Below, one piece after another: positions 1 to 64,000 of a stretch of DNA of 64,000 nt. The position numbers and the translations under genes were made by a program. The DNA is taken from IMG/VR virus record IMGVR_UViG_2934965791_000001, positions 1 to 64,000 of that record; one strand, 5' to 3'. Each line of letters starts with the position of its first letter. Position 1 is the stretch's first letter. This stretch comes from a virus. Lineage: Duplodnaviria; Caudoviricetes. Under the pieces are notes generated by a model. That model did not search any database. It was not told where the DNA came from and was given only the letters and a program-made list of their open reading frames with translations.

Positions 1-740
1 ATGGTTACAGCAGACCAGGCGATGCGCCACACCCGGTGGGTTCCCTTGGCCTGCACCACGAGCCAGTCACTGGTGGCCCGCTCACATCTCTGCGGGCCGT
101 TTTTAGAACTACCTGTGGTGGGTCCCGCGTTCCTGCCTTGCGACGGAGTCCAGCAGCCGACGGATGCGCTCGTACAGAAGTTGCGCGCGGCCGTGTACGG
201 CTCCCCGCTCCTCGACCGCGCCTCCTTCCCCGAGGACCACCCCCTGTCCGGTGGGCCGCTCGGCATGTCGGTGAAGACCATCGGCGACCAGCTGGCCGGG
301 CACGACCTGGTCGTCGTGATCGGCGCCGAGGTGTTCCGCTACCACCCCTACGTCCCGGGCCCCTACTTGTCCGACGGCACGGAATTCCTCCAGATCACCG
401 GCAACCCTGCCGTCGCCGCGGCGGCCCTCATGGGCGACAGCCGGCTCGGGGACCCAGGACGGCGATCGAGCAGCTACTGGACATGGGCGCGGGGGACCGC
501 GCGGACCGCTCCAGCGCCAATGGCGCACCCCCGGGTGCTTCCCCAAGCACCGAACAGCCCGCTGACGCCCTGAGGTCTACGCCGTCCCGAGCAGCGTCAA
601 GCCTGCCGACACGATGATCGTCGACGAGTCGACCTCTCGACTCGATCCGACGAGGCCGAGAGCAGTGCCGTCTGGGCCGTTTTCAGTACGGGCCGTTTCT
701 CCCTCGCGTCGACCGGCCTCGTCGGCAACCGTATGAGCCC
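1..740 (+). pseudogene. Degraded thiamine-pyrophosphate-dependent decarboxylase (benzoylformate decarboxylase-like)
   Basis: Central-domain motifs DRASFPEDHPL and GHDLVVVIGAEVFRYHPYVPG. Similarity appears to switch frames after ~450 (AIEQLLD in another frame, IVDEST near 617), with a stop at 571-573. Confidence 0.7.
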
Positions 741-1035
741 GTTGCCACCACGCCGCACCGACTCCGCTCCTCCGGGGCAGCGGGGCCGACTCAACTCCGG
801 AACACTCAATTCCGGTTTCCCCGTGTCCAGCCAGCGTCCAGAATCCGACACCCAAGGCCTCGCACACGCCACCCGCGGAAACCTGCACCACAACATCTGC
901 GCAGGTCAGAGCGACGTGAACCAACACCGACCGCAGCGGACCCGAACCCACGAGCAGCGGATTCAGTCCGTTCAGGCAAAGTTGACGATCCAACAGGACA
1001 AAATGAACGTTTCCGCAGGTCAGAAGCCTGCGCAA

Positions 1036-1080
1036 GTGGGGCGGGTGGGACTCGAACCCACGGCCGACGGATTATGAGTC
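1036..1080 (-). tRNA. 3' half of tRNA(CAT), probably tRNA-Ile2; attachment-site core, not an intact tRNA
   Basis: Minus strand reads GACTCATAATCCGTCGGCCGTGGGTTCGAGTCCCACCCGCCCCAC: anticodon loop CTCATAA, T-arm GTTCGAGT and 3' acceptor strand. No D-arm or 5' acceptor strand beyond 1080. Adjacent to the integrase. Confidence 0.85.
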
Positions 1081-1230
1081 TGTACCCATGGCGGTTACAC
1101 CCGAAGTCGGCGGGTGCTGGCTCGTGCCGCCCAGTGTCAGCAAGTCCTTGAAACCGCAGGTCGTAGCGGTGGGCGGCTTGCCATCGGGTGCCGTTCCGTC
1201 CGCCGCATGTCGGGGAGTTCCAGGGCGTTC

Positions 1231-1299
1231 GGCCGAGCAATGGCCGAGCACAAAGGCCCCGCCACCTGCGGTGACGGGGCCTTGTGATGCTGCTCGACC
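1231..1299. repeat. Putative integrase arm-type binding sites
   Basis: GGCCGAGCA direct repeat at 1231-1239 and 1242-1250 (11-bp period); inverted near-copy TGCTCGACC at 1291-1299, between the att core and the integrase stop. Confidence 0.55.
1253..1283 (-). terminator. Intrinsic terminator after integrase
   Basis: Hairpin AAGGCCCCGCCAC-ctgcg-GTGACGGGGCCTT just past the integrase stop. Confidence 0.65.
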
Positions 1300-1304
1300 G
1301 AAGT

Positions 1305-2879
1305 CTACTCGGGGTCCTGACCCCTTTCCGGGCTGCGGCGCGCTCGGGGTACCAGGGCGGCCGCCTTCTCCGCGATGTCCCGGTCTACGTCCTCCAGTAG
1401 CTCGGTGTACGTGTCGGATGTGAGCTGGATCGTCGAGTGCCGCAGCGTCTGCTTCACGGCGTGGATATCGCCGCCGCCGGCGTGGACGAGCGTGCCGGCG
1501 ACGTGTCGGCAGTCGCGCAGGTTGACCGGGGGCAGCTCCGCCCGTTTGCAGATCCTCCGGAATTCGTCCGACACCTTCTCGGGGTGGAGCCAGGTGCCGT
1601 CGATGTCCGTGAAGACCTTGCCGGTGTCCGTCCAGTCGGTGACGTCCTTGCCCTTGGCCCGCTCCTCTTCGACGTGCCGGTTCCAGGTGTCGCGCTCCTC
1701 CGTCTGCCGCACCCGGTGCTGTCGTAGGACGGCGACGTTCAGGGAGTCGAGGGCGATGGTGGTAGCCGATTCCTCGGTCTTCGGGTCGTCCTCGAAGACT
1801 TCCCAGTTGTCGACGTTCAGCGTGCGATTCGGGGTGATGAGGCCGGCGTCGAGGTCGACGTAGTGCCAGTCCTGCCCGACGCCTTCACCGCGGCGCAGGC
1901 CGCGGAACATGATCAGGTGGAAGAAGGCGTACAGCCTGGAGTCCTCGGCTGCGTCGAGGAAGGCGCCGGCCTGCGCTGGCGTCCACACCATGACGGGGCT
2001 TGGCTTCTCGCCGGTGCGCCGCCAGTGCGCGACGTGCTGATCCGTCCACAGCTTCGCCTTCGGTCGCTTGCCTGACTCCAGCTCGATCCACTCGGCCGGG
2101 TTGAAGGTGATGAGCTGCTTGCGGATCGCCCCGTTCAGCGCGGCGCGGAGGGTCGCCCTGATCCGCTGCTGCGTCGCCGGGCCGGTGATGAGTCGGTACG
2201 GCGGCATGATGGCCAGCTTCTCGCGCTCAGCCGCCAGGCGTTCGGACTCGGCCCGGGACGGCCGACCGTTCTTGCCCCACTTGCAGCGGGCTTCCTGCTC
2301 CCGGCGCGCGGCGTTCTCCGCGGCAACGACCTCGTTGGTTTCATCAATCGCGTCGAAGAACGCTTGGACGTGGCCGATGTTCAGCCGGTCGAGGCGGAAC
2401 CGGCCGAGGCCGGGCTTCAGGTGTACTCGGATGTGGGACTCGTAGCCCTTCGTCGTGCGCCGCTTCGTCTTCTTCGCGGCCACCCAGGCGTCGAGCCAGT
2501 CCGCGATGGTCATGTCACTGTCGAGGGATACGCCGCCGGCGAGCCGTCGCTTCACTTCGGCCGCGTCCGGGATGGGTGCGCGCTCGCTCTGCACCTTGGC
2601 GAGGAGGTCGCCGATCTGGACGGCGTGCTCCTCGTCGTCCTCGTCGGCTACGTCGCAGACGGCGCGGATCTTGTCGAGCTCCTTCTCCGCATCCTTGACC
2701 TGCGCGTAGCCGGTGCGGCGGAAGCGGCGGCGGTGCCCGTCCTTGTCGACGGGGAGTTCTTGGTGGATCTCGTACTTGCCGTGGTTCTTCTTTTTCAGGT
2801 CCGGGCACGACGTGCCGAGCCGCTTCTTGTCCGGGCCTCGACATTCGCAGCGCTTAGTTATGCCGCCAGCACGCCGCAC
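1305..2879 (-). CDS. int: Tyrosine recombinase, phage/AICE integrase
   Basis: FRGLRRGE, DPKT, LRDCRH, LRHS...DTY catalytic motifs; SAM-like domain (YESHIRVHLKPGLG). GTG start at 2879 with AGGAGG RBS. Confidence 0.95.
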   Translation of the reverse strand: MRRAGGITKRCECRGPDKKRLGTSCPDLKKKNHGKYEIHQELPVDKDGHRRRFRRTGYAQVKDAEKELDKIRAVCDVADEDDEEHAVQIGDLLAKVQSERAPIPDAAEVKRRLAGGVSLDSDMTIADWLDAWVAAKKTKRRTTKGYESHIRVHLKPGLGRFRLDRLNIGHVQAFFDAIDETNEVVAAENAARREQEARCKWGKNGRPSRAESERLAAEREKLAIMPPYRLITGPATQQRIRATLRAALNGAIRKQLITFNPAEWIELESGKRPKAKLWTDQHVAHWRRTGEKPSPVMVWTPAQAGAFLDAAEDSRLYAFFHLIMFRGLRRGEGVGQDWHYVDLDAGLITPNRTLNVDNWEVFEDDPKTEESATTIALDSLNVAVLRQHRVRQTEERDTWNRHVEEERAKGKDVTDWTDTGKVFTDIDGTWLHPEKVSDEFRRICKRAELPPVNLRDCRHVAGTLVHAGGGDIHAVKQTLRHSTIQLTSDTYTELLEDVDRDIAEKAAALVPRARRSPERGQDPE

Positions 2880-2902
2880 TGGGTCCTCCTGTTGATGTGT
2901 TC

Positions 2903-3742
2903 TTATCCGTGAGCCGGGTCGATATTTTCGGGCCAGGGAATGACCCAAGGCTCTACATCATTCCACGGCAATACGTATGGCTCGACGTCTTTCGGCAAAT
3001 AGGGCAGCGCCCACCCTTCCTCGGTAATGCGCCGCCTTACCGCCGCGATCTCTTTCCCCTGCCGCATGAGCGTTTGTTCGTGTCGCTCGATGGACTCCCG
3101 CTCGCGCTCGGAGTACCGCTCTAGCTCCCGCTCGGATCGTTGCAGGTCATCCAGGAAGACCTTGCCGATCTCGACCCATGACGGGTCGGCGGTGGCGTCG
3201 CCGGCCTCGACGCTGCGTAGCTTCTCCTCGACCGCCGCCTTCGCCTTCCGCTTTTCCTTTCCTTCATCTGCGACCGCGGCGATTCGCTCTCTCGCCTGCT
3301 CTAGAGACGAGATATGGAATCGAATTTCGGTGAGCAGGTCTCGATATTGACGCAGGACCCATAGGGGCTTCGCTCCCGTCGAGCGTGGCAGTTCGCGGGA
3401 GGGCGCGTTCCCGGCGAACCAGTCGAGGGCGTCGATTGGTTCGAAGGTGCGCTCCGGTAGCGCCTCGCAGGTCTCCTCGAATCCGACCGGGAATACCAAT
3501 TGCGCCGGCGCGACGTCCAGGGCGGCAGCGAGGACGAGCACCTCGGCGACCGTGACCGTGGATCGTCGGCCGCTCTCCATGTTCGCCAGTACCGAGCGCT
3601 GGATCGGCATCCCCAGTTCCGCACACCGGTCCGAGAGCTGCTGTGCACTCATCGCGCGGCGCTGCCGGTGCCGGCGCACCTCCTGCGCGACGGCCAGGGC
3701 CAGCCGCTCGGACCACGGGGACTCGGTCGGGACTTGTGTCAT
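2903..3742 (-). CDS. XRE-family HTH repressor with coiled-coil C-terminus
   Basis: VRRHRQRRAMSAQQLSDRC...RSVLANMESGRR...VAEVLVLAAALDV; upstream of int and divergent from xis. Confidence 0.9.
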   Translation of the reverse strand: MTQVPTESPWSERLALAVAQEVRRHRQRRAMSAQQLSDRCAELGMPIQRSVLANMESGRRSTVTVAEVLVLAAALDVAPAQLVFPVGFEETCEALPERTFEPIDALDWFAGNAPSRELPRSTGAKPLWVLRQYRDLLTEIRFHISSLEQARERIAAVADEGKEKRKAKAAVEEKLRSVEAGDATADPSWVEIGKVFLDDLQRSERELERYSERERESIERHEQTLMRQGKEIAAVRRRITEEGWALPYLPKDVEPYVLPWNDVEPWVIPWPENIDPAHG

Positions 3743-3788
3743 GGAAGCACGTTCTCACGGTTGTTGTGTTCGTACAAGACAACCCGGC

Positions 3789-3828
3789 TTGACATGGGAC
3801 GTGCGCAAGGCGGAAGCTTCGCCATGTC
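3789..3828 (+). promoter_or_regulatory. Putative rightward promoter in the repressor/xis switch region
   Basis: TTGACA at 3789-3794; inverted repeat GACATGG (3791-3797) / CCATGTC (3822-3828) brackets the promoter. Confidence 0.4.
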
Positions 3829-3864
3829 TCCACGACACAGAAACTGCGAGGAGTGACACGAATA

Positions 3865-4128
3865 ATGACAACGCCTGCGGCTCAGGGCCTGAGCAGGACC
3901 GAACTCCTTGCCCTGCCGGCCACGACCGATGTCGAGACCGCCGGCCGCGCGTTCGGGCTCGGGCGCACGACCGCGTACGCCCTCGCCCGGTCCGGAGAGT
4001 TCCCCTGTGCGATCGTCCGCGCGGGCAGGGGCTACCGCGTCGTCACCGCCGATCTTCTGCGCGTCCTTCGTCTCACCCCGGACAACGGCGACGCTGCGGC
4101 GGACGCCGGCCCCCGGGCTGCCGCCTGA
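3865..4128 (+). CDS. xis: Excisionase-like HTH DNA-binding protein
   Basis: LLALPATTDVETAGRAFGLGRTTAYALARSGEFPCAIVRAGRGYRV, typical of actinobacterial Xis; divergent from the repressor. Confidence 0.8.
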   Translation: MTTPAAQGLSRTELLALPATTDVETAGRAFGLGRTTAYALARSGEFPCAIVRAGRGYRVVTADLLRVLRLTPDNGDAAADAGPRAAA

Positions 4129-4261
4129 TGCGAACGGCCCCTACCGGTCGCCGGCCATAGCAGCGCCGGCGGCTGGTAGGGGCTGCAACGCCCACTCGAA
4201 GCGAACTCCCCGATGCCAGCCGTCCGGGGCTGCGCTCTACCACGCGGATGGAGAGGACGTC

Positions 4262-6148
4262 TTGTCGACGAGCACTGCCGCCGAAGACGGCCGGCCTAAG
4301 CGCGGTCGCGCCGCCACCCGTCCGGCAGCCGTGCGCCACGCCGCCCGCGAGGCGTCCCGTAGGCGCCTCGGGCTCACCGCCAACAACCGCGGCCAGACGA
4401 AGCTCCCTGCCGCCCTCGTAGACGCCGTCCGCTCCGGGAAGGCCACCGCCTCACACACCGTCGCATGGGCGGTCGTCGAGTTGGCATGTGCCCTGGGAGA
4501 GGGCCGGTGCACGGCCGCACAGAGCACCCTCGCGGACGCCGTCGGCACCAGCACGCCGCGCCTCGCCCGCCTTCTGGCGGACAACTCGCCGCTGCTGGCC
4601 AACCTGGACGGACGCGGTCCACTCATGGCGCAGGAACGCCAGGAACGCGGTCTGCCCACGCGCTTCTACGCGCGCCGCAAGGGCGGTCAGCTTGGCGGCT
4701 GGGCGCCGACGTGGTCCCTCACCCTCGTCTGTGACGGGACGTCTCATGAGCAGTTGGTGCCCGCCCGGCTGATCTCGCCCAGTGCCTGGCTTCTGTACGC
4801 CGTCCTGGTGTGGTGGGCGGGCGATGAGGGGTCCTGTCGTCGCTACGTCCGGGACATCGCCGCCGAGCTGGGCGCGTCGGAGCGTCTCGTCCGGGAGTGG
4901 ACCCGGGAACTGCGGGCGGCCGGCCTGCTGTTGGTACGCGACCGCCGAGGCGACAGCCGGAAGCCCGGTGTCTCCACGGTGAGCGCCAGCACCTACATAC
5001 CGGTGGTGGTCCGCCGGCCGCGGCCGCAGGGCCAGGAGCGGGACGTCGTCGCTGTGCTGCGGCGTCTGCCCGGCGATCTGCCGCTCTCCCAGGCGTGGAC
5101 CCTCGACCGTCTCGACCCGTCGGCCGGCCTGACGTCCTCGCAGCCGGGCCGGGTCGGCTTCGGCGGCTGGGCGGCCTGGCGTGTCCTGGCCGCCACCGGC
5201 CCCGTCGCATGTCTCCCGGTGACACTCGCCGACACCTACGGCGTGCCCGAGGAGACCGCGTCGCAGTGGGCCGAGGAAGCGTTCGGGGCGGGCCTGGTGG
5301 TCTTCGATGACGACCCGATCCAGTGGCGGGCTGTCCTCGCGCAGCCGACGACCGCCGATCAGAACGAGGTGGCAGCAACCGTCGATAGCGACCGGCGCGC
5401 TTTGTTGGACCCCGACCGGCACGGTTTGTTGGACGCCGAGGGTTGCGCCGGCGATGTGGTCACCGACCCACCGGCGACGCCGGCGCAGGTTGTCATCGCG
5501 CACGGGCCACGGCCGCCGGCTGGAGCGGGCAAGGTCGAGCGGCCTCGCGGCGACATTGCCCGGGTACTCGGCGCCCCGGAGGTCCGGGTTCTGCTGCTGG
5601 ATCGCATGAACGACTGGCAGCGGCGGGCGGCTGAGCGGAAGGTCGCCGATGCCCTGTCCTCCCTGAGCGCCGGACAACTCTCCCACCGGGTGACCGCCGC
5701 ACTGGTCGGCAAGTCACCCGACGACATCCGCGAGCCCTACGGCTGGCTGCGCCAGGTGATCGCCGCGCGGTACGGCTGCACCTCAAAGTGCACGTGCGTC
5801 GACCCGGCGTGCGAGGCCGGGGTGATCTGGTACGACGGCACCGCCTGCCGCCACTGCGAGCGGGAGCGGGAGGACCGCATCGCCAGCGCGGCCGCCGATC
5901 AGCCAGCGGTACAACGCCCGGCCGAGCGGCCAGCGCTCGCGGTCGTCCACGGCGCCGGGCGGCCCGACAGCCCGCCGTCGGGCCGCCCACTCGCGGACGC
6001 GATGGACGACGCCGCCGACACCTTGCCCCGTGAGGAAGCCCAGGCTCGAATCCGTCGGGCGGTGCAGGCGGCCCGGCGGCTGCCCAAGACGGCCGGATGG
6101 GCCGGCGCGGGGGCTCATGTGGAGCCCCCGGCCGTCGCCTGCTCGTAG
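4262..6148 (+). CDS. Putative replication initiator (wHTH domains plus C-terminal Cys cluster)
   Basis: wHTH VRDIAAELGASERLVREWTRELRAAGLL; REPYGWL followed by CVDPACEAG..CRHC. TTG start after GGAGAGG; the ORF is open from 3908. Confidence 0.55.
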   Translation: MSTSTAAEDGRPKRGRAATRPAAVRHAAREASRRRLGLTANNRGQTKLPAALVDAVRSGKATASHTVAWAVVELACALGEGRCTAAQSTLADAVGTSTPRLARLLADNSPLLANLDGRGPLMAQERQERGLPTRFYARRKGGQLGGWAPTWSLTLVCDGTSHEQLVPARLISPSAWLLYAVLVWWAGDEGSCRRYVRDIAAELGASERLVREWTRELRAAGLLLVRDRRGDSRKPGVSTVSASTYIPVVVRRPRPQGQERDVVAVLRRLPGDLPLSQAWTLDRLDPSAGLTSSQPGRVGFGGWAAWRVLAATGPVACLPVTLADTYGVPEETASQWAEEAFGAGLVVFDDDPIQWRAVLAQPTTADQNEVAATVDSDRRALLDPDRHGLLDAEGCAGDVVTDPPATPAQVVIAHGPRPPAGAGKVERPRGDIARVLGAPEVRVLLLDRMNDWQRRAAERKVADALSSLSAGQLSHRVTAALVGKSPDDIREPYGWLRQVIAARYGCTSKCTCVDPACEAGVIWYDGTACRHCEREREDRIASAAADQPAVQRPAERPALAVVHGAGRPDSPPSGRPLADAMDDAADTLPREEAQARIRRAVQAARRLPKTAGWAGAGAHVEPPAVACS

Positions 6149-6197
6149 TCCGCTCACGGGATGCCGTCGGCGAGCAGGCGGTAGAGATCCATCGGGG

Positions 6198-6740
6198 TCA
6201 CGCGTACGAGACAACCAGCCGGTGACCCCGCGGCACGGTGACGGTGATGGTCGGCGGCCCGTCGACGGACTCGCACACGACATCGGCCGCCTCGCCGTCC
6301 GCGTCGTCCTCCGGCGGCTCGGCGTCGGCCTGGACCTCGGCCAACCTCTTGGTGAGCAGCTGACGGAACAGGCGGGAGCGCTGCTCGGCGTAGTCATAGA
6401 CGTGCCCGACCCACTGCCGCTCGACCTCGCCGGCGCGCACCTTGCGTATCTGCTCGTCGACGTGGTCGAGGGCGTCCAGCATCCACTCCTCCGGGTCGTC
6501 GACCGACACGACGCGGTACGCCGCCTCGCCGGCCAGCGGGACGCCGTCGCCGCGGAAGCCGCCGCCGAGCCCGTACACAGACAGACCCCCGCTGTTGTAC
6601 CCGCCAGACATCCGGTGGGCGAACAGCTGCGAGCCGGTCTCGGCGTACACCAGGTACTGGCCGTCGCCCGAGGCGTCGTGCTCCTTGGTCGGGTTGATGC
6701 GCTCGATCAGGACCAGCCGGCCGGTGTACCGCGCGGACAT
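6198..6740 (-). CDS. Hypothetical phage protein
   Basis: ATG at 6740 with AAGGAG RBS; frame is open further upstream (alternative GTG near 6890). Confidence 0.7.
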   Translation of the reverse strand: MSARYTGRLVLIERINPTKEHDASGDGQYLVYAETGSQLFAHRMSGGYNSGGLSVYGLGGGFRGDGVPLAGEAAYRVVSVDDPEEWMLDALDHVDEQIRKVRAGEVERQWVGHVYDYAEQRSRLFRQLLTKRLAEVQADAEPPEDDADGEAADVVCESVDGPPTITVTVPRGHRLVVSYA

Positions 6741-6892
6741 GGGTGTCTCCTTCGGAGTGAGGGTGGCGACGGGCGCCTTGGGGATGCCGATCTGCTCGGC
6801 GGTGAGGGCGAAGGCCCGGAGGATCGAGCGCTGGGTGGCGGCCTCGAACGGCTTGACCGCCCGGCCCATCGGGAGGAACGGGTACGGCACGG

Positions 6893-7405
6893 TCAGCTCG
6901 CGATGGGCGAGAGCCGGTTGAAGAGGGCCATCGGCGTCACGTAGCCCTCCCAACGCTTGTCGTTGAACAGCTGGATGCCGGCGTCGAGGTACGCCCGGTC
7001 GACCAGCTGGGAACAGATCATGTGACCCGTCGACGCCACGAACGTGCGCAGCCCAGGCGCGGGGATGTGGAGCCGGTGCGTGGCGAGGGCCGCATAGTCC
7101 GCGAAGGAGTACGGCACGCCCTCGTACTGGCGGGCGCAGGCGGTGATGGCCCAGCGCTGCGCCGGCGTCAGGCCGGCCGGCGACACGTACACCACGTCGC
7201 GGTCGTCGTACTCGGTGAGCGGGACGACCTGGGCGCCGCCCGGCATGGCCTCGATGAGCTTGCCGTCGGGCATGACGAGGAACGCGTGCGCCCAGGGGGC
7301 GAAGCCGTCCCCGTTGAGCCACTGCCCGACCTCGATCCCCTTGCCGACGAGGCCGGTGATGTTGGTGAGCCCGATGTCGCCGGGCCGCGGGGTCGCGCGT
7401 ATCAC
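6893..7405 (-). CDS. Permuted papain-like NlpC/P60 (YiiX-type) amidase
   Basis: PGDIG, WAHAFLV (His), GVPYSF and ICSQLVDRAY (Cys after His, i.e. permuted order). Confidence 0.8.
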   Translation of the reverse strand: MIRATPRPGDIGLTNITGLVGKGIEVGQWLNGDGFAPWAHAFLVMPDGKLIEAMPGGAQVVPLTEYDDRDVVYVSPAGLTPAQRWAITACARQYEGVPYSFADYAALATHRLHIPAPGLRTFVASTGHMICSQLVDRAYLDAGIQLFNDKRWEGYVTPMALFNRLSPIAS

Positions 7406-7665
7406 TGCTGGGGGCCTCCGATGAGGGGGGTGAGGTTCATGAGCGTGCGTTGCAGCCAGGTCGCGACGAGCATCTCGGCCATCGCCGGCGACCAGCCGCG
7501 AGCGACCAGGTCGGCCCGCATGCCGTCGGCCGCGTCGAACGCCGGCGCCAGGGCCTCTTGCATCACGAGGAAGCCGTTGAGCATCGAGGCCCGGGCCGCC
7601 TCCATGTCGTCGAGGACGGGCGCCGGCGGTTCGGCCGGGTCGCCGGTGGGCTTACGGGAGAACAC
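7402..7665 (-). CDS. Hypothetical phage protein
   Basis: GTG start with GGAGG RBS; stop overlaps the next start. Confidence 0.65.
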   Translation of the reverse strand: MFSRKPTGDPAEPPAPVLDDMEAARASMLNGFLVMQEALAPAFDAADGMRADLVARGWSPAMAEMLVATWLQRTLMNLTPLIGGPQQ

Positions 7666-7676
7666 GGGGTCGCCTC

Positions 7677-8408
7677 CTAGGCGGCGGGGAGCGTAAAGGG
7701 GAGCGTGATGAGGCCGGCCGCGGCGCCGACGACGTCCCATTCGTGGGGTCCGTACGCGCGCCGGCAGGTGCCGCAGCGGATGACGGACTTCCGCGGGTCG
7801 TAATGGAGTTGTCCGCCGCACTTCGGCGTGGCCGGGTCGTCCTCGGCGTGCCCACGGGCGGGCATCGGGCAGCCGGGCTTGAGTTCTTCGCGCCGGCGCC
7901 GGTCGCCGGACACCAGGCCGCGCATCTGGCCGAGGAGCCGGCGCAGCGCACGGTCGAGGTCGTCGACGTCCGGGTACGCGCCGGCCGCCCAGTGCAGGGT
8001 TTCGCGCAGCCAGCGCACCGTGCCGCGGAGGGTGTTGTCCTGGCCCCCGCGGTTCGGGGTGAGCGGGTAGTGGCCGGTCTTGCGCAGTTCCCGCCGCCAC
8101 GCGTCCTCCTCGACGAGCAGCGGTTCGGTGACGCCGCCGCCGAGTAGGGAGAGGACGGCGAGGTTCGCCGGCGGCTTCGACCCGGTCGGGCCCGGGGCGC
8201 GTTCGCTGGCGTCGTCGCCGCTGGCCGTGCCCGGGGCGAGGAGGCCGGGGAGGAGGTCCCAGAGTTCGGCGACCTCGCCGAGTTCGGCGTCGATGCGCTG
8301 TTCGCAGGGTCGGCACACGAGGCGCTTGAGCTGGATCTCCCGGCCGATGAGGCGGCGCGGGCAGCACTGGCACACCGGGTAGGCCGGCGGGGTGTCGGGC
8401 GTGGTCAT
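7677..8408 (-). CDS. Zn-ribbon phage protein, possible transcriptional regulator
   Basis: CQCC..CRPC at the N-terminus; CP..CGG..CGTC at the C-terminus; ATGA-coupled. Confidence 0.7.
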   Translation of the reverse strand: MTTPDTPPAYPVCQCCPRRLIGREIQLKRLVCRPCEQRIDAELGEVAELWDLLPGLLAPGTASGDDASERAPGPTGSKPPANLAVLSLLGGGVTEPLLVEEDAWRRELRKTGHYPLTPNRGGQDNTLRGTVRWLRETLHWAAGAYPDVDDLDRALRRLLGQMRGLVSGDRRRREELKPGCPMPARGHAEDDPATPKCGGQLHYDPRKSVIRCGTCRRAYGPHEWDVVGAAAGLITLPFTLPAA

Positions 8409-8764
8409 GCGAGTTGCCTCCCGGCCGGCGTGGCGGTCGCGTAGCGGACTCGCCAGTTGTCGAGGGTCATGACGATGGGGTTGCGTTCGCTGGCCGGCCA
8501 GACGATCCAGATGCCGGCCTGCAACACCAGTGCGCGGATGGTGACCAGCGCCGGCGTGACGTCGTCGTGGTCGGAGCGGGCGCGGCCCCAGCGGATCCGG
8601 GGCACGGTGAGCAGCATCCAGACGCCGTACTCGGTGCCGGGGTGCCAGCGTTCGCCGTAGGCGGCCTCGGAGATGCCCGACATGGCGTCGAACAGCAAGG
8701 CGGCCGCCCCATCGAACTGGGGCGGCCGCGGGGGTGTCTGGTCCACGGGGGTTCTTCCGTTCAT
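8405..8764 (-). CDS. Hypothetical protein
   Basis: Coupled by ATGA overlaps on both sides. Confidence 0.65.
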   Translation of the reverse strand: MNGRTPVDQTPPRPPQFDGAAALLFDAMSGISEAAYGERWHPGTEYGVWMLLTVPRIRWGRARSDHDDVTPALVTIRALVLQAGIWIVWPASERNPIVMTLDNWRVRYATATPAGRQLA

Positions 8765-9132
8765 GCCGTGTCGGCCAGCGGTTCGGTGATGACGGCGAGG
8801 AGTTCGTACACGGTGGGGCCGGCCACGGTGCTGCGCCGGCGGACGCGTGCCTCGGTCGCGGCCGCCGTGCACTCGGGGCGCCGGCAGGCGTTGTTGACGT
8901 AGCAGGACTCCGACGGCTCATGCCGTGCCTGCCTGGCCCGCTTCGCGGCCGCGCGGGCGCGCTGCATCGCGTCCCCCATCGCCGGCTCACGGTTCGCGAG
9001 GTTGTAGAGGGTGCCCCGGGCGACGCGCATGCGGGCGGCGGCCGCCGGCATCGACAGGCCGGCGGCGAGGAGTTCTAGGAGTTCCTCGTAGCGGGCGGGC
9101 TCGATCTTCGGGGGTTGCCCGCGGCCGCTCAC
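8761..9132 (-). CDS. HTH DNA-binding protein with H/C metal motif
   Basis: ELLAAGLSMPAAAARMRVARGTLY; H..SCY..NACRRPEC. Confidence 0.7.
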   Translation of the reverse strand: MSGRGQPPKIEPARYEELLELLAAGLSMPAAAARMRVARGTLYNLANREPAMGDAMQRARAAAKRARQARHEPSESCYVNNACRRPECTAAATEARVRRRSTVAGPTVYELLAVITEPLADTA

Positions 9133-9374
9133 GCTTCCCACTCCTGGCCGGCGCCCCGGAGGGCGTTGTCGATGATGTCGGTAGCGGCCTGGACGACGAG
9201 GGTGTCGGCGTGCCGGCCGCGGCGTAGCTGCACGACCTCGGCACGGTGGCCGGCGCGGTCGCGGGCGCGCCGGTCGTGCTCGACGGCGAGCGCGCGGTTC
9301 AGGTGCCGTCGTGCCGCCCACGCGACGACGGCGCCGCCCAGGGGGATGGCGCATGCGATACCCAGCCACCACAC
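9129..9374 (-). CDS. Small membrane protein
   Basis: Hydrophobic N-terminus WWLGIACAIPLGGAVVAW; GTGA coupling. Confidence 0.6.
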   Translation of the reverse strand: MWWLGIACAIPLGGAVVAWAARRHLNRALAVEHDRRARDRAGHRAEVVQLRRGRHADTLVVQAATDIIDNALRGAGQEWEA

Positions 9375-9447
9375 GGCGGATCCCTTCTGTTCATGGTCGA
9401 CGCTGGCCCGACTTGGTCGAGGCGGCCGGTGAGGAGGGCGACGGTGG

Positions 9448-9783
9448 TCATGCCGCGTCGCGGTCGACCGCGGCCCACCGGTACACGGAGATGCCGTGGC
9501 CCTTCGTCGCCGGCGACGTCGACGGAACCCGCCGGCCGGTGTTCACCAGCGGGCCGCGCTGGTGCGTAAGGCTGTTGAACGCCGGCCCGATGAGCGGGTG
9601 AAGGCGTTCTTCGAGCAGGTCCCGGACGTCGTTCGCGGAGACCTCCCCGCGGACCATCGCGACGGCCAGGGCGACCTCCTTGACCCGGTCGACGTCCCAG
9701 GGCCAGGCGGCCGCGAGGAGGTTTTCCAGGGTCGTGTCACGGACGGCAGCCGCGTGGCGCTCCGCCTTGGTCAGGCCACTCAT
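9448..9783 (-). CDS. Hypothetical phage protein (wHTH-like)
   Basis: VSANDVRDLL..IGPAFNSL..STSPATKGHGISVYRW; coupled to whiB. Confidence 0.7.
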   Translation of the reverse strand: MSGLTKAERHAAAVRDTTLENLLAAAWPWDVDRVKEVALAVAMVRGEVSANDVRDLLEERLHPLIGPAFNSLTHQRGPLVNTGRRVPSTSPATKGHGISVYRWAAVDRDAA

Positions 9784-10142
9784 GACGACTCCTTCGCGGC
9801 CCGCCGGGCGGCGGCCCGCCGTTGGTTCTTCCGGAGCCGGCGCCGCTCCTCATCGTTCGTGCCGCCCCAGACGCCTTGCTGCCCGGTCTCCATGGCGAAC
9901 TCCAGGCACTCGGCCATCACGGAACAGGTGGCGCACACCTGCTTCGCTTCCCGCTCTTGGGCGAGCGCCTCGGCGCTGGTCCCTACGGGGAAGAACAGGT
10001 TCGTGGCGTTCCCCGCGCACGCGGCCTCGTACCGCCACTCCTCCTCTACCGGCTGCGCCGTCGCAGAAAGCGAAGGGAGCCGGACAGGTTCCTGTCCGGC
10101 TCCCCACATCGACGGCCAGCGGGACTCATCCCGCAACGTCAC
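9780..10142 (-). CDS. WhiB-family Fe-S transcriptional regulator
   Basis: W..AAC..LFFP..AKQVCATCSVMAECLEFA..GVWGG..ERR. Confidence 0.95.
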   Translation of the reverse strand: MTLRDESRWPSMWGAGQEPVRLPSLSATAQPVEEEWRYEAACAGNATNLFFPVGTSAEALAQEREAKQVCATCSVMAECLEFAMETGQQGVWGGTNDEERRRLRKNQRRAAARRAAKESS

Positions 10143-11337
10143 CCGTGTCTCCCCAATTCTCGTGCTCGGCGTACTGGTGCGCGGCGTCGGACGCCTGCGC
10201 GGTGCTCGCGGTCCGGGGCAGTGCCCGGCGGAGTGCTTCGATCTGCGTGCGCATGGCGCCCCCGAGGGTCACGCCGCGCGGCTTGTTCGGGTCGGCCGGC
10301 GCGTTGACGGCACCGATCTTGATCGCCCGGTCCAGGAGGTTCTGCAGCGCCACCGGGTCGAGCCAGATCGGGCCGCACTCGGTACGGATGTCCGCTGCGG
10401 TCTTCGGCCCGTCGTCGACCGGCGGGGGTCCCGCCAGCGGCTGCTGCCCGGCCGGCGGCGTCGACGTGGCCGGCGGCTGCTGCGCGGGCACGCCGTGCTC
10501 GGCGGCGACCTGCGCCGCGGCGGTGGTCCGCTCGGCCTCGCGGGCCGCGCGCTCCTCGTCGCGCTTGATGCGCATCTCGGCGTACCGCTGGGCGGCGTCC
10601 TCCAGGACGAACAGCTGCGCGTCGACGATGTCGCCGAGGGTCTTCCCGCCGCCGCGCGGCAGGACGAAGTCGAGCTGTCCGGCCTCGTCGGCTGCCCGGC
10701 GGAGCCCGCTCAGGTACTCCGGCGACGTCCACACGCGCTCCTGGCGGATGGCCTCCATGAACGGCTCGGCCGGGTGCGGGGGTTCGGCGTGCAGGTCGGT
10801 CTTCGCCCACAGGTCGAGGGCCATACCGAAGCGCATGCCCGCATTCCTGATCGCGTCGCCGATGATCTCCTTCGTCGCGGTGGTGCCGGCGCGCTTGCCG
10901 ACGGCGTCGCCGTAGCCCTTGCGGGTCATGCCGCACACGGTCAGCGTGATCCACATGCCGCCGTCGACGTCGCAGAGCGGCAGGCCGGCGGCGTCCTTGG
11001 CCATCGGCTCCCAGTCCCAGGTGAGGTCGACCGACAGGAGCCGGTCGGTGGCCTCGGCGTGCCCGACGTAGTCGAGGTGCTTGTGGGCAGAGGTGACCCA
11101 CTGGCCGCACTCCTGGCAGGAGATCTTGCTGTGGGAGGCACAGCACTTGTCCTGCGCGTTCTTGCAGCCGCCGCACGAGATCGTGGGACGCTTGGCGATC
11201 GCTTCCGGGGGGAACGGCGCGCGGAGCGCTTCCAGCCCAGCCAGCTGCGCCGGCGTCAGGTCGAGGGTGTTGGCGGCGGGGTTCGGGGTGTGCTGAGGGG
11301 AGCCGCCGGCGGTGCCGGCGGCCTTGGGGCCTGCCAT
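10126..11337 (-). CDS. Rad52/Rad22 (Sak)-like single-strand annealing protein
   Basis: LRAPFPPEAI, LDYVGHAEATDRL, TRKGYGD, KEIIGDAIRNAGMRFG; Cys-rich insert. Confidence 0.8.
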   Translation of the reverse strand: MAGPKAAGTAGGSPQHTPNPAANTLDLTPAQLAGLEALRAPFPPEAIAKRPTISCGGCKNAQDKCCASHSKISCQECGQWVTSAHKHLDYVGHAEATDRLLSVDLTWDWEPMAKDAAGLPLCDVDGGMWITLTVCGMTRKGYGDAVGKRAGTTATKEIIGDAIRNAGMRFGMALDLWAKTDLHAEPPHPAEPFMEAIRQERVWTSPEYLSGLRRAADEAGQLDFVLPRGGGKTLGDIVDAQLFVLEDAAQRYAEMRIKRDEERAAREAERTTAAAQVAAEHGVPAQQPPATSTPPAGQQPLAGPPPVDDGPKTAADIRTECGPIWLDPVALQNLLDRAIKIGAVNAPADPNKPRGVTLGGAMRTQIEALRRALPRTASTAQASDAAHQYAEHENWGDTGDVAG

Positions 11338-11423
11338 CTGCGGTTATCTCCCTTGGGGGACGTGGGGTGTGCTCGGGGACGTGCCTGGTGTCGGCGTCCA
11401 GGCCGGCGCCCCCGCAGCGAGCG

Positions 11424-11933
11424 CTACGTGCGCTTGCGAGGGCCGAAGCGGTGCTCCAGCCAGGCCGCGGCTACCTGCTGCGGCGATGGGGACCAGCCGA
11501 GGGTGTCGGCGTGCTCCTCGATGTACGCGGTGACCTCCTGCCGGCGGGCGGTGGTGGCGCGGGCACTGAAGTTGGACTTCCCTGCGCCGTCGCCGCGCGG
11601 TGCCGGCTTCGGCTTGAAGCGGCCAGCGAGGAGGGCGGCGAACCCTTCCTCGACGAGGTCGGGGATCGAGCCGGCCTGCTGCGCGGTCGTCCAGGTCTCC
11701 CGGAACGTGTAGACGGAGAGGTTCGGGTTGTCGTCCCGGCTCCGGCTGCGGGTCAGCTCCGCCAGTGCCGACCGGACGGCCGCGGCCTCTTCGACGTGTC
11801 CGTCGGTGTCGAGGATCTGGGCGGCTCGGTCGAGCAGTACGGTGCGTTCCTTCTTGGGGCGGGCCAACGTGGGTCCTCTCGGCGGGCGACCGCCCGGAGG
11901 ACGCCGGAGCGGACGCGAGTGAGTCGTGTCCAC
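11424..11933 (-). CDS. Hypothetical basic protein, possible ribbon-helix-helix regulator
   Basis: GTG with AAGGAG RBS; first gene of the leftward early operon; two strand-helix segments (NPNLSVYT, KSNFSARA). Confidence 0.6.
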   Translation of the reverse strand: MDTTHSRPLRRPPGGRPPRGPTLARPKKERTVLLDRAAQILDTDGHVEEAAAVRSALAELTRSRSRDDNPNLSVYTFRETWTTAQQAGSIPDLVEEGFAALLAGRFKPKPAPRGDGAGKSNFSARATTARRQEVTAYIEEHADTLGWSPSPQQVAAAWLEHRFGPRKRT

Positions 11934-11950
11934 GCCACGGTCTCCTTAAA

Positions 11951-12050
11951 TCTATTGCGCGCGCAACCTACAAGCCGGACTTGCGGGTCGGCCGGGTCGG
12001 GTGATCCGGCACTGACCAAGCTAAGTGACTTCTAATGCGCGCGCAATAGA
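11951..12050. promoter_or_regulatory. Pair of palindromic operator-like sites
   Basis: TCTATTGCGCGCGCA (11951-11965) and its exact inverse TGCGCGCGCAATAGA (12036-12050). Confidence 0.65.
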
Positions 12051-12151
12051 GAGCGACGAGATGTGAATGCACCATGCACCTCTCCCACCAGGGCATTCAC
12101 ACACCCGGGCGCCCGCCGGCAGGCGACAGGCGGCGCCAGCATCCGGGCAAC

Positions 12152-12185
12152 AAAAAAGGGCCCCACCTCCAAGAGGTGACGACCC
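12152..12185 (-). terminator. Hairpin with U6 tract upstream of the early operon
   Basis: Minus strand GGGTCGTCACCTC-TTG-GAGGTGGGGCCC-TTTTTT. Confidence 0.6.
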
Positions 12186-12251
12186 ACGCGAAGGCGATTG
12201 TAGGACATCCTCGCGGCAAGCGGAACCCACAACATCCCGGGATAGCAGGAA

Positions 12252-12293
12252 GCCCCGCCCGCGCGCCTCGGGGGATAGCGCGCGAGCGGGGCC
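12252..12293 (-). terminator. GC hairpin downstream of the RiPP operon
   Basis: GCCCCGCCCGCGCGC...GCGCGCGAGCGGGGC inverted repeat. Confidence 0.5.
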
Positions 12294-12345
12294 GCATATG
12301 GTCCCGGCCCGGCGATGGCGCCGGACGGGCCCTGGTGGAACTGGG

Positions 12346-12663
12346 TCAGGGCTTGCGGTGCCGTCCCGGCCCCGGTCCCAGGCCGGGCCAGGCCGGCGGG
12401 GCGTCGTGGCCGGCCTCGGGCTCGGGGACGTGGCCGAGGAATTCCCGTGCGGCGTCGGCGTTCGCTGCGACGCCGCACGTCGTCCAACCTGTGCCATTCC
12501 ACTCCAGGAGCAGGCGGGGAGCGTCCGGTGCGATGTGGGAGGCGCGGGCGCCTTCGGAGAGCGGGACGACCCGGCGCGTGCCGATCTTCTGGCGCTGTTC
12601 GGCTCGGTCCCGCTCGCGGCGGGCCGCCCAGTCCGCCAGCGGCTCGTCCTCCGGGTCGGTCAT
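12346..12663 (-). CDS. Small protein associated with ATP-grasp RiPP loci (DUF6087-like)
   Basis: DEPLADWAARR..RASHIAPDAPRLLLEWNG; family assignment from recall. Confidence 0.7.
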   Translation of the reverse strand: MTDPEDEPLADWAARRERDRAEQRQKIGTRRVVPLSEGARASHIAPDAPRLLLEWNGTGWTTCGVAANADAAREFLGHVPEPEAGHDAPPAWPGLGPGPGRHRKP

Positions 12664-12689
12664 CGTCTCGCCTTCCTGCCTGCTCCGGA

Positions 12690-13814
12690 TCACACTGGCA
12701 GGTTCCAGGCGGGTCCGTCGAGTGCCCCGAGCCAGACACGCTGGGTCCCGTCGGCGTCCACGGTCATGCCGAAGTCGGACTGTGGGGGTGCCCCGGCATC
12801 CTGCCAGGTGGTGAGGGCGTCCTCCACGGCATCCCACAGGTGCAGGGGGCCGTGCTGGTGGACCTGCCACCCGTCGCCGGCGGGCTCTGTCCAGGCCTGT
12901 GAACCGGTGGCGACGTCGACGAGGATCACGCCGTCGCCGGTGGTCATCAGCTCTGCCGACGGTGCGGCGAGCTGGGCGACGAACTGGCCGGTCCAGTCTT
13001 CCAGGAGGCCGGGGTCCACGCGGGTGGGACGGGTCTTGCCCGGGTGCGGGTAGAAGGTGGGGCGGGGCGGGCGTTCGTGGGGGCGCGCGAGCATGTAGCC
13101 GATGCGGTCCCCGGCGAACCAGCCGGTGGCGGTGCCGTCCTCCTGCACGGTGAGGCGGATGAGGCCGGAGGCGAGCATCCATCCGCTGATGGTGGTGGTG
13201 ATGGTTCCGCCGTCGCGTACCTGGTAGAGCCAGGCCGGCGGCACGTGGCGGACGGCGCAGGTGGCAACGATCGCGTCGTAGTCGGCGGCGTCCTTGTACC
13301 CGGCGAGGCCGTCCCCGGTGATCAGGGTGGGGTGGTAGCCGGCGGCGTGGATGTGTTCGGCCGCCGGGGCGGCAAGCTCCGGGTCGTACTCGACGGAGAC
13401 CACCTGATCGTCGCCGAGGCGGTGGCACAGGATGGCGGTGGAGTAGCCGGTGCCGGTGCCGATCTCCAGCACCTTGTCCCCGTCACGGATGCCGGCGAGA
13501 TCGAGCATGCGCACGATGAGGGAGGGCAGGGTGCTGGATGAGGTGGGGCGGCCGGCCATCGGCCCGGGTGCCTCCGCGGCCGCCAGGCCGTCGAGTTGCG
13601 TGACCCACGTCTGATCCTTGTAGACCATGTGCAGCCACTCATCGGCGCCGGCCTGGTCGCGGTGGACGGGTGCCCATTGCGTACCGGCGGGGCGGAACAG
13701 GGCGTCGCCGAGGAAGAGTTCGCGGGGGACGGTTTCGAGTGCTCGGCGCCATGCGGGGTCGTCGGTGTGGATGGCGTCGGCGAGCGCGCGGCGCAGTTCC
13801 GGGGCGGCGGTCAT
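12690..13814 (-). CDS. ATP-grasp peptide maturase system methyltransferase (PIMT homologue)
   Basis: VPRELF, TSSSTLPS, VLEIGTGTGYSTA, YDAIVATC; coupled to the ATP-grasp gene. Confidence 0.92.
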   Translation of the reverse strand: MTAAPELRRALADAIHTDDPAWRRALETVPRELFLGDALFRPAGTQWAPVHRDQAGADEWLHMVYKDQTWVTQLDGLAAAEAPGPMAGRPTSSSTLPSLIVRMLDLAGIRDGDKVLEIGTGTGYSTAILCHRLGDDQVVSVEYDPELAAPAAEHIHAAGYHPTLITGDGLAGYKDAADYDAIVATCAVRHVPPAWLYQVRDGGTITTTISGWMLASGLIRLTVQEDGTATGWFAGDRIGYMLARPHERPPRPTFYPHPGKTRPTRVDPGLLEDWTGQFVAQLAAPSAELMTTGDGVILVDVATGSQAWTEPAGDGWQVHQHGPLHLWDAVEDALTTWQDAGAPPQSDFGMTVDADGTQRVWLGALDGPAWNLPV

Positions 13815-14779
13815 GGGGTTCCTTCGGGGTGCTGGAGCTGATCGGCGAGCGCGGTGGCGATCGGGAAGGTGATGTGGTCGGGGATCCACGCCCACTGGCC
13901 GTTGGGGTTGCACTCATACCAGTGCCACCGGCCGTGATGGTCGAGGCCGAAGTCGAAGGCGCCGAAGACCAGGCCGAAGGAATCGAGGTAGGCACGTACG
14001 CCCTTGGCGACCTCGTCCGGTACGACGACGGCGGTGTAGGTGAGGGAGTCGTAGTGCCGGCGCCAGTCGATCCCGGGTGAGCCGTCGATGCGCACGGCAG
14101 TCAGGTGGTCGCCGACCGCGGTGAGGCGGATGTCGGCGACCTTGCTGACGCGCTGCTGGAAGAGGTGCGCCGTGCTGCGGAGACGCTCGTCGATCTGGTC
14201 GGGGGTGACGTCGTCGACCCATACGGTCAGGGCGCGGCCGGCGTCGTCGGCGTAGTCGGTCTCACGGAGCGGCTTGTAGATCACCGGCCCGTGCTCGGCG
14301 ATGAACTCGCGGGCACGCTCCGGGTCGTTGGTGATCAGGGTCGGGGGGACGGTGAAACCGAATCGGGCCGCTGCGGAGAGCTGGGCGGGCTTGTACTCGG
14401 CATCCCGGTTGCGCCATGGGTGGTTGATGTAGTGGGCGCCGGGCAGGGCGGCGAGGACGCCACCGAGCCCGTAACGGGCCTCCTCTACCGTCCAGCGGGA
14501 GGTCTGTTCGTCCATGGCCAGGTCGGCGCTGTAGGGGGTGGGCCGCCGCCAGTACACCGAGCGGATGTTCCCCAGGTCGAGGGTTCGGGTCGCGGTGGCG
14601 AGGGTGCCGCCGGGCCCGATGCTGTCGAAGGTGCCGGACAGGGTGACCTCGGAGGGGAAGTCGCCGGGGTCCAGGCGGACCACTGGCACGCGGCGCCGGT
14701 TCAGTTCTGTGATCACTTCGTCGGCCGTCGCGTCGTCCAGGCGTGTGACGACGAGGACGGGCGGCCCACCCACGGCCAT
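13811..14779 (-). CDS. tgmB: ATP-grasp ribosomal peptide maturase (graspetide ligase)
   Basis: SVYWRRP, AEYKPAQL, VPPTLITN, HLFQQRV, DIRLT, FGAFDF, ECNPNGQW. Confidence 0.93.
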   Translation of the reverse strand: MAVGGPPVLVVTRLDDATADEVITELNRRRVPVVRLDPGDFPSEVTLSGTFDSIGPGGTLATATRTLDLGNIRSVYWRRPTPYSADLAMDEQTSRWTVEEARYGLGGVLAALPGAHYINHPWRNRDAEYKPAQLSAAARFGFTVPPTLITNDPERAREFIAEHGPVIYKPLRETDYADDAGRALTVWVDDVTPDQIDERLRSTAHLFQQRVSKVADIRLTAVGDHLTAVRIDGSPGIDWRRHYDSLTYTAVVVPDEVAKGVRAYLDSFGLVFGAFDFGLDHHGRWHWYECNPNGQWAWIPDHITFPIATALADQLQHPEGTP

Positions 14780-15039
14780 CAGTCAGAGTCCCCGTTCTGG
14801 TCGCTGCCCTGGTCCGGGGTGCCGTCCAGGCTCGTCTTCGTCGTCGTCTCCTTCGAGGTCTCCGACTTCTTGTGCTTGTCCATCTTCGGAGCGAGCTTGC
14901 CGTCCGGGTCGAACCAGTCGGGAACCTGTGTGTCCGCGTTGAGCACGGGGTGGATCGCGGGCAAGACGGCAACGGCGGGGAAGGGCCGCATGCGGGTAAC
15001 TCCCCACGGGGCCAGCTTGGTTGACGTTATGGCCGTCAT
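14779..15039 (-). CDS. tgmA: ATP-grasp-modified RiPP precursor peptide
   Basis: 86 aa; PWG leader motif; K/S/T-rich then D-rich core KKSETSKETTTKTSLDGTPDQGSDQNGDSD; AGGAG RBS. Confidence 0.9.
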   Translation of the reverse strand: MTAITSTKLAPWGVTRMRPFPAVAVLPAIHPVLNADTQVPDWFDPDGKLAPKMDKHKKSETSKETTTKTSLDGTPDQGSDQNGDSD

Positions 15040-15288
15040 GAGTCTCCTCGTCTCTCGGTGATCTAACGGTGCACTCGCCGTCTGGTGGCTGCCAGACCGC
15101 GATGAGCCAGCCTCCGATGGTGGAGGCGAGGCCTGGTGCGGGGACCCGGCGCGGGAATTAACCTGCCGTGGGGGAACGGGGAGCCGTTTCCCGCGCCGGG
15201 CGTTGAGGCCCCGGCGCGAGCAGGAGCGCTTGCGTCGGGGGGTAGTGCTCTGTCCGGTGGCCTGGGCGCGATGGCCGGCGGGCAGAAG

Positions 15289-15948
15289 CTAGGTGGACAT
15301 CGCGCGCTCCCTGGTCTGGGCGTCGAGCGATTCGTCCATGACGGCGAAGACCAGGTGGAGCGAGTGGCCCGGGTCGGCTGGCGTGTCGACCTCGTGCTTC
15401 ATGTGCTTCGGGAGGAGCAGCACGTCGCCGGCCCGCATGACGATCTCGTCGGGGGAACTCTGCGGGGAAGGGGACTGCCAGATCCACCATCGCTTCGCAC
15501 CGCGCATCTGCACGATCACGCCAAGCCAGTCGTCAAGGTGCGCGCCGAGTGTCCTGTCGTCGGCGTACGACTGGTACAGCGTGCAGACCACCTCGCGCCT
15601 CACCAGGCCGGCCAGATGAAGCGTCACCAGGCTGGGCCAGCCTCCGGACCGCGCGTGAATGCTCTCGTACACCTGCGTCCTCGGCTGGTCGCGATGCTCA
15701 CGGACACGCTCGTCCTCGCTGACCACGCGCTCGAAGGTCGCGCCGTCGGCGAGGGCCACGGTCTGGGTCGCCGGCCTCGCGTCCGCCACAGGCAGGGGCA
15801 GACCCTCGACCCATGCGGGCTCGAACGCGCCTGGTACGGGAGACAGTTGTCCGGGAGTAAGCCTGATCCCCGGCAGGGCGCACGCGGCTAGCTGCGCGAG
15901 GAACTCGGCGGCCACCAGGTGGGGCGGCTCTCCGCGGCTAGAACTCAC
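15289..15948 (-). CDS. JmjC/cupin Fe(II)/2-oxoglutarate oxygenase
   Basis: LGAHLD (HxD), QMRGAKRW, AGDVLLLPKHMKHEV (distal His), SLHL. Confidence 0.85.
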   Translation of the reverse strand: MSSSRGEPPHLVAAEFLAQLAACALPGIRLTPGQLSPVPGAFEPAWVEGLPLPVADARPATQTVALADGATFERVVSEDERVREHRDQPRTQVYESIHARSGGWPSLVTLHLAGLVRREVVCTLYQSYADDRTLGAHLDDWLGVIVQMRGAKRWWIWQSPSPQSSPDEIVMRAGDVLLLPKHMKHEVDTPADPGHSLHLVFAVMDESLDAQTRERAMST

Positions 15949-16286
15949 TTGTACAAGTGCATGTCGGGGCCGATGGTCAGCAGGCAGCTCCTGCTGCGCG
16001 CCTCCAGCGCATGCGTCTGGAGAGCGGTGTCCCCGGGGTCTACGACCTGGGACTCGTGGACGACGTCCCCGCCGTCGAGTTCGGACAGGCGCTTCGGACG
16101 CAGTTCCAGGATGCGGCGCTCGGTGTCGACGTCCTGGACGAGTACCTCGTCGGCGGCCATGTCCAGGCCCTGGGGTGCGTACACGAGCCGGAAGGCGTCC
16201 CGAAGGGGGTGCTGGCTCAATACCTGGTTGATCTGACGGACCAGGTCGGTCTGCTGGTCGACGAGCGTGGGGACTGCAAGGGTCAT
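15945..16286 (-). CDS. Hypothetical 113-aa protein coupled to the JmjC gene
   Basis: AGGAG RBS; GTGA overlap with the JmjC start. Confidence 0.75.
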   Translation of the reverse strand: MTLAVPTLVDQQTDLVRQINQVLSQHPLRDAFRLVYAPQGLDMAADEVLVQDVDTERRILELRPKRLSELDGGDVVHESQVVDPGDTALQTHALEARSRSCLLTIGPDMHLYK

Positions 16287-16320
16287 TCTGCTTCTCCTGG
16301 GCGTGTGCCGTTGGGGGTCT

Positions 16321-16995
16321 CTATGCGGTCATCGACAGTTCGTGCAGCAGTTCCTCCAGGTCGACGACGCGGAAGGAACTCAGCCGGCGAACCATCTGCG
16401 AGGCGAGGAACGTGGGGAGGTTCGGGTGCCCGTACCTCAGGGGTTCTTCGGGCTGCGCGATGACCTTCACGCCGTCCGCGCCGAGCCCGTAGAGGGTGCC
16501 GTGCACGCCGTACAGGGGGGCGCTCTTGGCGAGGAAGACCATCGGGTCTTCGAGGTGCGGACAGAGCTTGGCGGCGGCGCGCGCGTGCTTGAAGCACACG
16601 GGCGGTTGGTTCGTTATGACCTGGGTCTTGGTGAGGTCGTGGTCACTGGGGCCGGCGAGGAATATGAAGCCGAGCGGCGTCCGCGCGGGTTCCTGGCAGA
16701 CCTGGCAGCGCATCGTCTGCATGCACATGATCTGCCGGTAGGGGTGCATCATCTTCCACTGCGGCTTACCCGTCGGCTGGCCCCGCTCGTCGACGGGGTT
16801 GAAGCTGCACCGTGCGAGCAGCACGCCACGCAGGTCTCGGTCCCGGGGGTCCTCGTCCCGGTAGTACAGCCGCGGGCCGGAGGAGTGCCGGTGGATAACG
16901 AGGTTGGCCGGCGCGGCGTCCTCCCCCTCTCGCGCGGTGATGAAGGGGACCAGGCGCGGCTCGGTCGCACTGTACGGGCTGGGGTGCACGGTCAT
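16321..16995 (-). CDS. Conserved actinomycete Cys/His-motif protein
   Basis: VPFITA, RQ..CM..RCQVC, PPVC..HA..LCPHL; ATGA-coupled. Confidence 0.8.
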   Translation of the reverse strand: MTVHPSPYSATEPRLVPFITAREGEDAAPANLVIHRHSSGPRLYYRDEDPRDRDLRGVLLARCSFNPVDERGQPTGKPQWKMMHPYRQIMCMQTMRCQVCQEPARTPLGFIFLAGPSDHDLTKTQVITNQPPVCFKHARAAAKLCPHLEDPMVFLAKSAPLYGVHGTLYGLGADGVKVIAQPEEPLRYGHPNLPTFLASQMVRRLSSFRVVDLEELLHELSMTA

Positions 16996-17420
16996 GACGC
17001 CTCCCTGAGGCACTGGTTCTCGACGAGGCGCTCAAGGAGTTCGTCGAGGGTCCAGGCCATTCGGCGAACGTGGCCGACGGCTCTCCTGTGATCCCCCGGG
17101 AGCTCTTCGGCGCGCACAGCGCGTGCGTCCTCGACTAGCTCGGCGACCCGCTTGTCTTGGTCCACGACTTTCGCGGTGACGGCGAGGTTGGTGAGCCTCA
17201 TCAGGTGGCCGCGAAGCCGCAGCGCGCTGTCGTCGACCTCTTCCTCGTTCGGCATGTAGTCGTCAAGTACGGCGGCGACGTCGTCGAGTAAGGAACCGTC
17301 GACGTATGGCTGCCACTGCTGGACCTTCGCCAGGACCATCCGCAGCCTGTCGGGGTCCATGGGTAAGGTCGCCGGCCGCACGGGGTGGTCCCACCTTGGG
17401 ACGGTAACCGCGGCCGTCAC
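16992..17420 (-). CDS. DUF6415-like protein
   Basis: LRLRGHLMRL motif; GTGA-coupled; contains a TTA codon (17289-17291). Confidence 0.7.
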   Translation of the reverse strand: MTAAVTVPRWDHPVRPATLPMDPDRLRMVLAKVQQWQPYVDGSLLDDVAAVLDDYMPNEEEVDDSALRLRGHLMRLTNLAVTAKVVDQDKRVAELVEDARAVRAEELPGDHRRAVGHVRRMAWTLDELLERLVENQCLREAS

Positions 17421-17917
17421 GACCGTATCTCCGCCGGCACGGGGAGGCTGCACCAGGTCTCCGCGCCGGAGTCGCTGGTCCCCCAGTCCCCACCACTCTT
17501 CTCCACCAGGGCTTCGACGAGCACGAGTCCGCGCCCCGACTCCGCGTTGTCGGTGACCTGCTTGGGCGTTGCGCTACCCGGCATACCGTCGGTGACGGTG
17601 ATCCGCAGGGTCCCATCCCCTACCGTGAGGTTCAGGCCGATCTCGGTGGTGCCGCTGTGCAGCAGTGCGTTGGTAAGTAACTCGGAGACGATCAGCATCA
17701 CATCGTCCGTCATCGCTTCAAGGCGGAAGTACCTGAGTCGTGCCGCGGCGATCCGGCGCATTACGCCTACCCGGTAGGCGTCTTCAGGTCGGGGCGGTAC
17801 GCCACCACGACGGGGAGTGACTCTCATGTGCTCGTCCATCACGTCCCGGTCGCGGGAGGGGACCGCGCGAGGAATCCGTACCGCTGTCGTCGTCATCACG
17901 TCCTCTGGGGGGAGCAC
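17417..17917 (-). CDS. HATPase_c (RsbW/AbaA-like) ATP-binding protein
   Basis: LIVSELLTNALLH, ITVTD, ESGRGLVLV, W-G..TW. Start uncertain. TTA codon at 17678-17680. Confidence 0.9.
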   Translation of the reverse strand: MLPPEDVMTTTAVRIPRAVPSRDRDVMDEHMRVTPRRGGVPPRPEDAYRVGVMRRIAAARLRYFRLEAMTDDVMLIVSELLTNALLHSGTTEIGLNLTVGDGTLRITVTDGMPGSATPKQVTDNAESGRGLVLVEALVEKSGGDWGTSDSGAETWCSLPVPAEIRS

Positions 17918-17978
17918 GAGGCCGACCGAACAACATCGAGGGCGCGTCGACAGCTGTGACGCCGTGCTGCGTCATGGC

Positions 17979-18389
17979 TCATGCGATCACCTGTGGTGCG
18001 CCCGTCAGACGGCCATCGGGGACTATTCCAACCCTCACCGACTCGCCGGCAACAGTCGCGAGCCATCCGCCAGCACCGAGGACGCTGTGGGTGAACTCCT
18101 GCTGGTGGTCGCGGTCGTGGCTCAGCCGACCCCAGTCGTAGACCAGGCACACCCTCTCGCGGCCGGCGTCCTCGGTCATCGCCCGGAGCATGTCGTCGAA
18201 CGCCGGCCGCTTGTTCGTCAGGGCGTCGTCACCGCGGTCGATGAACTGGCCGGCGGGCCCCCAGCCGCGTTCGACGAGGTGTTCAACGCAGGCAGCGAGG
18301 CGCAACTCAAGCATCGCCGTGTTCGTCGTGGCGCACCGATCGTAGACGTACGCCAGGACGGGCGGCGTCTGTCGCGCGGTTGCGGTCAT
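17979..18389 (-). CDS. Stand-alone serine-recombinase catalytic-fold protein, probably inactive
   Basis: AYVYDRCAT (vs YxRVST), FIDRG..RPAFDDML, LVYDWGRLS. No DNA-binding domain. Confidence 0.7.
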   Translation of the reverse strand: MTATARQTPPVLAYVYDRCATTNTAMLELRLAACVEHLVERGWGPAGQFIDRGDDALTNKRPAFDDMLRAMTEDAGRERVCLVYDWGRLSHDRDHQQEFTHSVLGAGGWLATVAGESVRVGIVPDGRLTGAPQVIA

Positions 18390-18597
18390 GGGGGTACCTC
18401 AGCGCTCAGGTGTGGAAGTGATGCCTCGTCCGGCTGTCCCGCGTAGGGGGACGAGCCGAGCGACGCCGTGCACACCAGATAACCGACTGTCACCAGCATC
18501 CGACCATGACGAAGTTGCGCGGCCTCACTGCACGACCCCTGACGAATTGACTAGTCCTTTACTCGCGGGGTTGAGGTGCAGCACCTACCGTGACGAC

Positions 18598-19881
18598 ATG
18601 GCGGAAACCAAAAACGACGCATTAGCCGCCTGGATGAAGCAGACCGGCACCAAGGCCCCCGAGCTGTGCGAAGCGGTGAACGAGGCGATCCAAGACCTCA
18701 CCGGGCACCTCGGCAGCGTGTCCGAACGGACCGTGTTCCGCTGGCTGTCCGGGAAGAACCGGTGGCCCCAGGCTGTTCAACGGCGCGCGTTAGAGACCGT
18801 CACCGGCCTCCCGGCCACGGGCCTAGGGTTCGTGCCGCGGGGTAATCGCGCCACCGCTCCAGCACCACCACCGGAGGACCCCTCAGTGCACCGCCGCCGC
18901 TTCGTCGGTGCGGCCGCCGGAACAGCCGCCAGCGTCGCCGTACCCCTCCTCGCCGCCTCCGGTCCGGCCGCCCGCGTCGGTACCTCCGACGTCATCCGGC
19001 TCCGCGAGAGCATCCAGAACCTGATCTCCCTCGACGCGGACCGCGGCGGCCACGCCGCGCTGGAACGCGCCTCCCTCGCCGGAGCCGCCGAAGCCCTAGA
19101 TCTCCAGCAGCGAGCCACCAGCCAACGCGTCCGCGGCCGCCTGTACTCACTCGCGAGCGACTTCACCGCCACCGCCGTTTGGTCCGCCATCGACGCCGGC
19201 CGCCTCGACGACGTCGACCGGCACCTTGACCGCGCCCTCGCGCTCGCCGGCATGGCCCAGGACGGCGAGATGACCATGCAGGCGTGGAACCTGCGGGCCA
19301 TGCTCGCCCGCCAGCGGAAGAACTACGGGGAGGCGATCGCCGCGGCCCGCGCCGCGCAGACCGGCATTGCCCGCCGTAGCCGCCTCCACGCCTCCCTCGC
19401 GCACGCCCGTACCGCCGTCGGACTTGCCCACGCCGGCGAGCACCGAGCGGCCCTGCGGTCCATCGGCCGCGCCGAGGACACCCTTGCGCAGGCCGACACC
19501 ACCGAACCGCCCGCTACCTGGGTTGCGTTCTACGGGGCCGCGGAACTGCACTCCATCACCGCCATCGTCTGCGACGTCATCGGTCAGCCGGCCCAGGCCG
19601 AGGCGTCCGCCCACCGGGCCCTGGCCGCCCTCCCCGACACCTACCGCCGTAACCGGGCGTACACCACCGCCCGGCTGGCGCTCGCGCAACTTCACCAGGG
19701 CGACGTCGACCAGGCGTACGCCACCAGTACCGAGGTGTTCGGCATCCTCGGCACGGAACCCCTCCGCGGCCGGGTGCGCCAACTCCTCGGCGACTTCCAG
19801 CGCGACCTGATCACGACCGCCCCGCCCCGAGTCGCACACGAGTGGGCCGACCGCTTCCGAACCGAATGGAGTCCCGCATGA
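18598..19881 (+). CDS. XRE-type HTH regulator with TPR-like sensor domain
   Basis: NDALAAWM..VSERTVFRWLSG..WPQ..LGF, VHRRRF linker, helical repeats. TTA codons at 18622 and 18790. Confidence 0.88.
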   Translation: MAETKNDALAAWMKQTGTKAPELCEAVNEAIQDLTGHLGSVSERTVFRWLSGKNRWPQAVQRRALETVTGLPATGLGFVPRGNRATAPAPPPEDPSVHRRRFVGAAAGTAASVAVPLLAASGPAARVGTSDVIRLRESIQNLISLDADRGGHAALERASLAGAAEALDLQQRATSQRVRGRLYSLASDFTATAVWSAIDAGRLDDVDRHLDRALALAGMAQDGEMTMQAWNLRAMLARQRKNYGEAIAAARAAQTGIARRSRLHASLAHARTAVGLAHAGEHRAALRSIGRAEDTLAQADTTEPPATWVAFYGAAELHSITAIVCDVIGQPAQAEASAHRALAALPDTYRRNRAYTTARLALAQLHQGDVDQAYATSTEVFGILGTEPLRGRVRQLLGDFQRDLITTAPPRVAHEWADRFRTEWSPA

Positions 19882-20429
19882 CCACGGCGACCATCGAACT
19901 CCGCCACTTCGGGCACAACGACCTGCCCGCCATCCGACAGACCCTCCTCGACGTCCACGCATCCGCCTACGCGGACGACATGACCGAGTTCGACGAACGG
20001 TTCCCCTGGTTCGTCGACCACTGGGGCTCACGCGAGGGCTATGCCTGCGTCATCGGCTACGACGGCGCCCAGCCCGTCGGCTTCGCCTACGGCGCGCCGG
20101 CCGCCCCAGGCCGGGAGTGGTGGCGTGAGCACGTGCAGGACCCGCCGGCCGACGACTCCACCTTCGCGGTATCCGAGCTGATGGTGCGCCATGCCTGGCG
20201 GAAGACCGGCACCGCCGGGCTCCTCCACGAAGCCCTCCTCGGCGGCCGCACCGAGGCCCTGGCCGTGCTCCTCGTCGACCGCGAGCACCCCAAGGTCCAG
20301 GCGCTCTACGAGCAGTGGGGATACGCCCAGGTCGGTTACCGGCAGCCGTTCCCCGACAGCCCGAACTTCGCCGTCATGCTCCGCGCCCGGCGCTGGCCCG
20401 ACGGCGTCCAGAACGGCGACACCGCGTAG
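19878..20429 (+). CDS. GNAT acetyltransferase
   Basis: PVGFAYG, ELMVRHAWRKTGTAGLL, VQALYEQWGY; ATGA-coupled to the regulator. Confidence 0.9.
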   Translation: MTTATIELRHFGHNDLPAIRQTLLDVHASAYADDMTEFDERFPWFVDHWGSREGYACVIGYDGAQPVGFAYGAPAAPGREWWREHVQDPPADDSTFAVSELMVRHAWRKTGTAGLLHEALLGGRTEALAVLLVDREHPKVQALYEQWGYAQVGYRQPFPDSPNFAVMLRARRWPDGVQNGDTA

Positions 20430-20475
20430 GTCGCGGCCGCGGTCCCCTGTCGGTGCGCAGTGCGAGGGTGGCGGG

Positions 20476-20694
20476 ATGTACCGCTTCCTTCGCCGCCTGC
20501 TGGGCATGGGCCCGACGATCGCCGACTTGGACCGGGCCGCTCTGGAACACCTCGGCCAGTGCATCGCCGCCGGCCTGGCCGAAGGGCTCGCCGACCCGCG
20601 ACCGTTGACGCCAGGGGAGATGGCGCGGGCGATGGCATACGCCAGCGCCGTCGCCCGGCGGTCGTTCCCCGCGCTGTACGACAACGAGGACTGA
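20476..20694 (+). CDS. Small hypothetical protein
   Basis: 72-aa ORF MYRFLRRLLG..., GC3-rich. Confidence 0.5.
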   Translation: MYRFLRRLLGMGPTIADLDRAALEHLGQCIAAGLAEGLADPRPLTPGEMARAMAYASAVARRSFPALYDNED

Positions 20695-20744
20695 CCTGCT
20701 GCTCCACGCGACCGCGCGGTACGAGGCCCTGCGGGACTGACGGG

Positions 20745-21083
20745 TCACTTGCCGGCCGGTATCTTGCCCTTCTGGTCGGGGCAGTCGACGAGCACCGCGG
20801 CGTCGACGAGCGCGGCCGCCTGCTTCGCGGAGAACCCGGTCTTGGCGTACGCGATGGCGTCGTCGTACGACCCCTTCTTCAGCTGGTCACACAGCTCGGT
20901 CCCCTCGTCCCCGAGTGTGCCGGCGAGGTCGTCGGTCTTCAGGCCGCCGAAGTCGTCGGGGTCCGCGGCGGCGGCCGCGTCGGCGTACTTCTTCTGATCG
21001 GCGGACGGGCCGCTGCTGGAGCAGCCGGCCAGGAGGAGAGCGGCCAGCAGCGCGGCCCCGGCGGTCGTGATCGTTCTTCGCAT
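20745..21083 (-). CDS. Small lipoprotein (DUF732-like)
   Basis: Lipobox LLAGC; G.ELCDQL..AAVLVDCP Cys pair. Confidence 0.8.
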   Translation of the reverse strand: MRRTITTAGAALLAALLLAGCSSSGPSADQKKYADAAAAADPDDFGGLKTDDLAGTLGDEGTELCDQLKKGSYDDAIAYAKTGFSAKQAAALVDAAVLVDCPDQKGKIPAGK

Positions 21084-21198
21084 GCCGATCATGATGACCG
21101 CCCGAGCCGCCATGTGGGGATTTCGTGACTGGGTTGTGACGCTCTCTACCTGCGGCTTTACCGGTTCGCCCTCATCGGGACCGCGCCCTGCCGAGACG

Positions 21199-22284
21199 TC
21201 AGGGGTTGCCCGCAGCTTCCTTCCGCAGGATCGTCAGCAGCTCCTGGAGCATCGCGTTCAGGCGTACGGGCTCCGGGATGTTGTCCATGGTCAAGACCGG
21301 CACCGAGGGGCCGATCTGCCGGTGCATCGCGTCATCCGAGATGTCCTTGAAGTCGACCAGCTTCTGGGCGTGGATCTTGTCGGCCCGCTGCGTCACGAAC
21401 GCGTGCTGACTCGCGACCACCTTGAAGTCCTTGTGCCCGAACGCCGGCGCGATGTGGTCCATGATGGCCCGGATCATCGCGGCGCAGACGTACGCGTTGC
21501 CCGTCGCATAGGCGTCGTTCAGGCCGTTGCACAAGGCGATGAGCTTGTGGACCTTCCACGTGGTGCTCGCGGCCGCCGCCTCCAGGTCATCTAGGAGGCC
21601 CGGGTCGATGTACGGCGCCCGCTCGGGCTCGGCGGCCACCGGTGCCTCGACCACTGCGGCCGGAGCGTACTGGGCGGCATTCTTCAACACGATCTCGCAG
21701 GTCTTCTCGATGTACTCCTCCACGGTGTGGATGCCGCGGAACTGCATCACGCTGCGGGTCACCTCCCGTTCCCACCCGTCGCCGGTATGAGCGCCCCCGG
21801 TGCTGATGGCCGGCTCATGGGACAACAGGTCGGGCAGTACCTTGACGAACCAGGGGTCCAGGTCGGGGAGCGCGGCCTCCAGCTCACCGGAGCGCAGGAT
21901 GATGGTGGGAACCCCGTCGGTAAGAATCGGCCTGCCGATGTACAGGTCGATCATGTGACGGAGAGCGCGCACGAACGGCTCACCCACTGCGATCCGCCCC
22001 TTGGGCAACCTGTACAAGCCGGCGACGGTCAACCGCACCTTGTCGCCCGGGGCGATGGGCGCCCGCATCGGGATGGTGTAGCCGTACCCAGAGGCGTACG
22101 GGGCTTCGTGCCCCACACGCCGCAGTGAGTGGAAGATGGTGTCGGCGTCCCGGCCGTCCATGTCGAACTGGTGCTGGATGTTGGCCCACAGCGGCCACTC
22201 GCCGGTTTCCTTCCACGGCTGAGCGATGGCTACGAGGAGATCCCGCTGGTCCGGCGTGAGCGTCAGGTTGAGGAGCATGCTCAA
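21199..22284 (-). CDS. Hypothetical protein with HEPN/Abi-like C-terminal domain
   Basis: LNDAYATGNAYVCAAMIRAIMDH...KDISDDAMH; helical pattern resembles HEPN/DUF4145. Confidence 0.6.
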   Translation of the reverse strand: MSMLLNLTLTPDQRDLLVAIAQPWKETGEWPLWANIQHQFDMDGRDADTIFHSLRRVGHEAPYASGYGYTIPMRAPIAPGDKVRLTVAGLYRLPKGRIAVGEPFVRALRHMIDLYIGRPILTDGVPTIILRSGELEAALPDLDPWFVKVLPDLLSHEPAISTGGAHTGDGWEREVTRSVMQFRGIHTVEEYIEKTCEIVLKNAAQYAPAAVVEAPVAAEPERAPYIDPGLLDDLEAAAASTTWKVHKLIALCNGLNDAYATGNAYVCAAMIRAIMDHIAPAFGHKDFKVVASQHAFVTQRADKIHAQKLVDFKDISDDAMHRQIGPSVPVLTMDNIPEPVRLNAMLQELLTILRKEAAGNP

Positions 22285-22386
22285 GGAAACCCCTTGGTGC
22301 GAAGTACGAGTGACGGGCCACCATGGGGCACGCGCCTTATCCGACAGAACGTCAGATGACTCATCCTACCGCTCCCTGCGGGTACA

Positions 22387-22420
22387 ACACCCCCGTATAA
22401 TCTCCAATATACGAGGGTGG
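22387..22420. other. loxP-like recombination site (13-8-13)
   Basis: ACACCCCCGTATA-ATCTCCAA-TATACGAGGGTGG; arms 11/13 complementary; inner CGTATA/TATACGA identical to loxP. Confidence 0.8.
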
Positions 22421-22441
22421 TTGGCCAGGAGGGATTTACAC

Positions 22442-23623
22442 GTGGACGACGCCGACGGCGGTATCGAGGTTGTCGAAGGAGAACTCGTCGATGAGGACCG
22501 GCTGCCGGCCGTCCTCGACGACCCTGCCAGCATCCTCGCCGGTGCCCTCGCCCGACCGGTCATCACCCGGCACACGGTGCTGCGCCCGGGGGAACTCCCG
22601 ACGACCGAGCGGCCGGCGTACACCGCGGCGGACATCTACATCTCGCCGGAGACCGCCGCGGCCATCGACGAGCGGTCGATGCCGGGGAACACCGAGCGCA
22701 ACTACCGTAGCCAGCGCGGGATGTTCGAGCGCTGGTGCGACGACATGGGCCGGGTGGCCAACCCGTGCACGACGGCGACGTACATCGAGTACGTCGCGGC
22801 CCTCATCGCCCGGAGCAGCTACAGCCCCAACTCGATCAAGGCCCACAAGTCGGCCGTCCGCAGCATGCAGCCCGAGGACGCGAAGCCCGGCACGGCCGTC
22901 GTCAACGGCCTCATCAAGGAGTACGCCAAGAGCTGGAGCAAGGCACACCGGGTGAAGAAGGCGCCGGCCATCCCCGACGACAGGTTCCGCGCCATGGTGG
23001 CCAGTTGCGACCAGCGGCACCCCATCGGCATCCGCGACCGGTGGGCCCTTGTCGTCGGCCGCGGCGCCCTGCACCGCCGCATCGAACTCGCCGACCTGCT
23101 CGTCGAACAGATCGAGGTGGATGACGACTTCGTCGCGCACTGGGTCGCCATGTCAAAGACCGACCAGGACGCGGACGGTGAGGAGACGCCGATGCCGGCC
23201 GACCCCGACGACCCCCTCACCTGCCCCGTCGACGCGACCCGCGCATGGCTCAACTGCCTCTGGCGGCTCGGCATCCGCAGCGGGCCGGCGTACCGGGCCC
23301 TGACCGTCGCCGGCACGCTGCAGAACCGGGTCAGGGCCACTGCCCGCGGCGAGCACGTCAGCGGCGACGCCGTCAACGACATGGTCCGCGGCCGCGCGTT
23401 CGCCGCGGACCTGCCCAACTGGCAGGCCGTCACCGCGCACAGTCTGCGCCGCACCGGAGCGCAGCGCATCGCCGACGCCGGCGGCGACCCGACCCGCCAG
23501 GGCCGGTGGAAGGACGGCTCCACGGTCGTACAGAAGGAGTACCTGGCCCGGGCGCAGACCCGCGCCGACAACCCCTGGTTGAAGGTGCAGGAGAAGCGGC
23601 GGAAGATGGCCGCCCACGAATAG
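22442..23623 (+). CDS. Cre-type tyrosine recombinase
   Basis: N-terminal NTERNY..FERWC; GIRDRWAL..HRRIEL, SKTDQ, CPV, AHSLRRTGA, QGRW..KEY (R-K-H-R-W-Y as in Cre). GTG start with AGGAGG RBS. Confidence 0.9.
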   Translation: MDDADGGIEVVEGELVDEDRLPAVLDDPASILAGALARPVITRHTVLRPGELPTTERPAYTAADIYISPETAAAIDERSMPGNTERNYRSQRGMFERWCDDMGRVANPCTTATYIEYVAALIARSSYSPNSIKAHKSAVRSMQPEDAKPGTAVVNGLIKEYAKSWSKAHRVKKAPAIPDDRFRAMVASCDQRHPIGIRDRWALVVGRGALHRRIELADLLVEQIEVDDDFVAHWVAMSKTDQDADGEETPMPADPDDPLTCPVDATRAWLNCLWRLGIRSGPAYRALTVAGTLQNRVRATARGEHVSGDAVNDMVRGRAFAADLPNWQAVTAHSLRRTGAQRIADAGGDPTRQGRWKDGSTVVQKEYLARAQTRADNPWLKVQEKRRKMAAHE

Positions 23624-23663
23624 GCACTCGCGGCGCCGGGCCCGATCACAAGGTCGTCGTCAC

Positions 23664-24431
23664 TTACGCCACGGTGAAGGGGACCCGGGCGACGATCAGG
23701 TCTGCGGACTCCAGCATGATGCCCACCTCGTTCTGCTCCAGCGACGGGGGCACCGGCAGGCCCGCCCCAGGGCCGCAGAAGATCGGGACGCCCTCCGGGT
23801 GCACCCCTACGCGAGCAAGCCAGCCGGGGGGCAGCGGGGTGTCCTCGTCGAACAGGACGTAGCCGTCGACGTGGGCCAGGCGCAGCCGGCACGGGGCGGA
23901 CGGCTCCGGGCCGCGGGTGACCGTGGCGGCCCAGCCGGGGGCGGCAAGGCGGGAGACCCGGTCATAGCGGAACCCCTGGTCGTACAGCTGGACCATCCAG
24001 GAGTGGCCCCAGTGCCCGTAGGCGCCGCGCCGGGTGTCGGCCGGCGGGGTGTAGGTCAGGGGCTCCACGATCAGTGCGGCCTCGGGGCCGTAGAAGGCGG
24101 TCCGGGCAAACAGCGACAGCACCGCCTTCTGCTCTGGGTCGGCCACGGACGGTACCGGGCGCGCGTAGCAGTAGGGGGCCGGAGCGTCGGCGCACACCGG
24201 GTAGTCGACCGTCCGCTTCAGCCAGCCCGGGGTCTCACTCGGCGGGGTCATCGCGTAGTGGGAGCCCGGGTCGTACGGGGTCTCGTCCGCGGCGCGCAGT
24301 TGGTCGTCAGTGGGGGCCTCGTGGGTGGCCCACCGCTTCACGATCCGGTGCGCCTGGCCATAGGCAAGGTCTTCCTCGTCCGCCAGCACTCGGGCGGTTT
24401 CCTTGAGGGCAGTGTGGGCGTGCTTCGACAT
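23664..24431 (-). CDS. Hypothetical protein
   Basis: 255-aa ORF from MSKHAHTALKETAR; GC3-rich. Confidence 0.65.
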   Translation of the reverse strand: MSKHAHTALKETARVLADEEDLAYGQAHRIVKRWATHEAPTDDQLRAADETPYDPGSHYAMTPPSETPGWLKRTVDYPVCADAPAPYCYARPVPSVADPEQKAVLSLFARTAFYGPEAALIVEPLTYTPPADTRRGAYGHWGHSWMVQLYDQGFRYDRVSRLAAPGWAATVTRGPEPSAPCRLRLAHVDGYVLFDEDTPLPPGWLARVGVHPEGVPIFCGPGAGLPVPPSLEQNEVGIMLESADLIVARVPFTVA

Positions 24432-24713
24432 GGCGCTGTTCCTAGTAGGCCGGCCAGGACCCCACGCGTCCTCGCCGCTGTAAGGAGGCAGGCGAGCACA
24501 GACGGTCAGTGATGTAACCCTGCGGGCCCTCCGGACCTTGGCCCCGTGCCCGGCGTGGGTGGGCGGGGGTAACGGCGTGCGCGTCCAGCCGTGGTGGACA
24601 CGGTAACCCATCCCGCCGACGTTGCGGACAAAATGATCACTAACCTCCCCTTGCGTGTAGCTACACAATCGGGCAAGATGTGCACGTCACCGCCCCCGAC
24701 CAGAGAGGACACC

Positions 24714-25118
24714 ATGACCGCCGCCACCCTCGCCGACGCCGACGAGTTCGAGCGCCAGGCCCGCAAGCTGGCCGATGACGCCTGGCTCGCCGGCACGTGG
24801 GAGGACCGGATGCACGCCGAGGACCGGGCCGAGGAGCTGCGCGAGGATGCGCGCAACATCCGGGCCCGGATCAAGTCCAGCATCGAGCACATCCGGGACT
24901 ACTACGGCCTCGACCTCTGGGTCGGCCTGACCGTGAAGCACGAGGGCCGGCCGGGCGTGATCGTCGGCTTCGCCGGCCAGTACGTCACGGTCCAGCTCGA
25001 AGGCGACGACCACCCTGCGACGTGCCACGCCACGGCCAGCATGGAGTACCCGCCCGGTACCCGCGTCGGCCCCAACCCCGACGAGCGCTTCGCGCACCTC
25101 GTCCAGACCGCCGCCTGA
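24714..25118 (+). CDS. Hypothetical phage protein with SH3-like C-terminus
   Basis: GAGAGG RBS; IRDYYG..VGLTVKHEGRPGVIVG..CHAT. Confidence 0.75.
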   Translation: MTAATLADADEFERQARKLADDAWLAGTWEDRMHAEDRAEELREDARNIRARIKSSIEHIRDYYGLDLWVGLTVKHEGRPGVIVGFAGQYVTVQLEGDDHPATCHATASMEYPPGTRVGPNPDERFAHLVQTAA

Positions 25119-25127
25119 CTCCGCGCA

Positions 25128-25170
25128 CGTAGAAGCCCCGCAGGTCTCGACCTCCTGCGGGGCTTCTACG
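25128..25170. terminator. Bidirectional terminator ending the late operon
   Basis: Perfect 17-bp stem CGTAGAAGCCCCGCAGG / CCTGCGGGGCTTCTACG between convergent genes. Confidence 0.8.
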
Positions 25171-25300
25171 CATTCTGCCTCACGGAGCGCGGTCCGCTCT
25201 ACACCGTGTCGTCCCTCCGATTACTTGGACGGAACATCGGACAAAGAAGGGGATGCCCCCGCCGGCCCCGGTGCGGGGCGGTCGGGGGCGCGGCCGGCCG

Positions 25301-26737
25301 CTACGCGACGACCTTGAACCCGTGCTTCTTCCCGAGTGCCTTGAGCGACTCGACGCCCGGGATGCCGTCGGCCGCCTTGCCGGCGAAGTGCAGCTTCCGC
25401 TGCCACTTCGCGTAGGCCGTGACCGTGAGCGACCCGAACGAACCGTCGCCGGCGTACTTCTTGGCGAGCAGGCCCTCGGCGCGCAGCGCGGCCTCGACGA
25501 TCTTCACGCCGGCCGCGTACGTCTTGTGCCCCTGCTTGCCCTTCGGGTCGGCCTTCGCCGCCTTGATCAGCTTGGACAGGGACACGGTCGGCTTCGCGGC
25601 CGGCGCCGGCTTGCTCGGCGTCGACGAGGCCGCCTGACCGGGCCACGTGTAGGACGTGACGGCTGTACCGCCGCGCGGGTCGTGCGGGTCCGCGGTGGGC
25701 GGGCAGACGCCATCAGGGAACCGCGGGGCGAGGTAGCCGGTCACATCCGTCGACGTACGCAGGTGCGTGTGCGTCCAGACACCGTTGCCCTGCCCGTTGT
25801 CGGTCGCGCCGGCCTGGATGCTGTTGCCGCCCTTGGTGATCACGTTCTTGCCGTCGAACCCGACGACGACCTCACAGTGAGCGCCGTCCTCGAAGTTGAC
25901 CCACGCTCCCACCGAGGGGTACTCCGACCACTGCCCGCGGGCCTTCGCCCACGACGTGAACGAGCCGACGTTGTCCGTCTTCGGCACGCACGAGTCGAGG
26001 CCCACGTCGTGGAACATGTCCCACGCGAAGATCACGCACCAGCTGACGCCGTTCTCGCCGTACTCGATGCCGAACGGGGTGTCGTTGTCCCACCCGTCGC
26101 TGGCGTTCCAGCCCTCGTAGATCTTCTCCGGGATGCTCTCGACGTGGTCAAGGAGCGTCCGCCAGTTCGGCGTCCCGGACGAGTTCGTGGTGCCGGTCGC
26201 CCACGCCTTGAGGTCCGCGGCGGTCGCGAAGTTCGCGACGTCCTTGTCTACGCCGTCCTGGCTGTACTGGTGGAACAGCCACGGGTGCTGGATCGCCGGC
26301 GATCCAGCCGGGTGGGAGTAGTCCGCGATCCAGAGGCCGTCTTCGCAGTACGACGTGGTGTCGATGCCGAGCCAGAACGACCGGGAGCAGTAGAGCAGCA
26401 CCCTGTGCGTCGGGCGCAGCGCCTTGACGGCCTTGAGGAGCGCGTCCTTGTCCGCGCAGGTCACGCCGGAGTCTTCCCAGTCGATGACGAGGATGTCGCC
26501 GTCGACGGAGTCGCACTTGTCGACGAAGTAGGCGGCCTGGGCCTGCATGTTGCCCGGCCTCGCGAAGTGGTAGAAGCCGACGACGGCGCCGGCCGCGCGC
26601 GCCGCGGCCGCCTGGCTGTCCTGGCGGGGGTTGATGTACGACGTGCCCTCGGTCGCCTTGATGAAGACGAACGACTGGCCGGTCACGTCAGGGGTCGCGG
26701 ACTGGTATCCGCTCACGTCGATGCCGTTCAGCATCAT
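25301..26737 (-). CDS. Endolysin: GH25 muramidase + CHAP + peptidoglycan-binding domain
   Basis: GIDVSGYQ, IKATEG, DWE, HQYS; WCVIF..HCEVV..GGNS; DGSFGSLT..DGIPG. Confidence 0.92.
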   Translation of the reverse strand: MMLNGIDVSGYQSATPDVTGQSFVFIKATEGTSYINPRQDSQAAAARAAGAVVGFYHFARPGNMQAQAAYFVDKCDSVDGDILVIDWEDSGVTCADKDALLKAVKALRPTHRVLLYCSRSFWLGIDTTSYCEDGLWIADYSHPAGSPAIQHPWLFHQYSQDGVDKDVANFATAADLKAWATGTTNSSGTPNWRTLLDHVESIPEKIYEGWNASDGWDNDTPFGIEYGENGVSWCVIFAWDMFHDVGLDSCVPKTDNVGSFTSWAKARGQWSEYPSVGAWVNFEDGAHCEVVVGFDGKNVITKGGNSIQAGATDNGQGNGVWTHTHLRTSTDVTGYLAPRFPDGVCPPTADPHDPRGGTAVTSYTWPGQAASSTPSKPAPAAKPTVSLSKLIKAAKADPKGKQGHKTYAAGVKIVEAALRAEGLLAKKYAGDGSFGSLTVTAYAKWQRKLHFAGKAADGIPGVESLKALGKKHGFKVVA

Positions 26738-26823
26738 GGACCTCCGGGGGTCGGGTCTGGGGGGCCGGCATGACGCCGCCGGCGGGGAGGGTTGGGGACG
26801 CTGGGGGCGCCGGCCGCGCGGCT

Positions 26824-27255
26824 CTACGCCTCGTCGTCGTGGTGGTGACGGCGGACGGAGCGGGGCGGCAGTGCGGGGAGTTCGATCCCGAGCTTCGCGG
26901 CGATGGCCTGGTTGACGAGCTGCTGGTGCACCTGGTCGCGCTCGTAGGCGTCGCGGAACGACGAGCCGCTGTTCGGGACGAGTTCGGCGGCCAGGGCGCG
27001 GGTGGCCTCTTGCTGGCCGCGGACGTCGGCGATCTCCTCGCGGAGCGCGGCGACGTGCTCCAGAACGCCGGGGTGGGGCGGGCTGGCGTCCGGGTCGCCG
27101 AGGAGCTGGTCGAGACGGTCCCAGCGGTGCACGCGCCGGCGCAGGGTTGGCCGGATCCGGCGGGCGAGGGCGGCGACGGTCAGGACGGTGCCGAGGGCTC
27201 CCCCGGCGAAGGACATGGTCTCTAGGGCAGAGGCGCCCGAGGACGCGAGGAACAC
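26824..27255 (-). CDS. Membrane protein, holin-like
   Basis: One N-terminal TM segment, coiled coil, PNSGSSFRD; directly upstream of the endolysin. Confidence 0.6.
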   Translation of the reverse strand: MFLASSGASALETMSFAGGALGTVLTVAALARRIRPTLRRRVHRWDRLDQLLGDPDASPPHPGVLEHVAALREEIADVRGQQEATRALAAELVPNSGSSFRDAYERDQVHQQLVNQAIAAKLGIELPALPPRSVRRHHHDDEA

Positions 27256-27363
27256 GTGTTGCCGCCTACAGGGAGCAGGCCCGGCGCTGGGGCGCGGGGC
27301 GTTCGGTGGGGGGTGCGGCCGGCCTCCTGAGTTAGGAGGTGGTTAGGAGGCCGGCCGGGGCCG

Positions 27364-27474
27364 TCAGTGGGCGTGGCCGGCGAGGGCTAGCACGAGAGCG
27401 ATGGCGTCCAGGGCCAGCGCGAGGCCGGCGAGCAGCCACAGCGGGAGCGCCGCGCGGCGCCGGCCGGCGCTCAC
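27364..27474 (-). CDS. 36-aa single-TM peptide (absent from ORF track)
   Basis: GTG at 27474 overlaps the peptidase stop; MSAGRRRAALPLWLLAGLALALDAIALVLALAGHAH. Confidence 0.55.
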   Translation of the reverse strand: MSAGRRRAALPLWLLAGLALALDAIALVLALAGHAH

Positions 27475-28310
27475 GACTTGGCCTTGAGCTGGATGGCGTC
27501 GATGTAGCGGCGCAGCGCCACGTAGGTGGACAGCCGCAGCCGGAACTCGCCACCGAGGCCCCAGCCCTTCGACCAGGAGTTCCGCAGGCGGATGACGGTC
27601 TGCTCGGGGATGACGCTGCCGTCGGGGTTCTGCGCGACGGTGTCGACGCCGATCGCGAGCACCTCGTGCCCGCCGGCGAACTTGCTCGACGCCCAGTCAC
27701 CGGAGTCGATGAACCCCTCGGCGTCGGGGGTGAACCACGCCTGGAACCAGGGCACACCGAGGAGGACGGGCCCGTTCTGCAGAAGCGAGACGAGGTCGTC
27801 GGCGTTGGTCGCGTGCACGTAGCCGCCGATGAGGCCGCGCTTCCGGAGCGCGCGAGCAATGCCCAGGCCCGACGAGCCCTCGTCGTTCGGCGGCCAGGTG
27901 CCCGCGATGTCGTCGACGACGGTCTCGTCGTGGTACAGCCGGATCGCGAACTCCTCGCACACCTTGGCGTCGGTGGCGGAGAGACCGACGCCGGCGAGCC
28001 GGCCGGCGCCGAGGAGGAACGCCAGGGCGCCGGTGCCGGCGTTCGCCGTGCACGAGCCGAGCGCGTCGACCTTCACCGCGCCCTTGACGAGGGCGCTGGT
28101 GTCGATGCCCTGCCGGACCAGGTCTTCCTGGTCGAGGATCGGGATGGGGATCTCGTGCCGGACGGGCAGGAGCTGCGAACCGTCGTGGCGGTGGCGGTAG
28201 TTCAGCGACCGTGCGTCGAGCCGGTGATACCGGCCGAGGCGTATGTCGGTGCGCGGGAAGCGATGTACGAGGGTGCCGTGGGTGAGCACTGGGGGCGGTC
28301 CTCCGGGCAT
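27471..28310 (-). CDS. Papain-like (C1) cysteine peptidase
   Basis: LDQ..LGSCTANA, GGHEV, RNSWSKGWG. Confidence 0.88.
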   Translation of the reverse strand: MPGGPPPVLTHGTLVHRFPRTDIRLGRYHRLDARSLNYRHRHDGSQLLPVRHEIPIPILDQEDLVRQGIDTSALVKGAVKVDALGSCTANAGTGALAFLLGAGRLAGVGLSATDAKVCEEFAIRLYHDETVVDDIAGTWPPNDEGSSGLGIARALRKRGLIGGYVHATNADDLVSLLQNGPVLLGVPWFQAWFTPDAEGFIDSGDWASSKFAGGHEVLAIGVDTVAQNPDGSVIPEQTVIRLRNSWSKGWGLGGEFRLRLSTYVALRRYIDAIQLKAKS

Positions 28311-28365
28311 GAGAAAGCCCCCCGGCGGGTGCCGAGGGGCGCATGGGGGTGAGGGTGGGTGGGGG

Positions 28366-28914
28366 TCAGCCAGATATCCACTGGACGCTGAGGGAGACGG
28401 CGACGTCGCCGGCCGCCGAGGTGTTGAGGGCGGCACCGGAGTTCTGGTTGCCCTGGACCTCGATGTAGTCGCCGGCGTTGCATACGGCTTGGGCGACGGT
28501 GGCCAGGCCCGACGAGCCGGACGAGTCGGGGGAGCCCGTCTTGACGAACGACCCGGTCACCGCGGCGCCGTTGACGGTGATGCGTACGCCGCGGTTGCCG
28601 GTGGCGTTGGCGGCGAACGACGCGGACCCGGTGACCAGGTAGGTGCCGGCTACCTGCACCGTGTACCGGCTGGTGTTCGTCGTGGTCGAGTGGCCGTTGT
28701 CGGAGTCGTAGACCTCGGTGTCGATGGTCAGGACGGTCCAGGTGTTGTTCGCAACGGACTGGACCGTGCTCTGGTAGCCGCGGAACCGGGGCACGCCGTT
28801 GCTGGCCGACCCCATGAGGAAGTCGCCCATCGCCTTCACGTTGGCGTTCCATAGGGCGCCGGTGAGGAAGTTCCCCGGCGACTCGGACGCGATGACCGGC
28901 ACCGAACGTGCCAC
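28366..28914 (-). CDS. Minor tail / receptor-binding protein
   Basis: LTGALWN anchor followed by a C1q/jelly-roll-like beta domain; follows the large tail protein. Confidence 0.7.
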   Translation of the reverse strand: MARSVPVIASESPGNFLTGALWNANVKAMGDFLMGSASNGVPRFRGYQSTVQSVANNTWTVLTIDTEVYDSDNGHSTTTNTSRYTVQVAGTYLVTGSASFAANATGNRGVRITVNGAAVTGSFVKTGSPDSSGSSGLATVAQAVCNAGDYIEVQGNQNSGAALNTSAAGDVAVSLSVQWISG

Positions 28915-28923
28915 GGGGACCCC

Positions 28924-31900
28924 CTAGTAGGCGAAGGCGATGGAATCGAACTGGGCGACGGCGTCCCACTGCGCGGGGTCATCGCCGGTGCCGACGGGCT
29001 CGCAGACGACGTCGCCGGCGGCGTGCGTCTTCGTCGTGCCGGCGGTGAGGGTGAGCGTTCCGGTCGTCCACCCGGGGCTCGTGGCGCCGACCGCAGAGAC
29101 GACGGCGAACTCAGCGTTATCGGTGCCGTTCCCGAGGGTGAGTTGCTGCCCGGCCCTGATCTGCTGCGACAGCAGCGGACCGCCGCCGGCCGGCACCGTG
29201 TAGATGGTGAAGCTGTCCAGGTACTGGACGCCGCCGGTGCACTGGTACAGCAGGTAGACCAGCGGCCGGACCCGGACGATCTCCGGGCGGAGCCGCTCGG
29301 GGTTGGTCGGATCGGGGTTGGGGCCGCCGTCGCTCGGGGTGGCCTGGCCGGAGACATAGCCGGTGTACGTGGTGTACGTGGCCCCGGGCTGGCTGGCGCG
29401 GGCCGCGACATAGTGCTGCGACCCGATGGTGTTCGCACCGCTGATGTTGACGCGGGCCCCGTTCGCGGCGATCCCCGTGAGGCCGATGTACACCAGCGGC
29501 GTGCCCGCGGTGGGCGCCGTCGCGGTACGGACCGTGGCCGACACCTGGTACGTCTTCGTCGGGTCGTACGGGATCTCGGTCAAGTCCTCGATAACGGTGT
29601 ACGACGTCGCCTGGAAGGCCGACGTGCCGGCGTCCGTCGTGACGGTGATCGGGCCGGCGTCCGTGCCGCTACCGGTGATGACCCGCCAGTTGCCCGGCGT
29701 GTCGAAGGTCGCGCTGTAGACCGGGGTCAGCTGCGGGTTGGCGATGGTCACGGCCGTCGCCCCGGACGACACGGCGGCCGTCAGGGGGGCATGCCAGGCC
29801 GCGAACACGCCGTAGGGGGTGAGGTCGGCCGGCGAACATTGCAGGTCGAGGAACGCCTCGTTGTCGTCGGAGAACGTCCACTGCATGTTCTCGACGAAGC
29901 AGTCGATCTGCACGGGCGGCGCCGGCGCGGGGGGCCGGCGCATCACCCGTATCCGTACGCCGAGGTCCAGCGCGAGGCACACCGGCCAGAGCGCGGGGTT
30001 CGCCGACGGATGCAGCGTCATCTTGTCCACGCGCGTGGCCGGCTGCCGGTAGCGCGACAGCAGGTACGCCGCGGCGTCGTTGCACTCGTTCGGGTCGGAC
30101 GCGTTGATGGTGCGCTGTAGCGGCCGCGGGAAGTACGCAGCGACCGAGGCGTCGTCGACGGCGTAGAACTGCTGCTGGGTGGACTCTTGGGTGACCGTGA
30201 CCTGGTTCGACAAGTGCGTCGAGTCGTAGTCGAGGGTCAGTTCCTCGTACGGCCACTCGCCGAGTTCGACCTTCTCGCCGAAGACGTAGGCCGGGGTGAG
30301 CGCGTTGTAGCGCTCCTTGCGGCTCACGAACGTGACTGCGCCGGTCGCGTCCACGTAGTGGGCGCCGTTCTCGGTGTCGACGACGGCCTGCAACGCCGAC
30401 ATGGCGTCCTGGCCTTCGAAGTTCGCCGGCCCCATCGACGTCGTGAGCGACGTCTCGACGAAGTCGATGCCGTCATAGCCGGCGTACTTGAGGATCCGCC
30501 CGTACCGGGCATCGGCGGACTCGCCGGCGCAGTTGTTCCGCCACGCCTGGTAGATGTTCGTCATGGCCGACGTCGACAGCGCCGACGGGAACTCGGCGAC
30601 GAAGCTGAGGTTCCCCGCGAAGTTGAACGTCGTGCCATTGCCGACGGTCGGGTCGACCCACGTCCCGACGTTGTCGGAGACCAGGCCGGACGGTTCGAGG
30701 TTCGGGTCGAAGCTGGACCAAGTCGCGTTGAGACCGTCCAGGTTGATGGTCAGCTGAGCGTTGGCGCGGCTGTAGCTGATCTGGACCAAGTGCCAGTTGC
30801 CGTCGGCGACGTTCTTCGTGGTGCTGGGCCTGAAGGTCAAGGCCCCTGCCGTCGGGCCGCCCATGGCCAGGGTGAAGTAGCCGCTGGTGTCGAGGTACAG
30901 GTACATCTGCGAGCCGGACGGGAAGCCGTTGGCGCGAGTCCGGGAGAACGACGACCAGATCACGGCGAGAGACGTCGGCGTCGCCGCGGTGTAGCGGAAC
31001 GCGATCATGCGCGTCCACATGCTGAGGTCGGCGGGGCCGACGATGCCGGCCGAGGACAGCTTGAGGAACGACGCGCCGCCGCTGGTCAGGTTCGTACCCG
31101 GGTTGGAGTTGCTGACCGAGGCGACGGTGCCCGTGCTGCCGGTGTACGTGCCGTTCGTGGAGTCGTTCGCGGCGACGGCCGCACCGAAAGTGATGCTGCC
31201 GGCCCCGTACTTGCCGATGGCGATCTGTACGGGGGGCTGGCTGCCCGTCCAGTCCGCTATGGACGTGGAGCCGGAGGGCTCGTCGAGCTTGTAGACGAAC
31301 CGCGGCTTGCTGGCGTTGAGCTCCATCGTGAGCGCGTCGGCAAGCTGCTGCTGGCTGAGCAGCGCGAAGGTGTCGACGGCGTTCGGCTCGACCTTCCCGT
31401 ACAGGCCGTCGAGGTCCCACGACGACGGCCAGCGCTCCGTCCACCCGGAGTAGACGTCGGTCCACTCCCCCGGGCACGTCCACGCGGACGCGGCGGTGCC
31501 CTTCTCCAGCTGCCAGCCGTCGACCTGTATCGCGGCCGCCGCACCGGGGACGGCGTCGAGCGAGACACCGCACTCCATGGCGGCCGCGGTCGCCGGCGCG
31601 ACGCCGGTGATCGTGATGTGCGTCCACGTGCCGGCCCCGCCGGTCAGGGTGACGGTCGAGCCGTAGGTGTAGCTGCTCGCGGCCGCCACGCCGGCGACGG
31701 TGTACCAGCCGAGATGCGCCTTCACGTTCAGCGTCGTCGACGCGGTGACGTTCCGGACGCGGGCCTGCACCGTGTATGCCTGGCCCGGGGTGACCGACGG
31801 CCGCGACGTGTAGCAGGGGCGTGCGCCGATCGGCTGCCCGGCCGGCACCCCGAACTGGTAAGTGGTGGAGCCCATCCACGAGTTCGACAGCTGCTGGACC

Positions 31901-32862
31901 TGGCCCCCGGTGGAGTCCGTGTCGCTGTTGACGCCGATGAGGTAGTACCCGATGTCGCTGCCGGTCGCCGCGGCGACCTCAAGGAGGTTCCGCGAGGGCG
32001 GCCACATGGCCCTCTTGCGGTAGGGCTGGTACGGGGTGATGTGGCCGGCGTACGGGCCGGCCGTGTTGACGGGGTCGAGGACGGCATCCGGGTTCGCGAG
32101 GGACACGCTGCCCTCGCCGGAACGCACCTGGTCGGTCTCGTACTGCCGGCCGCGCTGCACCGACGACGTCCCGCGGGTGCGGTCGCTGACCTCGACGAAG
32201 CGGTCGGTGGGGAAGGTGCCGTCACCGGCGGTCCACGCCGGCCCCCACGCGTCCTCAATGTGCGGCCAGTTGAGGTTGATGGGGCCGCCGGCGCGGGTGT
32301 TGACGTTGGCGATGGTCGCGGCCATGCCGGCCGACTCGGTGCCGGTCGTGTTGACCTGGAAGTAGAACGCTACGGAGGTGGCGCTCCACGCGTAGGAGGT
32401 GGTCGCGAGGGCCGTCCAGGTGAGGCCGTCGGGGCTGGTGGAGAACGTGAACGCGCCGGCCGACTCGGACAGCATCCACCACCGGTGAAGGTGCGGGTCG
32501 TGGGTCGGTAGCGTCGTCGTCACGGCGACGCCGGCGGTGACCACCTTGAAGGTGAAGGTGCCGCCGGAATACACCTGCGCCACCACGGAGTTGCTCGACC
32601 CGGCGTCGAGCTTCATGGCGGTGTTGATGCTCAGGTTGCCGTTCGGCGCGGGCGTGATCTGCGCGTACACGGAGGAGCCCGTCGCGTCGTACGAGCCCGA
32701 TCCGAGGTTCGCGCTGCCGGCCGCGGTGGGCACGCTCACCATCACCAGGTCGTTGACCGCGTCGAGCGCCAGCTGGCCGGCGTTGGAGGCGTTCCACCGG
32801 GTCAGGTTCACGCTGCTGGCGGCGAACGCGTCCTGGAGCGTGGACAGCTTCGGGTTGGCCAC
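28924..32862 (-). CDS. Large minor tail protein with LamG and carbohydrate-binding domains
   Basis: QRGRQYE baseplate motif; VADGNWHLV (LamG); QAYTV..VDGWQLEKG (CBM-like); follows tape measure. Confidence 0.85.
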   Translation of the reverse strand: MANPKLSTLQDAFAASSVNLTRWNASNAGQLALDAVNDLVMVSVPTAAGSANLGSGSYDATGSSVYAQITPAPNGNLSINTAMKLDAGSSNSVVAQVYSGGTFTFKVVTAGVAVTTTLPTHDPHLHRWWMLSESAGAFTFSTSPDGLTWTALATTSYAWSATSVAFYFQVNTTGTESAGMAATIANVNTRAGGPINLNWPHIEDAWGPAWTAGDGTFPTDRFVEVSDRTRGTSSVQRGRQYETDQVRSGEGSVSLANPDAVLDPVNTAGPYAGHITPYQPYRKRAMWPPSRNLLEVAAATGSDIGYYLIGVNSDTDSTGGQVQQLSNSWMGSTTYQFGVPAGQPIGARPCYTSRPSVTPGQAYTVQARVRNVTASTTLNVKAHLGWYTVAGVAAASSYTYGSTVTLTGGAGTWTHITITGVAPATAAAMECGVSLDAVPGAAAAIQVDGWQLEKGTAASAWTCPGEWTDVYSGWTERWPSSWDLDGLYGKVEPNAVDTFALLSQQQLADALTMELNASKPRFVYKLDEPSGSTSIADWTGSQPPVQIAIGKYGAGSITFGAAVAANDSTNGTYTGSTGTVASVSNSNPGTNLTSGGASFLKLSSAGIVGPADLSMWTRMIAFRYTAATPTSLAVIWSSFSRTRANGFPSGSQMYLYLDTSGYFTLAMGGPTAGALTFRPSTTKNVADGNWHLVQISYSRANAQLTINLDGLNATWSSFDPNLEPSGLVSDNVGTWVDPTVGNGTTFNFAGNLSFVAEFPSALSTSAMTNIYQAWRNNCAGESADARYGRILKYAGYDGIDFVETSLTTSMGPANFEGQDAMSALQAVVDTENGAHYVDATGAVTFVSRKERYNALTPAYVFGEKVELGEWPYEELTLDYDSTHLSNQVTVTQESTQQQFYAVDDASVAAYFPRPLQRTINASDPNECNDAAAYLLSRYRQPATRVDKMTLHPSANPALWPVCLALDLGVRIRVMRRPPAPAPPVQIDCFVENMQWTFSDDNEAFLDLQCSPADLTPYGVFAAWHAPLTAAVSSGATAVTIANPQLTPVYSATFDTPGNWRVITGSGTDAGPITVTTDAGTSAFQATSYTVIEDLTEIPYDPTKTYQVSATVRTATAPTAGTPLVYIGLTGIAANGARVNISGANTIGSQHYVAARASQPGATYTTYTGYVSGQATPSDGGPNPDPTNPERLRPEIVRVRPLVYLLYQCTGGVQYLDSFTIYTVPAGGGPLLSQQIRAGQQLTLGNGTDNAEFAVVSAVGATSPGWTTGTLTLTAGTTKTHAAGDVVCEPVGTGDDPAQWDAVAQFDSIAFAY

Positions 32863-32912
32863 CGGGCACCACCTATCTGGCGCCCGGCGGCGCCCTTCGA
32901 GCTATCGGGTTG

Positions 32913-35900
32913 TCAGCGGCTGTACGCCGCGTATGTCGTCGAGTTGCGCATGCCGAGGCGCAGCATCTGCTTCTCGACGACGTCGCGGAGTCTCTTCTCG
33001 GTGAGCACGTGGCCCTCAACGGTCACGTTGATGGTGTTGTGCACGACCGTGCCGCGACGTCCGCCGGCCAGGGCCAGGCCGCTGCCGGCGATGGAGCTTG
33101 CGCCGGCGGCCGCGACGGTCCCGGCGAGGCGGGTGACGGCGCGGGCCGCGTGGTGGCTGCCGTCGTCGACGCCGGCGGCCAGGCCCCGGGGGATCCACTG
33201 GCCGATGGAGGCGAACACCCGGCTCGGGGAGTGGATACCCAGGGCCTGACGGATAGCCTTCTGCATGCTCTTCGCGATCTTGAGCATTTGCTTCTCGATC
33301 GCTTTTTCCTGGCTCTGTAGCCCCTTGACCAGGCCCTTCGCGGCGTTGATGCCGTTGCCGTACATCGAGTCGGCGACGGACTTGCCGGCCTTGGTCGCCG
33401 CGGCGTTCGTCTGCTTGTTCGCGGCGTTGATCGCGTCGATCTGGCCCTTAGTCGCGGTCGACAGCGCGGCCGCGGTCGCCCCGCCCGCGTCGACACCGGA
33501 GGCGGCGATCTGGGCTATGAGGTCGGCGGAGAGACCCTTTTTCTTGAGGGTGGCCAGCTGCGCGGCGAACGCGGTCGCCTTCTGCATCTGGTCCTGCATC
33601 TTGTTGACCACGTCTTGCGCGGTCAGCGCGACGCCCTCCTGCGGGGCCTCCGTGACGACAGAGAAGCCCTGCTTGATGCCGTCCGCAACGGACTTGACCT
33701 CGTCGGACCACTTCTTCTGGAGATCCTTGAGGTTCTTCTGGGCGGTCTTGATCTTGGCGGCGACGGCGTCGCGCTTCGCGGCGAGGCTCCGGAGGGCCTT
33801 GTCCTCCCGCTTCGCGTACGCCTCAAGCTTCTTGATCGTCTTCTCGTGGGCGTCGACCCACTTGTTGCTGACGCCCTTGGTGCCGCGGAGGTCGGCGACC
33901 TTGTTGTACGTCTGCATGAGCAGCGTCTCAATACGGGTCGTCGCCGTCTTCACCTTGGCCGTGGTCCCGGTCAGACCCTGGACCAGACCCTCGTTGAGGT
34001 AGATACCGATCTGCCGGAACACCCGCGACGGGGAGTGGATGCCGAGGACGGACTTGATCCCGGAGACCGCCCGGGAGCCGATCGACTTGACCGTGTTGAT
34101 CGCGGCCGCGGCCTTCTGCTCGGCGCCGTGGATCAGGCCCATGATCAGGTCGCTGCCGGCCGACACGAGGAGGCCGCTGAGGTGGCCGAGCCCGGACATG
34201 ATCCGGCCCGGGAGCCCGCGCACCCACGAGACCATCTCGGTGGCCTTGTTGACCGTGGACGTCTTGAAGGACGTCCAGGCGTTCACGGCTATTGAGACGA
34301 TCTTCGACGTCAGGGAGACGAGGGCGGAGTAGGCGCGGCCCGGGAGGCCGGCTATCCAACTGACCAGCGACTTTCCGATGTTGACGGTGCCGTGGTAGGC
34401 GTCGAGGAACCCCGACTTGATCTTGCCCCAGTACTTGGTGATCAGCAGGACCGCGATACCGATCGGCCCGGTGAGGATCGCGAGCAGCAGCGGCCAGTGC
34501 GCCTTGACAAAATCGACGACCCAACCGATAGCCTCGCCAATCACCTTAAAAGCGGCGTTTACGAAGTTTCGGAACCAGCCGATCTTGTTGTACGCCAGCA
34601 CGAGGGCCGCGATCAGGGCCATGATCCCGAGGACGATGAGCACGACCGGGTTGGCGTCGAGGGCGATGTTCAGCAGCCACTCGGCGGCGGCAGCCACCTT
34701 CGAGGCGACCGCGGAGGCCATGAGCTGAACCTTCTGGATCGCCCACGCGGCGGCCGCGCGGATCCCGGACGCCGCGGCGGTGAGCATCTTCCGCGACAGG
34801 TCGAGGGCCGCGGTCGCGGCCGTCTTCATGGCGCTACCGACGCCCTTGAGGCCGGAGACGAGCCCCGACCAGGCGGCCTTCCCGGCCACCTTCGAGACTC
34901 GGCCGACGCCCAGCGCGAAGCCCTTGACGGCGCCGCCGGCCCGCTTCGCCCCCGACGCCGCGGTGTCGAACCCCTGGCGCAGCTTCCCGCCGAACGTGCC
35001 GGCGAGACCGGTGGACTCGTCCGCGGCCGCGCTGGCGCTCCGGAACCCGCGAACGATGTTCGCGGCCCCCTTGGCACCGCTGACGCCCATCTTCGCGAAG
35101 GAGGTGACCGACTTCGCCGCGGTCGTCGCCAGCCTGACGCTGTACGCGACGACGGACAGCGTGAGGACGCCAGCGATGACGGCGGCGAGGGCGACCGCGA
35201 CGTCCTTGTGCTGTCCGAACCAGCCGATGACCGCGGTGACGACCGGGATGAGCTTGGTACCGATCTCGATCCCGACGACCTGCAACGTCTGCTTGGCCCG
35301 GGCCATCTGGACGTTGAAGAGGCCTTGGGTGGTCTTCCAGCCCTCCACGCTGCTCGACGCGTGGTGAAACGATTCTCCAACCTTGGTGACGCGTTCCTTG
35401 AAGCCGTCGGTGTTCTCCCCGGTGAGCATCAGGGTCGTGTTGAGACCCGTGGCACCGCCGGTCATTTTCTTGATCGCGTCGGTGTACGTCGTCGCGGCCG
35501 GCCCGCCCCGCTTGAGGGCGTCGTTGAACCCGTGGGACCGCTCGTAGAGGGTCGCGAACTGCTGACCCATGGCGTACTGGTCGGCCGGCAGGTTCTTGAT
35601 CGACTTGCCGTACGACTTGACCGACACCGAGCCGTCTTGCAGGCCCGTCGCGAGCTTCTTCAGCCCGGGCGGCATCTTGCCGAGCATCGTCGACAGGTCG
35701 GTGGCCGCCTGCTTGCTGTTGTTGAACGCCGACAGCAGGACCGTGCCGGACTTGCCCATCTTCCCCAGCACGGTCTGGGTGAGCAGGTCCAGAGTCCCCG
35801 TCAGGCCGCGCTTACCCAGGTGCGTCTGCACGTCGGTCGCGGACAGCCCGAAGCGCTGCATCGTGTTGACCGCGACGTTGTTCGGGGCGGCCAGGTTCCG

Positions 35901-36614
35901 GATGGTGTTCGCGAGTTCCTGCGTGCCCTCCCGGGCCGAGGTGCCGTGCTGGGTTAGGGTCGCGAGAGCGCCGGAGACCTGCTCAAAGCTGATCTTGTTC
36001 GCCGAGGCGATCGGCAGGACCGTCGACAGGCTGGAGGCGTATTCCTCCATGGTCATCTTGCCCTCGCCGGCCGCGGTCTTCATGCCGTTCATGACCCGCG
36101 TGGCGTCGACCGCCTTGAGGTGATACGACGCCATGACACTGGTCATGGCGTTGGTGACCGACTCCAGCGAGGCGTTCTCCTCGCGGGCGCCCTGGGCGGC
36201 CGCGGTGAGCACCTTGACGCCGTCGCCGGCGCGGTACCCGGCCTTTTCGACCTGGTACATGCCGTCGGTGAGATTGTGAATCCCGGTGCCGGTGCCCTCG
36301 GAGATGTCGAGGATGCCCTTGCGGACGGTGGCCAGGCCCTTGGTGGACTCGCCGGCGGCGGTCTGGAGGACGGCCGTCGACGCCTGGAAGTCGCCGGCCA
36401 TCTTCACCGAGGCGACCGCGGCGCCGGCCCCGAGCAGGGACACGGAGCGGCCCATCGTGGCGAGGCCGGTGTAGGCCGTCATGCCGGCCTTCTTGAAGCC
36501 GGCCGCGGTGCCGTCGACCTGCGTACGGGCCTGCGCGAGGGTGCCGCGCAGCTGGGTTATGTCGCCCATGAGGCGGACGACGACGGGCGGCAGCAGCGTT
36601 CCGCCACCGGACAC
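32913..36614 (-). CDS. Tape measure protein (TP901-like)
   Basis: 1233 aa, Ala/Gly-rich helical; NPVVLIV segment; two GIHSPSRVF motifs. Confidence 0.93.
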   Translation of the reverse strand: MSGGGTLLPPVVVRLMGDITQLRGTLAQARTQVDGTAAGFKKAGMTAYTGLATMGRSVSLLGAGAAVASVKMAGDFQASTAVLQTAAGESTKGLATVRKGILDISEGTGTGIHNLTDGMYQVEKAGYRAGDGVKVLTAAAQGAREENASLESVTNAMTSVMASYHLKAVDATRVMNGMKTAAGEGKMTMEEYASSLSTVLPIASANKISFEQVSGALATLTQHGTSAREGTQELANTIRNLAAPNNVAVNTMQRFGLSATDVQTHLGKRGLTGTLDLLTQTVLGKMGKSGTVLLSAFNNSKQAATDLSTMLGKMPPGLKKLATGLQDGSVSVKSYGKSIKNLPADQYAMGQQFATLYERSHGFNDALKRGGPAATTYTDAIKKMTGGATGLNTTLMLTGENTDGFKERVTKVGESFHHASSSVEGWKTTQGLFNVQMARAKQTLQVVGIEIGTKLIPVVTAVIGWFGQHKDVAVALAAVIAGVLTLSVVAYSVRLATTAAKSVTSFAKMGVSGAKGAANIVRGFRSASAAADESTGLAGTFGGKLRQGFDTAASGAKRAGGAVKGFALGVGRVSKVAGKAAWSGLVSGLKGVGSAMKTAATAALDLSRKMLTAAASGIRAAAAWAIQKVQLMASAVASKVAAAAEWLLNIALDANPVVLIVLGIMALIAALVLAYNKIGWFRNFVNAAFKVIGEAIGWVVDFVKAHWPLLLAILTGPIGIAVLLITKYWGKIKSGFLDAYHGTVNIGKSLVSWIAGLPGRAYSALVSLTSKIVSIAVNAWTSFKTSTVNKATEMVSWVRGLPGRIMSGLGHLSGLLVSAGSDLIMGLIHGAEQKAAAAINTVKSIGSRAVSGIKSVLGIHSPSRVFRQIGIYLNEGLVQGLTGTTAKVKTATTRIETLLMQTYNKVADLRGTKGVSNKWVDAHEKTIKKLEAYAKREDKALRSLAAKRDAVAAKIKTAQKNLKDLQKKWSDEVKSVADGIKQGFSVVTEAPQEGVALTAQDVVNKMQDQMQKATAFAAQLATLKKKGLSADLIAQIAASGVDAGGATAAALSTATKGQIDAINAANKQTNAAATKAGKSVADSMYGNGINAAKGLVKGLQSQEKAIEKQMLKIAKSMQKAIRQALGIHSPSRVFASIGQWIPRGLAAGVDDGSHHAARAVTRLAGTVAAAGASSIAGSGLALAGGRRGTVVHNTINVTVEGHVLTEKRLRDVVEKQMLRLGMRNSTTYAAYSR

Positions 36615-36656
36615 GGGCGCCCCCCCTTTCTCAGGGTTGGGCGCCCCCCGGGCGCG

Positions 36657-37118
36657 TCAGTGGTGACTCATGGCTGCACGCCAGGCGGAGTAGTAGAGAT
36701 TCGCGAGCGCGCCGGAGGCGGCGAGCTTTTCGTAGGACGGGCGGACGTAGGGCCGAGGCGGTAGTTCCGTCGCCCCGCCGCGGCCGGTGATGCCGCCGAG
36801 TTCCTGGATCCGGCCATAGACGGCCGTGGGGCCGATCTGCGCCTCCCACCGGCCGCGACCCAGCGGGGTGGGGCCCTTGACGGTGATGGAGCGGCGCAGG
36901 GTGCCGGTGATGAGTGACGGGGGCTCGCCCGGGCGGGACGGTGTCGGCGTGCCGCGGGGGTGGCTGGACGTCGACAGCGTCTGTTTGATCTCCCGCTCTA
37001 GGAGGTGCGACGCCTGCGCGGTCGCCGTGCGGGTCGCCGCGTCGAACGTGCCGACCAAGCCCTCAAGGGCTGCGGTCAGTTGGTGTAGGCCGATGACCTC
37101 GACGGAACTGCCCGACAT
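36657..37118 (-). CDS. HK97 gp10-like tail completion protein
   Basis: PP..ITGTLRRSI, YGRIQELGG, PPRPYVRP. Confidence 0.85.
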   Translation of the reverse strand: MSGSSVEVIGLHQLTAALEGLVGTFDAATRTATAQASHLLEREIKQTLSTSSHPRGTPTPSRPGEPPSLITGTLRRSITVKGPTPLGRGRWEAQIGPTAVYGRIQELGGITGRGGATELPPRPYVRPSYEKLAASGALANLYYSAWRAAMSHH

Positions 37119-37122
37119 GCCG

Positions 37123-37372
37123 TCACCCCCGCTCGGCGTCGCGCATGGCCCGGTCGTGGGCGGCTTCCTTGGCGGCGTCGACTTCCATCGCCATGAGTGG
37201 GAGCCGGGCATCCAGCCACGCCGGGATCTCGTCGACCTGGGCTGGCGTCCACCGGTACCGCTCGGCGTACCAGAGGTAGTCGTACGCCTCGTCGACCGGG
37301 GTGATCGGGTGCCCGGCGGGGACGTCGTGCCCCTCCAGCCGCGCCCTTAGTCGGCGGAGGGCGCGGTAGGGG
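37123..37372 (-). CDS. Tail assembly chaperone extension (gpT), reached by -1 frameshift
   Basis: -1 frame reads PYRALRRLRARLEG..AERYRWTPAQVDEIPAW..ERG*; overlaps the gpG end. Confidence 0.75.
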
Positions 37373-37703
37373 ACGCCGGGTCCGTGGCGTCCTTCGCGTC
37401 GGGCTTGGCCGGGAACAGGAGCTTCCGGGACTCCTCGACCGCCTCCGAAAGGGCGTCGTCGTCCTCCAGCGGGATCAGGTCCAGCGACGCCGGCGTCACG
37501 TCCGGGATGGGGAACTCGTACGACCAGTCGATGATCAGGACCCGCAGCAGGCCGTTGATGAGGTCGAGGGCCTGCGACAGGTCGCCGCCGTCGTCCTGGA
37601 CGGCCCGCATGGCCTTCTGCTTGTCGCCGCGACGCAGGGTGTGGGGGTCGCGGAACTGGACCCAGGCGCCGGAGGGGAGGGTGACGCGTTCGGTGGTGGA
37701 CAT
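37347..37703 (-). CDS. Tail assembly chaperone (gpG)
   Basis: 118 aa directly after the major tail gene; AGGAGAG RBS; IIDWS motif. Confidence 0.8.
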   Translation of the reverse strand: MSTTERVTLPSGAWVQFRDPHTLRRGDKQKAMRAVQDDGGDLSQALDLINGLLRVLIIDWSYEFPIPDVTPASLDLIPLEDDDALSEAVEESRKLLFPAKPDAKDATDPASPTAPSAD

Positions 37704-37715
37704 GGCTCTCCTGTC

Positions 37716-37747
37716 GAGGGGGTGAGGGGGTGAGGGGGTGAGGGGGT
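37716..37747 (+). repeat. (GAGGGGGT)4 tandem repeat, G-quadruplex consensus
   Basis: Four perfect 8-bp units filling the tail-tube/chaperone intergenic gap. Confidence 0.9.
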
Positions 37748-38997
37748 TAGAAGGTGCCGGGCGGCACGTTGTTGGTGATGGACACCTTGATCGGGCTGTA
37801 TCCGCCCGACCCGCCGGCGTTGCTCGTGTTGAACAGGGCCTGGAAGCTGTTGCCGTACTCGACGGCGTTCTTCGTTCCGTCGGCCTCGGAGTCGGTGAAC
37901 GCGGCCAGCTGGCAATCCACCTGGAAAGTCAGCTTGTTGACGCCGGTCAGGCCGTTGTCGAGGAGGAGCTGAAGCTGCGGCTGCGTGTTGTTCAGCATCC
38001 AGAGCAGCGGCGACTCGTCGGCCGCGACGAAGTTGAGCTTGCCCTCGACGGACAGGCCGCCGCGCTGGATGACGTACGGGCCCTGGCTGCCGTTGACCGT
38101 GTAGTAAGGGGACAGCTCCCGCTTGATGGTCAGTTCGCCGTCGGTGACGGTGGGGATCAGCGTCGCGCCGGCGGCCGGCCCGCCGATGCCGACGAGCATG
38201 CGCCAGGAGGCGACGGGCAGCACCGTGGACGGGGACGCGACGGGGGCGACGCCGGCCGGGACGGACGGGAACGACGTCCCCTTGCCCGACCAGGTCAGAA
38301 GCTCGCTCTCCGCGTTCCACTTCAGGCCGAGTTCCGACAGGCACAGGCCCGGGTACTGGCGGGCGCCCGACGTCGCGGTCGGGCCGAGGAAGTGAGTCAG
38401 GGTGTGGCTGACGGGCTGCCCGCCACCGGAGTTGAGAAGGCCGTGCGCCTGGGTGAAGGGCGCGGTCACCGGCTGCACGGCCTGAGTGGCGGCGTGCGTG
38501 TAGGCGAGGCCGCCGGTCGGCGTGGCCAGCGGGATGGTGTAGGGGCCGGCGCCGGTCGGGGTACCGGTCACGAAGCACTCGGCGGTCGCACCGGATCCGA
38601 TCTGCACGGTCGTGCCAGCGGGGATGGTCGCCGCCGTCTGGATCGAGGTTGCGCCAGCGGTCGCCTGGACGGACAGCGTGGTGCCGCCCGACCCGGTCGA
38701 GGTACCGGTGTACGCGAGGTCGCCGAGGATGTTCCGCAGGAAGAAGCCGATGCCGTCGCCGTAGGCGGGGCCGCCGAGCTCCACTTCCGCGATCTTCGTA
38801 CCGGCGATCTTCGCGAAGGCGTCGTTACCCATACTCCCCCTCCACGACTTGTCGTCGAGGAAGGTGGGGTTGTCCTTGGGCTTGACCTCGTCGACGAGGA
38901 CCGTCGACGTCATCGCGACCGCCGTTCCCTGGACGGCCTCCGTGGCTATGCCTACGAACTGCTTGGCGGGCGCGAAGGTCTGGGGGGTACCGGCCAC
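37747..38997 (-). CDS. Major tail (tube) protein
   Basis: FVGIATEAVQGT N-terminus; position before chaperones and tape measure. Confidence 0.85.
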   Translation of the reverse strand: MAGTPQTFAPAKQFVGIATEAVQGTAVAMTSTVLVDEVKPKDNPTFLDDKSWRGSMGNDAFAKIAGTKIAEVELGGPAYGDGIGFFLRNILGDLAYTGTSTGSGGTTLSVQATAGATSIQTAATIPAGTTVQIGSGATAECFVTGTPTGAGPYTIPLATPTGGLAYTHAATQAVQPVTAPFTQAHGLLNSGGGQPVSHTLTHFLGPTATSGARQYPGLCLSELGLKWNAESELLTWSGKGTSFPSVPAGVAPVASPSTVLPVASWRMLVGIGGPAAGATLIPTVTDGELTIKRELSPYYTVNGSQGPYVIQRGGLSVEGKLNFVAADESPLLWMLNNTQPQLQLLLDNGLTGVNKLTFQVDCQLAAFTDSEADGTKNAVEYGNSFQALFNTSNAGGSGGYSPIKVSITNNVPPGTF

Positions 38998-39000
38998 CGG

Positions 39001-39342
39001 TTACTCCTCGTGGGTGAGAGGCCCGGCGTTGTCCGCGGCCTGGTTCGGGGTTCTGGTGGTCTTGGTCCAGCGCCCGTCCGCCGGCGGCCCGAACGGCCAG
39101 TCGAAGACGGTCGCGGGGGCGTCCGGCGTCGCGGCACGGGCGGTGAGCGGGACGTGCGGGTACACGCAGTCGGCGAAGTGCGTGAACTCGTAGGCGCCGC
39201 CCGGCTCGACGCCGGCCGGTACGGGCTCGGCGGGGGCCGGGTCGGACACCACGTCCGGCACGGCCGGCGCGGGCTCGGGAGCCTCGACGGTCGCCACGTC
39301 CTGCGGCGCCGGCTCGTCCTTGGGGGTCTTGGAAATGGGCAT
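39001..39342 (-). CDS. Hypothetical Pro-rich virion-region protein
   Basis: ORF between the tail terminator and tail tube genes. Confidence 0.6.
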   Translation of the reverse strand: MPISKTPKDEPAPQDVATVEAPEPAPAVPDVVSDPAPAEPVPAGVEPGGAYEFTHFADCVYPHVPLTARAATPDAPATVFDWPFGPPADGRWTKTTRTPNQAADNAGPLTHEE

Positions 39343-39385
39343 GCGGACTCCGCAGGCAGAGAGGGTGATCGGGGGGGACGGCCGG

Positions 39386-39922
39386 TCAGGCGTTGATGAA
39401 CTCGATGGCTGCGAAGGTGATCTCGACGAAGCTCTTGGTGAGTTCGGCCTTGGTCTCCGGCTGGCTGTACTGGACGTCGATGCCGTCCATGCCTCCGTCG
39501 ATGTGCTCGCCGGCCTGGAAGACCGCACCGCCGAGGGTGCGGCTGAGGCGCAGGTGTTCGAGGAGCGCGTCACGCAGGGCGTGCACGTCGTCCTGGGCGT
39601 CCTCGGCGTAGGCGCAGTTCGAGCGGATGTAGCAGTTGAGGACGACCTCGTACACGACTTGCTTCATGCCGCCGTGCTCGCCGCCGAGGGCGACCCGGTG
39701 CTCGGAGTGCCGGGGGATGAACACGACGATCTGCGCCCCGGTGCGCGTGCCGGGCGGCATGCCCCAGAAGTAATCGCCGTGGTCGTCGCGCTTGGGCCAC
39801 GCGCGGCGTACGACGCCGACGCCGGCCTTTGTCAGCGGCGACGATCGGTAGGTACGGCTCTGCTCGTCGTACGCGCCGCCGAGGTACCGGCAGATGCCGT
39901 CAAGTACGGCCTGGACGCTCAC
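39386..39922 (-). CDS. Putative tail terminator
   Basis: LRLSRTLGG motif; size and synteny. Confidence 0.65.
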   Translation of the reverse strand: MSVQAVLDGICRYLGGAYDEQSRTYRSSPLTKAGVGVVRRAWPKRDDHGDYFWGMPPGTRTGAQIVVFIPRHSEHRVALGGEHGGMKQVVYEVVLNCYIRSNCAYAEDAQDDVHALRDALLEHLRLSRTLGGAVFQAGEHIDGGMDGIDVQYSQPETKAELTKSFVEITFAAIEFINA

Positions 39923-40767
39923 ATCTGCCTCGTGTAGGAGGTGAGGATGCGCTCGGCCTCGCGTACGAGCCCGGAGCCGTCCTTGCGGCTGTCCTCCTGC
40001 TGGGTGCCGGCGCTCAGCGCCGTGTCCGGGTAGGAGTCCTCGGCCGCGGTGTCGGGGCGCATGAGTTGGCTGATGGTGTAGTTGACGACCGCCAGGCGCA
40101 TTTCCGCGGGCATGCCCGACCAGCCGGAACCCTCGGTGTGGGGGTTCGCGATCGGGGCGGCGAGCGGTACGACGGTCGGGGCCGGCGAGGTCGTCACGTC
40201 CGGCGGTGTCCAGGTCGGGGACACCCGGACGGTCTCCTCGACGCCGGGCTCCCAGAGCCGGTACGTGGCACCGGGCATGACGCCCGTGGGGTCGGCGACG
40301 GTCAGCGACGTGTCGCCCGGGCCGGCGTCCTCGGCGAGGAGCGTGGACACCCAGCCGGCGGTGTACGTGATGTCGACCCACACCCGGCCACGGGTGGAGA
40401 CCCGTCCGACGGGGATGAGGATCGTCTGGTTCTTGTCGACCCGGTACGCCGGCGCCGGCAGGTACGCCATGCGGGAGAACGTGGAGCCGTAGGACACCGC
40501 GGCGACGGACAGCACGGGCCGGTCCGACGGGAAGACGACGAGGTTGCCGTCCCGGTCGATACGGCCGTGGGTGCTCAGGTCGACGCGGTGCGCGCCGAGG
40601 GTCTGGTTACAGATGTTGTCGGCCCACCCAGACGACGCCAGGAGCACGTTCGTCAACTCGGCGGTCTGCGCGGCCGGGTCCATGATTCCGGGCCGCAGCG
40701 TCTCAACGTCGAGGTAGGTGGGATGGGCGGTGAACTCGGCGGCGGTCACGTACGGGGTGCCGTCCAT
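39919..40767 (-). CDS. Head-to-tail adaptor
   Basis: PYVTAAEF, LLASSGWADNIC, ITYTAGW, MPAEMRLA, ILTSY. Confidence 0.8.
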   Translation of the reverse strand: MDGTPYVTAAEFTAHPTYLDVETLRPGIMDPAAQTAELTNVLLASSGWADNICNQTLGAHRVDLSTHGRIDRDGNLVVFPSDRPVLSVAAVSYGSTFSRMAYLPAPAYRVDKNQTILIPVGRVSTRGRVWVDITYTAGWVSTLLAEDAGPGDTSLTVADPTGVMPGATYRLWEPGVEETVRVSPTWTPPDVTTSPAPTVVPLAAPIANPHTEGSGWSGMPAEMRLAVVNYTISQLMRPDTAAEDSYPDTALSAGTQQEDSRKDGSGLVREAERILTSYTRQM

Positions 40768-40796
40768 GGGCGGTCACCTCCTCCAGTGCCGGCGGG

Positions 40797-41159
40797 TTAC
40801 TGGTCGTCCGTGGCCTTCGCGGCGGTGGCCCGCTTCGCGGGCGCCTTCTTCGCCGGCGCGGGCTCGGGGGCCGGCGCGACGGGGGCGGTGAGGGCGGCGG
40901 TCGCGGACGCCGCCTTGACGAGCTGCTCGACCGCGCTGAGGAGGGTCGCCGGGTCCTTGCGGCGCTCCAGCTCCTCACCGATGAGGCGCTGCTGACGCTG
41001 AACGTCGTCCTCCCACATCGGCTTGCCACGGTGGTGGAAGCCGGCGAGCCGGTCGGAGACGTCGTCGGGGAAGTCGAAGCCGCCGGCGTCGTCGGCGTGG
41101 AAGGTTCCGAACTCGGGGTCGTCGAGGGTGGTGACGCCCAGGCGCGAGTACAGGCGCAT
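40797..41159 (-). CDS. Hypothetical head-region protein
   Basis: GGAG RBS; Ala/Lys/Pro tail; follows the capsid gene. Confidence 0.65.
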   Translation of the reverse strand: MRLYSRLGVTTLDDPEFGTFHADDAGGFDFPDDVSDRLAGFHHRGKPMWEDDVQRQQRLIGEELERRKDPATLLSAVEQLVKAASATAALTAPVAPAPEPAPAKKAPAKRATAAKATDDQ

Positions 41160-41243
41160 GCCTGCTCCAATCAGGGGGTGAGGGAAGAGGGCCGACCGCG
41201 GGCCGGGGCCCCGCACCACGTGCGGGGCCCCGACGCGGGGCGG

Positions 41244-42740
41244 TTAGCCGACGTTGGAGAGCGTCGCCATGGCGACCGGGGCGCGGTTGATGAAGGCGCC
41301 CACCGACCGGATCTCGAACTCGCGGCGGGGGCCGCCGCCGGCGACGCCCGGGTTACGGCTGATGCCGTAGTCGAACTGCGCGCAGTCGCGCAGGTTCCGG
41401 TACTCCAACACGTTCGTGATGTTGGCCTGGGGAAAAGGCACGCGATCGGTCCTCGCGATGATCGTGCCCGGGGGCAGCGAGGTGTGGACCTCGATCGGGA
41501 CGGTCACGCCGCCCGCGGGCGTGTTGACGATCTCGCCGACCCGGCCGCCCGCGGTCACGCTGATGCGGCCGGACTGGTCGGTGTTGAGGAACGTGGTCGC
41601 GCTGGTGGAGCCGAGGACCAGGTTCGCTATCTCCTGGGCCTGCGCGGCGTTCATCATGAGCGCGGTCGGGGACGCCTTGATGGCGTTCCACAGGTTCAGG
41701 AAGATGTAGTTCTCGATCTCCTGAACGCTGCCGCCGGCCAGGGTCAGCGCGGCGCCGTCGAGGCTCTTGAAGACCGACGGGTTCTGGGTGCCGGTGCCCG
41801 GGGTGACCCACTGGCCGTTGCCGTTGTAGTCGCCGGCGAGCGAGGCCATGAAGCCGTCGTAGTCGTTCGCGTTCGCGCTGCCGTTGTCGGCGGCCGCGTT
41901 GAACGTCGGCTTGGTGTTGGCCGCGCCCTTCCAGTTGCTGGACAGGTCCGGGACGGCGGTCCCGGCCGGCAGCGCCTGGTCGGCGGCGATGACCTTGTTG
42001 AAGCTGACCGTGTTGACCGTGGTGGTGGTGTAGTAGAACCACGTGGTCCCGTTCGCCGACTGGAACCAGTCGTAGGCGACGGCGCCGCGGACGGCCGGCA
42101 CGGACGCGGTCAGGCTGTTCGTCGAGCCGGACGCGAAGACGGTCGAGCCGCTGTTGCCCTGGCTGTTGCCCGACCCGTAGTAGTAGCCGGAGCCGGTACG
42201 GGCCGCGACACCGACGTACACGGTGGTCGCGCCGATGGTGCCGCCGGTCGCCGCCTGGGCGATGGTCGGCGCGGACGGCCGGGCCAGCGCGAAGGACTGC
42301 GCGCCGAGCAGCTTCCTGTCGTCCCCGATGAGGACCTGGTTCAGGGTCTGGAACGTCGAAACCTGGAAAGGATCGGCGTAGCCCGTGGCGAGGTCGAAGG
42401 CGTCCTGGGTCGCCATGCCGGCGAGGCCCGTCGGCTTGTAACGAGCCTGAAAATCCTGCTCGTTGAAGATGACCTCGTTGGCCGCGAAGTCCCAGCCCAT
42501 CGACGGGTCGGGCTGCGCCGCGGTCGTGTCGAGGATCGCGCGCCACACCGCGTACGGGTTACCGTCCGGGCTCTTGACGCGGGCGACGAGGTCACGGAAC
42601 GGCGTGACGACCGGGATCATGGAGACGAGCCCGGACAGGTCGTAGCTGTAGAAGCCCGTGTTTTCGAGGATGCCGGTGGTCTGAGCCTTGGAGATGCTGT
42701 CCAGCGTCTCCGCGGTGAGGTTTTCGAGCGCAGCGCTCAA
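41244..42740 (-). CDS. Major capsid protein
   Basis: TTG start with AGGAGG; YDL..IPVVTPFRD, DYDG, PTALMMN, VHTSLPPGTI; follows the scaffold gene. Confidence 0.8.
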   Translation of the reverse strand: MSAALENLTAETLDSISKAQTTGILENTGFYSYDLSGLVSMIPVVTPFRDLVARVKSPDGNPYAVWRAILDTTAAQPDPSMGWDFAANEVIFNEQDFQARYKPTGLAGMATQDAFDLATGYADPFQVSTFQTLNQVLIGDDRKLLGAQSFALARPSAPTIAQAATGGTIGATTVYVGVAARTGSGYYYGSGNSQGNSGSTVFASGSTNSLTASVPAVRGAVAYDWFQSANGTTWFYYTTTTVNTVSFNKVIAADQALPAGTAVPDLSSNWKGAANTKPTFNAAADNGSANANDYDGFMASLAGDYNGNGQWVTPGTGTQNPSVFKSLDGAALTLAGGSVQEIENYIFLNLWNAIKASPTALMMNAAQAQEIANLVLGSTSATTFLNTDQSGRISVTAGGRVGEIVNTPAGGVTVPIEVHTSLPPGTIIARTDRVPFPQANITNVLEYRNLRDCAQFDYGISRNPGVAGGGPRREFEIRSVGAFINRAPVAMATLSNVG

Positions 42741-42818
42741 GGGGTGCCTCCTGGGCATGAAAAACCCCCGGCGCGTCAGGCGCTCGGGGGTTCGGGGGGT
42801 CTGGGAGGAAGAGAGGCG

Positions 42819-44414
42819 CTACTGGGGGCGCCGCTGGTGAATCGCCTGGAGCGCGGCGATGGCGCCCTTCTGCATCTCGACGGCGGCCGCGTTCTGGTCC
42901 GGCGCGGAGCCGGTGTAGAGCGTCTGCTTCAGCTCGCGGGCCTTGGCCATGTCGATGGGCGCGGCGCCGTTGTCCTGGCCGCGCATCATGTGCGCGGGCG
43001 GGACGGCACCCTGGGCGAACACACGCGGCTCGGCGGGCTGCTCTTCCAGCGTCCTGACCTGGCCCTTGAGGGTCTCGACGATCTCCGCCAGTTCCACGAT
43101 GGCCTCACCGGTCTTGGTGAGCTGTGCCGTGTGGCCGGCGCTGTGTTCGTCGAGCAGTCCCTTGACCATGTCGCGGATGTCGCTGCTCTTGAGTACGTCC
43201 GAGTCGGTGTCGGTGGTCTTGGTGACGTCGTCGGTGGTCGGCGCGACCTCGGCGGCCGCGGCCTCCTTGGTGACGCCTTCGTCGGCGGGGGTGCCGACCT
43301 CGGCGGCAGGCGCCGGCGCGAGGTCGTCGGCGGCCGGCGCGGGCTCGGCCGGGGCGGCCGGCTCGTCGGCGGCGTCGGCCCCCGAAATGGGGGTGATCTC
43401 GGTGGGGTCGACGATGCCCACGAGCTTGCCCTTGGCGTCGTAGACGGCGACCATCGGGGGCTTGCCCTCGCCGTCGGCCTTGCCGATCGGCTCGGCGGCC
43501 GCGGCCGGGGTCTCGACGGTCTCGGGGGCGGTGCCGGTCTCCGGCATGTCGGTCTCCTTCTTGGCGACCGGGCGGCCGCTCTCCTGGGTGTCGGGGGCGG
43601 CCGGCAGCGACGCGAGAACCTTTTGCAGGGACTCGACCGCGGTCCTGATGGCGTTCTCGTTCGCGGCCGACAGGGTCCGGCCCGCCTTCGCGACCTGGGT
43701 GAGGGACTCGATGACGTCGAGCGGGGCGGCGTCGAAGTCGCCGAGGGCCTTGCCGACGGCGTCGAGTTCGGCGGTGCCGCGGATGACCTCGGCCTCCTCG
43801 TCGACGGCGAACGGCGCGAGGACCGAGATCGCGTAGTCGATGGCGCATGCGGCGTCGTCGAGGTTCATCGCCGAGTCGAAGTCGCTGCCGTCGCCGGCCG
43901 CGGCTTCGAGGAGTTCGCGGTCGGCCATAACGCCGAGCGCGGACTTGGCGCGGGAGAGGATCGAGGTCCACTTCCGGGCGGTCGCCGCGTCTACTGCCTC
44001 CCACGCCGGCGAGCCGGGGGTGTTGGCGTCGCCGGGGGCGTTGCCCTCGGGTTCGGCGAGTACGGCCGTCGGGTCGAGGTCGGCTTCGGTCGCCATGGTG
44101 TCCGCGTCCTTCGTGATGGGGGCGTCGTCGACCAGGCGGCCGCCGGCCTTGTGGATGAGCTGGGCCAGGGCGCCGGGGGTGCCGGTCATCGTGACCGTCT
44201 CCCCCACCGCCGCCTCCGAGGTCGGGGCGGGGTCGGCGGTCTTGCCGATGAGGTCGCGGACGAGGTCTGGCGGCATGAGGCCGGCCGGGCCGCCGTCGGC
44301 GGCGGCCTTGGCCATGAGGAACGGGAGACCGTTCGCCGCCTTGTCGACGAGGTCGACGCGGTCGATGTTGGCGTCGACGAGTTCGGTGAACTCGTCGTCG
44401 GGGGTGTGGGGCAT
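42819..44414 (-). CDS. Scaffold protein with N-terminal protease-related segment
   Basis: RVDLVDKAANG, KAGRTLSAAN; acidic low-complexity region and C-terminal coiled coil. Confidence 0.7.
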   Translation of the reverse strand: MPHTPDDEFTELVDANIDRVDLVDKAANGLPFLMAKAAADGGPAGLMPPDLVRDLIGKTADPAPTSEAAVGETVTMTGTPGALAQLIHKAGGRLVDDAPITKDADTMATEADLDPTAVLAEPEGNAPGDANTPGSPAWEAVDAATARKWTSILSRAKSALGVMADRELLEAAAGDGSDFDSAMNLDDAACAIDYAISVLAPFAVDEEAEVIRGTAELDAVGKALGDFDAAPLDVIESLTQVAKAGRTLSAANENAIRTAVESLQKVLASLPAAPDTQESGRPVAKKETDMPETGTAPETVETPAAAAEPIGKADGEGKPPMVAVYDAKGKLVGIVDPTEITPISGADAADEPAAPAEPAPAADDLAPAPAAEVGTPADEGVTKEAAAAEVAPTTDDVTKTTDTDSDVLKSSDIRDMVKGLLDEHSAGHTAQLTKTGEAIVELAEIVETLKGQVRTLEEQPAEPRVFAQGAVPPAHMMRGQDNGAAPIDMAKARELKQTLYTGSAPDQNAAAVEMQKGAIAALQAIHQRRPQ

Positions 44415-44788
44415 CAGCTACTCCGTGGGGTGATACGGCGCGCCGAGCCCTGCGGCGACCAGCCGGTGACGCGCCCTGACTTGTAGAGCTGCCAGGCGTG
44501 TTCGTCGAGGACCGCGCCGATCAGCCAGTCGCCGGCCTTGACGACGACGTCGCCGAGGTTCCAGTCCGGGCCGCGGTAGATGTACGACTCGACGACCTTC
44601 GCGGCGCCCTCGGTGCCGTCGGCGTGGAACAGCCCGGTCTCGGGGCCGTTCTGGAGGAACCGCCATGCGGCCTTCTCCAGCTCCGCGGCGGAGAAAAAGT
44701 CACGGCCGCCATCCGCACCCCGCTTGATCATGGGGTCGGGGCCGGCCTGGTAGGCGACGCCGAGCACGTAGCGCTGCTCGTCGGGCAT
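44414..44788 (-). CDS. XkdF-like prohead serine protease domain protein
   Basis: RYVLGVAY, ELEKAAW, H..VVESYI, GDWL, GRVTGWSPQG. Confidence 0.8.
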   Translation of the reverse strand: MPDEQRYVLGVAYQAGPDPMIKRGADGGRDFFSAAELEKAAWRFLQNGPETGLFHADGTEGAAKVVESYIYRGPDWNLGDVVVKAGDWLIGAVLDEHAWQLYKSGRVTGWSPQGSARRITPRSS

Positions 44789-47700
44789 CAGATGCCTCCT
44801 GTCACGGGCACGAGGGCGCAGCGGCACCAGGGGTGACCGGGCGGGGCGGACTGGCCGGAGGGGAAGAGGCTCCCGGGCCGACGCGGGCCTTCCTCGGCGT
44901 TGGTTTGGCAGATGTTGCAGACCCGGCCGTCGCCGGCGGAGATCCACTCGACGGACTCGATGCCGTTGATGAGGTACGTGGTGAGGGTGGCCGCGGATAC
45001 CGCCCGGCACAGCTCCGTCGTCGCGATCATCTCGGCGCGGGTGACGTCGCTGAGCAGGCCCTCAATCGCCGCGGCGATCGTCGTCGGGCTGTCGCCGCGC
45101 TCGGCGCCCTCGGCGAGGAGTCGACCGAGGGCGTTGAGGCGGGTGTTGACGATGGACTTGATGGTGACGCCGGACTCGTTGAGCAGGGTCGCGAGTCCGT
45201 CACCGTTGCCGGTGCGCCCGAGGAGGAGCCGGGCGGCCGCAGCATCGCCGGGCGTCCAACTGCCCCAGTCGACGGCGGCCGCCGCGCCAGCGACGACCTC
45301 GGCGGACACAGCGCCGATGACGTAGCCGTCGAGGTAGACGCCACCAAGGGCTTCCTCAAGGGCCGTCGCGATGCCCGGGGCGTGCTGCTCCAACCATTCA
45401 CGGGCCTCGTCGCCGAGTTCCCGGAGCCGGTCGGGCTTGCGTGACGCGCTCGACGACGCGCTCATGCCGAGCCACGCCTTCGCCAGCTGGCGGGGGTTGA
45501 TGGCGCCGCGGAGGGCCGCAGCGATCCGAGGCGTCCAGTAGGCGATGGCCTTGAGGTCCATCTTCCAGCCGGGCCACCGGGCCGACCCTTCGGCGCCGTC
45601 ATCTTTTGGGTGGGCCGCCTTGACGATCCCGTCGTCGTCAGCCGGGAGCTGGCCGTCGAGGGCGCCAAGGACGGCGTCCAGGGAGGCGAGGAGTTCGGGC
45701 CTGACGGCAGGGTTGTCGCGGAGCTGCTCGGGGTCCCACCATGCGACGGCCTCCACGATGTCCCCGTCGGGGTCGTCGGGGTTGGTGACCTGGTCGCGCC
45801 GGCCGAGGTCCAGTACGGACTCCGAGGCGACGGTGTAGACGTAGCCGACGTATACGCCGGACCCCCACGCCGGCCTGGCGAACGCGAGTGCCGCCATGGC
45901 GTCGGGGTCGAACGGGAGGATGAAGCCCGTCTCCTCTGACCACTCGCGGATAGCGGCGCCCACCGGTGGCTCCTCGCCTTCGAGGTGACCACCGGGGAAC
46001 TCCCACGTACCGCCGGCGGGGTCGCCGGGGTCGAGGGCCCGCTGAATCATGAGGACGCGGCCGGTGTCGGCGGCCCGCACGGCGAGGCCGGCGCACGCTA
46101 TCTCCCCGGCGTCTTTCCGCACCTGGGCGCGGCCGGCCTGGTTGAGGCGCAGGCCGCGGGTCGGGGTGACGTATCGGAACTCGAAGTCGCGCCAAGTACC
46201 GGAGCGCCGACGGGCCTTGCGGAACGACCGGAACGCGGACAGTTCCCGCTTGGTGAGTTCCTCGTCGGCGTACGCGCCGTCGTCGAGGTCGTAGCCGTGC
46301 AGGCCGGTGTCGGCAGTGATGCCGACGTCGGCGGCCGGTGCGGCCGCGGCCTCCTTGGTCACGGCGTCGGCGTGCACCTGGGACTGGTAGGTGTCCGCGG
46401 CTGCGGCCGATGCGGTGCCCTCGGCGGTACCGGGGGCCGGCAGGACACCGGGCGGCGGTACGAACGGTTGTGCCGGCAGTTCCTGCTGCTCGGCCGGCGC
46501 GTACGTCTCCGGGTCGATGTGCCCGCCGACGCCGTCGATGGACAGCAGCGGGACGGGGCCGAGGCGGGTGGTGTTGAAGAAGCGGGGGGTGGGCCGGCGG
46601 GGGTCGGCGGGCAGGCCGAGGAGTTCTTCGCGGCCCTCGTCCGACGAGGCCATGCCGGTCTCGATGTAGATCTGCCACGCCTGGGCGAGGGCGAGGCGGT
46701 CTTCCTTCTCCTGCCCGGTGTCGAAGGTGAACTCCAGCGGCAGGCCCATGTCGTGCTGGAGGAACGACGTGATGACGCCCTCGATGTGCGCCACGAGGGG
46801 GAGGTCGCCAACGCGGTGCTGGACGTCTGCCTGCGTTTCCCCCGACGACTTGTTCACGGTCTCCGTGAACCCCAGGTCGCTGGGGACGATGTGGTAGGCA
46901 GCGCACGTCTTCCGCATGAGGAACAGGGAGAACGAGTCGCTGAAGTCTTTCTCGTTCGACCACTCGATCTTGCCGCCGCCCGGCATCCACCGAATCTGGT
47001 GTTTGGCCTCCTGGTCGCCGTACATCGCGGCGTCCCAATAGCCCTGGAACTCCTCGATCTGTTGCGGGGTCCAGCCTTCCGGCGCCGACGCGAACGCCTC
47101 GGGGATGTTGCCCGCGGTGAATCGCTGGAGGAAGTACTGCTGAAACCGGAGGTCGGTGTTCGCGTTGAGGAGGATGCTTTCGAGCGGCGCGTACCCGTAG
47201 GGGCTGTTCGACCGGGGCCGGAACGGCACATAGACGAGGTCGCGGCGGGTGAGCCAGTTCCACGGGACACCGTTCGCGTACTGCACGTACGCCTCGGCCG
47301 GCGGCTCCGGCGAGCGGCCCCAGTAGTCGAGGAGGGGGGCGATCGTCGTCCCGTCGACGACGCTCAGCCCGATCGCGCGGCCGGCCCGGTTCCGGCGCCG
47401 GTACAGGGCGCCGGCGTCGTAGGCGAGGATGTCGTACAGCCAGGTCGCGAGCCACGTCGGGAACGGCTTCTGTCCGTCGGGTTTGGCGAGGGCCGCCATG
47501 CCCTGGTCGATGGCGGCGTCGGCGTCGCCGCGGAAACCTCGGGCCGGCACGAGGGACCAGTCGAGGGCGCGGATCGAGTCAATCCGGTGCCAGATGCACA
47601 TCTGCGCGACGTCGTAGGCGTCGATCATCCCGCGGAGCGTGTCGAAGGAGACGCGCTCGTTGGCCTTCGGCCGGGCGGAGATGTTGTAGCCGGGGGTGAA

Positions 47701-47862
47701 GTCGTGGCTGCGGGGGGTCCGGCTGTACCCGTCGTACGGGTTGATCGGCTGGCCCGGGGAGAACGGCCGCGTCTCGGACATGCCGGCGGCTTCCTCACCG
47801 GCCCGTATGTCGGCCGGGGTGCGGGATCCGAACGCCTTGACGATGCGGTCGCGGAGGCTCAT
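44788..47862 (-). CDS. Portal protein fused to NUDIX hydrolase and MuF head-morphogenesis domains
   Basis: Portal N-half (PYGYAPLE, PSDLG, REELLGLP); Nudix box WEFPGGHLEGEEPPVGAAIREWSEETG; MuF RAEMIATTE..DGRVCNIC..PPGHPWCRC. Confidence 0.9.
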   Translation of the reverse strand: MSLRDRIVKAFGSRTPADIRAGEEAAGMSETRPFSPGQPINPYDGYSRTPRSHDFTPGYNISARPKANERVSFDTLRGMIDAYDVAQMCIWHRIDSIRALDWSLVPARGFRGDADAAIDQGMAALAKPDGQKPFPTWLATWLYDILAYDAGALYRRRNRAGRAIGLSVVDGTTIAPLLDYWGRSPEPPAEAYVQYANGVPWNWLTRRDLVYVPFRPRSNSPYGYAPLESILLNANTDLRFQQYFLQRFTAGNIPEAFASAPEGWTPQQIEEFQGYWDAAMYGDQEAKHQIRWMPGGGKIEWSNEKDFSDSFSLFLMRKTCAAYHIVPSDLGFTETVNKSSGETQADVQHRVGDLPLVAHIEGVITSFLQHDMGLPLEFTFDTGQEKEDRLALAQAWQIYIETGMASSDEGREELLGLPADPRRPTPRFFNTTRLGPVPLLSIDGVGGHIDPETYAPAEQQELPAQPFVPPPGVLPAPGTAEGTASAAAADTYQSQVHADAVTKEAAAAPAADVGITADTGLHGYDLDDGAYADEELTKRELSAFRSFRKARRRSGTWRDFEFRYVTPTRGLRLNQAGRAQVRKDAGEIACAGLAVRAADTGRVLMIQRALDPGDPAGGTWEFPGGHLEGEEPPVGAAIREWSEETGFILPFDPDAMAALAFARPAWGSGVYVGYVYTVASESVLDLGRRDQVTNPDDPDGDIVEAVAWWDPEQLRDNPAVRPELLASLDAVLGALDGQLPADDDGIVKAAHPKDDGAEGSARWPGWKMDLKAIAYWTPRIAAALRGAINPRQLAKAWLGMSASSSASRKPDRLRELGDEAREWLEQHAPGIATALEEALGGVYLDGYVIGAVSAEVVAGAAAAVDWGSWTPGDAAAARLLLGRTGNGDGLATLLNESGVTIKSIVNTRLNALGRLLAEGAERGDSPTTIAAAIEGLLSDVTRAEMIATTELCRAVSAATLTTYLINGIESVEWISAGDGRVCNICQTNAEEGPRRPGSLFPSGQSAPPGHPWCRCALVPVTGGI

Positions 47863-47894
47863 GGGGGCAGCGCCTCCTATCTACGGCTGGGCCA

Positions 47895-48329
47895 TCAGGC
47901 GCCGGTGGTCCAGTGGGCGGGGACCATGCGGGCCACGAGGGGGTCGTCCATCGGTTCCGGGTCCGGGACTTCGGGGGTGCAGTCGCAGTCCGGAAGGTCC
48001 GCGGGGTTCGGCGCCGTGCACGTGCAGGCGTGGATGAGGGATGCGCCGTCGAGGCTGATCGCGTGGTCGACGCAGGCGTAGACGGTGCGGGTCATGCCGT
48101 CGCCGGTGGGGAGCGGCCCGAAGTCGGGCGCCGGAAGCTGCGGGTCGGCCAGGAGGAGGAGCTGTTCGCGGCGCAGCAACTCGGTCTTGATGACCTCGGT
48201 GACCTCGTCCGCGGTGGGCCGGCGTGCCCAGTTCACGGCCGCCAGTTCGCCGCAGGCCGCGCAGAACGGGCCGGTCGAGACGACCGGGGCCGGGGTGGGC
48301 GCCGGCGGGGCGTCCTCGTCCGTGGTCAT
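47895..48329 (-). CDS. Cys/His-rich hypothetical protein
   Basis: CAAC, ACVDH, HACTC, CDC. Confidence 0.65.
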   Translation of the reverse strand: MTTDEDAPPAPTPAPVVSTGPFCAACGELAAVNWARRPTADEVTEVIKTELLRREQLLLLADPQLPAPDFGPLPTGDGMTRTVYACVDHAISLDGASLIHACTCTAPNPADLPDCDCTPEVPDPEPMDDPLVARMVPAHWTTGA

Positions 48330-48382
48330 GGGGAACCGTGCGGGGACATGGGGCGGGAGGGACAGCACGCGCGGCTCCAGGG

Positions 48383-48703
48383 TCAAGTCACGGCGAGTTG
48401 CCCGACGTTCATGACGGGCTGCTCGGGGTTGTCGGTGATGCGGAGCCACACGGCGTACCGGCCGGCGGCGAGCACGGGCCCGTTGCTGCCGGGGCCGGCC
48501 AAGACCTGGGCGCGGTAGGAGTTGCTGCCGGGGATGGGGTCGATGCCGTCCCAGCCACCCGTGAACCAGGTGGTGGGACGGGCTCCGATCGCGGTGAACG
48601 CGAACTCGACGACGTCCGCAGTCGGGTTGTACGGCTGGCCGGCCACGGTGACGTCGACCATGGCCTGCACGTACTGCCGTGAGTCGCGGTCGATGCCCTG
48701 CAC
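48383..48703 (-). CDS. Small beta-sandwich virion protein
   Basis: GTG with AGGGG RBS; GRYAVWLRITDNPEQPV. Confidence 0.65.
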   Translation of the reverse strand: MQGIDRDSRQYVQAMVDVTVAGQPYNPTADVVEFAFTAIGARPTTWFTGGWDGIDPIPGSNSYRAQVLAGPGSNGPVLAAGRYAVWLRITDNPEQPVMNVGQLAVT

Positions 48704-48711
48704 GGGGCCCC

Positions 48712-51174
48712 CTATTCGTCGGTGTTCCAGCGGCCTCCGGTGAGCCACGCCCGCCAGGTGGCGCTCGGCTGGCTGGCCGTCCAGCGGGTGACCACGCCGA
48801 CCGCGGCGAGGGCGATGTCTTGGAGCGCGCGGACAAGTTGGGTGCCGGTGGCGGCCGTGACGGCGACGCCGGCGGCGAGGAGGAGGGCGAAGACGCGGGC
48901 GATCCCCACGGATCCCGTGACGTGCGCTGTAGTGGCCGCGGACCGGCCGACGCCCCGACGGGTCATGGCGGCGGCGAGGGCGTCCGCGCGGGTTGTCAGG
49001 GCCGCCCCGCGGGTGAGGCTGCCGGTGGTGGTGGCCTGCGCGGTGTAGGTGTGTGCGGCCGCCCGCAGTATCGACACGGCAGACGGGGCGGCGGCCGCGA
49101 GTGTCCGGGCGATGCCGGACCGTACCGCCGTGCCGGCCGTGGCCGTCGCGGTGAACGGGCGGGCCAGGCCGCGGCGGATGCTGCCGACGCCGGCCGCGGC
49201 GCCGGCCATGGTCAGGGCGGCCCAGCGGATGAGGTCGCCGTCGGCGGCGGCCGTCGCCGTGGTGGTGGTGCCGGCGGCGCGGGTGATGTCCGGGTCGGCG
49301 TTCGCCGATCCGGGCAGCAGGGTGCCGACGGCACGCTGTAGGGCGCCGGTACCGCGGCCGCCGACCGTGAAGGTGAGGAGCGCGGTTCGGGCCCAGGTGA
49401 GTGCGCGGGACGCGGTCGCTGCGACCGCCAGAACCATGGCGTACGCGGCGCGGACGGCCAGGCTGGCGGTTGTGGTCGCGGTCGCTGGCAGGGGTCGCGT
49501 GACGTCCCGGTAGAGGTCGCTGTCGGTGGTCGCTTCGGCCGGCAGTGGCGTAGCGATACCGCGGTTGAGGGCGCCGGTCCCCGTGGCCGTCCCGGTGGTG
49601 TGGGTGAGGTCGATGTCCCGCCGGATGGCACGGGTCGCGGCCGCGGTGACGGCGAAGGTGGCGGCCAGGGCGCGGAGGGCGGCCAGGGTGGATCCGACAG
49701 TGCCCGTCACGGCGTAGGTGACGTGCCGTGCCGTGTTGGCCGTCCAGGTCGCGGTGGCGGTGCCGGCCGCGTCCAGGCGCCGGACGACCGCCCGGGCGAT
49801 CGTGCCGGACGCAGTCGCCGTCGCCGTGTAGGCGCGGCCGAGTGTCGCCCGCACGGTGGCGACCGCCGCGGTGTTCGCGGCGGCCGCGTAGGTGCGGGAT
49901 GCGGCCCGACCGATGACGCCGGCGACCGTGGCGGGCACCGCGACGACTTGGCCGAAGGTGCGCCGTAGGGTGCTGGCAGCGGTGGCGGCCGCGGCCAGGG
50001 GCCGGCCCAGTCCGCGGCCGGTCGACGCCGTGCCGGTGCCGGAGGCTAGGAAGTTGAGGCCGGGTATGTAGGTCAGGAGGCCGGCACCGTGCGCGGCCCG
50101 GGCGTGACTGAGGCCCAGACCGCGGGCGAGTGCCGCGCCGGCGGCGCGCGCGGTGGGGAATGCGGCCGTGACCGCTCGGGCCATGCTCGTGTTGCCGGCG
50201 GCACCAGCGGGACAGGGCCGGCCGATGTCGCGGCGGATGCTGCCGGCGCCGCCGGCGGACCCGCGGAGTGCCCGGCTGATGCCGCGGCCGGTGGCGCCGA
50301 TACCGACGGCGGCCGCGACGAACAGGAGCGCCCGCACGGTGGTGTTGACGACGCTCCGCGTGGCCGTCGCCGTCGCGGCCAGCCGAGTGGCGATGCCGCG
50401 GCCGACGGTGGCCGTCGCGGTGGCGGTGCCGGCGCGGACCAGGGCCGCGGCCCGGGTGATCCCCGTGGTGGCCGTCCCGGTCGTCGCCCAGATGGGTCCG
50501 GGCCCGCGACGTAGCGCGGTGGATGAGGAGGCCGCGCCGGCCAGGGTGACCATGCCGATGGCGCGGACGAGGACGCCGCACGTGGCGACGTTGCCCGACG
50601 GGCTCTGCGTGGCGGTCGGTGTCGCCGCGGCGGAGACGGCGGGGTTCCACACGAAACCGTTGCCGGCGGCCGTCACGGTGTACGTGAAGCCGGACGTCGA
50701 GCCGGCTACCACGGTGTTCGTGACGTACGCGTACCCGATGTAGAGCTCTGACCCGGCGGCCGGGGTGAGCGTGGGCCAGGTGACGGCCGTGGTGGTGGGG
50801 GCGGAGGTGCTGCCGCCCGTTCCGTCGCTGACCCAGGCCGTGTTGGCGAGGCTGGAGGTGAACTGTTCGGCGCACAGCTCGATCGCGACGCCGGTCACGT
50901 CGGAGTTGAAGGTGACGGTGATGGTGGCCGGGGTCGTCGACGTGATCTGGCCGAGCCAGATCTCGATGGTGCCGTTGACGACGGCCTGCGACACCGTCGC
51001 AATCTTCGTCCAGGTCGCGGGGCCGCCGCCGGTGACGGACGAGGTGCCGATGTACTGGTCGGCGACACGGACGATGAGGACCCAGGCGTTGCCCACCACG
51101 GCGCCGGACACGCTCAGGGTGGAGATGCCGCTACCGCGGTTCTGCTGGAGGCTGCCGACGGCGGAGATCGTCAC
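48712..51174 (-). CDS. Fibre-like virion protein with ~18-aa Ala/Thr/Arg repeats
   Basis: ~220-aa beta-rich head, then units such as TATATATVGRGIATRLAA and SAGGAGSIRRDIGRPCPA. Confidence 0.75.
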   Translation of the reverse strand: MTISAVGSLQQNRGSGISTLSVSGAVVGNAWVLIVRVADQYIGTSSVTGGGPATWTKIATVSQAVVNGTIEIWLGQITSTTPATITVTFNSDVTGVAIELCAEQFTSSLANTAWVSDGTGGSTSAPTTTAVTWPTLTPAAGSELYIGYAYVTNTVVAGSTSGFTYTVTAAGNGFVWNPAVSAAATPTATQSPSGNVATCGVLVRAIGMVTLAGAASSSTALRRGPGPIWATTGTATTGITRAAALVRAGTATATATVGRGIATRLAATATATRSVVNTTVRALLFVAAAVGIGATGRGISRALRGSAGGAGSIRRDIGRPCPAGAAGNTSMARAVTAAFPTARAAGAALARGLGLSHARAAHGAGLLTYIPGLNFLASGTGTASTGRGLGRPLAAAATAASTLRRTFGQVVAVPATVAGVIGRAASRTYAAAANTAAVATVRATLGRAYTATATASGTIARAVVRRLDAAGTATATWTANTARHVTYAVTGTVGSTLAALRALAATFAVTAAATRAIRRDIDLTHTTGTATGTGALNRGIATPLPAEATTDSDLYRDVTRPLPATATTTASLAVRAAYAMVLAVAATASRALTWARTALLTFTVGGRGTGALQRAVGTLLPGSANADPDITRAAGTTTTATAAADGDLIRWAALTMAGAAAGVGSIRRGLARPFTATATAGTAVRSGIARTLAAAAPSAVSILRAAAHTYTAQATTTGSLTRGAALTTRADALAAAMTRRGVGRSAATTAHVTGSVGIARVFALLLAAGVAVTAATGTQLVRALQDIALAAVGVVTRWTASQPSATWRAWLTGGRWNTDE

Positions 51175-51200
51175 GGCTCACCTCCCGCCGGCGGGGTCGG

Positions 51201-51839
51201 TCAGGAGAAGCTGAGCTTCGTGGTGGCCGTGAGGGTGTCGTTCGAGTTGAGGGCGAGGCCCGTGAACGACGAGTGGACGAGCAGCGACCCGTTCGACACG
51301 GCGGACGACCCGGGGGCGTTGCCGCCGGTGACCGTGGCGCCGCCGGAGTGGGTCGCCGCGGTGCTGCCGTTGACGCCGCGGGTCACGGTCCACGTGGTGG
51401 TGCCCTGACCGGCGGTGACGGTCATGACCTCGGAGTCGATCTGGATGTTGTAGTTGCCCGAGCTGGGGAAACCGGCTGCCGAGGTCACGGTGATGGACGT
51501 GGCGCTGGTGGTCGAGATCGCGGCGGACAGCGTGGTCGCCGCCGGCTTCGACGCCGAGTCGGACAGGAACGTCTCGGTGATGGTCTGGCTGCTCGCGCTG
51601 GTCAGCGTGCCGGCGACCTGGTAGGTGTCGTTCGTGCTGCTGGTCGTCACCTGGCTGGACGTGCCGGCGACGCGGGCCTCGGCCGCCTCCTGGAAGGGGG
51701 CGATGTCCGTTGCCGCGGCGGTGCCGGCGCCGATGCCCCAGCCGACGTTCTTCGGTTCGGCCTGGGACGGGGTGGCGCCGATGAGTCGGCTGGCGACGAT
51801 CTCGCGGCCCTTGCTGGTGAATGCGACCGTGGTGGCCAT
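51201..51839 (-). CDS. Virion structural protein (fibre base-like)
   Basis: TSKGR..GWGIGAGTAAATD..E..R, ITET; AAGGAG RBS. Confidence 0.7.
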   Translation of the reverse strand: MATTVAFTSKGREIVASRLIGATPSQAEPKNVGWGIGAGTAAATDIAPFQEAAEARVAGTSSQVTTSSTNDTYQVAGTLTSASSQTITETFLSDSASKPAATTLSAAISTTSATSITVTSAAGFPSSGNYNIQIDSEVMTVTAGQGTTTWTVTRGVNGSTAATHSGGATVTGGNAPGSSAVSNGSLLVHSSFTGLALNSNDTLTATTKLSFS

Positions 51840-51841
51840 TG

Positions 51842-52063
51842 CTACTCCTTGGCGGCCCGTGCCGCGTCTCGGTTAGCCGCTGCTGCGCGGCGGTTGAAGC
51901 GGGGCTGGCCCCAGAGGCGCCACCACAGGCGGCGGAGGGGGTTGCGGTGCCAGTAGACGCCGCGGCCGAGGTCGATGACCGTGCCGTCGGCGCGGGTGAT
52001 GACGAAGTAGGTCTCGGCGACTCGGTGCGACGCCTTCGTGGTCGGCTCGGTCGTCTCGGTCAT
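51842..52063 (-). CDS. Small hypothetical protein
   Basis: VITRADGTVIDLG..YWHRNPLRR; ATGA-coupled. Confidence 0.65.
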   Translation of the reverse strand: MTETTEPTTKASHRVAETYFVITRADGTVIDLGRGVYWHRNPLRRLWWRLWGQPRFNRRAAAANRDAARAAKE

Positions 52064-52272
52064 GACGCCTTCCGGCTGGTCGCGGTGTGTGCGTCGGCGA
52101 TGTGCCGACGCCATGAGGAGAGGTCGACCGAGATCGTGACGACGAGGTCGGGGATGGTGCCGGCCTCGGTCTCACCGGGGCCGACGGCCGTCTCCCGGAC
52201 GGGTACGTCGACGACGGTGTCTGGGCAGACCGGGCAGTCGATGGGCACGTGCGTGCCGAGTAGCGCCGCCAC
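52060..52272 (-). CDS. Small CxxC/HxxxH protein
   Basis: CPVC..HIADAH; AAGGAG RBS. Confidence 0.6.
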   Translation of the reverse strand: MAALLGTHVPIDCPVCPDTVVDVPVRETAVGPGETEAGTIPDLVVTISVDLSSWRRHIADAHTATSRKAS

Positions 52273-52292
52273 GGCGTGGACTCCTTGAGGGG

Positions 52293-53915
52293 TTAGGGCT
52301 GCTGGCCGCGGAAGCGGGCGTCACGCATGCGCTTGCGGATGGCGGCCGGGTCCTCCGTCAGGGCGTCCCACGGGTCGACGATCGGCGCGTCCGTGACCGC
52401 CTCCGGGGCGGCAGGCGGTTCGGGTACGGCCGTCCCTTCGGCCTTCGCCCGGTAGTGGTTGATCCACGCGTGCGCGCCGGTCTGGTCGAGGAGGAGGTAC
52501 GCCAGGGCCTGGCTGGTCGCGTCGACCATGTCGTCATGTGCGGCGTTCGGGAACGCCGCCGCCTCGTCGATGAGTTCGTCGGGGTCGAACAGCGCGATAT
52601 CCGTCTCCGGCACGAACGCGTTGCCAGCCTCCAGGACCGGGGAGACGGCGTTCGCCCGGGCGTACTTCGACTCGGTCGGCGTGACCGCGATGATCCCGGG
52701 GATTTTGCTCTTGAGGGTCGAGATCACGGCGGTGCCGTTCGCCTTGTCCTCGACCAACTTCGCAGTGGCCTGCGGCCAGCGCCGCACCATCGCCTCGAAC
52801 GCGGCGAGGGTGTCCGTGAAGCTGAGTCGCTTACGGATCTGGTCGAGGAGGTAGACGTTCGCACCCTTGCGGGCCCAGACCTGGCCGACGACGTAGTCAC
52901 TCGACTTCGTGTCCTTGAAGGCCATGTCCCAGCTCATGATCAGCTGGTCGAACTCGTCGACGCGGTATGCCTCGGCGGCCGCGGCGGCCTGCGACCACAG
53001 CGGGACGCCGTAGCGGCGCCACCACTGCCGCTTCCAGACGTCACCGGCGGTCGGGGACGGCCGGCCCTGGTAGAGGCTGGTCCAGGTGCGACTACCGACG
53101 TCCTGCCGCGTGTCTTCCCAGTCCTTCGGCGTACGGCCGCGGGACGAGACGAGGTATTCGCCGGGGGCACGACCGAGGGCGTCGGTCTGCCCCTTGTTCG
53201 GGTCGTGGTCGGCCTGTGCCGGCACGTTGATGTGTCGCCACTCGCCGCGCACGTCTTGGGCAAGGAGCCGGCCGGCGAGGTCGTCTTCGTGCCATCGGGT
53301 GAGTACGACGATGACGACGGTGTCCGGGCCGAAGCGGGTACGGGCGGTGTCGGTCCAGAAGTCCCACACCCGCTCGCGGAACACGAGCGACTCGGCCTGG
53401 GCGCGGTCCTTGATCGGGTCGTCGATGATGAGGATGTCGACGGGCCGGCCGGTCAGGGCGCCCTGGACGCCGACGGAGTAGACGCCGCCGGCGTGGTCCT
53501 GGATCTGCCACTCGGCCGCCGACGCGGTGTCCCGGCTGATCCGCAGCCCGAACTTGTCGGGGTTCGATGCGATGTCGTTTCGGATCGCGCGGCCCCACCG
53601 TCGGGCGGTGCCGAGTTCGTACGACGCGATAGCGATTCGCTTGTCTGGGTCGCGTGCGAGCACCCAGGCCGGGAAGGTGCGTGATACCCGCTGGCTCTTG
53701 CCCTCCTGCGGGGGCATGGTCCAGATGAGGCGCCTGGTGCGGCCCTCTGCGGCGTCGATGAGGTTCTGGTCGAGGAGCGCGAGCGCCGGCGTCAGGACGA
53801 TGCGGGGGTCGAGTTCCCGGGCGAGGTCGTGTGGGGTCGGGTAGCGGTCGACGGCGTCGCTACGTCCTTCGAGCCGGTCGGCGGCGAGTGCGAGCGCGTC
53901 CATGTCGCTGGACAC
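52293..53915 (-). CDS. terL: Terminase large subunit
   Basis: MPPQEGKS, LIIDDPIK, TRWHEDDLAG, SWDMA, EDKANG, FPNAAHDDMVDA. Confidence 0.96.
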   Translation of the reverse strand: MSSDMDALALAADRLEGRSDAVDRYPTPHDLARELDPRIVLTPALALLDQNLIDAAEGRTRRLIWTMPPQEGKSQRVSRTFPAWVLARDPDKRIAIASYELGTARRWGRAIRNDIASNPDKFGLRISRDTASAAEWQIQDHAGGVYSVGVQGALTGRPVDILIIDDPIKDRAQAESLVFRERVWDFWTDTARTRFGPDTVVIVVLTRWHEDDLAGRLLAQDVRGEWRHINVPAQADHDPNKGQTDALGRAPGEYLVSSRGRTPKDWEDTRQDVGSRTWTSLYQGRPSPTAGDVWKRQWWRRYGVPLWSQAAAAAEAYRVDEFDQLIMSWDMAFKDTKSSDYVVGQVWARKGANVYLLDQIRKRLSFTDTLAAFEAMVRRWPQATAKLVEDKANGTAVISTLKSKIPGIIAVTPTESKYARANAVSPVLEAGNAFVPETDIALFDPDELIDEAAAFPNAAHDDMVDATSQALAYLLLDQTGAHAWINHYRAKAEGTAVPEPPAAPEAVTDAPIVDPWDALTEDPAAIRKRMRDARFRGQQP

Positions 53916-53939
53916 CTCGGGCGCCTCCTCCCCGGGGTG

Positions 53940-54407
53940 TTACTCGCCGATGAGGGCGGTGTGGAGGGTGTCGAGGACACCGATCACGTCGGGGATGCGC
54001 ATGAAGTCCATGGACATGTCCACGAGGTCGCCTTCGACGACCTTGACCTCCCACTCGCCGCCGAAGTCCTCGTCGCACCAGTAGTAGGTGCCTGCGCCGG
54101 CGGCGGCGATGCCGTCGGGGGCGTGGTCGAACCAGCCCTTCCCCATCAACGTGTCGAGGGCATCGGCGACCGGCTGCTTCGGCATGCCGCGGAACTCAAG
54201 GGTTCCGCGGGCCTGGTCGTCGACGCACACGGTGCCCTCGCCGAGGCCGTCTTGCTCCCAGTTCATCCGGAGGTCGCAGCACCCGGTGGGGTACGGCATC
54301 CGTTGGAGGGGTGGGAACGCCGCGGTGGCGGCGCTGACGGCCGCCTCCTGCTGGGTCCGGAAGGCGTGTTCCCACTCGTCGAGGGCGAGTTCGGCTTCGA
54401 GTTGCAA
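53940..54407 (-). CDS. Acidic hypothetical protein
   Basis: TTG start after GGAG; lies between terS and terL. Confidence 0.65.
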   Translation of the reverse strand: MQLEAELALDEWEHAFRTQQEAAVSAATAAFPPLQRMPYPTGCCDLRMNWEQDGLGEGTVCVDDQARGTLEFRGMPKQPVADALDTLMGKGWFDHAPDGIAAAGAGTYYWCDEDFGGEWEVKVVEGDLVDMSMDFMRIPDVIGVLDTLHTALIGE

Positions 54408-54437
54408 GGTGGTGCTCCGAGGGGTGGTGCGGGTGTT

Positions 54438-55028
54438 CTAGACGGCGCGCAGGTGCCGGGCGGCGGCCTTGCGGGCGTCGTCCGCTTGCTGGCCGGTGAC
54501 GCCGGCCGCGGCGAGTGCCGCCTCAATAGCGGAGACGAGGGCGTCGGCCTGGCGTTCGGTGACGCGGGCCATCCGGTCCTCGATGTTGAGCTTGGCGATC
54601 ATGCCGAGGACGTGTCCGGTGCGGTCCATCGCCCGCTCGTACAGGGCGATCTCGGCGCGCAGTTGCTCGGACCCCGACGCGCCCTCGTAGCGGAGGCGGT
54701 CGCCGAGGTCGTTGACGATGCTGCTGATGGCCTCCTGCCAGGCGAGCACCTGGCCAGCGAGCCGGGACAGCGCGGCGAACGGGTCGGCGACCGGGGCGAC
54801 GTCGAGGGTGGCGAGTACCTGCCGGGCCTCGGCGTCGGCCATCTCCGCGCGGGCGCTGGTGCGTTGTGTGCGGGTGTTGCCGCCGTGGAGCCGGCAGTGG
54901 CCGAAGCCGACGTGGTCGGTGCCCCAGCCGGCGACGAACGTGCACGTCTCGCCAGGCTTGCCCTGCCTCTTCTGCGCGCCGCACTTCGGGCCGTCGCCGC
55001 TGGCGTGCTGCGGCCGCATGCTGGTCAC
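54438..55028 (-). CDS. HGGxSTG-domain protein, putative terminase small subunit
   Basis: CGAQKR..C..GHCRLHGGNT; upstream of terL. Confidence 0.75.
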   Translation of the reverse strand: MTSMRPQHASGDGPKCGAQKRQGKPGETCTFVAGWGTDHVGFGHCRLHGGNTRTQRTSARAEMADAEARQVLATLDVAPVADPFAALSRLAGQVLAWQEAISSIVNDLGDRLRYEGASGSEQLRAEIALYERAMDRTGHVLGMIAKLNIEDRMARVTERQADALVSAIEAALAAAGVTGQQADDARKAAARHLRAV

Positions 55029-55336
55029 TCTCGGCTCCGCTGGTTGAGGCGGAGCATGCGAACCCGGCGGTCACCGATGTTCAGGGCCGTCGAGACGGCG
55101 CCGAGGTCGCCCTTCATCGCGGCGCCCCACACAGCGGCTTGGAGCCGGTCGAGGCGTAGCACCTCAAGGACCCGGAGCGGGTCCATGGGCATCCCGTCGA
55201 ACTGGGTGTCGGCGGCCGCGGTGGCGGCGTCGAGGGCATCGGCGGCGTCGGCGTAGTCGAGCTTGTCGGCGATGGTCTGCCAGTCGACGCCGGCGAGGCG
55301 GAGGGTGAGGGCCTGGACGGCGCGCTCGTCGGACAC
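55025..55336 (-). CDS. HTH protein resembling actinophage small terminases
   Basis: ALTLRLAGVDWQTIADKLDY..RLDRLQAAVW..GDLGAV..DRRVRML. Confidence 0.7.
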   Translation of the reverse strand: MSDERAVQALTLRLAGVDWQTIADKLDYADAADALDAATAAADTQFDGMPMDPLRVLEVLRLDRLQAAVWGAAMKGDLGAVSTALNIGDRRVRMLRLNQRSRE

Positions 55337-55420
55337 GGCGGGCCTCCGTGATGGGGAAACGCCCGCGGCCCGCTCCCCCGGTGTCGGGGGGCGGGCCGCG
55401 CGGGCGGGGCTGTTCGGTTG

Positions 55421-55681
55421 TCAGTAGGTGCCGAGGCGGGGTCCGTAGTCCTCGCCGGTCAGCTCCCGGTACCGCTTGCACGCCTCGATGTAGATCGCGC
55501 CCTCTTTGAAGCGCATCCGGGCCGGGCTGCCGCCGACGCGGTCGAGGACCGTGCGGAACGTGTCGAGGTCGGGGGCGTCGGCGGCGGTCATACGGCGCAG
55601 GGCGGCATAGTCGGGGTTCGCGGCGATGCCGTTACGGCTCGGCCGACGGGTCCCCATCGTCAGTTCGCGGGCGCGTCCCAT
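55421..55681 (-). CDS. Small hypothetical protein
   Basis: AGGGAG RBS; 86 aa. Confidence 0.55.
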   Translation of the reverse strand: MGRARELTMGTRRPSRNGIAANPDYAALRRMTAADAPDLDTFRTVLDRVGGSPARMRFKEGAIYIEACKRYRELTGEDYGPRLGTY

Positions 55682-55745
55682 CGCAATTCTCCCTGTTCAA
55701 GCTGCTGTCGTGTAGCTACAGCTTGGGGGAGGATCGGGCGGCTTC

Positions 55746-57314
55746 TCAAGCCGCTTCGGGGAGTTCTTCGGCCTCGGAAAACGCCTCGTCGACGCCGTCG
55801 GGAAGGTGCACGTCGACCTCGCCGCATGCCTTCGTGGCCTCGGCCCGGTTGCCCTTGCAGAACACGATGAAGTCCTGGTGGGTACGGGCGAGACCGCGGG
55901 TGCCGGCGAAGGTGCGGCCGGCCATGACGGCGGCCGTACCGACGGGGCTGACGAGGACGGCACCGGAGGCGTAGGTGAGGCCAGCCGCGACGCCGGCCCG
56001 GATGGTGGAGCCGCGGAGGTCGTGGAGGGCGCCGCGGTTGTCGCGGGCGTCGCCGGTGACGAACACGGCGAACCGGTTCGGCTTCAGCGCCCGGGTGACG
56101 CCGGCGATGATCCGCGCGTACACCTCGTCGAACCCGTCGTACGACATGGAGGACAGGTCAGCGGGGTTCTCGCTGTACTCCTCAAGGTCGTAGTACGGCG
56201 GGCACGTGAACACCATGTCGGCACTGTTCGGTTCGAGGGTCTTCACCCACTCCGCGCTGTCGCCGATCGTCCAGGAGGGGTCGGCGGCCAGCATCCGGCG
56301 GTTCGTGAACTCGTCGCGCTGCTCACGGTTGCTCTCGACCTGCTCGGGGCGGAGGTCGTTGCCGCGGTACGGACGGCCGAGGATGCCGGCGACGATGCCG
56401 CGGACGGATCCGCCAGCGAACGGGTCGAGGATCGTGCCACCGGCCGGGGAGAACCAGCGGTACGCCAACTCGCACAGGACGGGATCGAACACGGACGTTC
56501 CGGAGGCAACCGCGTCGTCCGGGCGAACGTAGTGGTCGGCCTCGAACTCCGCCGACGTCAGCGGCCGGCCGAGCGCCTGCTCGACGGCCCGCTTCTTGTC
56601 GTAGTACTTCGGGTCGGCCTTCGCCATGCCCTCGAAGACGAGGTTGTCGCCGCGTCCGACTTCGGACCGCATGCCGAGGGACAGCCACTGTCGCTTGCGG
56701 GTGCGCCACCATCCCTGGCGGGCGTCGAGGACGTCGAACGGCGGGATGAGGAACCGGTCCGCGAGGGTGGGGTTCTCGGCCGGCTCGTCGTCGGCGGCGC
56801 CGTCGCCGCTGGAGTCGTCGCCGAGGTCGTCGAGGTCGGGCGGGGTGATGAGCGCCATGACCTCGTCGTCGCTGTAGCCGGTGCCCTCGTGGTCGCCGTC
56901 GAGGTAGGAGAGGAGTTCGGCAAGCGCGTCGTTGTCGTACCCGCCGAGTTCGGCCAGCCGGTTGTCGGCGATGTTAATACGCCGGGCCTCGTCGTCGTCG
57001 CAGACGATGATCTCGCAGCGGGCGGTCGTACCGTCCCACGCGCCGCCGGCACACATCGCGCACGGGTGCTTTTCGTCGTCGGCGTACTGGCACCGGTCAG
57101 GGCCATGCAGTTGCAGGGCCTGCATGGTGTGGTTGCCGGCGAGGACGATGAGCGGGCCGCCGGGGATCTTCCGGACGACGAGGCCGCGGTACTGGCCGTT
57201 CCGGCGGAGGCTCTTGAGGATCTCGGGCGGGTTGCCGCGCTTGGCGTTACCCGGGAACGGGGTCAGTTCGTCGAGGGGGACGTCTCGGGTCTCAACGTAG
57301 ACGGCGCCGGGCAT
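55746..57314 (-). CDS. ParB-like N-terminal domain fused to DNA methyltransferase (N6-A/N4-C type)
   Basis: LAGNHT, IADNR (ParB/Srx); SVFDPVL, LDPFAGGSVRG, FTCPPYY. Confidence 0.9.
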   Translation of the reverse strand: MPGAVYVETRDVPLDELTPFPGNAKRGNPPEILKSLRRNGQYRGLVVRKIPGGPLIVLAGNHTMQALQLHGPDRCQYADDEKHPCAMCAGGAWDGTTARCEIIVCDDDEARRINIADNRLAELGGYDNDALAELLSYLDGDHEGTGYSDDEVMALITPPDLDDLGDDSSGDGAADDEPAENPTLADRFLIPPFDVLDARQGWWRTRKRQWLSLGMRSEVGRGDNLVFEGMAKADPKYYDKKRAVEQALGRPLTSAEFEADHYVRPDDAVASGTSVFDPVLCELAYRWFSPAGGTILDPFAGGSVRGIVAGILGRPYRGNDLRPEQVESNREQRDEFTNRRMLAADPSWTIGDSAEWVKTLEPNSADMVFTCPPYYDLEEYSENPADLSSMSYDGFDEVYARIIAGVTRALKPNRFAVFVTGDARDNRGALHDLRGSTIRAGVAAGLTYASGAVLVSPVGTAAVMAGRTFAGTRGLARTHQDFIVFCKGNRAEATKACGEVDVHLPDGVDEAFSEAEELPEAA

Positions 57315-57350
57315 GCGTGGGTCTCCCGTGAGGGGTCGGGGAACGAAGAA

Positions 57351-57373
57351 GCCCCGGCCACAAGGGCCGGGGC
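57351..57373 (-). terminator. Hairpin downstream of tRNA-Trp
   Basis: GCCCCGGCC / GGCCGGGGC followed by TTCTTCGTT on the minus strand. Confidence 0.6.
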
Positions 57374-57381
57374 GGATTCTG

Positions 57382-57452
57382 CAGGATCGGCAGGAATCGA
57401 ACCTGCACTTGCGGTTTTGGAGACCGCTGCTATCCCGTTGAGCTACGACCCC
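57382..57452 (-). tRNA. tRNA-Trp (CCA), phage-encoded
   Basis: GGGGTCG-TAGCTCAACGGGATAGCA-GCGGT-CTCCAAA-ACCGC-AAGT-GCAGG-TTCGATT-CCTGC-CGATCCT-G. Full cloverleaf; 3' CCA not encoded. Confidence 0.9.
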
Positions 57453-57499
57453 ATGAGGGCGGGCCCCGGCCGAGGAGTCGGCGGCCGGGGCCCGCGGGG

Positions 57500-57829
57500 T
57501 CAGCCCTGGGCGGGAGCCGTGGACGGCTCGACCTGCTCCGGGGCCGGGGTCGGGTCGGCGGCGTCGACGGCAGCCTTGATCTCCCCGACGACCTTGCCGA
57601 GTTCGGCGATGACCGCGGTGACGACCTCGTCCTTCACCTTGTCCAGCTCGGGGACGAGCGTGGCGACCAGGCTCTTGACGAACGCGTCGAGTTCATCGCG
57701 GCCGCCGCCGATCAGGTGGCCGAACTTGTCCTTGACCTCGTCGACCAGGTCGCGGAACCGGCCAGCGAGGTTGTGTCCCTCGTCCTCCAGGTCGGTGACG
57801 ACGTGCTCGAACTCGTCGATGAGCGACAT
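57500..57829 (-). CDS. Amphipathic helical hypothetical protein
   Basis: GGAGG RBS; MSLIDEFEHV... Confidence 0.7.
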   Translation of the reverse strand: MSLIDEFEHVVTDLEDEGHNLAGRFRDLVDEVKDKFGHLIGGGRDELDAFVKSLVATLVPELDKVKDEVVTAVIAELGKVVGEIKAAVDAADPTPAPEQVEPSTAPAQG

Positions 57830-57876
57830 GCGGGTGCCTCCGGTGGCGATACGGGGTGGGGTGGTGGGGAGGGGTC

Positions 57877-58068
57877 CTACGCGCACCGGGCGCAGGGGAG
57901 CTTGCGGTGATGCCGCTCGCAGCTGTCGTCACGGGCCGGCTCGTACCGCGGGGCGGTGCCGAGGAAGCCGTGCATGGCCGCGGTCTGTTGACGGGCGGTG
58001 CGACGGGATACGGCGCGACGCTCGGCGCGGGTTCCGCGCGGCTTGTATCCGACGGGAAGGGACGGCAT
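57877..58068 (-). CDS. Small basic protein with C-x2-H..C-x2-C motif
   Basis: GGGAG RBS; CERHHRKLPCARC. Confidence 0.5.
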   Translation of the reverse strand: MPSLPVGYKPRGTRAERRAVSRRTARQQTAAMHGFLGTAPRYEPARDDSCERHHRKLPCARCA

Positions 58069-58193
58069 GAGTAGCTCCCGGGGAGGGGTGAGGGGATGCC
58101 GGCCGCCGCGCACCCCTCAATGCGTGACGGCCGGCAGCAGAAGACCCCGCCGGAAACGTTCGTCCGCGCGGGGTCTGTTCGGGGGGCCGGCGG

Positions 58194-58394
58194 TCAGACG
58201 CCGGCGAGGAGGGGGGTGCGCTTCGGGGGCACCTTCACGGCGCCGGTGGCGACGTCGCGCACTTCGAGGTAGTCGTATCGGCCGCCGTAGGAGGTGATGC
58301 GGCCCTCGGCCGCCCAGCGGGTAACCGTGCCCTTCGGCTTGCCGATGAGGTGGGCGATGTCCGACGGGGAAAGAAGGACGGGGCGGTACGTCAT
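58194..58394 (-). CDS. Small MerR/Xis-like HTH protein
   Basis: DIAHLIGKPKGTVTRWAAEGRI..RYD..EV; GGAGG RBS; at the head of the late operon. Confidence 0.75.
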   Translation of the reverse strand: MTYRPVLLSPSDIAHLIGKPKGTVTRWAAEGRITSYGGRYDYLEVRDVATGAVKVPPKRTPLLAGV

Positions 58395-58421
58395 CGGCGG
58401 TGCTGCCTCCCAGAAACGCCG

Positions 58422-58448
58422 AAGGGCCGCCCGGCGGGGGCGGCCCTT
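58422..58448. terminator. Hairpin separating the PKS block from the late operon
   Basis: AAGGGCCGCCC / GGGCGGCCCTT. Confidence 0.55.
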
Positions 58449-58514
58449 TCGACAACATTCTCAAGACTGGCAGGACTATGACTCACTCAGGCCGGTGAAG
58501 TCAAATCGGTGTCG

Positions 58515-59180
58515 CTACACGGCGACGGGGGCGCCGTCAGCCGGGGCGTGGCAGCCATGGCCGTGGCCGTGGTGCTGGCCCTGGTGGTTCCTATCGTGGT
58601 CGTGGTGGTGCCGGCCTCCGCCATCGTGCCCGTGACCGGCGCCCGGCGTGCCCGGCCTGCGGTGCCGGCCGTCCGGGCGCTTCCACTCGTCGCGGTCGCC
58701 CTTGTCCTCCGCCGCCGGCTTGTCCGGCCTGCGGTGCTTGCCAGTGCCCGGGTCCGCCGGCGTGACGGTGAAAGTGTGCACCTGGACCGGCTTGACGGCC
58801 GGCTCCCAGCTGCCGGCGGCCGTCCGGGTCTTCGGCTCGTCCGCCGTCGTGGTGAGGGTGTCCACGGCGGCCGGCGGCTCCGGGTCAGCCTCGGTGGGGT
58901 CGCGGGACTTGTCGGGGCTCCCGTACACGGCCTCCGCCCGGCCCGTGCACAGACCCAAGATGGCCGCGAGGGCGCCGAGGGCCAGGAGGGCGCGCATGGT
59001 CACGCTGCCGGTGACCGGGAGCGGCCTGGGCGCGGCATGCCTACCCGCCGCCGGCTCGGCCGGCAGTTCGACGTCCGCGACTCGGATCGTCAGAGTCGAC
59101 GCGTCGTCAGTGACGAGCGTCAGATGGGAGGCGCCGCGGCGGCTGTTGCGGAGTCGCGGGGTTGCTCCGTCGGTAGACAT
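58515..59180 (-). CDS. Membrane-anchored or secreted protein with His-rich tail
   Basis: Hydrophobic segment ALLALGALAAILGL; C-terminal GHGHDGGGRHHHDHDRNHQGQHHGHGH. Confidence 0.6.
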   Translation of the reverse strand: MSTDGATPRLRNSRRGASHLTLVTDDASTLTIRVADVELPAEPAAGRHAAPRPLPVTGSVTMRALLALGALAAILGLCTGRAEAVYGSPDKSRDPTEADPEPPAAVDTLTTTADEPKTRTAAGSWEPAVKPVQVHTFTVTPADPGTGKHRRPDKPAAEDKGDRDEWKRPDGRHRRPGTPGAGHGHDGGGRHHHDHDRNHQGQHHGHGHGCHAPADGAPVAV

Positions 59181-59234
59181 CGGAGAGCGGTCCTCACGGG
59201 CCAGGCGCCTGCGCGCGGTTGAGAGGGGAGGGTG

Positions 59235-60305
59235 TTAGATCCAGGCGCCGTAGACGCCAGCGGCCGTGAATCCGGGGCCGAAGGCGATGAGGGCGCCGGG
59301 CGATCCGGGGGCGGGAGGATCGTCGTGGGTACGGGCAAGCACGTCCAGGACTGCGGTGCCGCCAAGGTTGCCGTTCTCTGCGAGTGAGGCGTGCGAGTAC
59401 CGGCCGGCTTTCTCCGCGAGGCCGATGCTGGTTACGACGTCGTCGATGATGCGCGGGCCGCCGGGGTGGACGATCGCCCACTCGGGCCGGCGTTTGCCGA
59501 GCCAGTCGGTGATGTAGGGGACGGCGTCGGTAGCCGCGGCGGCCGCCTTCCGGGTCGAGTCGAAGTGCAGGCCCTCGTCGTCGATGGTGCCCCAGTAGCG
59601 GTCACGCGAGTTGGGCATGACAAGTTCGAGTGGGTCGAGGGCGACGAACCCCGTCGGCAGGTCGGCGGAGGTCTCGTCGGTGAGGCCGGTGACGACGGCC
59701 GCGCCGGCGGAGTCACCGAACAGCGCGCGGTACATCATCGACTGCGGCGTGGTCTCCGACTCGTGGTAGATGGTCGACAGGGTCTCAGCGACGACGACGA
59801 GGACGCGGGCGCCGGGCCGGGCAAGGGTGTGCCACAGAGCGTGGACGAGGCTCTGGGCGCCGCCGACGCAGGCGAGGGTGGACAGCCCTATGCGGGTCAC
59901 GGTCGGGCGGAGACCGAGACGCTCGATGAGGTGCACGTCCATGCCGGGCACGGTCCAGCTTGTGGTGTGGCTGGTGACGATGGCGTCGACGTCGCCGGGG
60001 TCGAGACCGGCGACGTCGAGCGCGTCGCGGGCGGCGGACTCGGCGAGGTCGAGAGCGTCGCCGAACGCCACCCCCGCGCGGTGTCCCACGCTCGACGGGG
60101 CGGTGGCCTCCTGAAGGGGCCGGGTCCAGTACCGCTGTTCCACGCCGGTGTTGCGGATGAGGCGTTTCCACAGGCCGAGGCGCGGGTGCGGCTTCGTCGG
60201 GTCGTCGGCGTCCCGGCAGGTGGCGGCGATGTGGTCGAGGAGGGCATCGGTGGTGACGCGGTGGGCGGCGAGCCGTATGACGGGTCTACCGATGTGCGCA
60301 GGCAC
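59235..60305 (-). CDS. Type III polyketide synthase (germicidin/violapyrone synthase-like)
   Basis: Cys-His-Asn triad: TLACVGG, HPGG, NGNLG; also LFGD and FGPG; GGAGG RBS. Confidence 0.92.
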   Translation of the reverse strand: MPAHIGRPVIRLAAHRVTTDALLDHIAATCRDADDPTKPHPRLGLWKRLIRNTGVEQRYWTRPLQEATAPSSVGHRAGVAFGDALDLAESAARDALDVAGLDPGDVDAIVTSHTTSWTVPGMDVHLIERLGLRPTVTRIGLSTLACVGGAQSLVHALWHTLARPGARVLVVVAETLSTIYHESETTPQSMMYRALFGDSAGAAVVTGLTDETSADLPTGFVALDPLELVMPNSRDRYWGTIDDEGLHFDSTRKAAAAATDAVPYITDWLGKRRPEWAIVHPGGPRIIDDVVTSIGLAEKAGRYSHASLAENGNLGGTAVLDVLARTHDDPPAPGSPGALIAFGPGFTAAGVYGAWI

Positions 60306-60397
60306 GGGTACCTCCAGCGGGCGTGTGTGGTGGGGCGTAGAGATCAGAGGGCCGCGGGCAGAATCGGGGGCTGCCCGGCGGCTGGTGTCGCGGCGGG

Positions 60398-61243
60398 TTA
60401 CGAACCGCCGTAGCGGGCGCGGAGCGGCGGGCGAGTGTCCGGCCGTTCAGGGCCCGGGTCGAAGATCATGAGCATGGTCACGAACCGGGGGGACGACCTC
60501 GGTATCGAGGTGTGCAGGGTCATCCACCCGGGGCCCTCCTCCGGGTGATTGAACGGCCGGGTGGCGCCGTCGGGGTGTACGAAGATCGGCCCGAAGTCCT
60601 GGTAGATGGGGCCGGCCTCCTCGTCGGCGAGGATCTGCCGCTCCAGGTTGATGAGGTATTCGTCATCCGGGTGCGCGGCCCGGGCGGCCCAGACGTGCGG
60701 GGCGACGAACGGCGCCCACGAGTTCTTCCAGTCGCCGAGGATGTACCGGGCGTCCGGGGAGAGCAGCATCCACTCCATCGTGTTCGGGGGGACCCGATGG
60801 CCGGGGAAGATGCGCGGGAGGTGGACGTTGTGGGCGACGACCTCCCAGCGGTGGTTGGTGAGGTAGGCAGGGTGCGGCTGGCCGTCGAGGACCCGGGACC
60901 AGGATGCGGGGATCTCCTCGTCGGTGTCCGGGCGGAGCGGGTACGGAGGGTCGCGGCGCCAGGTCATGTTCCACAGCCACACCCACTCGTGCGGGTTGAG
61001 GTCGAACAGCTCACCGACGCCCTTGAGGACGTGTTCGGGGGCGTTGGGCAGGCGTCCGTTCTCCAGGCGCTCGTACGTGCCGCGGCCCACGCTGAGGATG
61101 TCGTCGACCTGGGTCTGCGACAGGCCTCCGCCGGCCGGGCGGCGCCCCGCGCTGCGCGTGAAGCCGTAGTCGCTGGGATTGAGTTCGGCCCTGCGCCGCT
61201 GGAGCAGGATCCGAAGCCCCTCCTTGAGGGCACCCTGTTGCAC
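60398..61243 (-). CDS. MmyB-family XRE HTH regulator with PAS-like ligand-binding domain
   Basis: RRAELNP..GLSQ..YERLENG; HPAYLTNHRWEVVAHN; FNHPEEG. Confidence 0.9.
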   Translation of the reverse strand: MQQGALKEGLRILLQRRRAELNPSDYGFTRSAGRRPAGGGLSQTQVDDILSVGRGTYERLENGRLPNAPEHVLKGVGELFDLNPHEWVWLWNMTWRRDPPYPLRPDTDEEIPASWSRVLDGQPHPAYLTNHRWEVVAHNVHLPRIFPGHRVPPNTMEWMLLSPDARYILGDWKNSWAPFVAPHVWAARAAHPDDEYLINLERQILADEEAGPIYQDFGPIFVHPDGATRPFNHPEEGPGWMTLHTSIPRSSPRFVTMLMIFDPGPERPDTRPPLRARYGGS

Positions 61244-61640
61244 TGTCGTTCTCCCGAGATCAATCTGAGCCGAGGCTCATCATCACTGATTTCCGGCTGG
61301 CATATGCCTGCGAGATTTGCAGGCAAATACCGTCGAGGGCCTGCGGTCAGCTCTGTGTGATCGCTACGACTCCGCTCCGCGCGGTGTTCACGCAGGCCCG
61401 GGAGCCACTTTCGGGCAACCCGGGCGAGAGCTGGGCTCTCGGATATCGCGGCGGTCGATAGCGGCACCCGGCAAGGGCGTCCACTTCGCCGATCATTGCG
61501 ATTTGAACAGTCTACGCGCGTTGCTAGTGATCATTTACTGACGCCTTTTTAGGTGTCCTTTACATTCGCCGCTCCCATAAGTGCGACGGGCGCCTAGAAG
61601 GACCCCCGAAAAGTGAGCGTTTCTCACGTCCCGGGGACTG

Positions 61641-62090
61641 TCACCGCTGCACCTTCGCCGTCGCGGCCGTGGTGATCGTGGGGTTCACCTGAACGTCGAC
61701 ACGGATGCTGCCCCCTCCTCCCCCACGACCGCCGCGGCCGCGCGCCAGTACGCCGCCGACGACCATGCAGCCGAGGAGCAGACCGAGCCCGGTCTCCGCC
61801 GCGGCAAGGGCATCGAGGAGAAACGATCCGCCTACCCCGAGGCCGACGGCGAGGACGCCGCCGGCCGCCATCTTCTGCGCGGTCGGGTCGATGCCGCGCC
61901 GCTCGACGACGGCCGGCGCCGGCGCGTCGGGGGCGGCCGCCATCGCGTACCCGGTCACGACGCGGCCGTCGGGCAGCAAGACGGACTGAACCGCCGGTAC
62001 GCCGGCGGCGGCGTACGGGACGACGGCGCCGGCGGCCGGCGCCGAGTAGACGACGGCCGGCACGGCGGCCTGCTGCTGCTCGGGGATCAC
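61641..62090 (-). CDS. Two-TM membrane protein, Spd-like spreading protein
   Basis: Gly/Ala-rich TM hairpin; GTGA-coupled to traB. Confidence 0.6.
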   Translation of the reverse strand: MIPEQQQAAVPAVVYSAPAAGAVVPYAAAGVPAVQSVLLPDGRVVTGYAMAAAPDAPAPAVVERRGIDPTAQKMAAGGVLAVGLGVGGSFLLDALAAAETGLGLLLGCMVVGGVLARGRGGRGGGGGSIRVDVQVNPTITTAATAKVQR

Positions 62091-63991
62091 TGGTGCTCCT
62101 TGGGGTCGTTCGCGTAGTACCGGGTGGAGCGGCCGTCACGGCGGCCGGCGACGCCGTGCTTCTCCCACTCCTCGATCGCGCGCGTGGCCGTGTCGCGGGA
62201 GATCCCGCAGGCCGCGGCGAGTTCCTTCTTCGTGGCCGATCCGAGTGCCTGGAACTGCTCCCACAGGTCCGGCCACTGCCCGGGCTGGACGTGGTCGCCG
62301 TTCGGGAACCGCAGGGGTGCGAACTGCTCCACCCACGGCTCATCCGTGATGGCCGGCTGCTGCTCGGTGTCCGCCTTCTCCGAGTAGTAGAAGCCGACGT
62401 CGTCAGCGATATCGAGGTCGGAGACGTACTCGGCCCGGTACACCTTCGGCTCGGTCAGCTCCGGCGTCTGGAGCATGAACTTGCCGGGCAGGTCAAGCGT
62501 CTCCGGCCGCCAGCCCTTCGTCTGGCAGCCGGCCCCGAACACGAACGGGGCGTGGCCGGACTCGCCGGCGCGGGTGGACAGGCGGTTGGCGTAGTTACCC
62601 CGTGCGTCGGTCGACCCGCCGAAGACCTTCCGCGACGGCTGCTGGGTGGCACTGACGAAGTGGATGGCCAGGAACCGGGCGATGGCCAACAGGGACTCGT
62701 ACAGGGCGGCAAGCTCGGGATCCTGACGGACGAGTTCGCCCAGCTCGTCGCAGAACACGAAGATGGCCTTGCCGTGGACGCCCGGCACCCACTTGCGGAC
62801 CGGGCCCTTACCCTCCGCCATGCGTTTGCGGGTCAGCTCGGCGAGGATCTCGCCGCGCCGGTCGCACTCGCTGCGGATCCACATCAGCAGCGCGCGGGCC
62901 TGCTCCGGGGTCTTAGCCACGGGGGCGGCCATGACCGGCTCCCACGGGCCCAGCTCGGGCGCGCCGGGCTTCATGTCGATGCCGTACAGGTCGGCGTCGA
63001 GGCACCGGTTCAGCCGCTTGATGATCAGGTTGACGATGCCGGACTTCCCCCAGTCCGAGGCGCCGGCGATCAGGGTGTGCCGGTACATGAGGGTGAGGTG
63101 GACCGGCTTGCCATCCTCGTCGGCGCCGAGGAGCACGGGCTCCCGGCAGGTGGTCACCCCGGTCTCGGTCAGCGGCAGCGTGCCGGCGAGCGCGTCCACG
63201 GTGGACAGCTTCACGACCAGCTGATTGTCGGCCGGGCCCTGGGCGAGGGTGAGTTTGCCCGGCATGCCGAGGTTCGCGGCCAGCTGGACCCGCCGGGCGA
63301 TGATCGCGGCCGGCGCGGTGGTCTTACCCGGGGGCATGGCCACGATCGCGGACCAGCCGTGTTCGTTGCGGTGGAACGCCATGACGTCCTGCGGGGCCGC
63401 GCCGGTGAGGGCGTGGATGGCGCGGCGGAGCGCGGTCTCCTCCGGGGACGCTCCGATCAGGCCCGGGTCAGCAGCCTCCAGCCCGAGGGCGTTGGGCAGG
63501 GCGCCCTTCGCCTTGACGGTGTCGATGTTCAGCTTCATGCGGGCGTTGCGCTGCGCGGTCAGCCATGGCCCGTAGATCCAGTACGTCAGGCCGGTGGTCA
63601 GGGCCCACGCGGTCGCCGACTCGGGACCGGGGCCGAACGCGGTCGCGGTGGCTATGTCGCCCAGAGCCACGGTGAGGCCGGCCGCGGCCTGCGTGACCGG
63701 GGCGTTCTTGTGCTTGAGGCCGAGCACGGCCGCGGTCGCGGCGACGCCGGCGAGCGCCCCGTACGACAAGGTCGGGCCGATGCCCTCCTGCCACCAGCCG
63801 AGCAGGGACAGAGTGGAGGTGCCGGCCACGGGTGCCAGTTCGTAGCGGCGGCGGGAGACCCAGTCACGGGTGTGCACCAGCCAGCCGACGCAGCGCACCA
63901 CGAGGGGCCTAGATGACGACGACGATGACGACGACGACGCAAAACCCCTGGTCAGACGGTACGTCGTCGCGTCGGCCGTCTTCGTCGTCAT
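62087..63991 (-). CDS. traB: FtsK/SpoIIIE-family conjugative DNA translocase (TraB-like)
   Basis: N-terminal TM segments; Walker A HTLIAGASDWGKS, IDMKPG, Walker B FVFCDE, ATQQPS; C-terminal wHTH (ATKKELAAACGISRDTATRAI). Confidence 0.88.
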   Translation of the reverse strand: MTTKTADATTYRLTRGFASSSSSSSSSRPLVVRCVGWLVHTRDWVSRRRYELAPVAGTSTLSLLGWWQEGIGPTLSYGALAGVAATAAVLGLKHKNAPVTQAAAGLTVALGDIATATAFGPGPESATAWALTTGLTYWIYGPWLTAQRNARMKLNIDTVKAKGALPNALGLEAADPGLIGASPEETALRRAIHALTGAAPQDVMAFHRNEHGWSAIVAMPPGKTTAPAAIIARRVQLAANLGMPGKLTLAQGPADNQLVVKLSTVDALAGTLPLTETGVTTCREPVLLGADEDGKPVHLTLMYRHTLIAGASDWGKSGIVNLIIKRLNRCLDADLYGIDMKPGAPELGPWEPVMAAPVAKTPEQARALLMWIRSECDRRGEILAELTRKRMAEGKGPVRKWVPGVHGKAIFVFCDELGELVRQDPELAALYESLLAIARFLAIHFVSATQQPSRKVFGGSTDARGNYANRLSTRAGESGHAPFVFGAGCQTKGWRPETLDLPGKFMLQTPELTEPKVYRAEYVSDLDIADDVGFYYSEKADTEQQPAITDEPWVEQFAPLRFPNGDHVQPGQWPDLWEQFQALGSATKKELAAACGISRDTATRAIEEWEKHGVAGRRDGRSTRYYANDPKEHQ

Positions 63992-64000
63992 CGGCTCGGG

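Follow-up and report, generated by a model that had tools for sequence, protein, structure and literature searches.

A single-copy lox-like site upstream of a Cre-like tyrosine recombinase in a probable Streptomyces phage-plasmid: a candidate multimer-resolution pair

The window analysed here is a 64,000-nucleotide stretch (positions 1 to 64,000) of the virus record IMGVR_UViG_2934965791_000001, which is 99,284 bp long in all. It contains two tyrosine recombinase genes, and the second of these, encoding the 393-residue protein P0001, is preceded by a 34 bp imperfect inverted repeat, ACACCCCCGTATA-ATCTCCAA-TATACGAGGGTGG. The features of the region are as follows, in window coordinates.

1305–2948, minus strand: first tyrosine recombinase, 547 aa (PF00589, E 7e-8; phrog_1, E 4e-39)
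21199–22284, minus strand: divergent neighbour P0002, 361 aa, no family hit (shown for context)
22387–22420, no strand assigned: lox-like core site of 13-8-13 form, single-copy in the record, with homologous sites upstream of homologues
22387–22399, no strand assigned: left arm ACACCCCCGTATA (read from the sequence; conservation over 36 sites)
22396–22401, plus strand: TATAAT, putative -10 element for the recombinase operon, partly in the left arm and partly in the first bases of the spacer (from its position)
22400–22407, plus strand: asymmetric spacer ATCTCCAA, putative crossover region (by analogy with Cre/loxP)
22408–22420, no strand assigned: right arm TATACGAGGGTGG (read from the sequence, and site alignment)
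22421–22441, plus strand: short leader with ribosome-binding site AGGAGGG at 22427–22433 (read from the sequence)
22442–23623, plus strand: tyrosine recombinase P0001, 393 aa (GTG start, catalytic set, fold match)
23075–23077, 23084–23086 and 23156–23158, plus strand: codons for P0001 catalytic residues R212, E215 and K239 (alignment)
23438–23440, 23447–23449, 23507–23509 and 23540–23542, plus strand: codons for P0001 catalytic residues H333, R336, W356 and Y367 (alignment)

The original prediction had placed a 34 bp site 21 bp before a second tyrosine recombinase, and the sequence, read directly, bears this out: the 3' end of the site lies 21 bp from the GTG at 22442, and the first recombinase is the one at 1305–2948. 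The same counts were also obtained for the arms, with 11 of 13 positions alike between ACACCCCCGTATA and CCACCCTCGTATA, the reverse complement of the right arm (arm positions 1 and 7 being mismatched), around an asymmetric 8 bp spacer. The single copy reported for the window holds for all 99,284 bp, as neither a second copy of the site, with up to 8 substitutions allowed, nor a second arm pair is present in the record, and no array of arm-type repeats lies within 500 bp on either side. By itself the inverted repeat is unexceptional, being one of 30 13-8-13 repeats in the record with at least 11 of 13 matches, compared with 5.7 ± 2.2 in 30 first-order Markov simulations. Its significance derives from its conservation in relatives, and not from its being palindromic.

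P0001 has the motifs R212/R213-I-E215-L, S-K239-T-D-Q, H333-S-L-R336-R, G-R-W356 and E-Y367, all invariant in an alignment of 18 sequences, so that the Cre-type set first noticed (RD..RRIEL, SKTDQ, HSLRR, GRW, Y) is present in full, and all seven catalytic residues (R-E-K-H-R-W-Y) are retained down to 35–37% identity. Seventeen homologues have N-termini consistent with the GTG start, and 157 representative clusters match at E 1e-30 or better. In a MAFFT alignment these motifs fall on the parts of P1 Cre in which its catalytic residues lie, including the Cre-type tryptophan (Cre residue numbers as given in the accessible part of PMC10250229). The PF00589 profile scores 20.4 bits on P0001 against a gathering cut-off of 27.1 (E 4.7e-4), and many homologues carry a precomputed PF00589 hit. 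The structural model of P0001 is of middling confidence (mean pLDDT 71, pTM 0.53), with an acidic N-terminal stretch of about 65 residues, extra relative to Cre, that is disordered in the model. In a Foldseek search with it, Cre and its variants filled ranks 1–31 (lowest E 1.1e-8, TM on the target as high as 0.69), with XerA (E 1.7e-5) well behind, and VIA-align placed residues 75–391 of the model on residues 32–343 of Cre with a Z of 19.5 (rmsd 4.4 over 287 residues), compared with 16.0 for XerH and 14.4 for lambda Int. Judged by its modelled fold and aligned motifs, P0001 is a tyrosine recombinase with a Cre-like two-domain fold, and it is predicted to be catalytically competent. At the sequence level the two proteins are remote: identity is about 18–20% (about 18% in the multiple alignment), Cre was not recovered from P0001 by phmmer (E up to 1) or by a profile search of PDB sequences (E up to 10), hhalign gave the pair a probability of 9.5%, and BLASTP aligned them weakly (E 0.021) in the correct register (R212-R173, E215-E176, K239-K201). 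The kinship of P0001 with Cre is thus one of predicted fold and aligned motifs only.

A homologous site lies upstream of the recombinase gene, in constant orientation, at 37 of 38 related genome loci (L001-L038), and at none of nine loci that have gene fragments only. A scan of viral sequences with the site centre alone as the query gave 34 hits, of which the 12 with high GC content all have a recombinase homologue downstream (36.6–61.8% identity), whereas the 22 with low GC content have neither arms nor gene. The linkage extends to plasmids: in pFP11, a plasmid that is not a phage, the site immediately precedes the gene of a recombinase 45% identical to P0001, and in four of four further plasmid records the site is upstream of the gene in exactly one copy, while the extra, broken recombinase gene copies in those four records are without it. 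Whole genomes of 7.9–10.1 Mb also contain exactly one site each (5/5), and the orientation of the spacer relative to the gene is the same at all loci compared. The original prediction had named the absence of a conserved palindrome upstream of close homologues as a refuting result; what the scan returned is conservation, at 37 of 38 loci and upstream of all 12 high-GC viral homologues. The homologues concerned share only 36–60% protein identity and the flanking sequences are unrelated, and the 34 bp site is probably the recombinase's own target. The conservation has a boundary, in that the pZL12 and Gilgamesh relatives (28–31% identity) have no site of this family; the palindrome with 12 of 13 matches about 790 bp upstream in pZL12 is unrelated.

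The pattern of variation within the family is that of a fixed centre between changing arms. Across 36 sites, arm positions 2, 3, 5, 6 and 8–13 are conserved and positions 1, 4 and 7 are variable; the centre TATAATTTCCCTT is nearly invariant, the family consensus of the spacer is ATTTCCCT, and the outer arms vary with dyad symmetry retained. Of all cells, 77.9% are dyad-paired, a share that does not exceed 51% when the partners are slid, and 20 cells are changed on both sides, a number reached in none of 500 shuffles (12.5 ± 2.2). This covariation is modest, and related sequences can beat shuffles without any constraint. Arm changes track recombinase clades, and divergent members preserve the symmetry with other sequences, as in L055, with a 13/13 dyad and GTAGCC arms, and L064 (37% identity), with an 11/13 dyad and CTTACCGCC arms. 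A remoter subfamily (L091 and L090, 35–36% identity) has arms that are similar, with another centre, lacking TATAAT, between them. Several sites are poor palindromes (L010, 5/13; L033, 6/13; L003 and L031, 7/13), which counts against a recombination site, and positions 1 and 4 differ systematically between left and right arms across the family.

A new aspect of the locus, beyond what was first described, is that the site sits where the promoter of the recombinase operon must be. The upstream gene P0002 is divergent, and the promoter must therefore lie in 22285–22441; on position and conservation, the site appears to overlap the sole plausible promoter of the operon, with the TATAAT positions invariant or almost so in 36 sites. 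A consensus scan of 21900–22900 found no -35/-10 promoter, and no -35 partner for TATAAT. Among the sequencing runs listed for 21200–24700 there is no RNA run and one DNA run, which may be the one behind the record itself. In relatives the site is followed by a comparable leader containing a purine-rich box, whichever gene comes next; at 25 of 35 loci an ORF starts no more than 36 bp from the site, and cargo genes of various kinds have been inserted behind the site and ahead of the recombinase. To the left of the site there is unrelated DNA at most other loci, and P0002, although it shares 71% identity with its divergent counterpart beside the pFP11 recombinase, is not a constant partner; no neighbour of the site is constant besides the recombinase. 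With the site and the promoter overlapping, part of the site conservation may be regulatory. Taken alone, a centre that hardly varies, the leader and a short, constant spacing to the start codon are promoter-like, and they count against a recombination reading.

The element was initially described as a prophage, and its integration is not supported: the sequence comes from a virus record that stands by itself (its ends share no overlap of 20 bp or more), and the relatives are circular plasmids of about 88–135 kb together with the 35 kb plasmid pFP11, stable inheritance of which is said to require 'additional loci'. One intact site-gene pair is on a linear plasmid of 359 kb, where dimer resolution is not needed. 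The carrier of P0001 is probably a pZL12-type Streptomyces phage-plasmid. In the available text of PMC4487206, pZL12 and pSLE1 are likewise plasmid-phages of about 86–100 kb with a virion module beside plasmid functions, a type III PKS and two 'integrase' genes, to which that text assigns neither function nor site. The pZL12.36c recombinase aligns with 57% of P0001 at only 28% identity, and its residue at the position of Cre W315 is His instead of Trp.

The closest parallel is with Cre/loxP of P1, also a phage living as a plasmid, in which a 34 bp single-copy site of 13-8-13 form lies upstream of a two-domain tyrosine recombinase with the R-K-H-R-W-Y set, and Cre is also the best fold match to P0001 over both domains. 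As read from the P1 record, loxP is ATAACTTCGTATA-GCATACAT-TATACGAAGTTAT, and the match of the inner CGTATA/TATACGA to it, pointed out at the start, was confirmed there. The P0001 site and loxP are identical at nine of 13 positions in each arm (18 of 26 in all), so that cross-reaction with Cre/loxP may occur; the orthogonality to Cre and the independence of accessory factors put forward in the original prediction are conjectural. The P0001 site has GC-rich outer arms, and its two arms match imperfectly, with a left/right asymmetry that is conserved. P1 has a small ORF, cra, between lox and cre, and small ORFs separate site and gene in relatives of P0001 too; the P1 promoter P4cre ends 14 bp before lox, whereas the P0001 site includes TATAAT and adjoins the start codon. 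Lox geometry, with 13 bp arms whose centres are 21 bp apart, is matched by the P0001 site (PMC10250229, accessible part).

Other systems are similar in part. Vika/vox, Nigri/nox, Panto/pox and the remaining mined Cre-type recombinases were, as far as the accessible part of PMC10250229 describes, found through similarity to Cre, for which P0001 is too remote. The enzymes sought there have 300–400 aa and equivalents of Cre R173, K201, H289, R292, W315 and Y324, and the sites are palindromes with 13–15 bp half-sites, an 8 bp spacer and no more than two asymmetries, lying up to 1 kb from the gene; P0001 and its site conform to both descriptions. The main text of that paper contains 'Streptomyces' and 'Actino' zero times each, and its supplementary tables might list actinobacterial candidates. 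No paper describing the P0001-site pair was found in the literature searched. Single-recombinase Xer systems (archaeal XerA, XerH/difH) also combine one tyrosine recombinase with one short-centre dyad site in dimer resolution, and XerA and XerH are the next-best fold matches to P0001 after Cre, although XerA aligns to the model with an rmsd of 14.8 over 236 residues. P0001 differs from them in its Cre-like catalytic Trp, a position at which Xer enzymes have His, and in being plasmid-borne where Xer is chromosomal. Dedicated recombinases beside a single cis site on a circular replicon are also seen in ResD/rfsF of F and in the resolvase/res systems of the Tn3 type, in which the site overlaps the recombinase promoter and binding represses expression; Tn3 resolvases, however, are serine recombinases with a multi-subsite res.

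Of the possible interpretations we favour, with modest confidence, one in which P0001 and the 34 bp site form a Cre-like pair for multimer resolution in pZL12-type phage-plasmids and plasmids, a pair that probably regulates itself. By analogy with Cre/loxP, one P0001 monomer would bind each 13 bp arm, two sites would synapse in a dimerised replicon, Tyr367 would cleave at the edges of the asymmetric 6–8 bp centre, and strand exchange would yield monomeric replicons. A site present once per replicon and in one direction is in line with the resolution of multimers or cointegrates, in keeping with the earlier suggestion of resolution rather than inversion. Since the site carries TATAAT and precedes the operon leader, bound recombinase would probably repress its own transcription. 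The idea of a cognate site thus came through all of the computational tests run, whereas integration as a prophage is not supported and the link to Cre is one of fold and motifs.

The alternative that we take most seriously, while regarding it as rather improbable, is that the site is a promoter and operator only, with arms that bind a repressor (the recombinase itself or another protein) and no recombination. The nearly invariant TATAAT is followed by a conserved leader, a ribosome-binding box and the first ORF, whatever ORF that is; the left inner arm with TATAAT is more conserved than its mirror, T12 being invariant and A23 being G in 15 of 35 sites; and the divergent upstream gene leaves only 22285–22441 for the promoter. 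Phage repressors with a recombinase fold also exist, and MrpR, YopR and SroF align with the P0001 model at Z 11.6–12.9, below Cre. Repressors of this type, however, are not known to have the catalytic residues, and seven catalytic residues invariant in 18 sequences are hard to explain for a pure DNA binder. The subfamily of L091 and L090 keeps the dyad without TATAAT, the consensus scan shows no -35/-10 promoter at the site, and it is the recombinase that is the sole constant neighbour. There is also one site per genome, where master repressors use many operators, and arm centres 21 bp apart are wide for helix-turn-helix dimers.

It is unlikely that P0001 is an integrase acting at an attP through which the element integrates into a chromosomal attB. 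Homologues are named 'integrase' in databases, some are on very long contigs (P0006, 11.6 Mb; L006, 400 kb), and gene fragments occur in chromosomes (L039, L040), but the relatives are free circular plasmids with an intact, unsplit site, no arm-type repeats flank it, its symmetric 13-8-13 form is lox-like and not attP-like, and the record already has a separate integrase of 547 aa. The 18 bp centre occurs once in each of five whole genomes, a weak test as attB may share few bases. A plasmid site of the dif/cer kind resolved by host Xer, with the adjoining gene incidental, is very improbable: the inner arms ATAA ... TTAT around a 6 bp centre in the family consensus do recall dif-type sites, but site and gene co-occur strictly in every context examined, the arms change with recombinase clades, and there is no second, chromosomal copy in five genomes. 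A palindrome arisen by chance, or a transcription terminator, is a scarcely credible reading of the repeat and was rejected on conservation, even with 30 comparable repeats in the record; the repeat is conserved among homologues of 36–60% identity with unrelated flanks, it lies upstream of a gene start and not past a gene end, no T-run follows it, and a terminator scan was negative.

To specialists a plasmid-borne Cre-like resolvase is expected, not surprising. If the P0001-site pair works, it would be a native Cre-like tool for Streptomyces genetics whose target is unlike loxP in the outer arms, with several arm variants of the family available for orthogonality tests. It would also give a function to the second 'integrase' that the available text of the pSLE1 genome paper (PMC4487206) leaves unexplained, and provide an example of a maintenance site that doubles as an expression platform, with varied cargo just behind it. 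A wider and more doubtful proposition is that a natural series of Cre-like pairs, with one crossover-and-promoter core, TATAATTTCCCTT, and diverged arms, exists among the plasmids and phage-plasmids of Streptomyces. If so, the common core would let co-resident replicons recombine at the site, which would be a swap point for left and right genome modules with cargo genes gathering under its promoter, and the diverged arms would constitute a ready set of mutually orthogonal, GC-rich, actinomycete-native lox systems.

Crossing-over at the centre between elements is not supported by a reassortment test on a recombinase tree of 48 tips (L038, with a translated match of only 185 aa, was left out), as the gene-distal arm is not more homoplastic than the proximal (retention 0.48 versus 0.40). 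The site is a mosaic junction: hybrid arm combinations occur, and 22 locus pairs share the right flank and not the left. This pairwise flank pattern is no more than suggestive. In these pairs the left arms differ by 2.0 on average, the spacers by 0.64 and the right arms by 0.77, with most of the pairs coming from one clade and three of the 22 having 4–5 right-arm differences.

The 34 bp site of the original prediction lies at 22387–22420, with 13 bp arms complementary at 11 of 13 positions and an asymmetric 8 bp spacer, just as had been described. It is followed by the gene for P0001, a tyrosine recombinase, and the features referred to here are arranged as follows.

1305–2948, − strand: first integrase of the record, 547 aa
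21199–22284, − strand: P0002, 361 aa, divergent neighbour of P0001, without a family match
22387–22420, read from sequence: the 34 bp site, ACACCCCCGTATA-ATCTCCAA-TATACGAGGGTGG (13-8-13)
22396–22401, + strand: TATAAT, formed by the left inner arm and the first spacer bases
22427–22433, read from sequence: AGGAGGG, within the 21-base leader between the site and the GTG
22442–23623, + strand: P0001 ORF, 393 aa, beginning at the GTG

The GTG start agrees with the N-termini of 17 homologues, which give no support to a longer ORF from the ATG at 22226. The site is present once in the window, as had been noted, and a search of the full 99,284 bp record for further copies gave none. It is identical to loxP at 18 of 26 arm positions. 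The palindrome by itself is unremarkable, and the record contains 30 such 13-8-13 repeats with at least 11/13 matches, compared with 5.7 ± 2.2 in simulations; three of these are pairs of TGTAGCTACA boxes (G000:C1 72851, 76936 and 83220, outside the window).

A conserved palindrome upstream of homologues, whose absence the original prediction had named as one refutation, is what we find. Among 47 genome loci retrieved with a protein profile, 37 of the 38 loci L001–L038 have a homologous site upstream of the gene, in constant orientation (33 identified by a strict pattern, two by a looser pattern, and two as variants with 7 or 9 bp centres); the exception is L036, whose gene is partial and sits at the end of a contig. 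None of the nine loci carrying only gene fragments has a site. A gene-blind scan for the centre in a viral collection, which partly overlaps the genome set and is not fully independent of it (L077 is L011, and L062 is L030), gave 34 matches, and a homologue is located downstream in all 12 of the high-GC ones (36.6–61.8% identity). The 22 low-GC matches, with neither arms nor gene present, were rejected as chance. The site is also found directly upstream of a recombinase 45% identical to P0001 in pFP11, a 35 kb non-phage MOBF plasmid. The 18 bp centre occurs exactly once in each of five whole genomes and once in each of four further plasmid records, where it adjoins an intact gene and is absent from extra split or truncated copies.

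The linear 359 kb plasmid NZ_CP108606.1 (L094/W02) has one intact site-recombinase pair and a second gene copy, split in two (36734–37255 and 38123–38758), without a site. On a chromosomal-size contig (L038:2574–2607) the site has a degenerate left arm and TATAAT (CATATGG), and the match to the recombinase is cut to residues 9–312; site and gene seem to be decaying together. Plasmid pZL12 has a 12/13 palindrome of 13-8-13 form (L051:3210–3243) between divergent genes, some 790 bp upstream of the gene for the His-type recombinase pZL12.36c; the palindrome is unrelated in sequence to the P0001 site.

The Cre-type catalytic residues attributed to P0001 are borne out, as R212, E215, K239, H333, R336, W356 and Y367 form a full set that is invariant in an 18-sequence alignment. 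When P0001 is aligned by MAFFT with the Cre sequence translated from the P1 record, they coincide with the Cre stretches LLRIAEIA, TKT, GHSARVG, GGW and NYI, and BLASTP independently equates R212, E215 and K239 with R173, E176 and K201. The fifth catalytic position is Trp, the Cre-type state; in pZL12.36c and a Roseomonas relative it is His. The Pfam Phage_integrase model matches P0001 with an E value of 4.7e-4, under its cut-off, and searches of PDB sequences with P0001 and with an 18-sequence profile found neither Cre nor another recombinase convincingly. With an AlphaFold model (mean pLDDT 71, residues 1–66 disordered), Foldseek returned Cre or Cre variants at ranks 1–31 (best E 1.1e-8, TM 0.69), followed by XerA (1.7e-5) and lambda Int (5.6e-5). 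VIA-align gave Z 19.5 against Cre, with 287 residues aligned and both Cre domains covered, and Z scores of 16.0, 15.7 and 14.4 for XerH, IntI and lambda Int; XerA scored 19.3 but with an rmsd of 14.8. The complete catalytic set and fold matches, together with the failed sequence searches, argue that P0001 is Cre-like by predicted fold and chemistry, yet outside the Cre family at the sequence level. The acidic N-terminal extension (residues 1–66, 22442–22640), disordered in the model and without counterpart in Cre, is kept in the Streptomyces subfamily (motif like EVVDAELVDDD-LPA), and most of the remote relatives of 330–350 aa begin at profile position 50–60.

Alignment of 36 sites shows conservation at arm positions 2, 3, 5, 6 and 8–13 and variation at positions 1, 4 and 7, in each case together with the mirror positions; the centre is nearly fixed as ATTTCCCT. 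Of the cells, 77.9% keep dyad pairing, a share that is no higher than 51% when the partners are slid. Two-sided changes number 20, above all 500 shuffles (12.5 ± 2.2), although kinship among sequences can give such an excess without constraint. The clearest cases of a dyad kept while the arms change are two remote loci with the family's centre, L055 (47% identity; 13/13, arms GTAGCC...GGCTAC) and L064 (37%; 11/13, arms CTTACCGCC...GGCGGTAAC). At 35–36% identity, L091:2884–2917 and L090:1813–1846 have dyads with related, CTTACC-type arms around a different GC-rich centre that lacks TATAAT and may be inverted between the two. Recombinase clades and arm types correspond. Counting against a maintained dyad, some sites are poor palindromes (5–8/13).

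The site appears to have a second function, overlooked by the original prediction, as the operon promoter. TATAAT is nearly invariant in the 36 sites. Downstream, a short and conserved leader carrying a purine-rich box is followed by a start codon, and a GC3-rich ORF is open no more than 36 bp from the site in 25 of 35 loci. In the window and a few relatives the recombinase gene itself comes first; elsewhere the first ORF is a cargo gene that varies between loci and the recombinase follows, the cargo block occupying 2.3–2.9 kb in four loci. Cargo ORFs (L003:2624–2986, L017:2441–2980, L015:2757–2984 and others) include a HIT-domain protein and a weak HAD match, with no Pfam match for eight of ten tested (proteins of 73–215 aa), and look like genes gathered under one promoter. 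Since the upstream gene in the window is divergent, the operon promoter must be within a 157 bp stretch containing the site. A consensus scan of 21900–22900 found no −35/−10 pair, so that we infer the promoter role. P1 has a looser form of this layout, in which lox follows the end of promoter P4cre by 14 bp and is separated from cre by a small ORF, cra.

Near-identical right flanks adjoin unrelated left flanks in 22 locus pairs, and the reverse is seen in two; in the alignments homology stops at the site or within it. P0002 shares 71% identity with its pFP11 counterpart (L089:925–2010), compared with 45% for the recombinases across the site, indicating that history switches there. Two left-arm and two right-arm types occur in all four combinations among close relatives. 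This mosaic is compatible with crossing-over between different replicons at the shared centre, and equally with compensatory changes made step by step or with a simple boundary between modules; when tested on the recombinase tree, reassortment of the distal arm was not favoured.

We lean, at somewhat better than even odds, towards a Cre-like system for multimer or cointegrate resolution whose site would double as promoter and operator of the recombinase operon, because the recombinase is the sole constant partner of the dyad across loci and looks active, the core geometry is lox-type, and each replicon, in most cases a circular plasmid, carries a single directional copy. The lox-type cognate site and resolution role originally proposed are partly supported, by linkage, catalytic set, geometry and the single directional copy, but not by Cre kinship at the sequence level. 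The main rival, a promoter-operator without recombination, we regard as unlikely. An attP role is less probable again. Action of the host Xer on the site, set against linkage to P0001 itself, is very improbable, and a chance palindrome, commonplace as such repeats are in the record, is slightly more so beside the 37 of 38 linked loci.

Our literature search found no description of this recombinase-site pair, and the main text of a paper on mining Cre-type recombinases makes no mention of Streptomyces or actinobacteria (PMC10250229). The kind of system is well known; the promoter-embedded site is a possible twist.

The source record is classed as a virus record and encodes a tape-measure protein, a portal fusion, a large terminase, an endolysin, a ParB-methyltransferase and a replication initiator-like protein. 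P0001 homologues are almost all from Streptomyces, many on 88–100 kb contigs or complete circular 'plasmid unnamed' records, and the replicon matches the pZL12/pSLE1 type of plasmid-phage. The paper on pSLE1 reports two putative integrases and leaves their roles unassigned (PMC4487206). A tRNA-Trp (CCA) gene is located within the virion/packaging region of the phage-plasmid (57381–57452, − strand).

Follow-up and report, generated by a model that had tools for sequence, protein, structure and literature searches.

Biosynthetic genes are rare in phages, and phage papers have treated the polyketide synthase (PKS) of such elements as a curiosity. The Streptomyces phage element considered here is 99 kb long, is classed as a provirus in IMG/VR, and carries a type III PKS directly behind a regulator with a predicted ligand-binding domain, which raises the question of what this pair of genes does for its carrier. 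We analysed a window of 64,000 nucleotides (positions 1 to 64,000 of the IMG/VR record IMGVR_UViG_2934965791_000001), and the full record where stated. A preliminary description of this DNA had proposed a synthase/sensor module that reports lysogen density or alters host development in favour of transfer. Our results point elsewhere. The pair is a further copy of an already studied cassette and not a new kind of system, and the reading that we consider likely, taken as a whole, is that it represents a diverged violapyrone cassette of the vioB/vioA kind, which travels as accessory cargo on a temperate Streptomyces phage of roughly 99 kb with conjugation-type genes as well.

Both open reading frames (ORFs) lie on the minus strand at exactly the coordinates first reported for them, with the regulator upstream of the PKS and separated from it by 92 bp:

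59235..60305, minus strand: vioA/cpz6-like type III polyketide synthase (P0001, 356 aa), with a GGAGG ribosome-binding site 7 nt before its GTG start
60398..61243, minus strand: vioB-like regulator (P0002, 281 aa), with an N-terminal XRE helix-turn-helix (HTH) and a C-terminal MmyB-type, PAS-like ligand-binding domain

The third-position GC of the two ORFs (0.89 and 0.92) is high, as in real Streptomyces genes. P0001 matched both Pfam domains of its family above the cut-off of 27 bits each (Chal_sti_synt_N, 72.8 bits; Chal_sti_synt_C, 34.9 bits). Its catalytic triad Cys146/His280/Asn313 was invariant in an alignment of 27 sequences and fell on the CxxGG, HxGGP and GN motifs of THNS (1U0M) and germicidin synthase (Gcs, 3V7I). 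The AlphaFold2 (AF2) model of P0001 (pLDDT 91.3) predicts a thiolase-type fold like that of solved type III PKSs, with TM scores of 0.88-0.89 and rmsd of 2.4-2.9 Å to THNS, PKS11 and Gcs. The earlier assignment of an intact type III PKS with a Cys-His-Asn triad was therefore confirmed. Among NCBIfam families the best match of P0001 was DpgA, at 85.5 bits far below the cut-off of 425. The NCBI name 'PhlD', which many homologues of the PKS bear, was set aside as functional evidence.

The regulator P0002 matched HTH_31 marginally (27.9 bits; cut-off 27) and the ligand-binding domain MLTR_LBD (PF17765) well above its threshold (51.6 bits; cut-off 26.3). Searched alone with phmmer, P0002 had no match in the PDB; the regulator profile reached the MmyB-like structure 3PXP as its best match (E 3.7e-5). 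Its AF2 model (pLDDT 86.4) had the same entry as top match in Foldseek (E 5.5e-8, 273 columns). MmyB of the methylenomycin cluster and 3PXP from Chloroflexus aurantiacus combine an XRE HTH with a PAS-like ligand-binding domain (PF17765), as P0002 does, and this agrees with the XRE and MmyB-type regulator described earlier directly upstream of the PKS. 3PXP and P0002 share 15% identity and superpose with a TM score of 0.42, which is low because the domain orientations differ. MmyB is an activator. VioB, the regulator of the violapyrone cassette, differs from it in being by genetics a repressor, in the available sections of PMC4924298.

The surroundings of the pair were annotated as follows, from its upstream neighbour to the packaging genes:

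62087..63901, minus strand: FtsK/SpoIIIE-like ATPase with a C-terminal winged HTH (TraB-like), upstream neighbour of the pair (Pfam FtsK_SpoIIIE 33.3 bits, HTH_29 27.9 bits; phrog_1358)
58515..59003, minus strand: 162-aa protein, signal/lipobox-like at its N-terminus and His-rich in its tail, read from its sequence
58194..58394, minus strand: 66-aa HTH protein, Xis/MerR-like (HTH_17 19.6 bits, below cut-off)
57351..57452, minus strand: tRNA-Trp(CCA) (57381-57452, ARAGORN) and terminator-like hairpin (57351-57373, terminator scan)
52293..53915, minus strand: large terminase (Pfam Terminase_6N and Terminase_6C; TIGR01630), the beginning of the packaging and structural module

The pair thus lies inside the 99-kb mobile element, with the FtsK/TraB-like gene on one side and the co-oriented packaging genes on the other, so that the earlier proposal is not refuted on the ground that the pair belongs to flanking DNA. 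Its more exact placement, between traB/spd and the head of the late operon, stood in part. The TraB-like gene is indeed upstream and the terminase downstream, but the 149-aa 'spd' gene had no family match and the pair is not directly at the operon head: about 5.3 kb, with eight small or accessory genes, the tRNA-Trp and the terminator-like hairpin, separate it from the large terminase. The tRNA and hairpin are likely to mark the 3' limit of the accessory block that contains the pair. Downstream of the terminase follow genes for portal, protease, adaptor, tape measure and endolysin. A gene for a DUF2637 protein adjoins the FtsK/SpoIIIE-like gene outside the window.

No biosynthetic-enzyme or transporter family was found among the neighbours of the pair (upstream ORF 61641-62090; downstream 53940-59180), the sole enzyme-like match among those scanned being a ParB-like/DNA-methyltransferase fusion. 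The 162-aa protein had no Pfam or PHROG match; a homologue (35-44% identity) lies directly 3' of the PKS in five of the six PKS-bearing loci of terminase relatives, syntenic as cluster 47. The 66-aa HTH protein is highly conserved in group A, the clade defined below (78-95% identity across six PKS-bearing relatives), and a promoter-like site lies just upstream of its gene (58504-58475). Across the whole record there was no match to AAA_31 (ParA-type) or ParB_N. We found no direct repeat longer than 15 bp that joins the first 6 kb of the element to its last 8 kb, nor att sites. The segment 52000-64000 had no near-identical match in phage or plasmid collections. For the segment 57300-62100, one DNA run, which may be the source of the record, and no RNA run were listed.

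Is the pair, then, a device of this phage? Its distribution argues otherwise. Of the 86 loci surveyed, 75 have the regulator as the immediate, co-oriented 5' neighbour of the PKS at a distance of 53-693 bp (median 125), three are cut at a contig edge and eight lack the regulator; in the IMG/VR loci it was adjacent in 26 of 29, and the other three end at a contig edge. At least 38 of the surveyed loci are conserved sites on chromosomes (groups B to E), whose flanks hold no homologue of any other gene from this phage or from the phage-plasmid pZL12. The cassette is therefore mobile accessory cargo and not a phage-specific circuit, and the pair is not confined to phages.

Among terminase relatives that were informative, the PKS was present in six of the seven close ones (>=75% identity; L105 is the exception) and in none of the six distant ones (52-65%). 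A homologue of the PKS occurs on 26 of the 34 PLSDB plasmids with a pZL12-type terminase (lists compared by eye); among 50,697 phage records, only phiZL12, under two accessions, carries this PKS. Matches to pZL12 were found for only 11 of the 124 genes of the present element, and the terminases are 33% identical. The presence of the vio cassette in most pZL12-type phage-plasmids and in a second, unrelated lineage suggests that temperate Streptomyces elements may repeatedly profit from carrying it.

The PKS tree (103 rows) placed all cassette PKSs in one clade of 88 rows (support 98). Within it, this phage and six relatives (group A) are monophyletic (support 100), fall within the clade that unites the pCQ3/pZL12 type with the Cpz6-like type, and are sister to the Cpz6-like, sulfotransferase-linked clade (support 99). 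Cpz6 was represented in this tree by stand-ins, namely the sulfotransferase-linked loci and P0053, which we take to be the Cpz6 orthologue of the A-90289 producer, judging by the name of its source and by an identity of 52.3% with the PKS of pCQ3. The regulator tree recovered the same groups; the regulator of L025, which has an in-frame stop, was left out of one alignment (A2). P0001 shares 49.7% identity with the pCQ3 PKS, 46.5% with pZL12.100 and 51.5% with P0053; for P0002 the values are 40.8% with the pCQ3 regulator (E 4e-71) and 40.0% with pZL12.99. This bracketing by VioA- and Cpz6-type enzymes, together with the want of biosynthetic neighbours, bears out the suggestion of a stand-alone type III PKS, probably of the alkyl-pyrone (violapyrone/germicidin) kind as judged from sequence.

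Both reading frames are intact in all seven group-A copies. Across 15 pairs of six group-A copies, the PKS had dN/dS values of 0.27-0.51 and the regulator values of 0.15-0.42, below 1 in 30/30 comparisons for the two genes together, and purifying selection acts on both. Given that the group-A branch is long (0.48 in the PKS tree, 1.1 in the regulator tree) and dN/dS is not very low, a shift of substrate or product in this group is possible.

In the DNA in front of the pair, two features were annotated:

61244..61640, minus strand: 397-bp intergenic region with an AT-richer stretch (read directly), presumed promoter of the regulator-PKS unit
61304..61326, no strand assigned: 23-bp palindrome TTGCCTGCAAATCTCGCAGGCAT, a candidate operator lying 79 nt before the start codon of the regulator gene

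A simple consensus scan gave no sigma-70 match in the intergenic region. The palindrome forms a conserved island amid diverged upstream DNA in all seven group-A loci, at -76 to -87. It matched once in the window and in 0/100 shuffled sequences, the 99-kb record contains no second copy with up to five mismatches and none near the integrases, lysis genes or late genes, and it occurs once per group-A locus in the 747 kb of related loci searched, with no further copy towards the terminase in the relatives. It is absent upstream of the regulators of the other groups, vio-type loci included. Those groups have different conserved AT-rich upstream blocks, in which no common motif was resolved. We infer that the palindrome is the binding site of P0002; it could also serve another protein.

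Taken together, these observations suggest how the diverged vio cassette might work. The PKS, presumably a homodimer, would load a fatty-acid-derived acyl or beta-ketoacyl starter from CoA or ACP and condense it with malonyl-type extenders, which by analogy with VioA and Cpz6 may be malonyl plus methylmalonyl, or ethylmalonyl. Lactonisation of the chain by the same enzyme would give 4-hydroxy-6-alkyl-alpha-pyrones, for which a tailoring enzyme would not be required. P0002 most likely binds the conserved palindrome before its own gene and would hold the unit repressed until a small hydrophobic ligand fills the PAS-like domain. The pyrones would play no part in phage morphogenesis but would be weakly active against Gram-positive bacteria or modulate neighbours. 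On this pyrone reading the cassette could conceivably help the lysogen, and so the element too.

Other explanations have to be weighed against the violapyrone-cargo reading. It is unlikely that the pyrone serves to manipulate the host, acting in a germicidin- or elicitor-like manner on germination, sporulation or secondary metabolism of the host or of its neighbours, with a regulator that does not control phage genes and with maintenance or spread of the element favoured indirectly. One of the three solved structures closest to the PKS is germicidin synthase, and the chromosomal copies would fit a general physiological role. In the available sections of the papers cited here, vio expression is linked to the developmental regulator WblA (PMC4924298), and low-level expression of VioA(G231L) switched on silent clusters in other strains and heterologous hosts (PMC12113368). 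The same sections of PMC4924298, however, present violapyrones as antibacterial (best MIC 25 µg/mL) and not as autoregulators, and TTA (bldA) codons are absent from both genes here; of the hits elsewhere, 7 of 77 regulators and 2 of 88 PKSs contain such codons.

We give still less credence to communication between phages or phage-plasmids, in which a pyrone released by lysogens would be sensed by the MmyB-type regulator and would gate the lysis-lysogeny decision, induction or transfer through TraB, much as arbitrium does but without a peptide. A more specific form, which strikes us as equally doubtful, has the regulator gating a transcript that leads from the palindrome across the PKS and the HTH gene behind it towards packaging or transfer, with the pyrone or a host acyl metabolite as ligand; two phage lineages would then each have gained, on their own, a polyketide counterpart of arbitrium. 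Group A and the pZL12 type, which are unrelated as phages, have indeed both retained synthase and ligand-binding regulator together, the pZL12 type on 26/34 plasmids, and the pair adjoins a TraB-like gene upstream of, and co-oriented with, packaging genes. Alpha-pyrones act as signals in Photorhabdus, and the available part of PMC12113368, which cites this, proposes violapyrones as possible signals besides reporting the activation of silent clusters by VioA(G231L). Against this stand the 38 chromosomal loci without this phage's or pZL12's other genes, and a candidate operator that is single and lies before the regulator itself, none being near integrases, lysis or late genes. The integrase/lysogeny region is about 36 kb from the pair, the tRNA and hairpin intervene between the pair's block and the terminase operon, and the distant phage relatives lack the pair. 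Deletion of vioB, moreover, is reported in the available sections of PMC4924298 only as raising pyrone titre, that is, VioB simply represses the synthase. The synthase/sensor signalling and transfer control proposed at first are thus not supported.

It is highly improbable that the two genes, though they look intact, are decaying cargo of no present use to this phage. PKS dN/dS values reach 0.51, and L105, a close relative, and all informative distant relatives do without the pair; yet intact frames, the invariant triad, dN/dS below 1 in every comparison and the conserved position and operator speak against decay. The sulfate shuttle of the Cpz6 type, in which the pyrone is sulfated and then serves as sulfate donor to another metabolite, is hardly credible and was rejected for this element: the sister clade lies beside an arylsulfotransferase, a Sulfotransfer_4 enzyme and an inositol-monophosphatase-family protein, but tblastn found no homologue of four such neighbour genes (from L020) in the 99-kb record, adjacent sulfotransferase genes included, and group A retains the regulator that the sulfotransferase-linked clade lacks.

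Compared with known systems, the photopyrone (PpyS/PluR) and arbitrium (AimP/AimR) pathways resemble this pair only in working principle, a small-molecule producer with a cognate ligand-binding transcription factor; neither is homologous to it, and this cassette is not phage-confined. The closest studied relative in organisation is vioA/vioB of Streptomyces somaliensis SCSIO ZH66. According to the available sections of PMC4924298, vioA (350 aa) and vioB (272 aa, XRE) are a complete two-gene cluster on a circular plasmid of about 85 kb, where VioA makes violapyrones (3-methyl-4-hydroxy-6-alkyl-alpha-pyrones), deletion of vioA abolished violapyrone B, and deletion of vioB, which represses vioA, raised the titre about eightfold. 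VioA is given there as 95% identical to WP_012840496.1 of pCQ3 and 53% to Cpz6, with the pCQ3/pZL12-type (VioA) and Cpz6 enzymes assigned to one pyrone class. As described in part of PMC5898002, soluble VioA was not obtained, and 21 vioAB loci are in a supplementary list. The vio cassette is carried by a phage-plasmid of pZL12/pCQ3 type, with near-identical copies on pCQ3 and pCQ4; 'phage' does not occur in the available text of the vio papers. We compared our pair with the near-identical pCQ3 copies in place of the S. somaliensis proteins; to judge by where it lies and by the order of the accessions, the pCQ3 gene at 32-856 is probably the WP_012840387.1 of PMC4924298.

The two cassettes share gene order, an XRE/MmyB-type regulator directly upstream of a co-oriented PKS of about 350 aa, the PKS clade, the lack of tailoring genes and a mobile carrier with phage and tra genes. 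They differ in sequence (49.7% identity for the PKS, 40.8% for the regulator), in genome position, in the group-A operator-like palindrome that vio-type loci lack, and in their carriers, which are different phages, the present one a provirus by IMG/VR class and without AAA_31 (ParA) or ParB_N matches. Type III PKSs on such elements have been published before, for example on pSLE1 (PMC4487206), and the PKS of a pZL12/pSLE1-type element was noted as lying outside any larger cluster. Relatives of the present element may already be in the supplementary tables of PMC5898002 or PMC10023795. In phiZL12 (GQ919031), a Streptomyces phage and conjugative plasmid of about 90 kb, the regulator and type III PKS are pZL12.99 and pZL12.100 (40% and 46.5% identity to ours); this copy belongs to the VioA branch, whereas that of our phage branches beside Cpz6.

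Cpz6, the presulficidin synthase of the caprazamycin cluster, is thus the nearest branch of the PKS tree (support 99; 51-52% identity to P0053, L016 and L020), yet Cpz6-type loci have adjoining sulfotransferases and no regulator, and our element has the regulator and no sulfotransferases. On sequence comparison, what appears to be new is a second, unrelated phage lineage with a deep-branching copy of the cassette, closest to the Cpz6 clade, and a conserved palindrome that occurs once in the element as a candidate operator upstream of the regulator. For natural-product research, the locus offers a deep-branching relative of VioA and Cpz6, together with the regulator that belongs to it and a specific candidate operator.

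The record from which the window comes is 99,284 bp long, the window being its first 64 kb, and IMG/VR classes it as a provirus, with an estimated CheckV completeness of 90% and a GC content of ~70%. Between 64 kb and 25 kb every gene lies on the minus strand. The main features, read from the right end of the window to its left, are as follows.

62087-63901, minus strand: FtsK/SpoIIIE-like ATPase with a C-terminal wHTH
between the FtsK-like gene and the regulator, minus strand: 149-aa ORF without a family match
60398-61243, minus strand: regulator, 281 aa, 3' of the 149-aa ORF
59235-60305, minus strand: type III polyketide synthase (PKS), 356 aa, following the regulator
directly after the PKS, minus strand: His-rich protein with a signal peptide
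after the His-rich protein, minus strand: 66-aa HTH protein and a coiled-coil protein
57381-57452, minus strand: tRNA-Trp(CCA), after the coiled-coil gene
57351-57373: GC-rich terminator-like hairpin, directly 3' of the tRNA
55746-57314, minus strand: fusion of a ParB-like nuclease domain with an N6/N4 DNA methyltransferase, followed by small genes
52293-53915, minus strand: large terminase
48712-51174, minus strand: 820-aa ORF between terminase and portal
44788-47862, minus strand: portal-Nudix-MuF fusion, 1024 aa
after the portal fusion, minus strand: protease-like protein, head-tail adaptor, tail protein, tape measure, 1312-aa tail protein, peptidase and endolysin
22442-23623, plus strand: tyrosine recombinase, after the lysis genes
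1305-2879, minus strand: tyrosine integrase, 524 aa, adjoining the TPP-enzyme fragment
115-573, plus strand: TPP-dependent enzyme (fragment), at the left end

Because the flanking gene order runs from the FtsK-like gene to the packaging genes, the regulator and PKS genes (the pair) lie inside the element. The preliminary description had placed them between traB/spd and the head of the late operon; the position 3' of the FtsK/TraB-like gene holds, but ~5.3 kb, the tRNA and the hairpin separate the pair from the terminase, and it is thus not at the operon's head.

Several other properties of the element were recorded. A TPP-enzyme gene may be the insertion site of the element; a search for att repeats at its ends found none. 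The record continues past the window with numerous small plus-strand genes and an SSB gene, and a DUF2637 membrane protein (record 64413-65549, minus strand) adjoins the FtsK/TraB-like gene, a conjugation-type module that recalls actinomycete integrative conjugative elements and that occurs here in a tailed phage. The phage-borne tRNA and its hairpin have the accessory block on one side and the ParB/methylase gene on the other, and this nuclease/methyltransferase fusion is kept upstream of the terminase in most relatives. The 820-aa ORF has an unusually high second-position GC (0.70) and gave no match in Pfam or PHROG. The 1024-aa fusion starts with a portal region (phrog_2662), has a Nudix hydrolase stretch in the middle (residues ~588-716) and ends in a MuF-like minor head domain. 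TTA codons occur in only 3 of the 124 called ORFs of the record, all clustered at window 16992-19881, a hint that their expression depends on bldA.

Both genes of the pair proved to be real at the coordinates first proposed. Third-position GC is 0.92 in the regulator and 0.89 in the PKS, a GGAG-type ribosome-binding site precedes each gene, and 92 bp separate them. Both chalcone-synthase domains of the PKS score over Pfam thresholds, and its catalytic triad is intact, Cys146, His280 and Asn313 being invariant in an alignment of 27 homologues (50-88% identity). The solved structures nearest to it by sequence were germicidin synthase (3V7I), THN synthase (1U0M) and Mycobacterium tuberculosis PKS11 (E 3e-39 to 4e-34), onto which its AF2 model (pLDDT 91.3) superposed with TM 0.88-0.89. 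The regulator combines an XRE HTH with an MmyB-type ligand-binding domain (PF17765); a profile built from 28 homologues had 3PXP as its best PDB match, and in the structural comparison its model (pLDDT 86.4) matched 3PXP over 273 columns, with PAS domains ranking next. Comparison of six copies from group A (this phage and relatives of the same type) gave dN/dS values of 0.27-0.51 (PKS) and 0.15-0.42 (regulator). A look-up of RNA data sets for window 57300-62100 listed none.

The 397 bp in front of the regulator gene have diverged widely among group-A phages, save for one island, CCTGCAAAT(C/T)TCGCAGGCAAATG. This island is a palindrome with 7-bp spacing, located 76-87 nt before the start codon in 7/7 group-A loci. 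It matched once in the window and never in 100 shuffles, and the whole record holds a single copy even with five mismatches allowed. Each group-A locus likewise has one copy, with none in the stretch from the pair to the terminase. The palindrome is absent upstream of the regulators of other groups, whose upstream DNA has its own conserved blocks. We infer that it is a candidate operator of an autoregulated regulator-PKS unit.

Within the phage lineage, we compared 33 IMG/VR loci that encode a related terminase. Among the 14 with at least 75% terminase identity, the PKS was at the same place in 6, 7 had too little upstream sequence, and one (L105) had no PKS within 6.5 kb upstream; none of the 19 at 65% identity or less had a PKS, 6 of these with 8-10 kb of upstream sequence. 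In this lineage the pair is thus cargo specific to one clade.

The pair was found on group-A phages, on pZL12-type phage-plasmids and in chromosomal loci (groups B-E). Scanning one genome per species with a pattern returned 488 relatives, and the best 80 of these together with 6 IMG/VR loci were examined. In 75 of these 86 loci the gene immediately preceding the PKS, in the same orientation, encodes a regulator homologue (8 had no regulator; 3 ended at a contig edge). Clustering of flanking genes, and matching of flanks to this element and pZL12, assigned 8 loci to group A (L007-L014, with identical gene order 3' of the PKS), 12 to the pZL12 type (flanks holding further pZL12 genes), 18, 9, 5 and 6 to the conserved, mixed-strand chromosomal neighbourhoods B, C, D and E, 6 to a sulfotransferase-linked context in which the PKS has no regulator, and 22 to other contexts. 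Neighbourhoods B-E include TetR, MFS, GFO oxidoreductase, GNAT, isochorismatase, acyl-CoA dehydrogenase and similar families; beyond the pair, no flanking gene matched pZL12, and a match to this phage occurred in one locus only (L043), for a single gene.

The sulfotransferase-linked PKS genes (L016, L018, L020, L021, L027, L062) neighbour an arylsulfotransferase, a Sulfotransfer_4 enzyme and an inositol-monophosphatase-family protein, following the logic of Cpz6 (PKS beside sulfotransferases), and a pyrone sulfate-shuttle module seems to be widespread outside liponucleoside clusters. In L020 the module lies at about 4.8-10 kb, a PMT_2 glycosyltransferase is also present in 3/6 loci, and the source genera are Streptomyces, Lentzea and Actinosynnema.

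In IMG/VR, 29 loci held a PKS relative (6 group A, 23 pZL12 type, 20 of the latter on contigs of 83-96 kb), and the regulator was adjacent in 26, the other 3 ending at a contig edge. In PLSDB the PKS occurred on 57 plasmids. A pZL12-type terminase (54% identity or more) was present on 34 plasmids, of which 26 also carried a PKS homologue, the two lists being compared by eye. Of the 29 database proteins listed at 68% identity or more to the window PKS, 8 come from contigs of 95-99.3 kb, one labelled plasmid. Unlike the MmyB-type pairing, the PKS homologue on two S. anulatus linear plasmids (NZ_CP109342.1, NZ_CP108641.1) overlaps an annotated ScbR-family (gamma-butyrolactone-receptor-type) regulator. 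In five pZL12-type plasmids (NC_013449.1, NZ_CP032230.1, NZ_CP108353.1, NZ_CP134214.1, NZ_CP109524.1) the terminase match is split in two or lies under an HNH/LAGLIDADG homing-endonuclease annotation, a pattern suggesting that intron- or intein-type elements interrupt several of these phage-plasmid terminases.

In a PKS tree of 103 rows (quick search, LG+G4; partial copies L011, L012 and L015 left out; 16 mid and far outgroup representatives; root not fixed), every cassette PKS fell within a single starred clade. Group A was monophyletic (support 100) on a long branch and joined the sulfotransferase-linked, Cpz6-like clade (support 99), not the pZL12/pCQ3 branch, which was sister to chromosomal groups B and C; the copies of the two phage lineages therefore belong to different deep branches. 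The same groups were recovered in the regulator tree (77 rows), where group A again sat apart on a long branch, and from this concordance we conclude that the pair travels as a unit.

A search of 50,697 phage records found a full-length PKS homologue only in the Streptomyces phage/plasmid pZL12 (filed twice), where pZL12.100 (annotated 'type III polyketide synthase') comes directly after pZL12.99 ('transcriptional regulator'). Only 11 of the element's 124 called ORFs have any pZL12 match, and the pair is among the best conserved of these (40% and 46.5% identity). The available text of the S. leeuwenhoekii genome paper (PMC4487206) notes the same type of PKS on pSLE1 as not part of a cluster, and that of a 2023 survey (PMC10023795) places T3PKS clusters only in prophages on plasmids.

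The closest characterised system is the violapyrone cluster of S. somaliensis. In the accessible portions of PMC4924298, the complete cluster is vioA (type III PKS) and the adjacent XRE regulator gene vioB on a ~85-kb circular plasmid; vioA deletion abolished violapyrone B, vioB deletion raised it about eightfold, and flanking-ORF deletions had no effect. An S. netropsis locus (L025) has an in-frame stop in its regulator copy (9082-9906) beside a PKS that looks intact, and is possibly a natural vioB-null. VioA shares 95% identity with a pCQ3 protein and 53% with Cpz6, an enzyme that has the same product (PMC4924298). Excerpts of PMC5898002 group VioA with Cpz6, DpyA and Gcs, give its starters as probably beta-keto acyl, with methyl- or ethylmalonyl-CoA, and list 21 further genomes with vioAB loci, mostly on plasmids. 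Since pCQ3 has both tra genes (traA, traB) and phage genes (for a major capsid protein, an HK97 gp10 protein, tail proteins and a pZL12-type terminase), the characterised vio cassette already resides on a phage-plasmid; the word 'phage' is absent from the available text of both vio papers (PMC4924298, PMC5898002). The preliminary description had proposed the pair as a possible signalling module, analogous to arbitrium or acting on host development. Our results support its biochemical part, an alkyl-pyrone synthase and an MmyB-type sensor within the element; they lend no support to a communication circuit, which would be an unlikely reading. The window proteins share 49.7% (PKS) and 40.8% (regulator) identity with the pCQ3 pair, and what is new here is a deep-branching copy of this known cassette on a second phage lineage.
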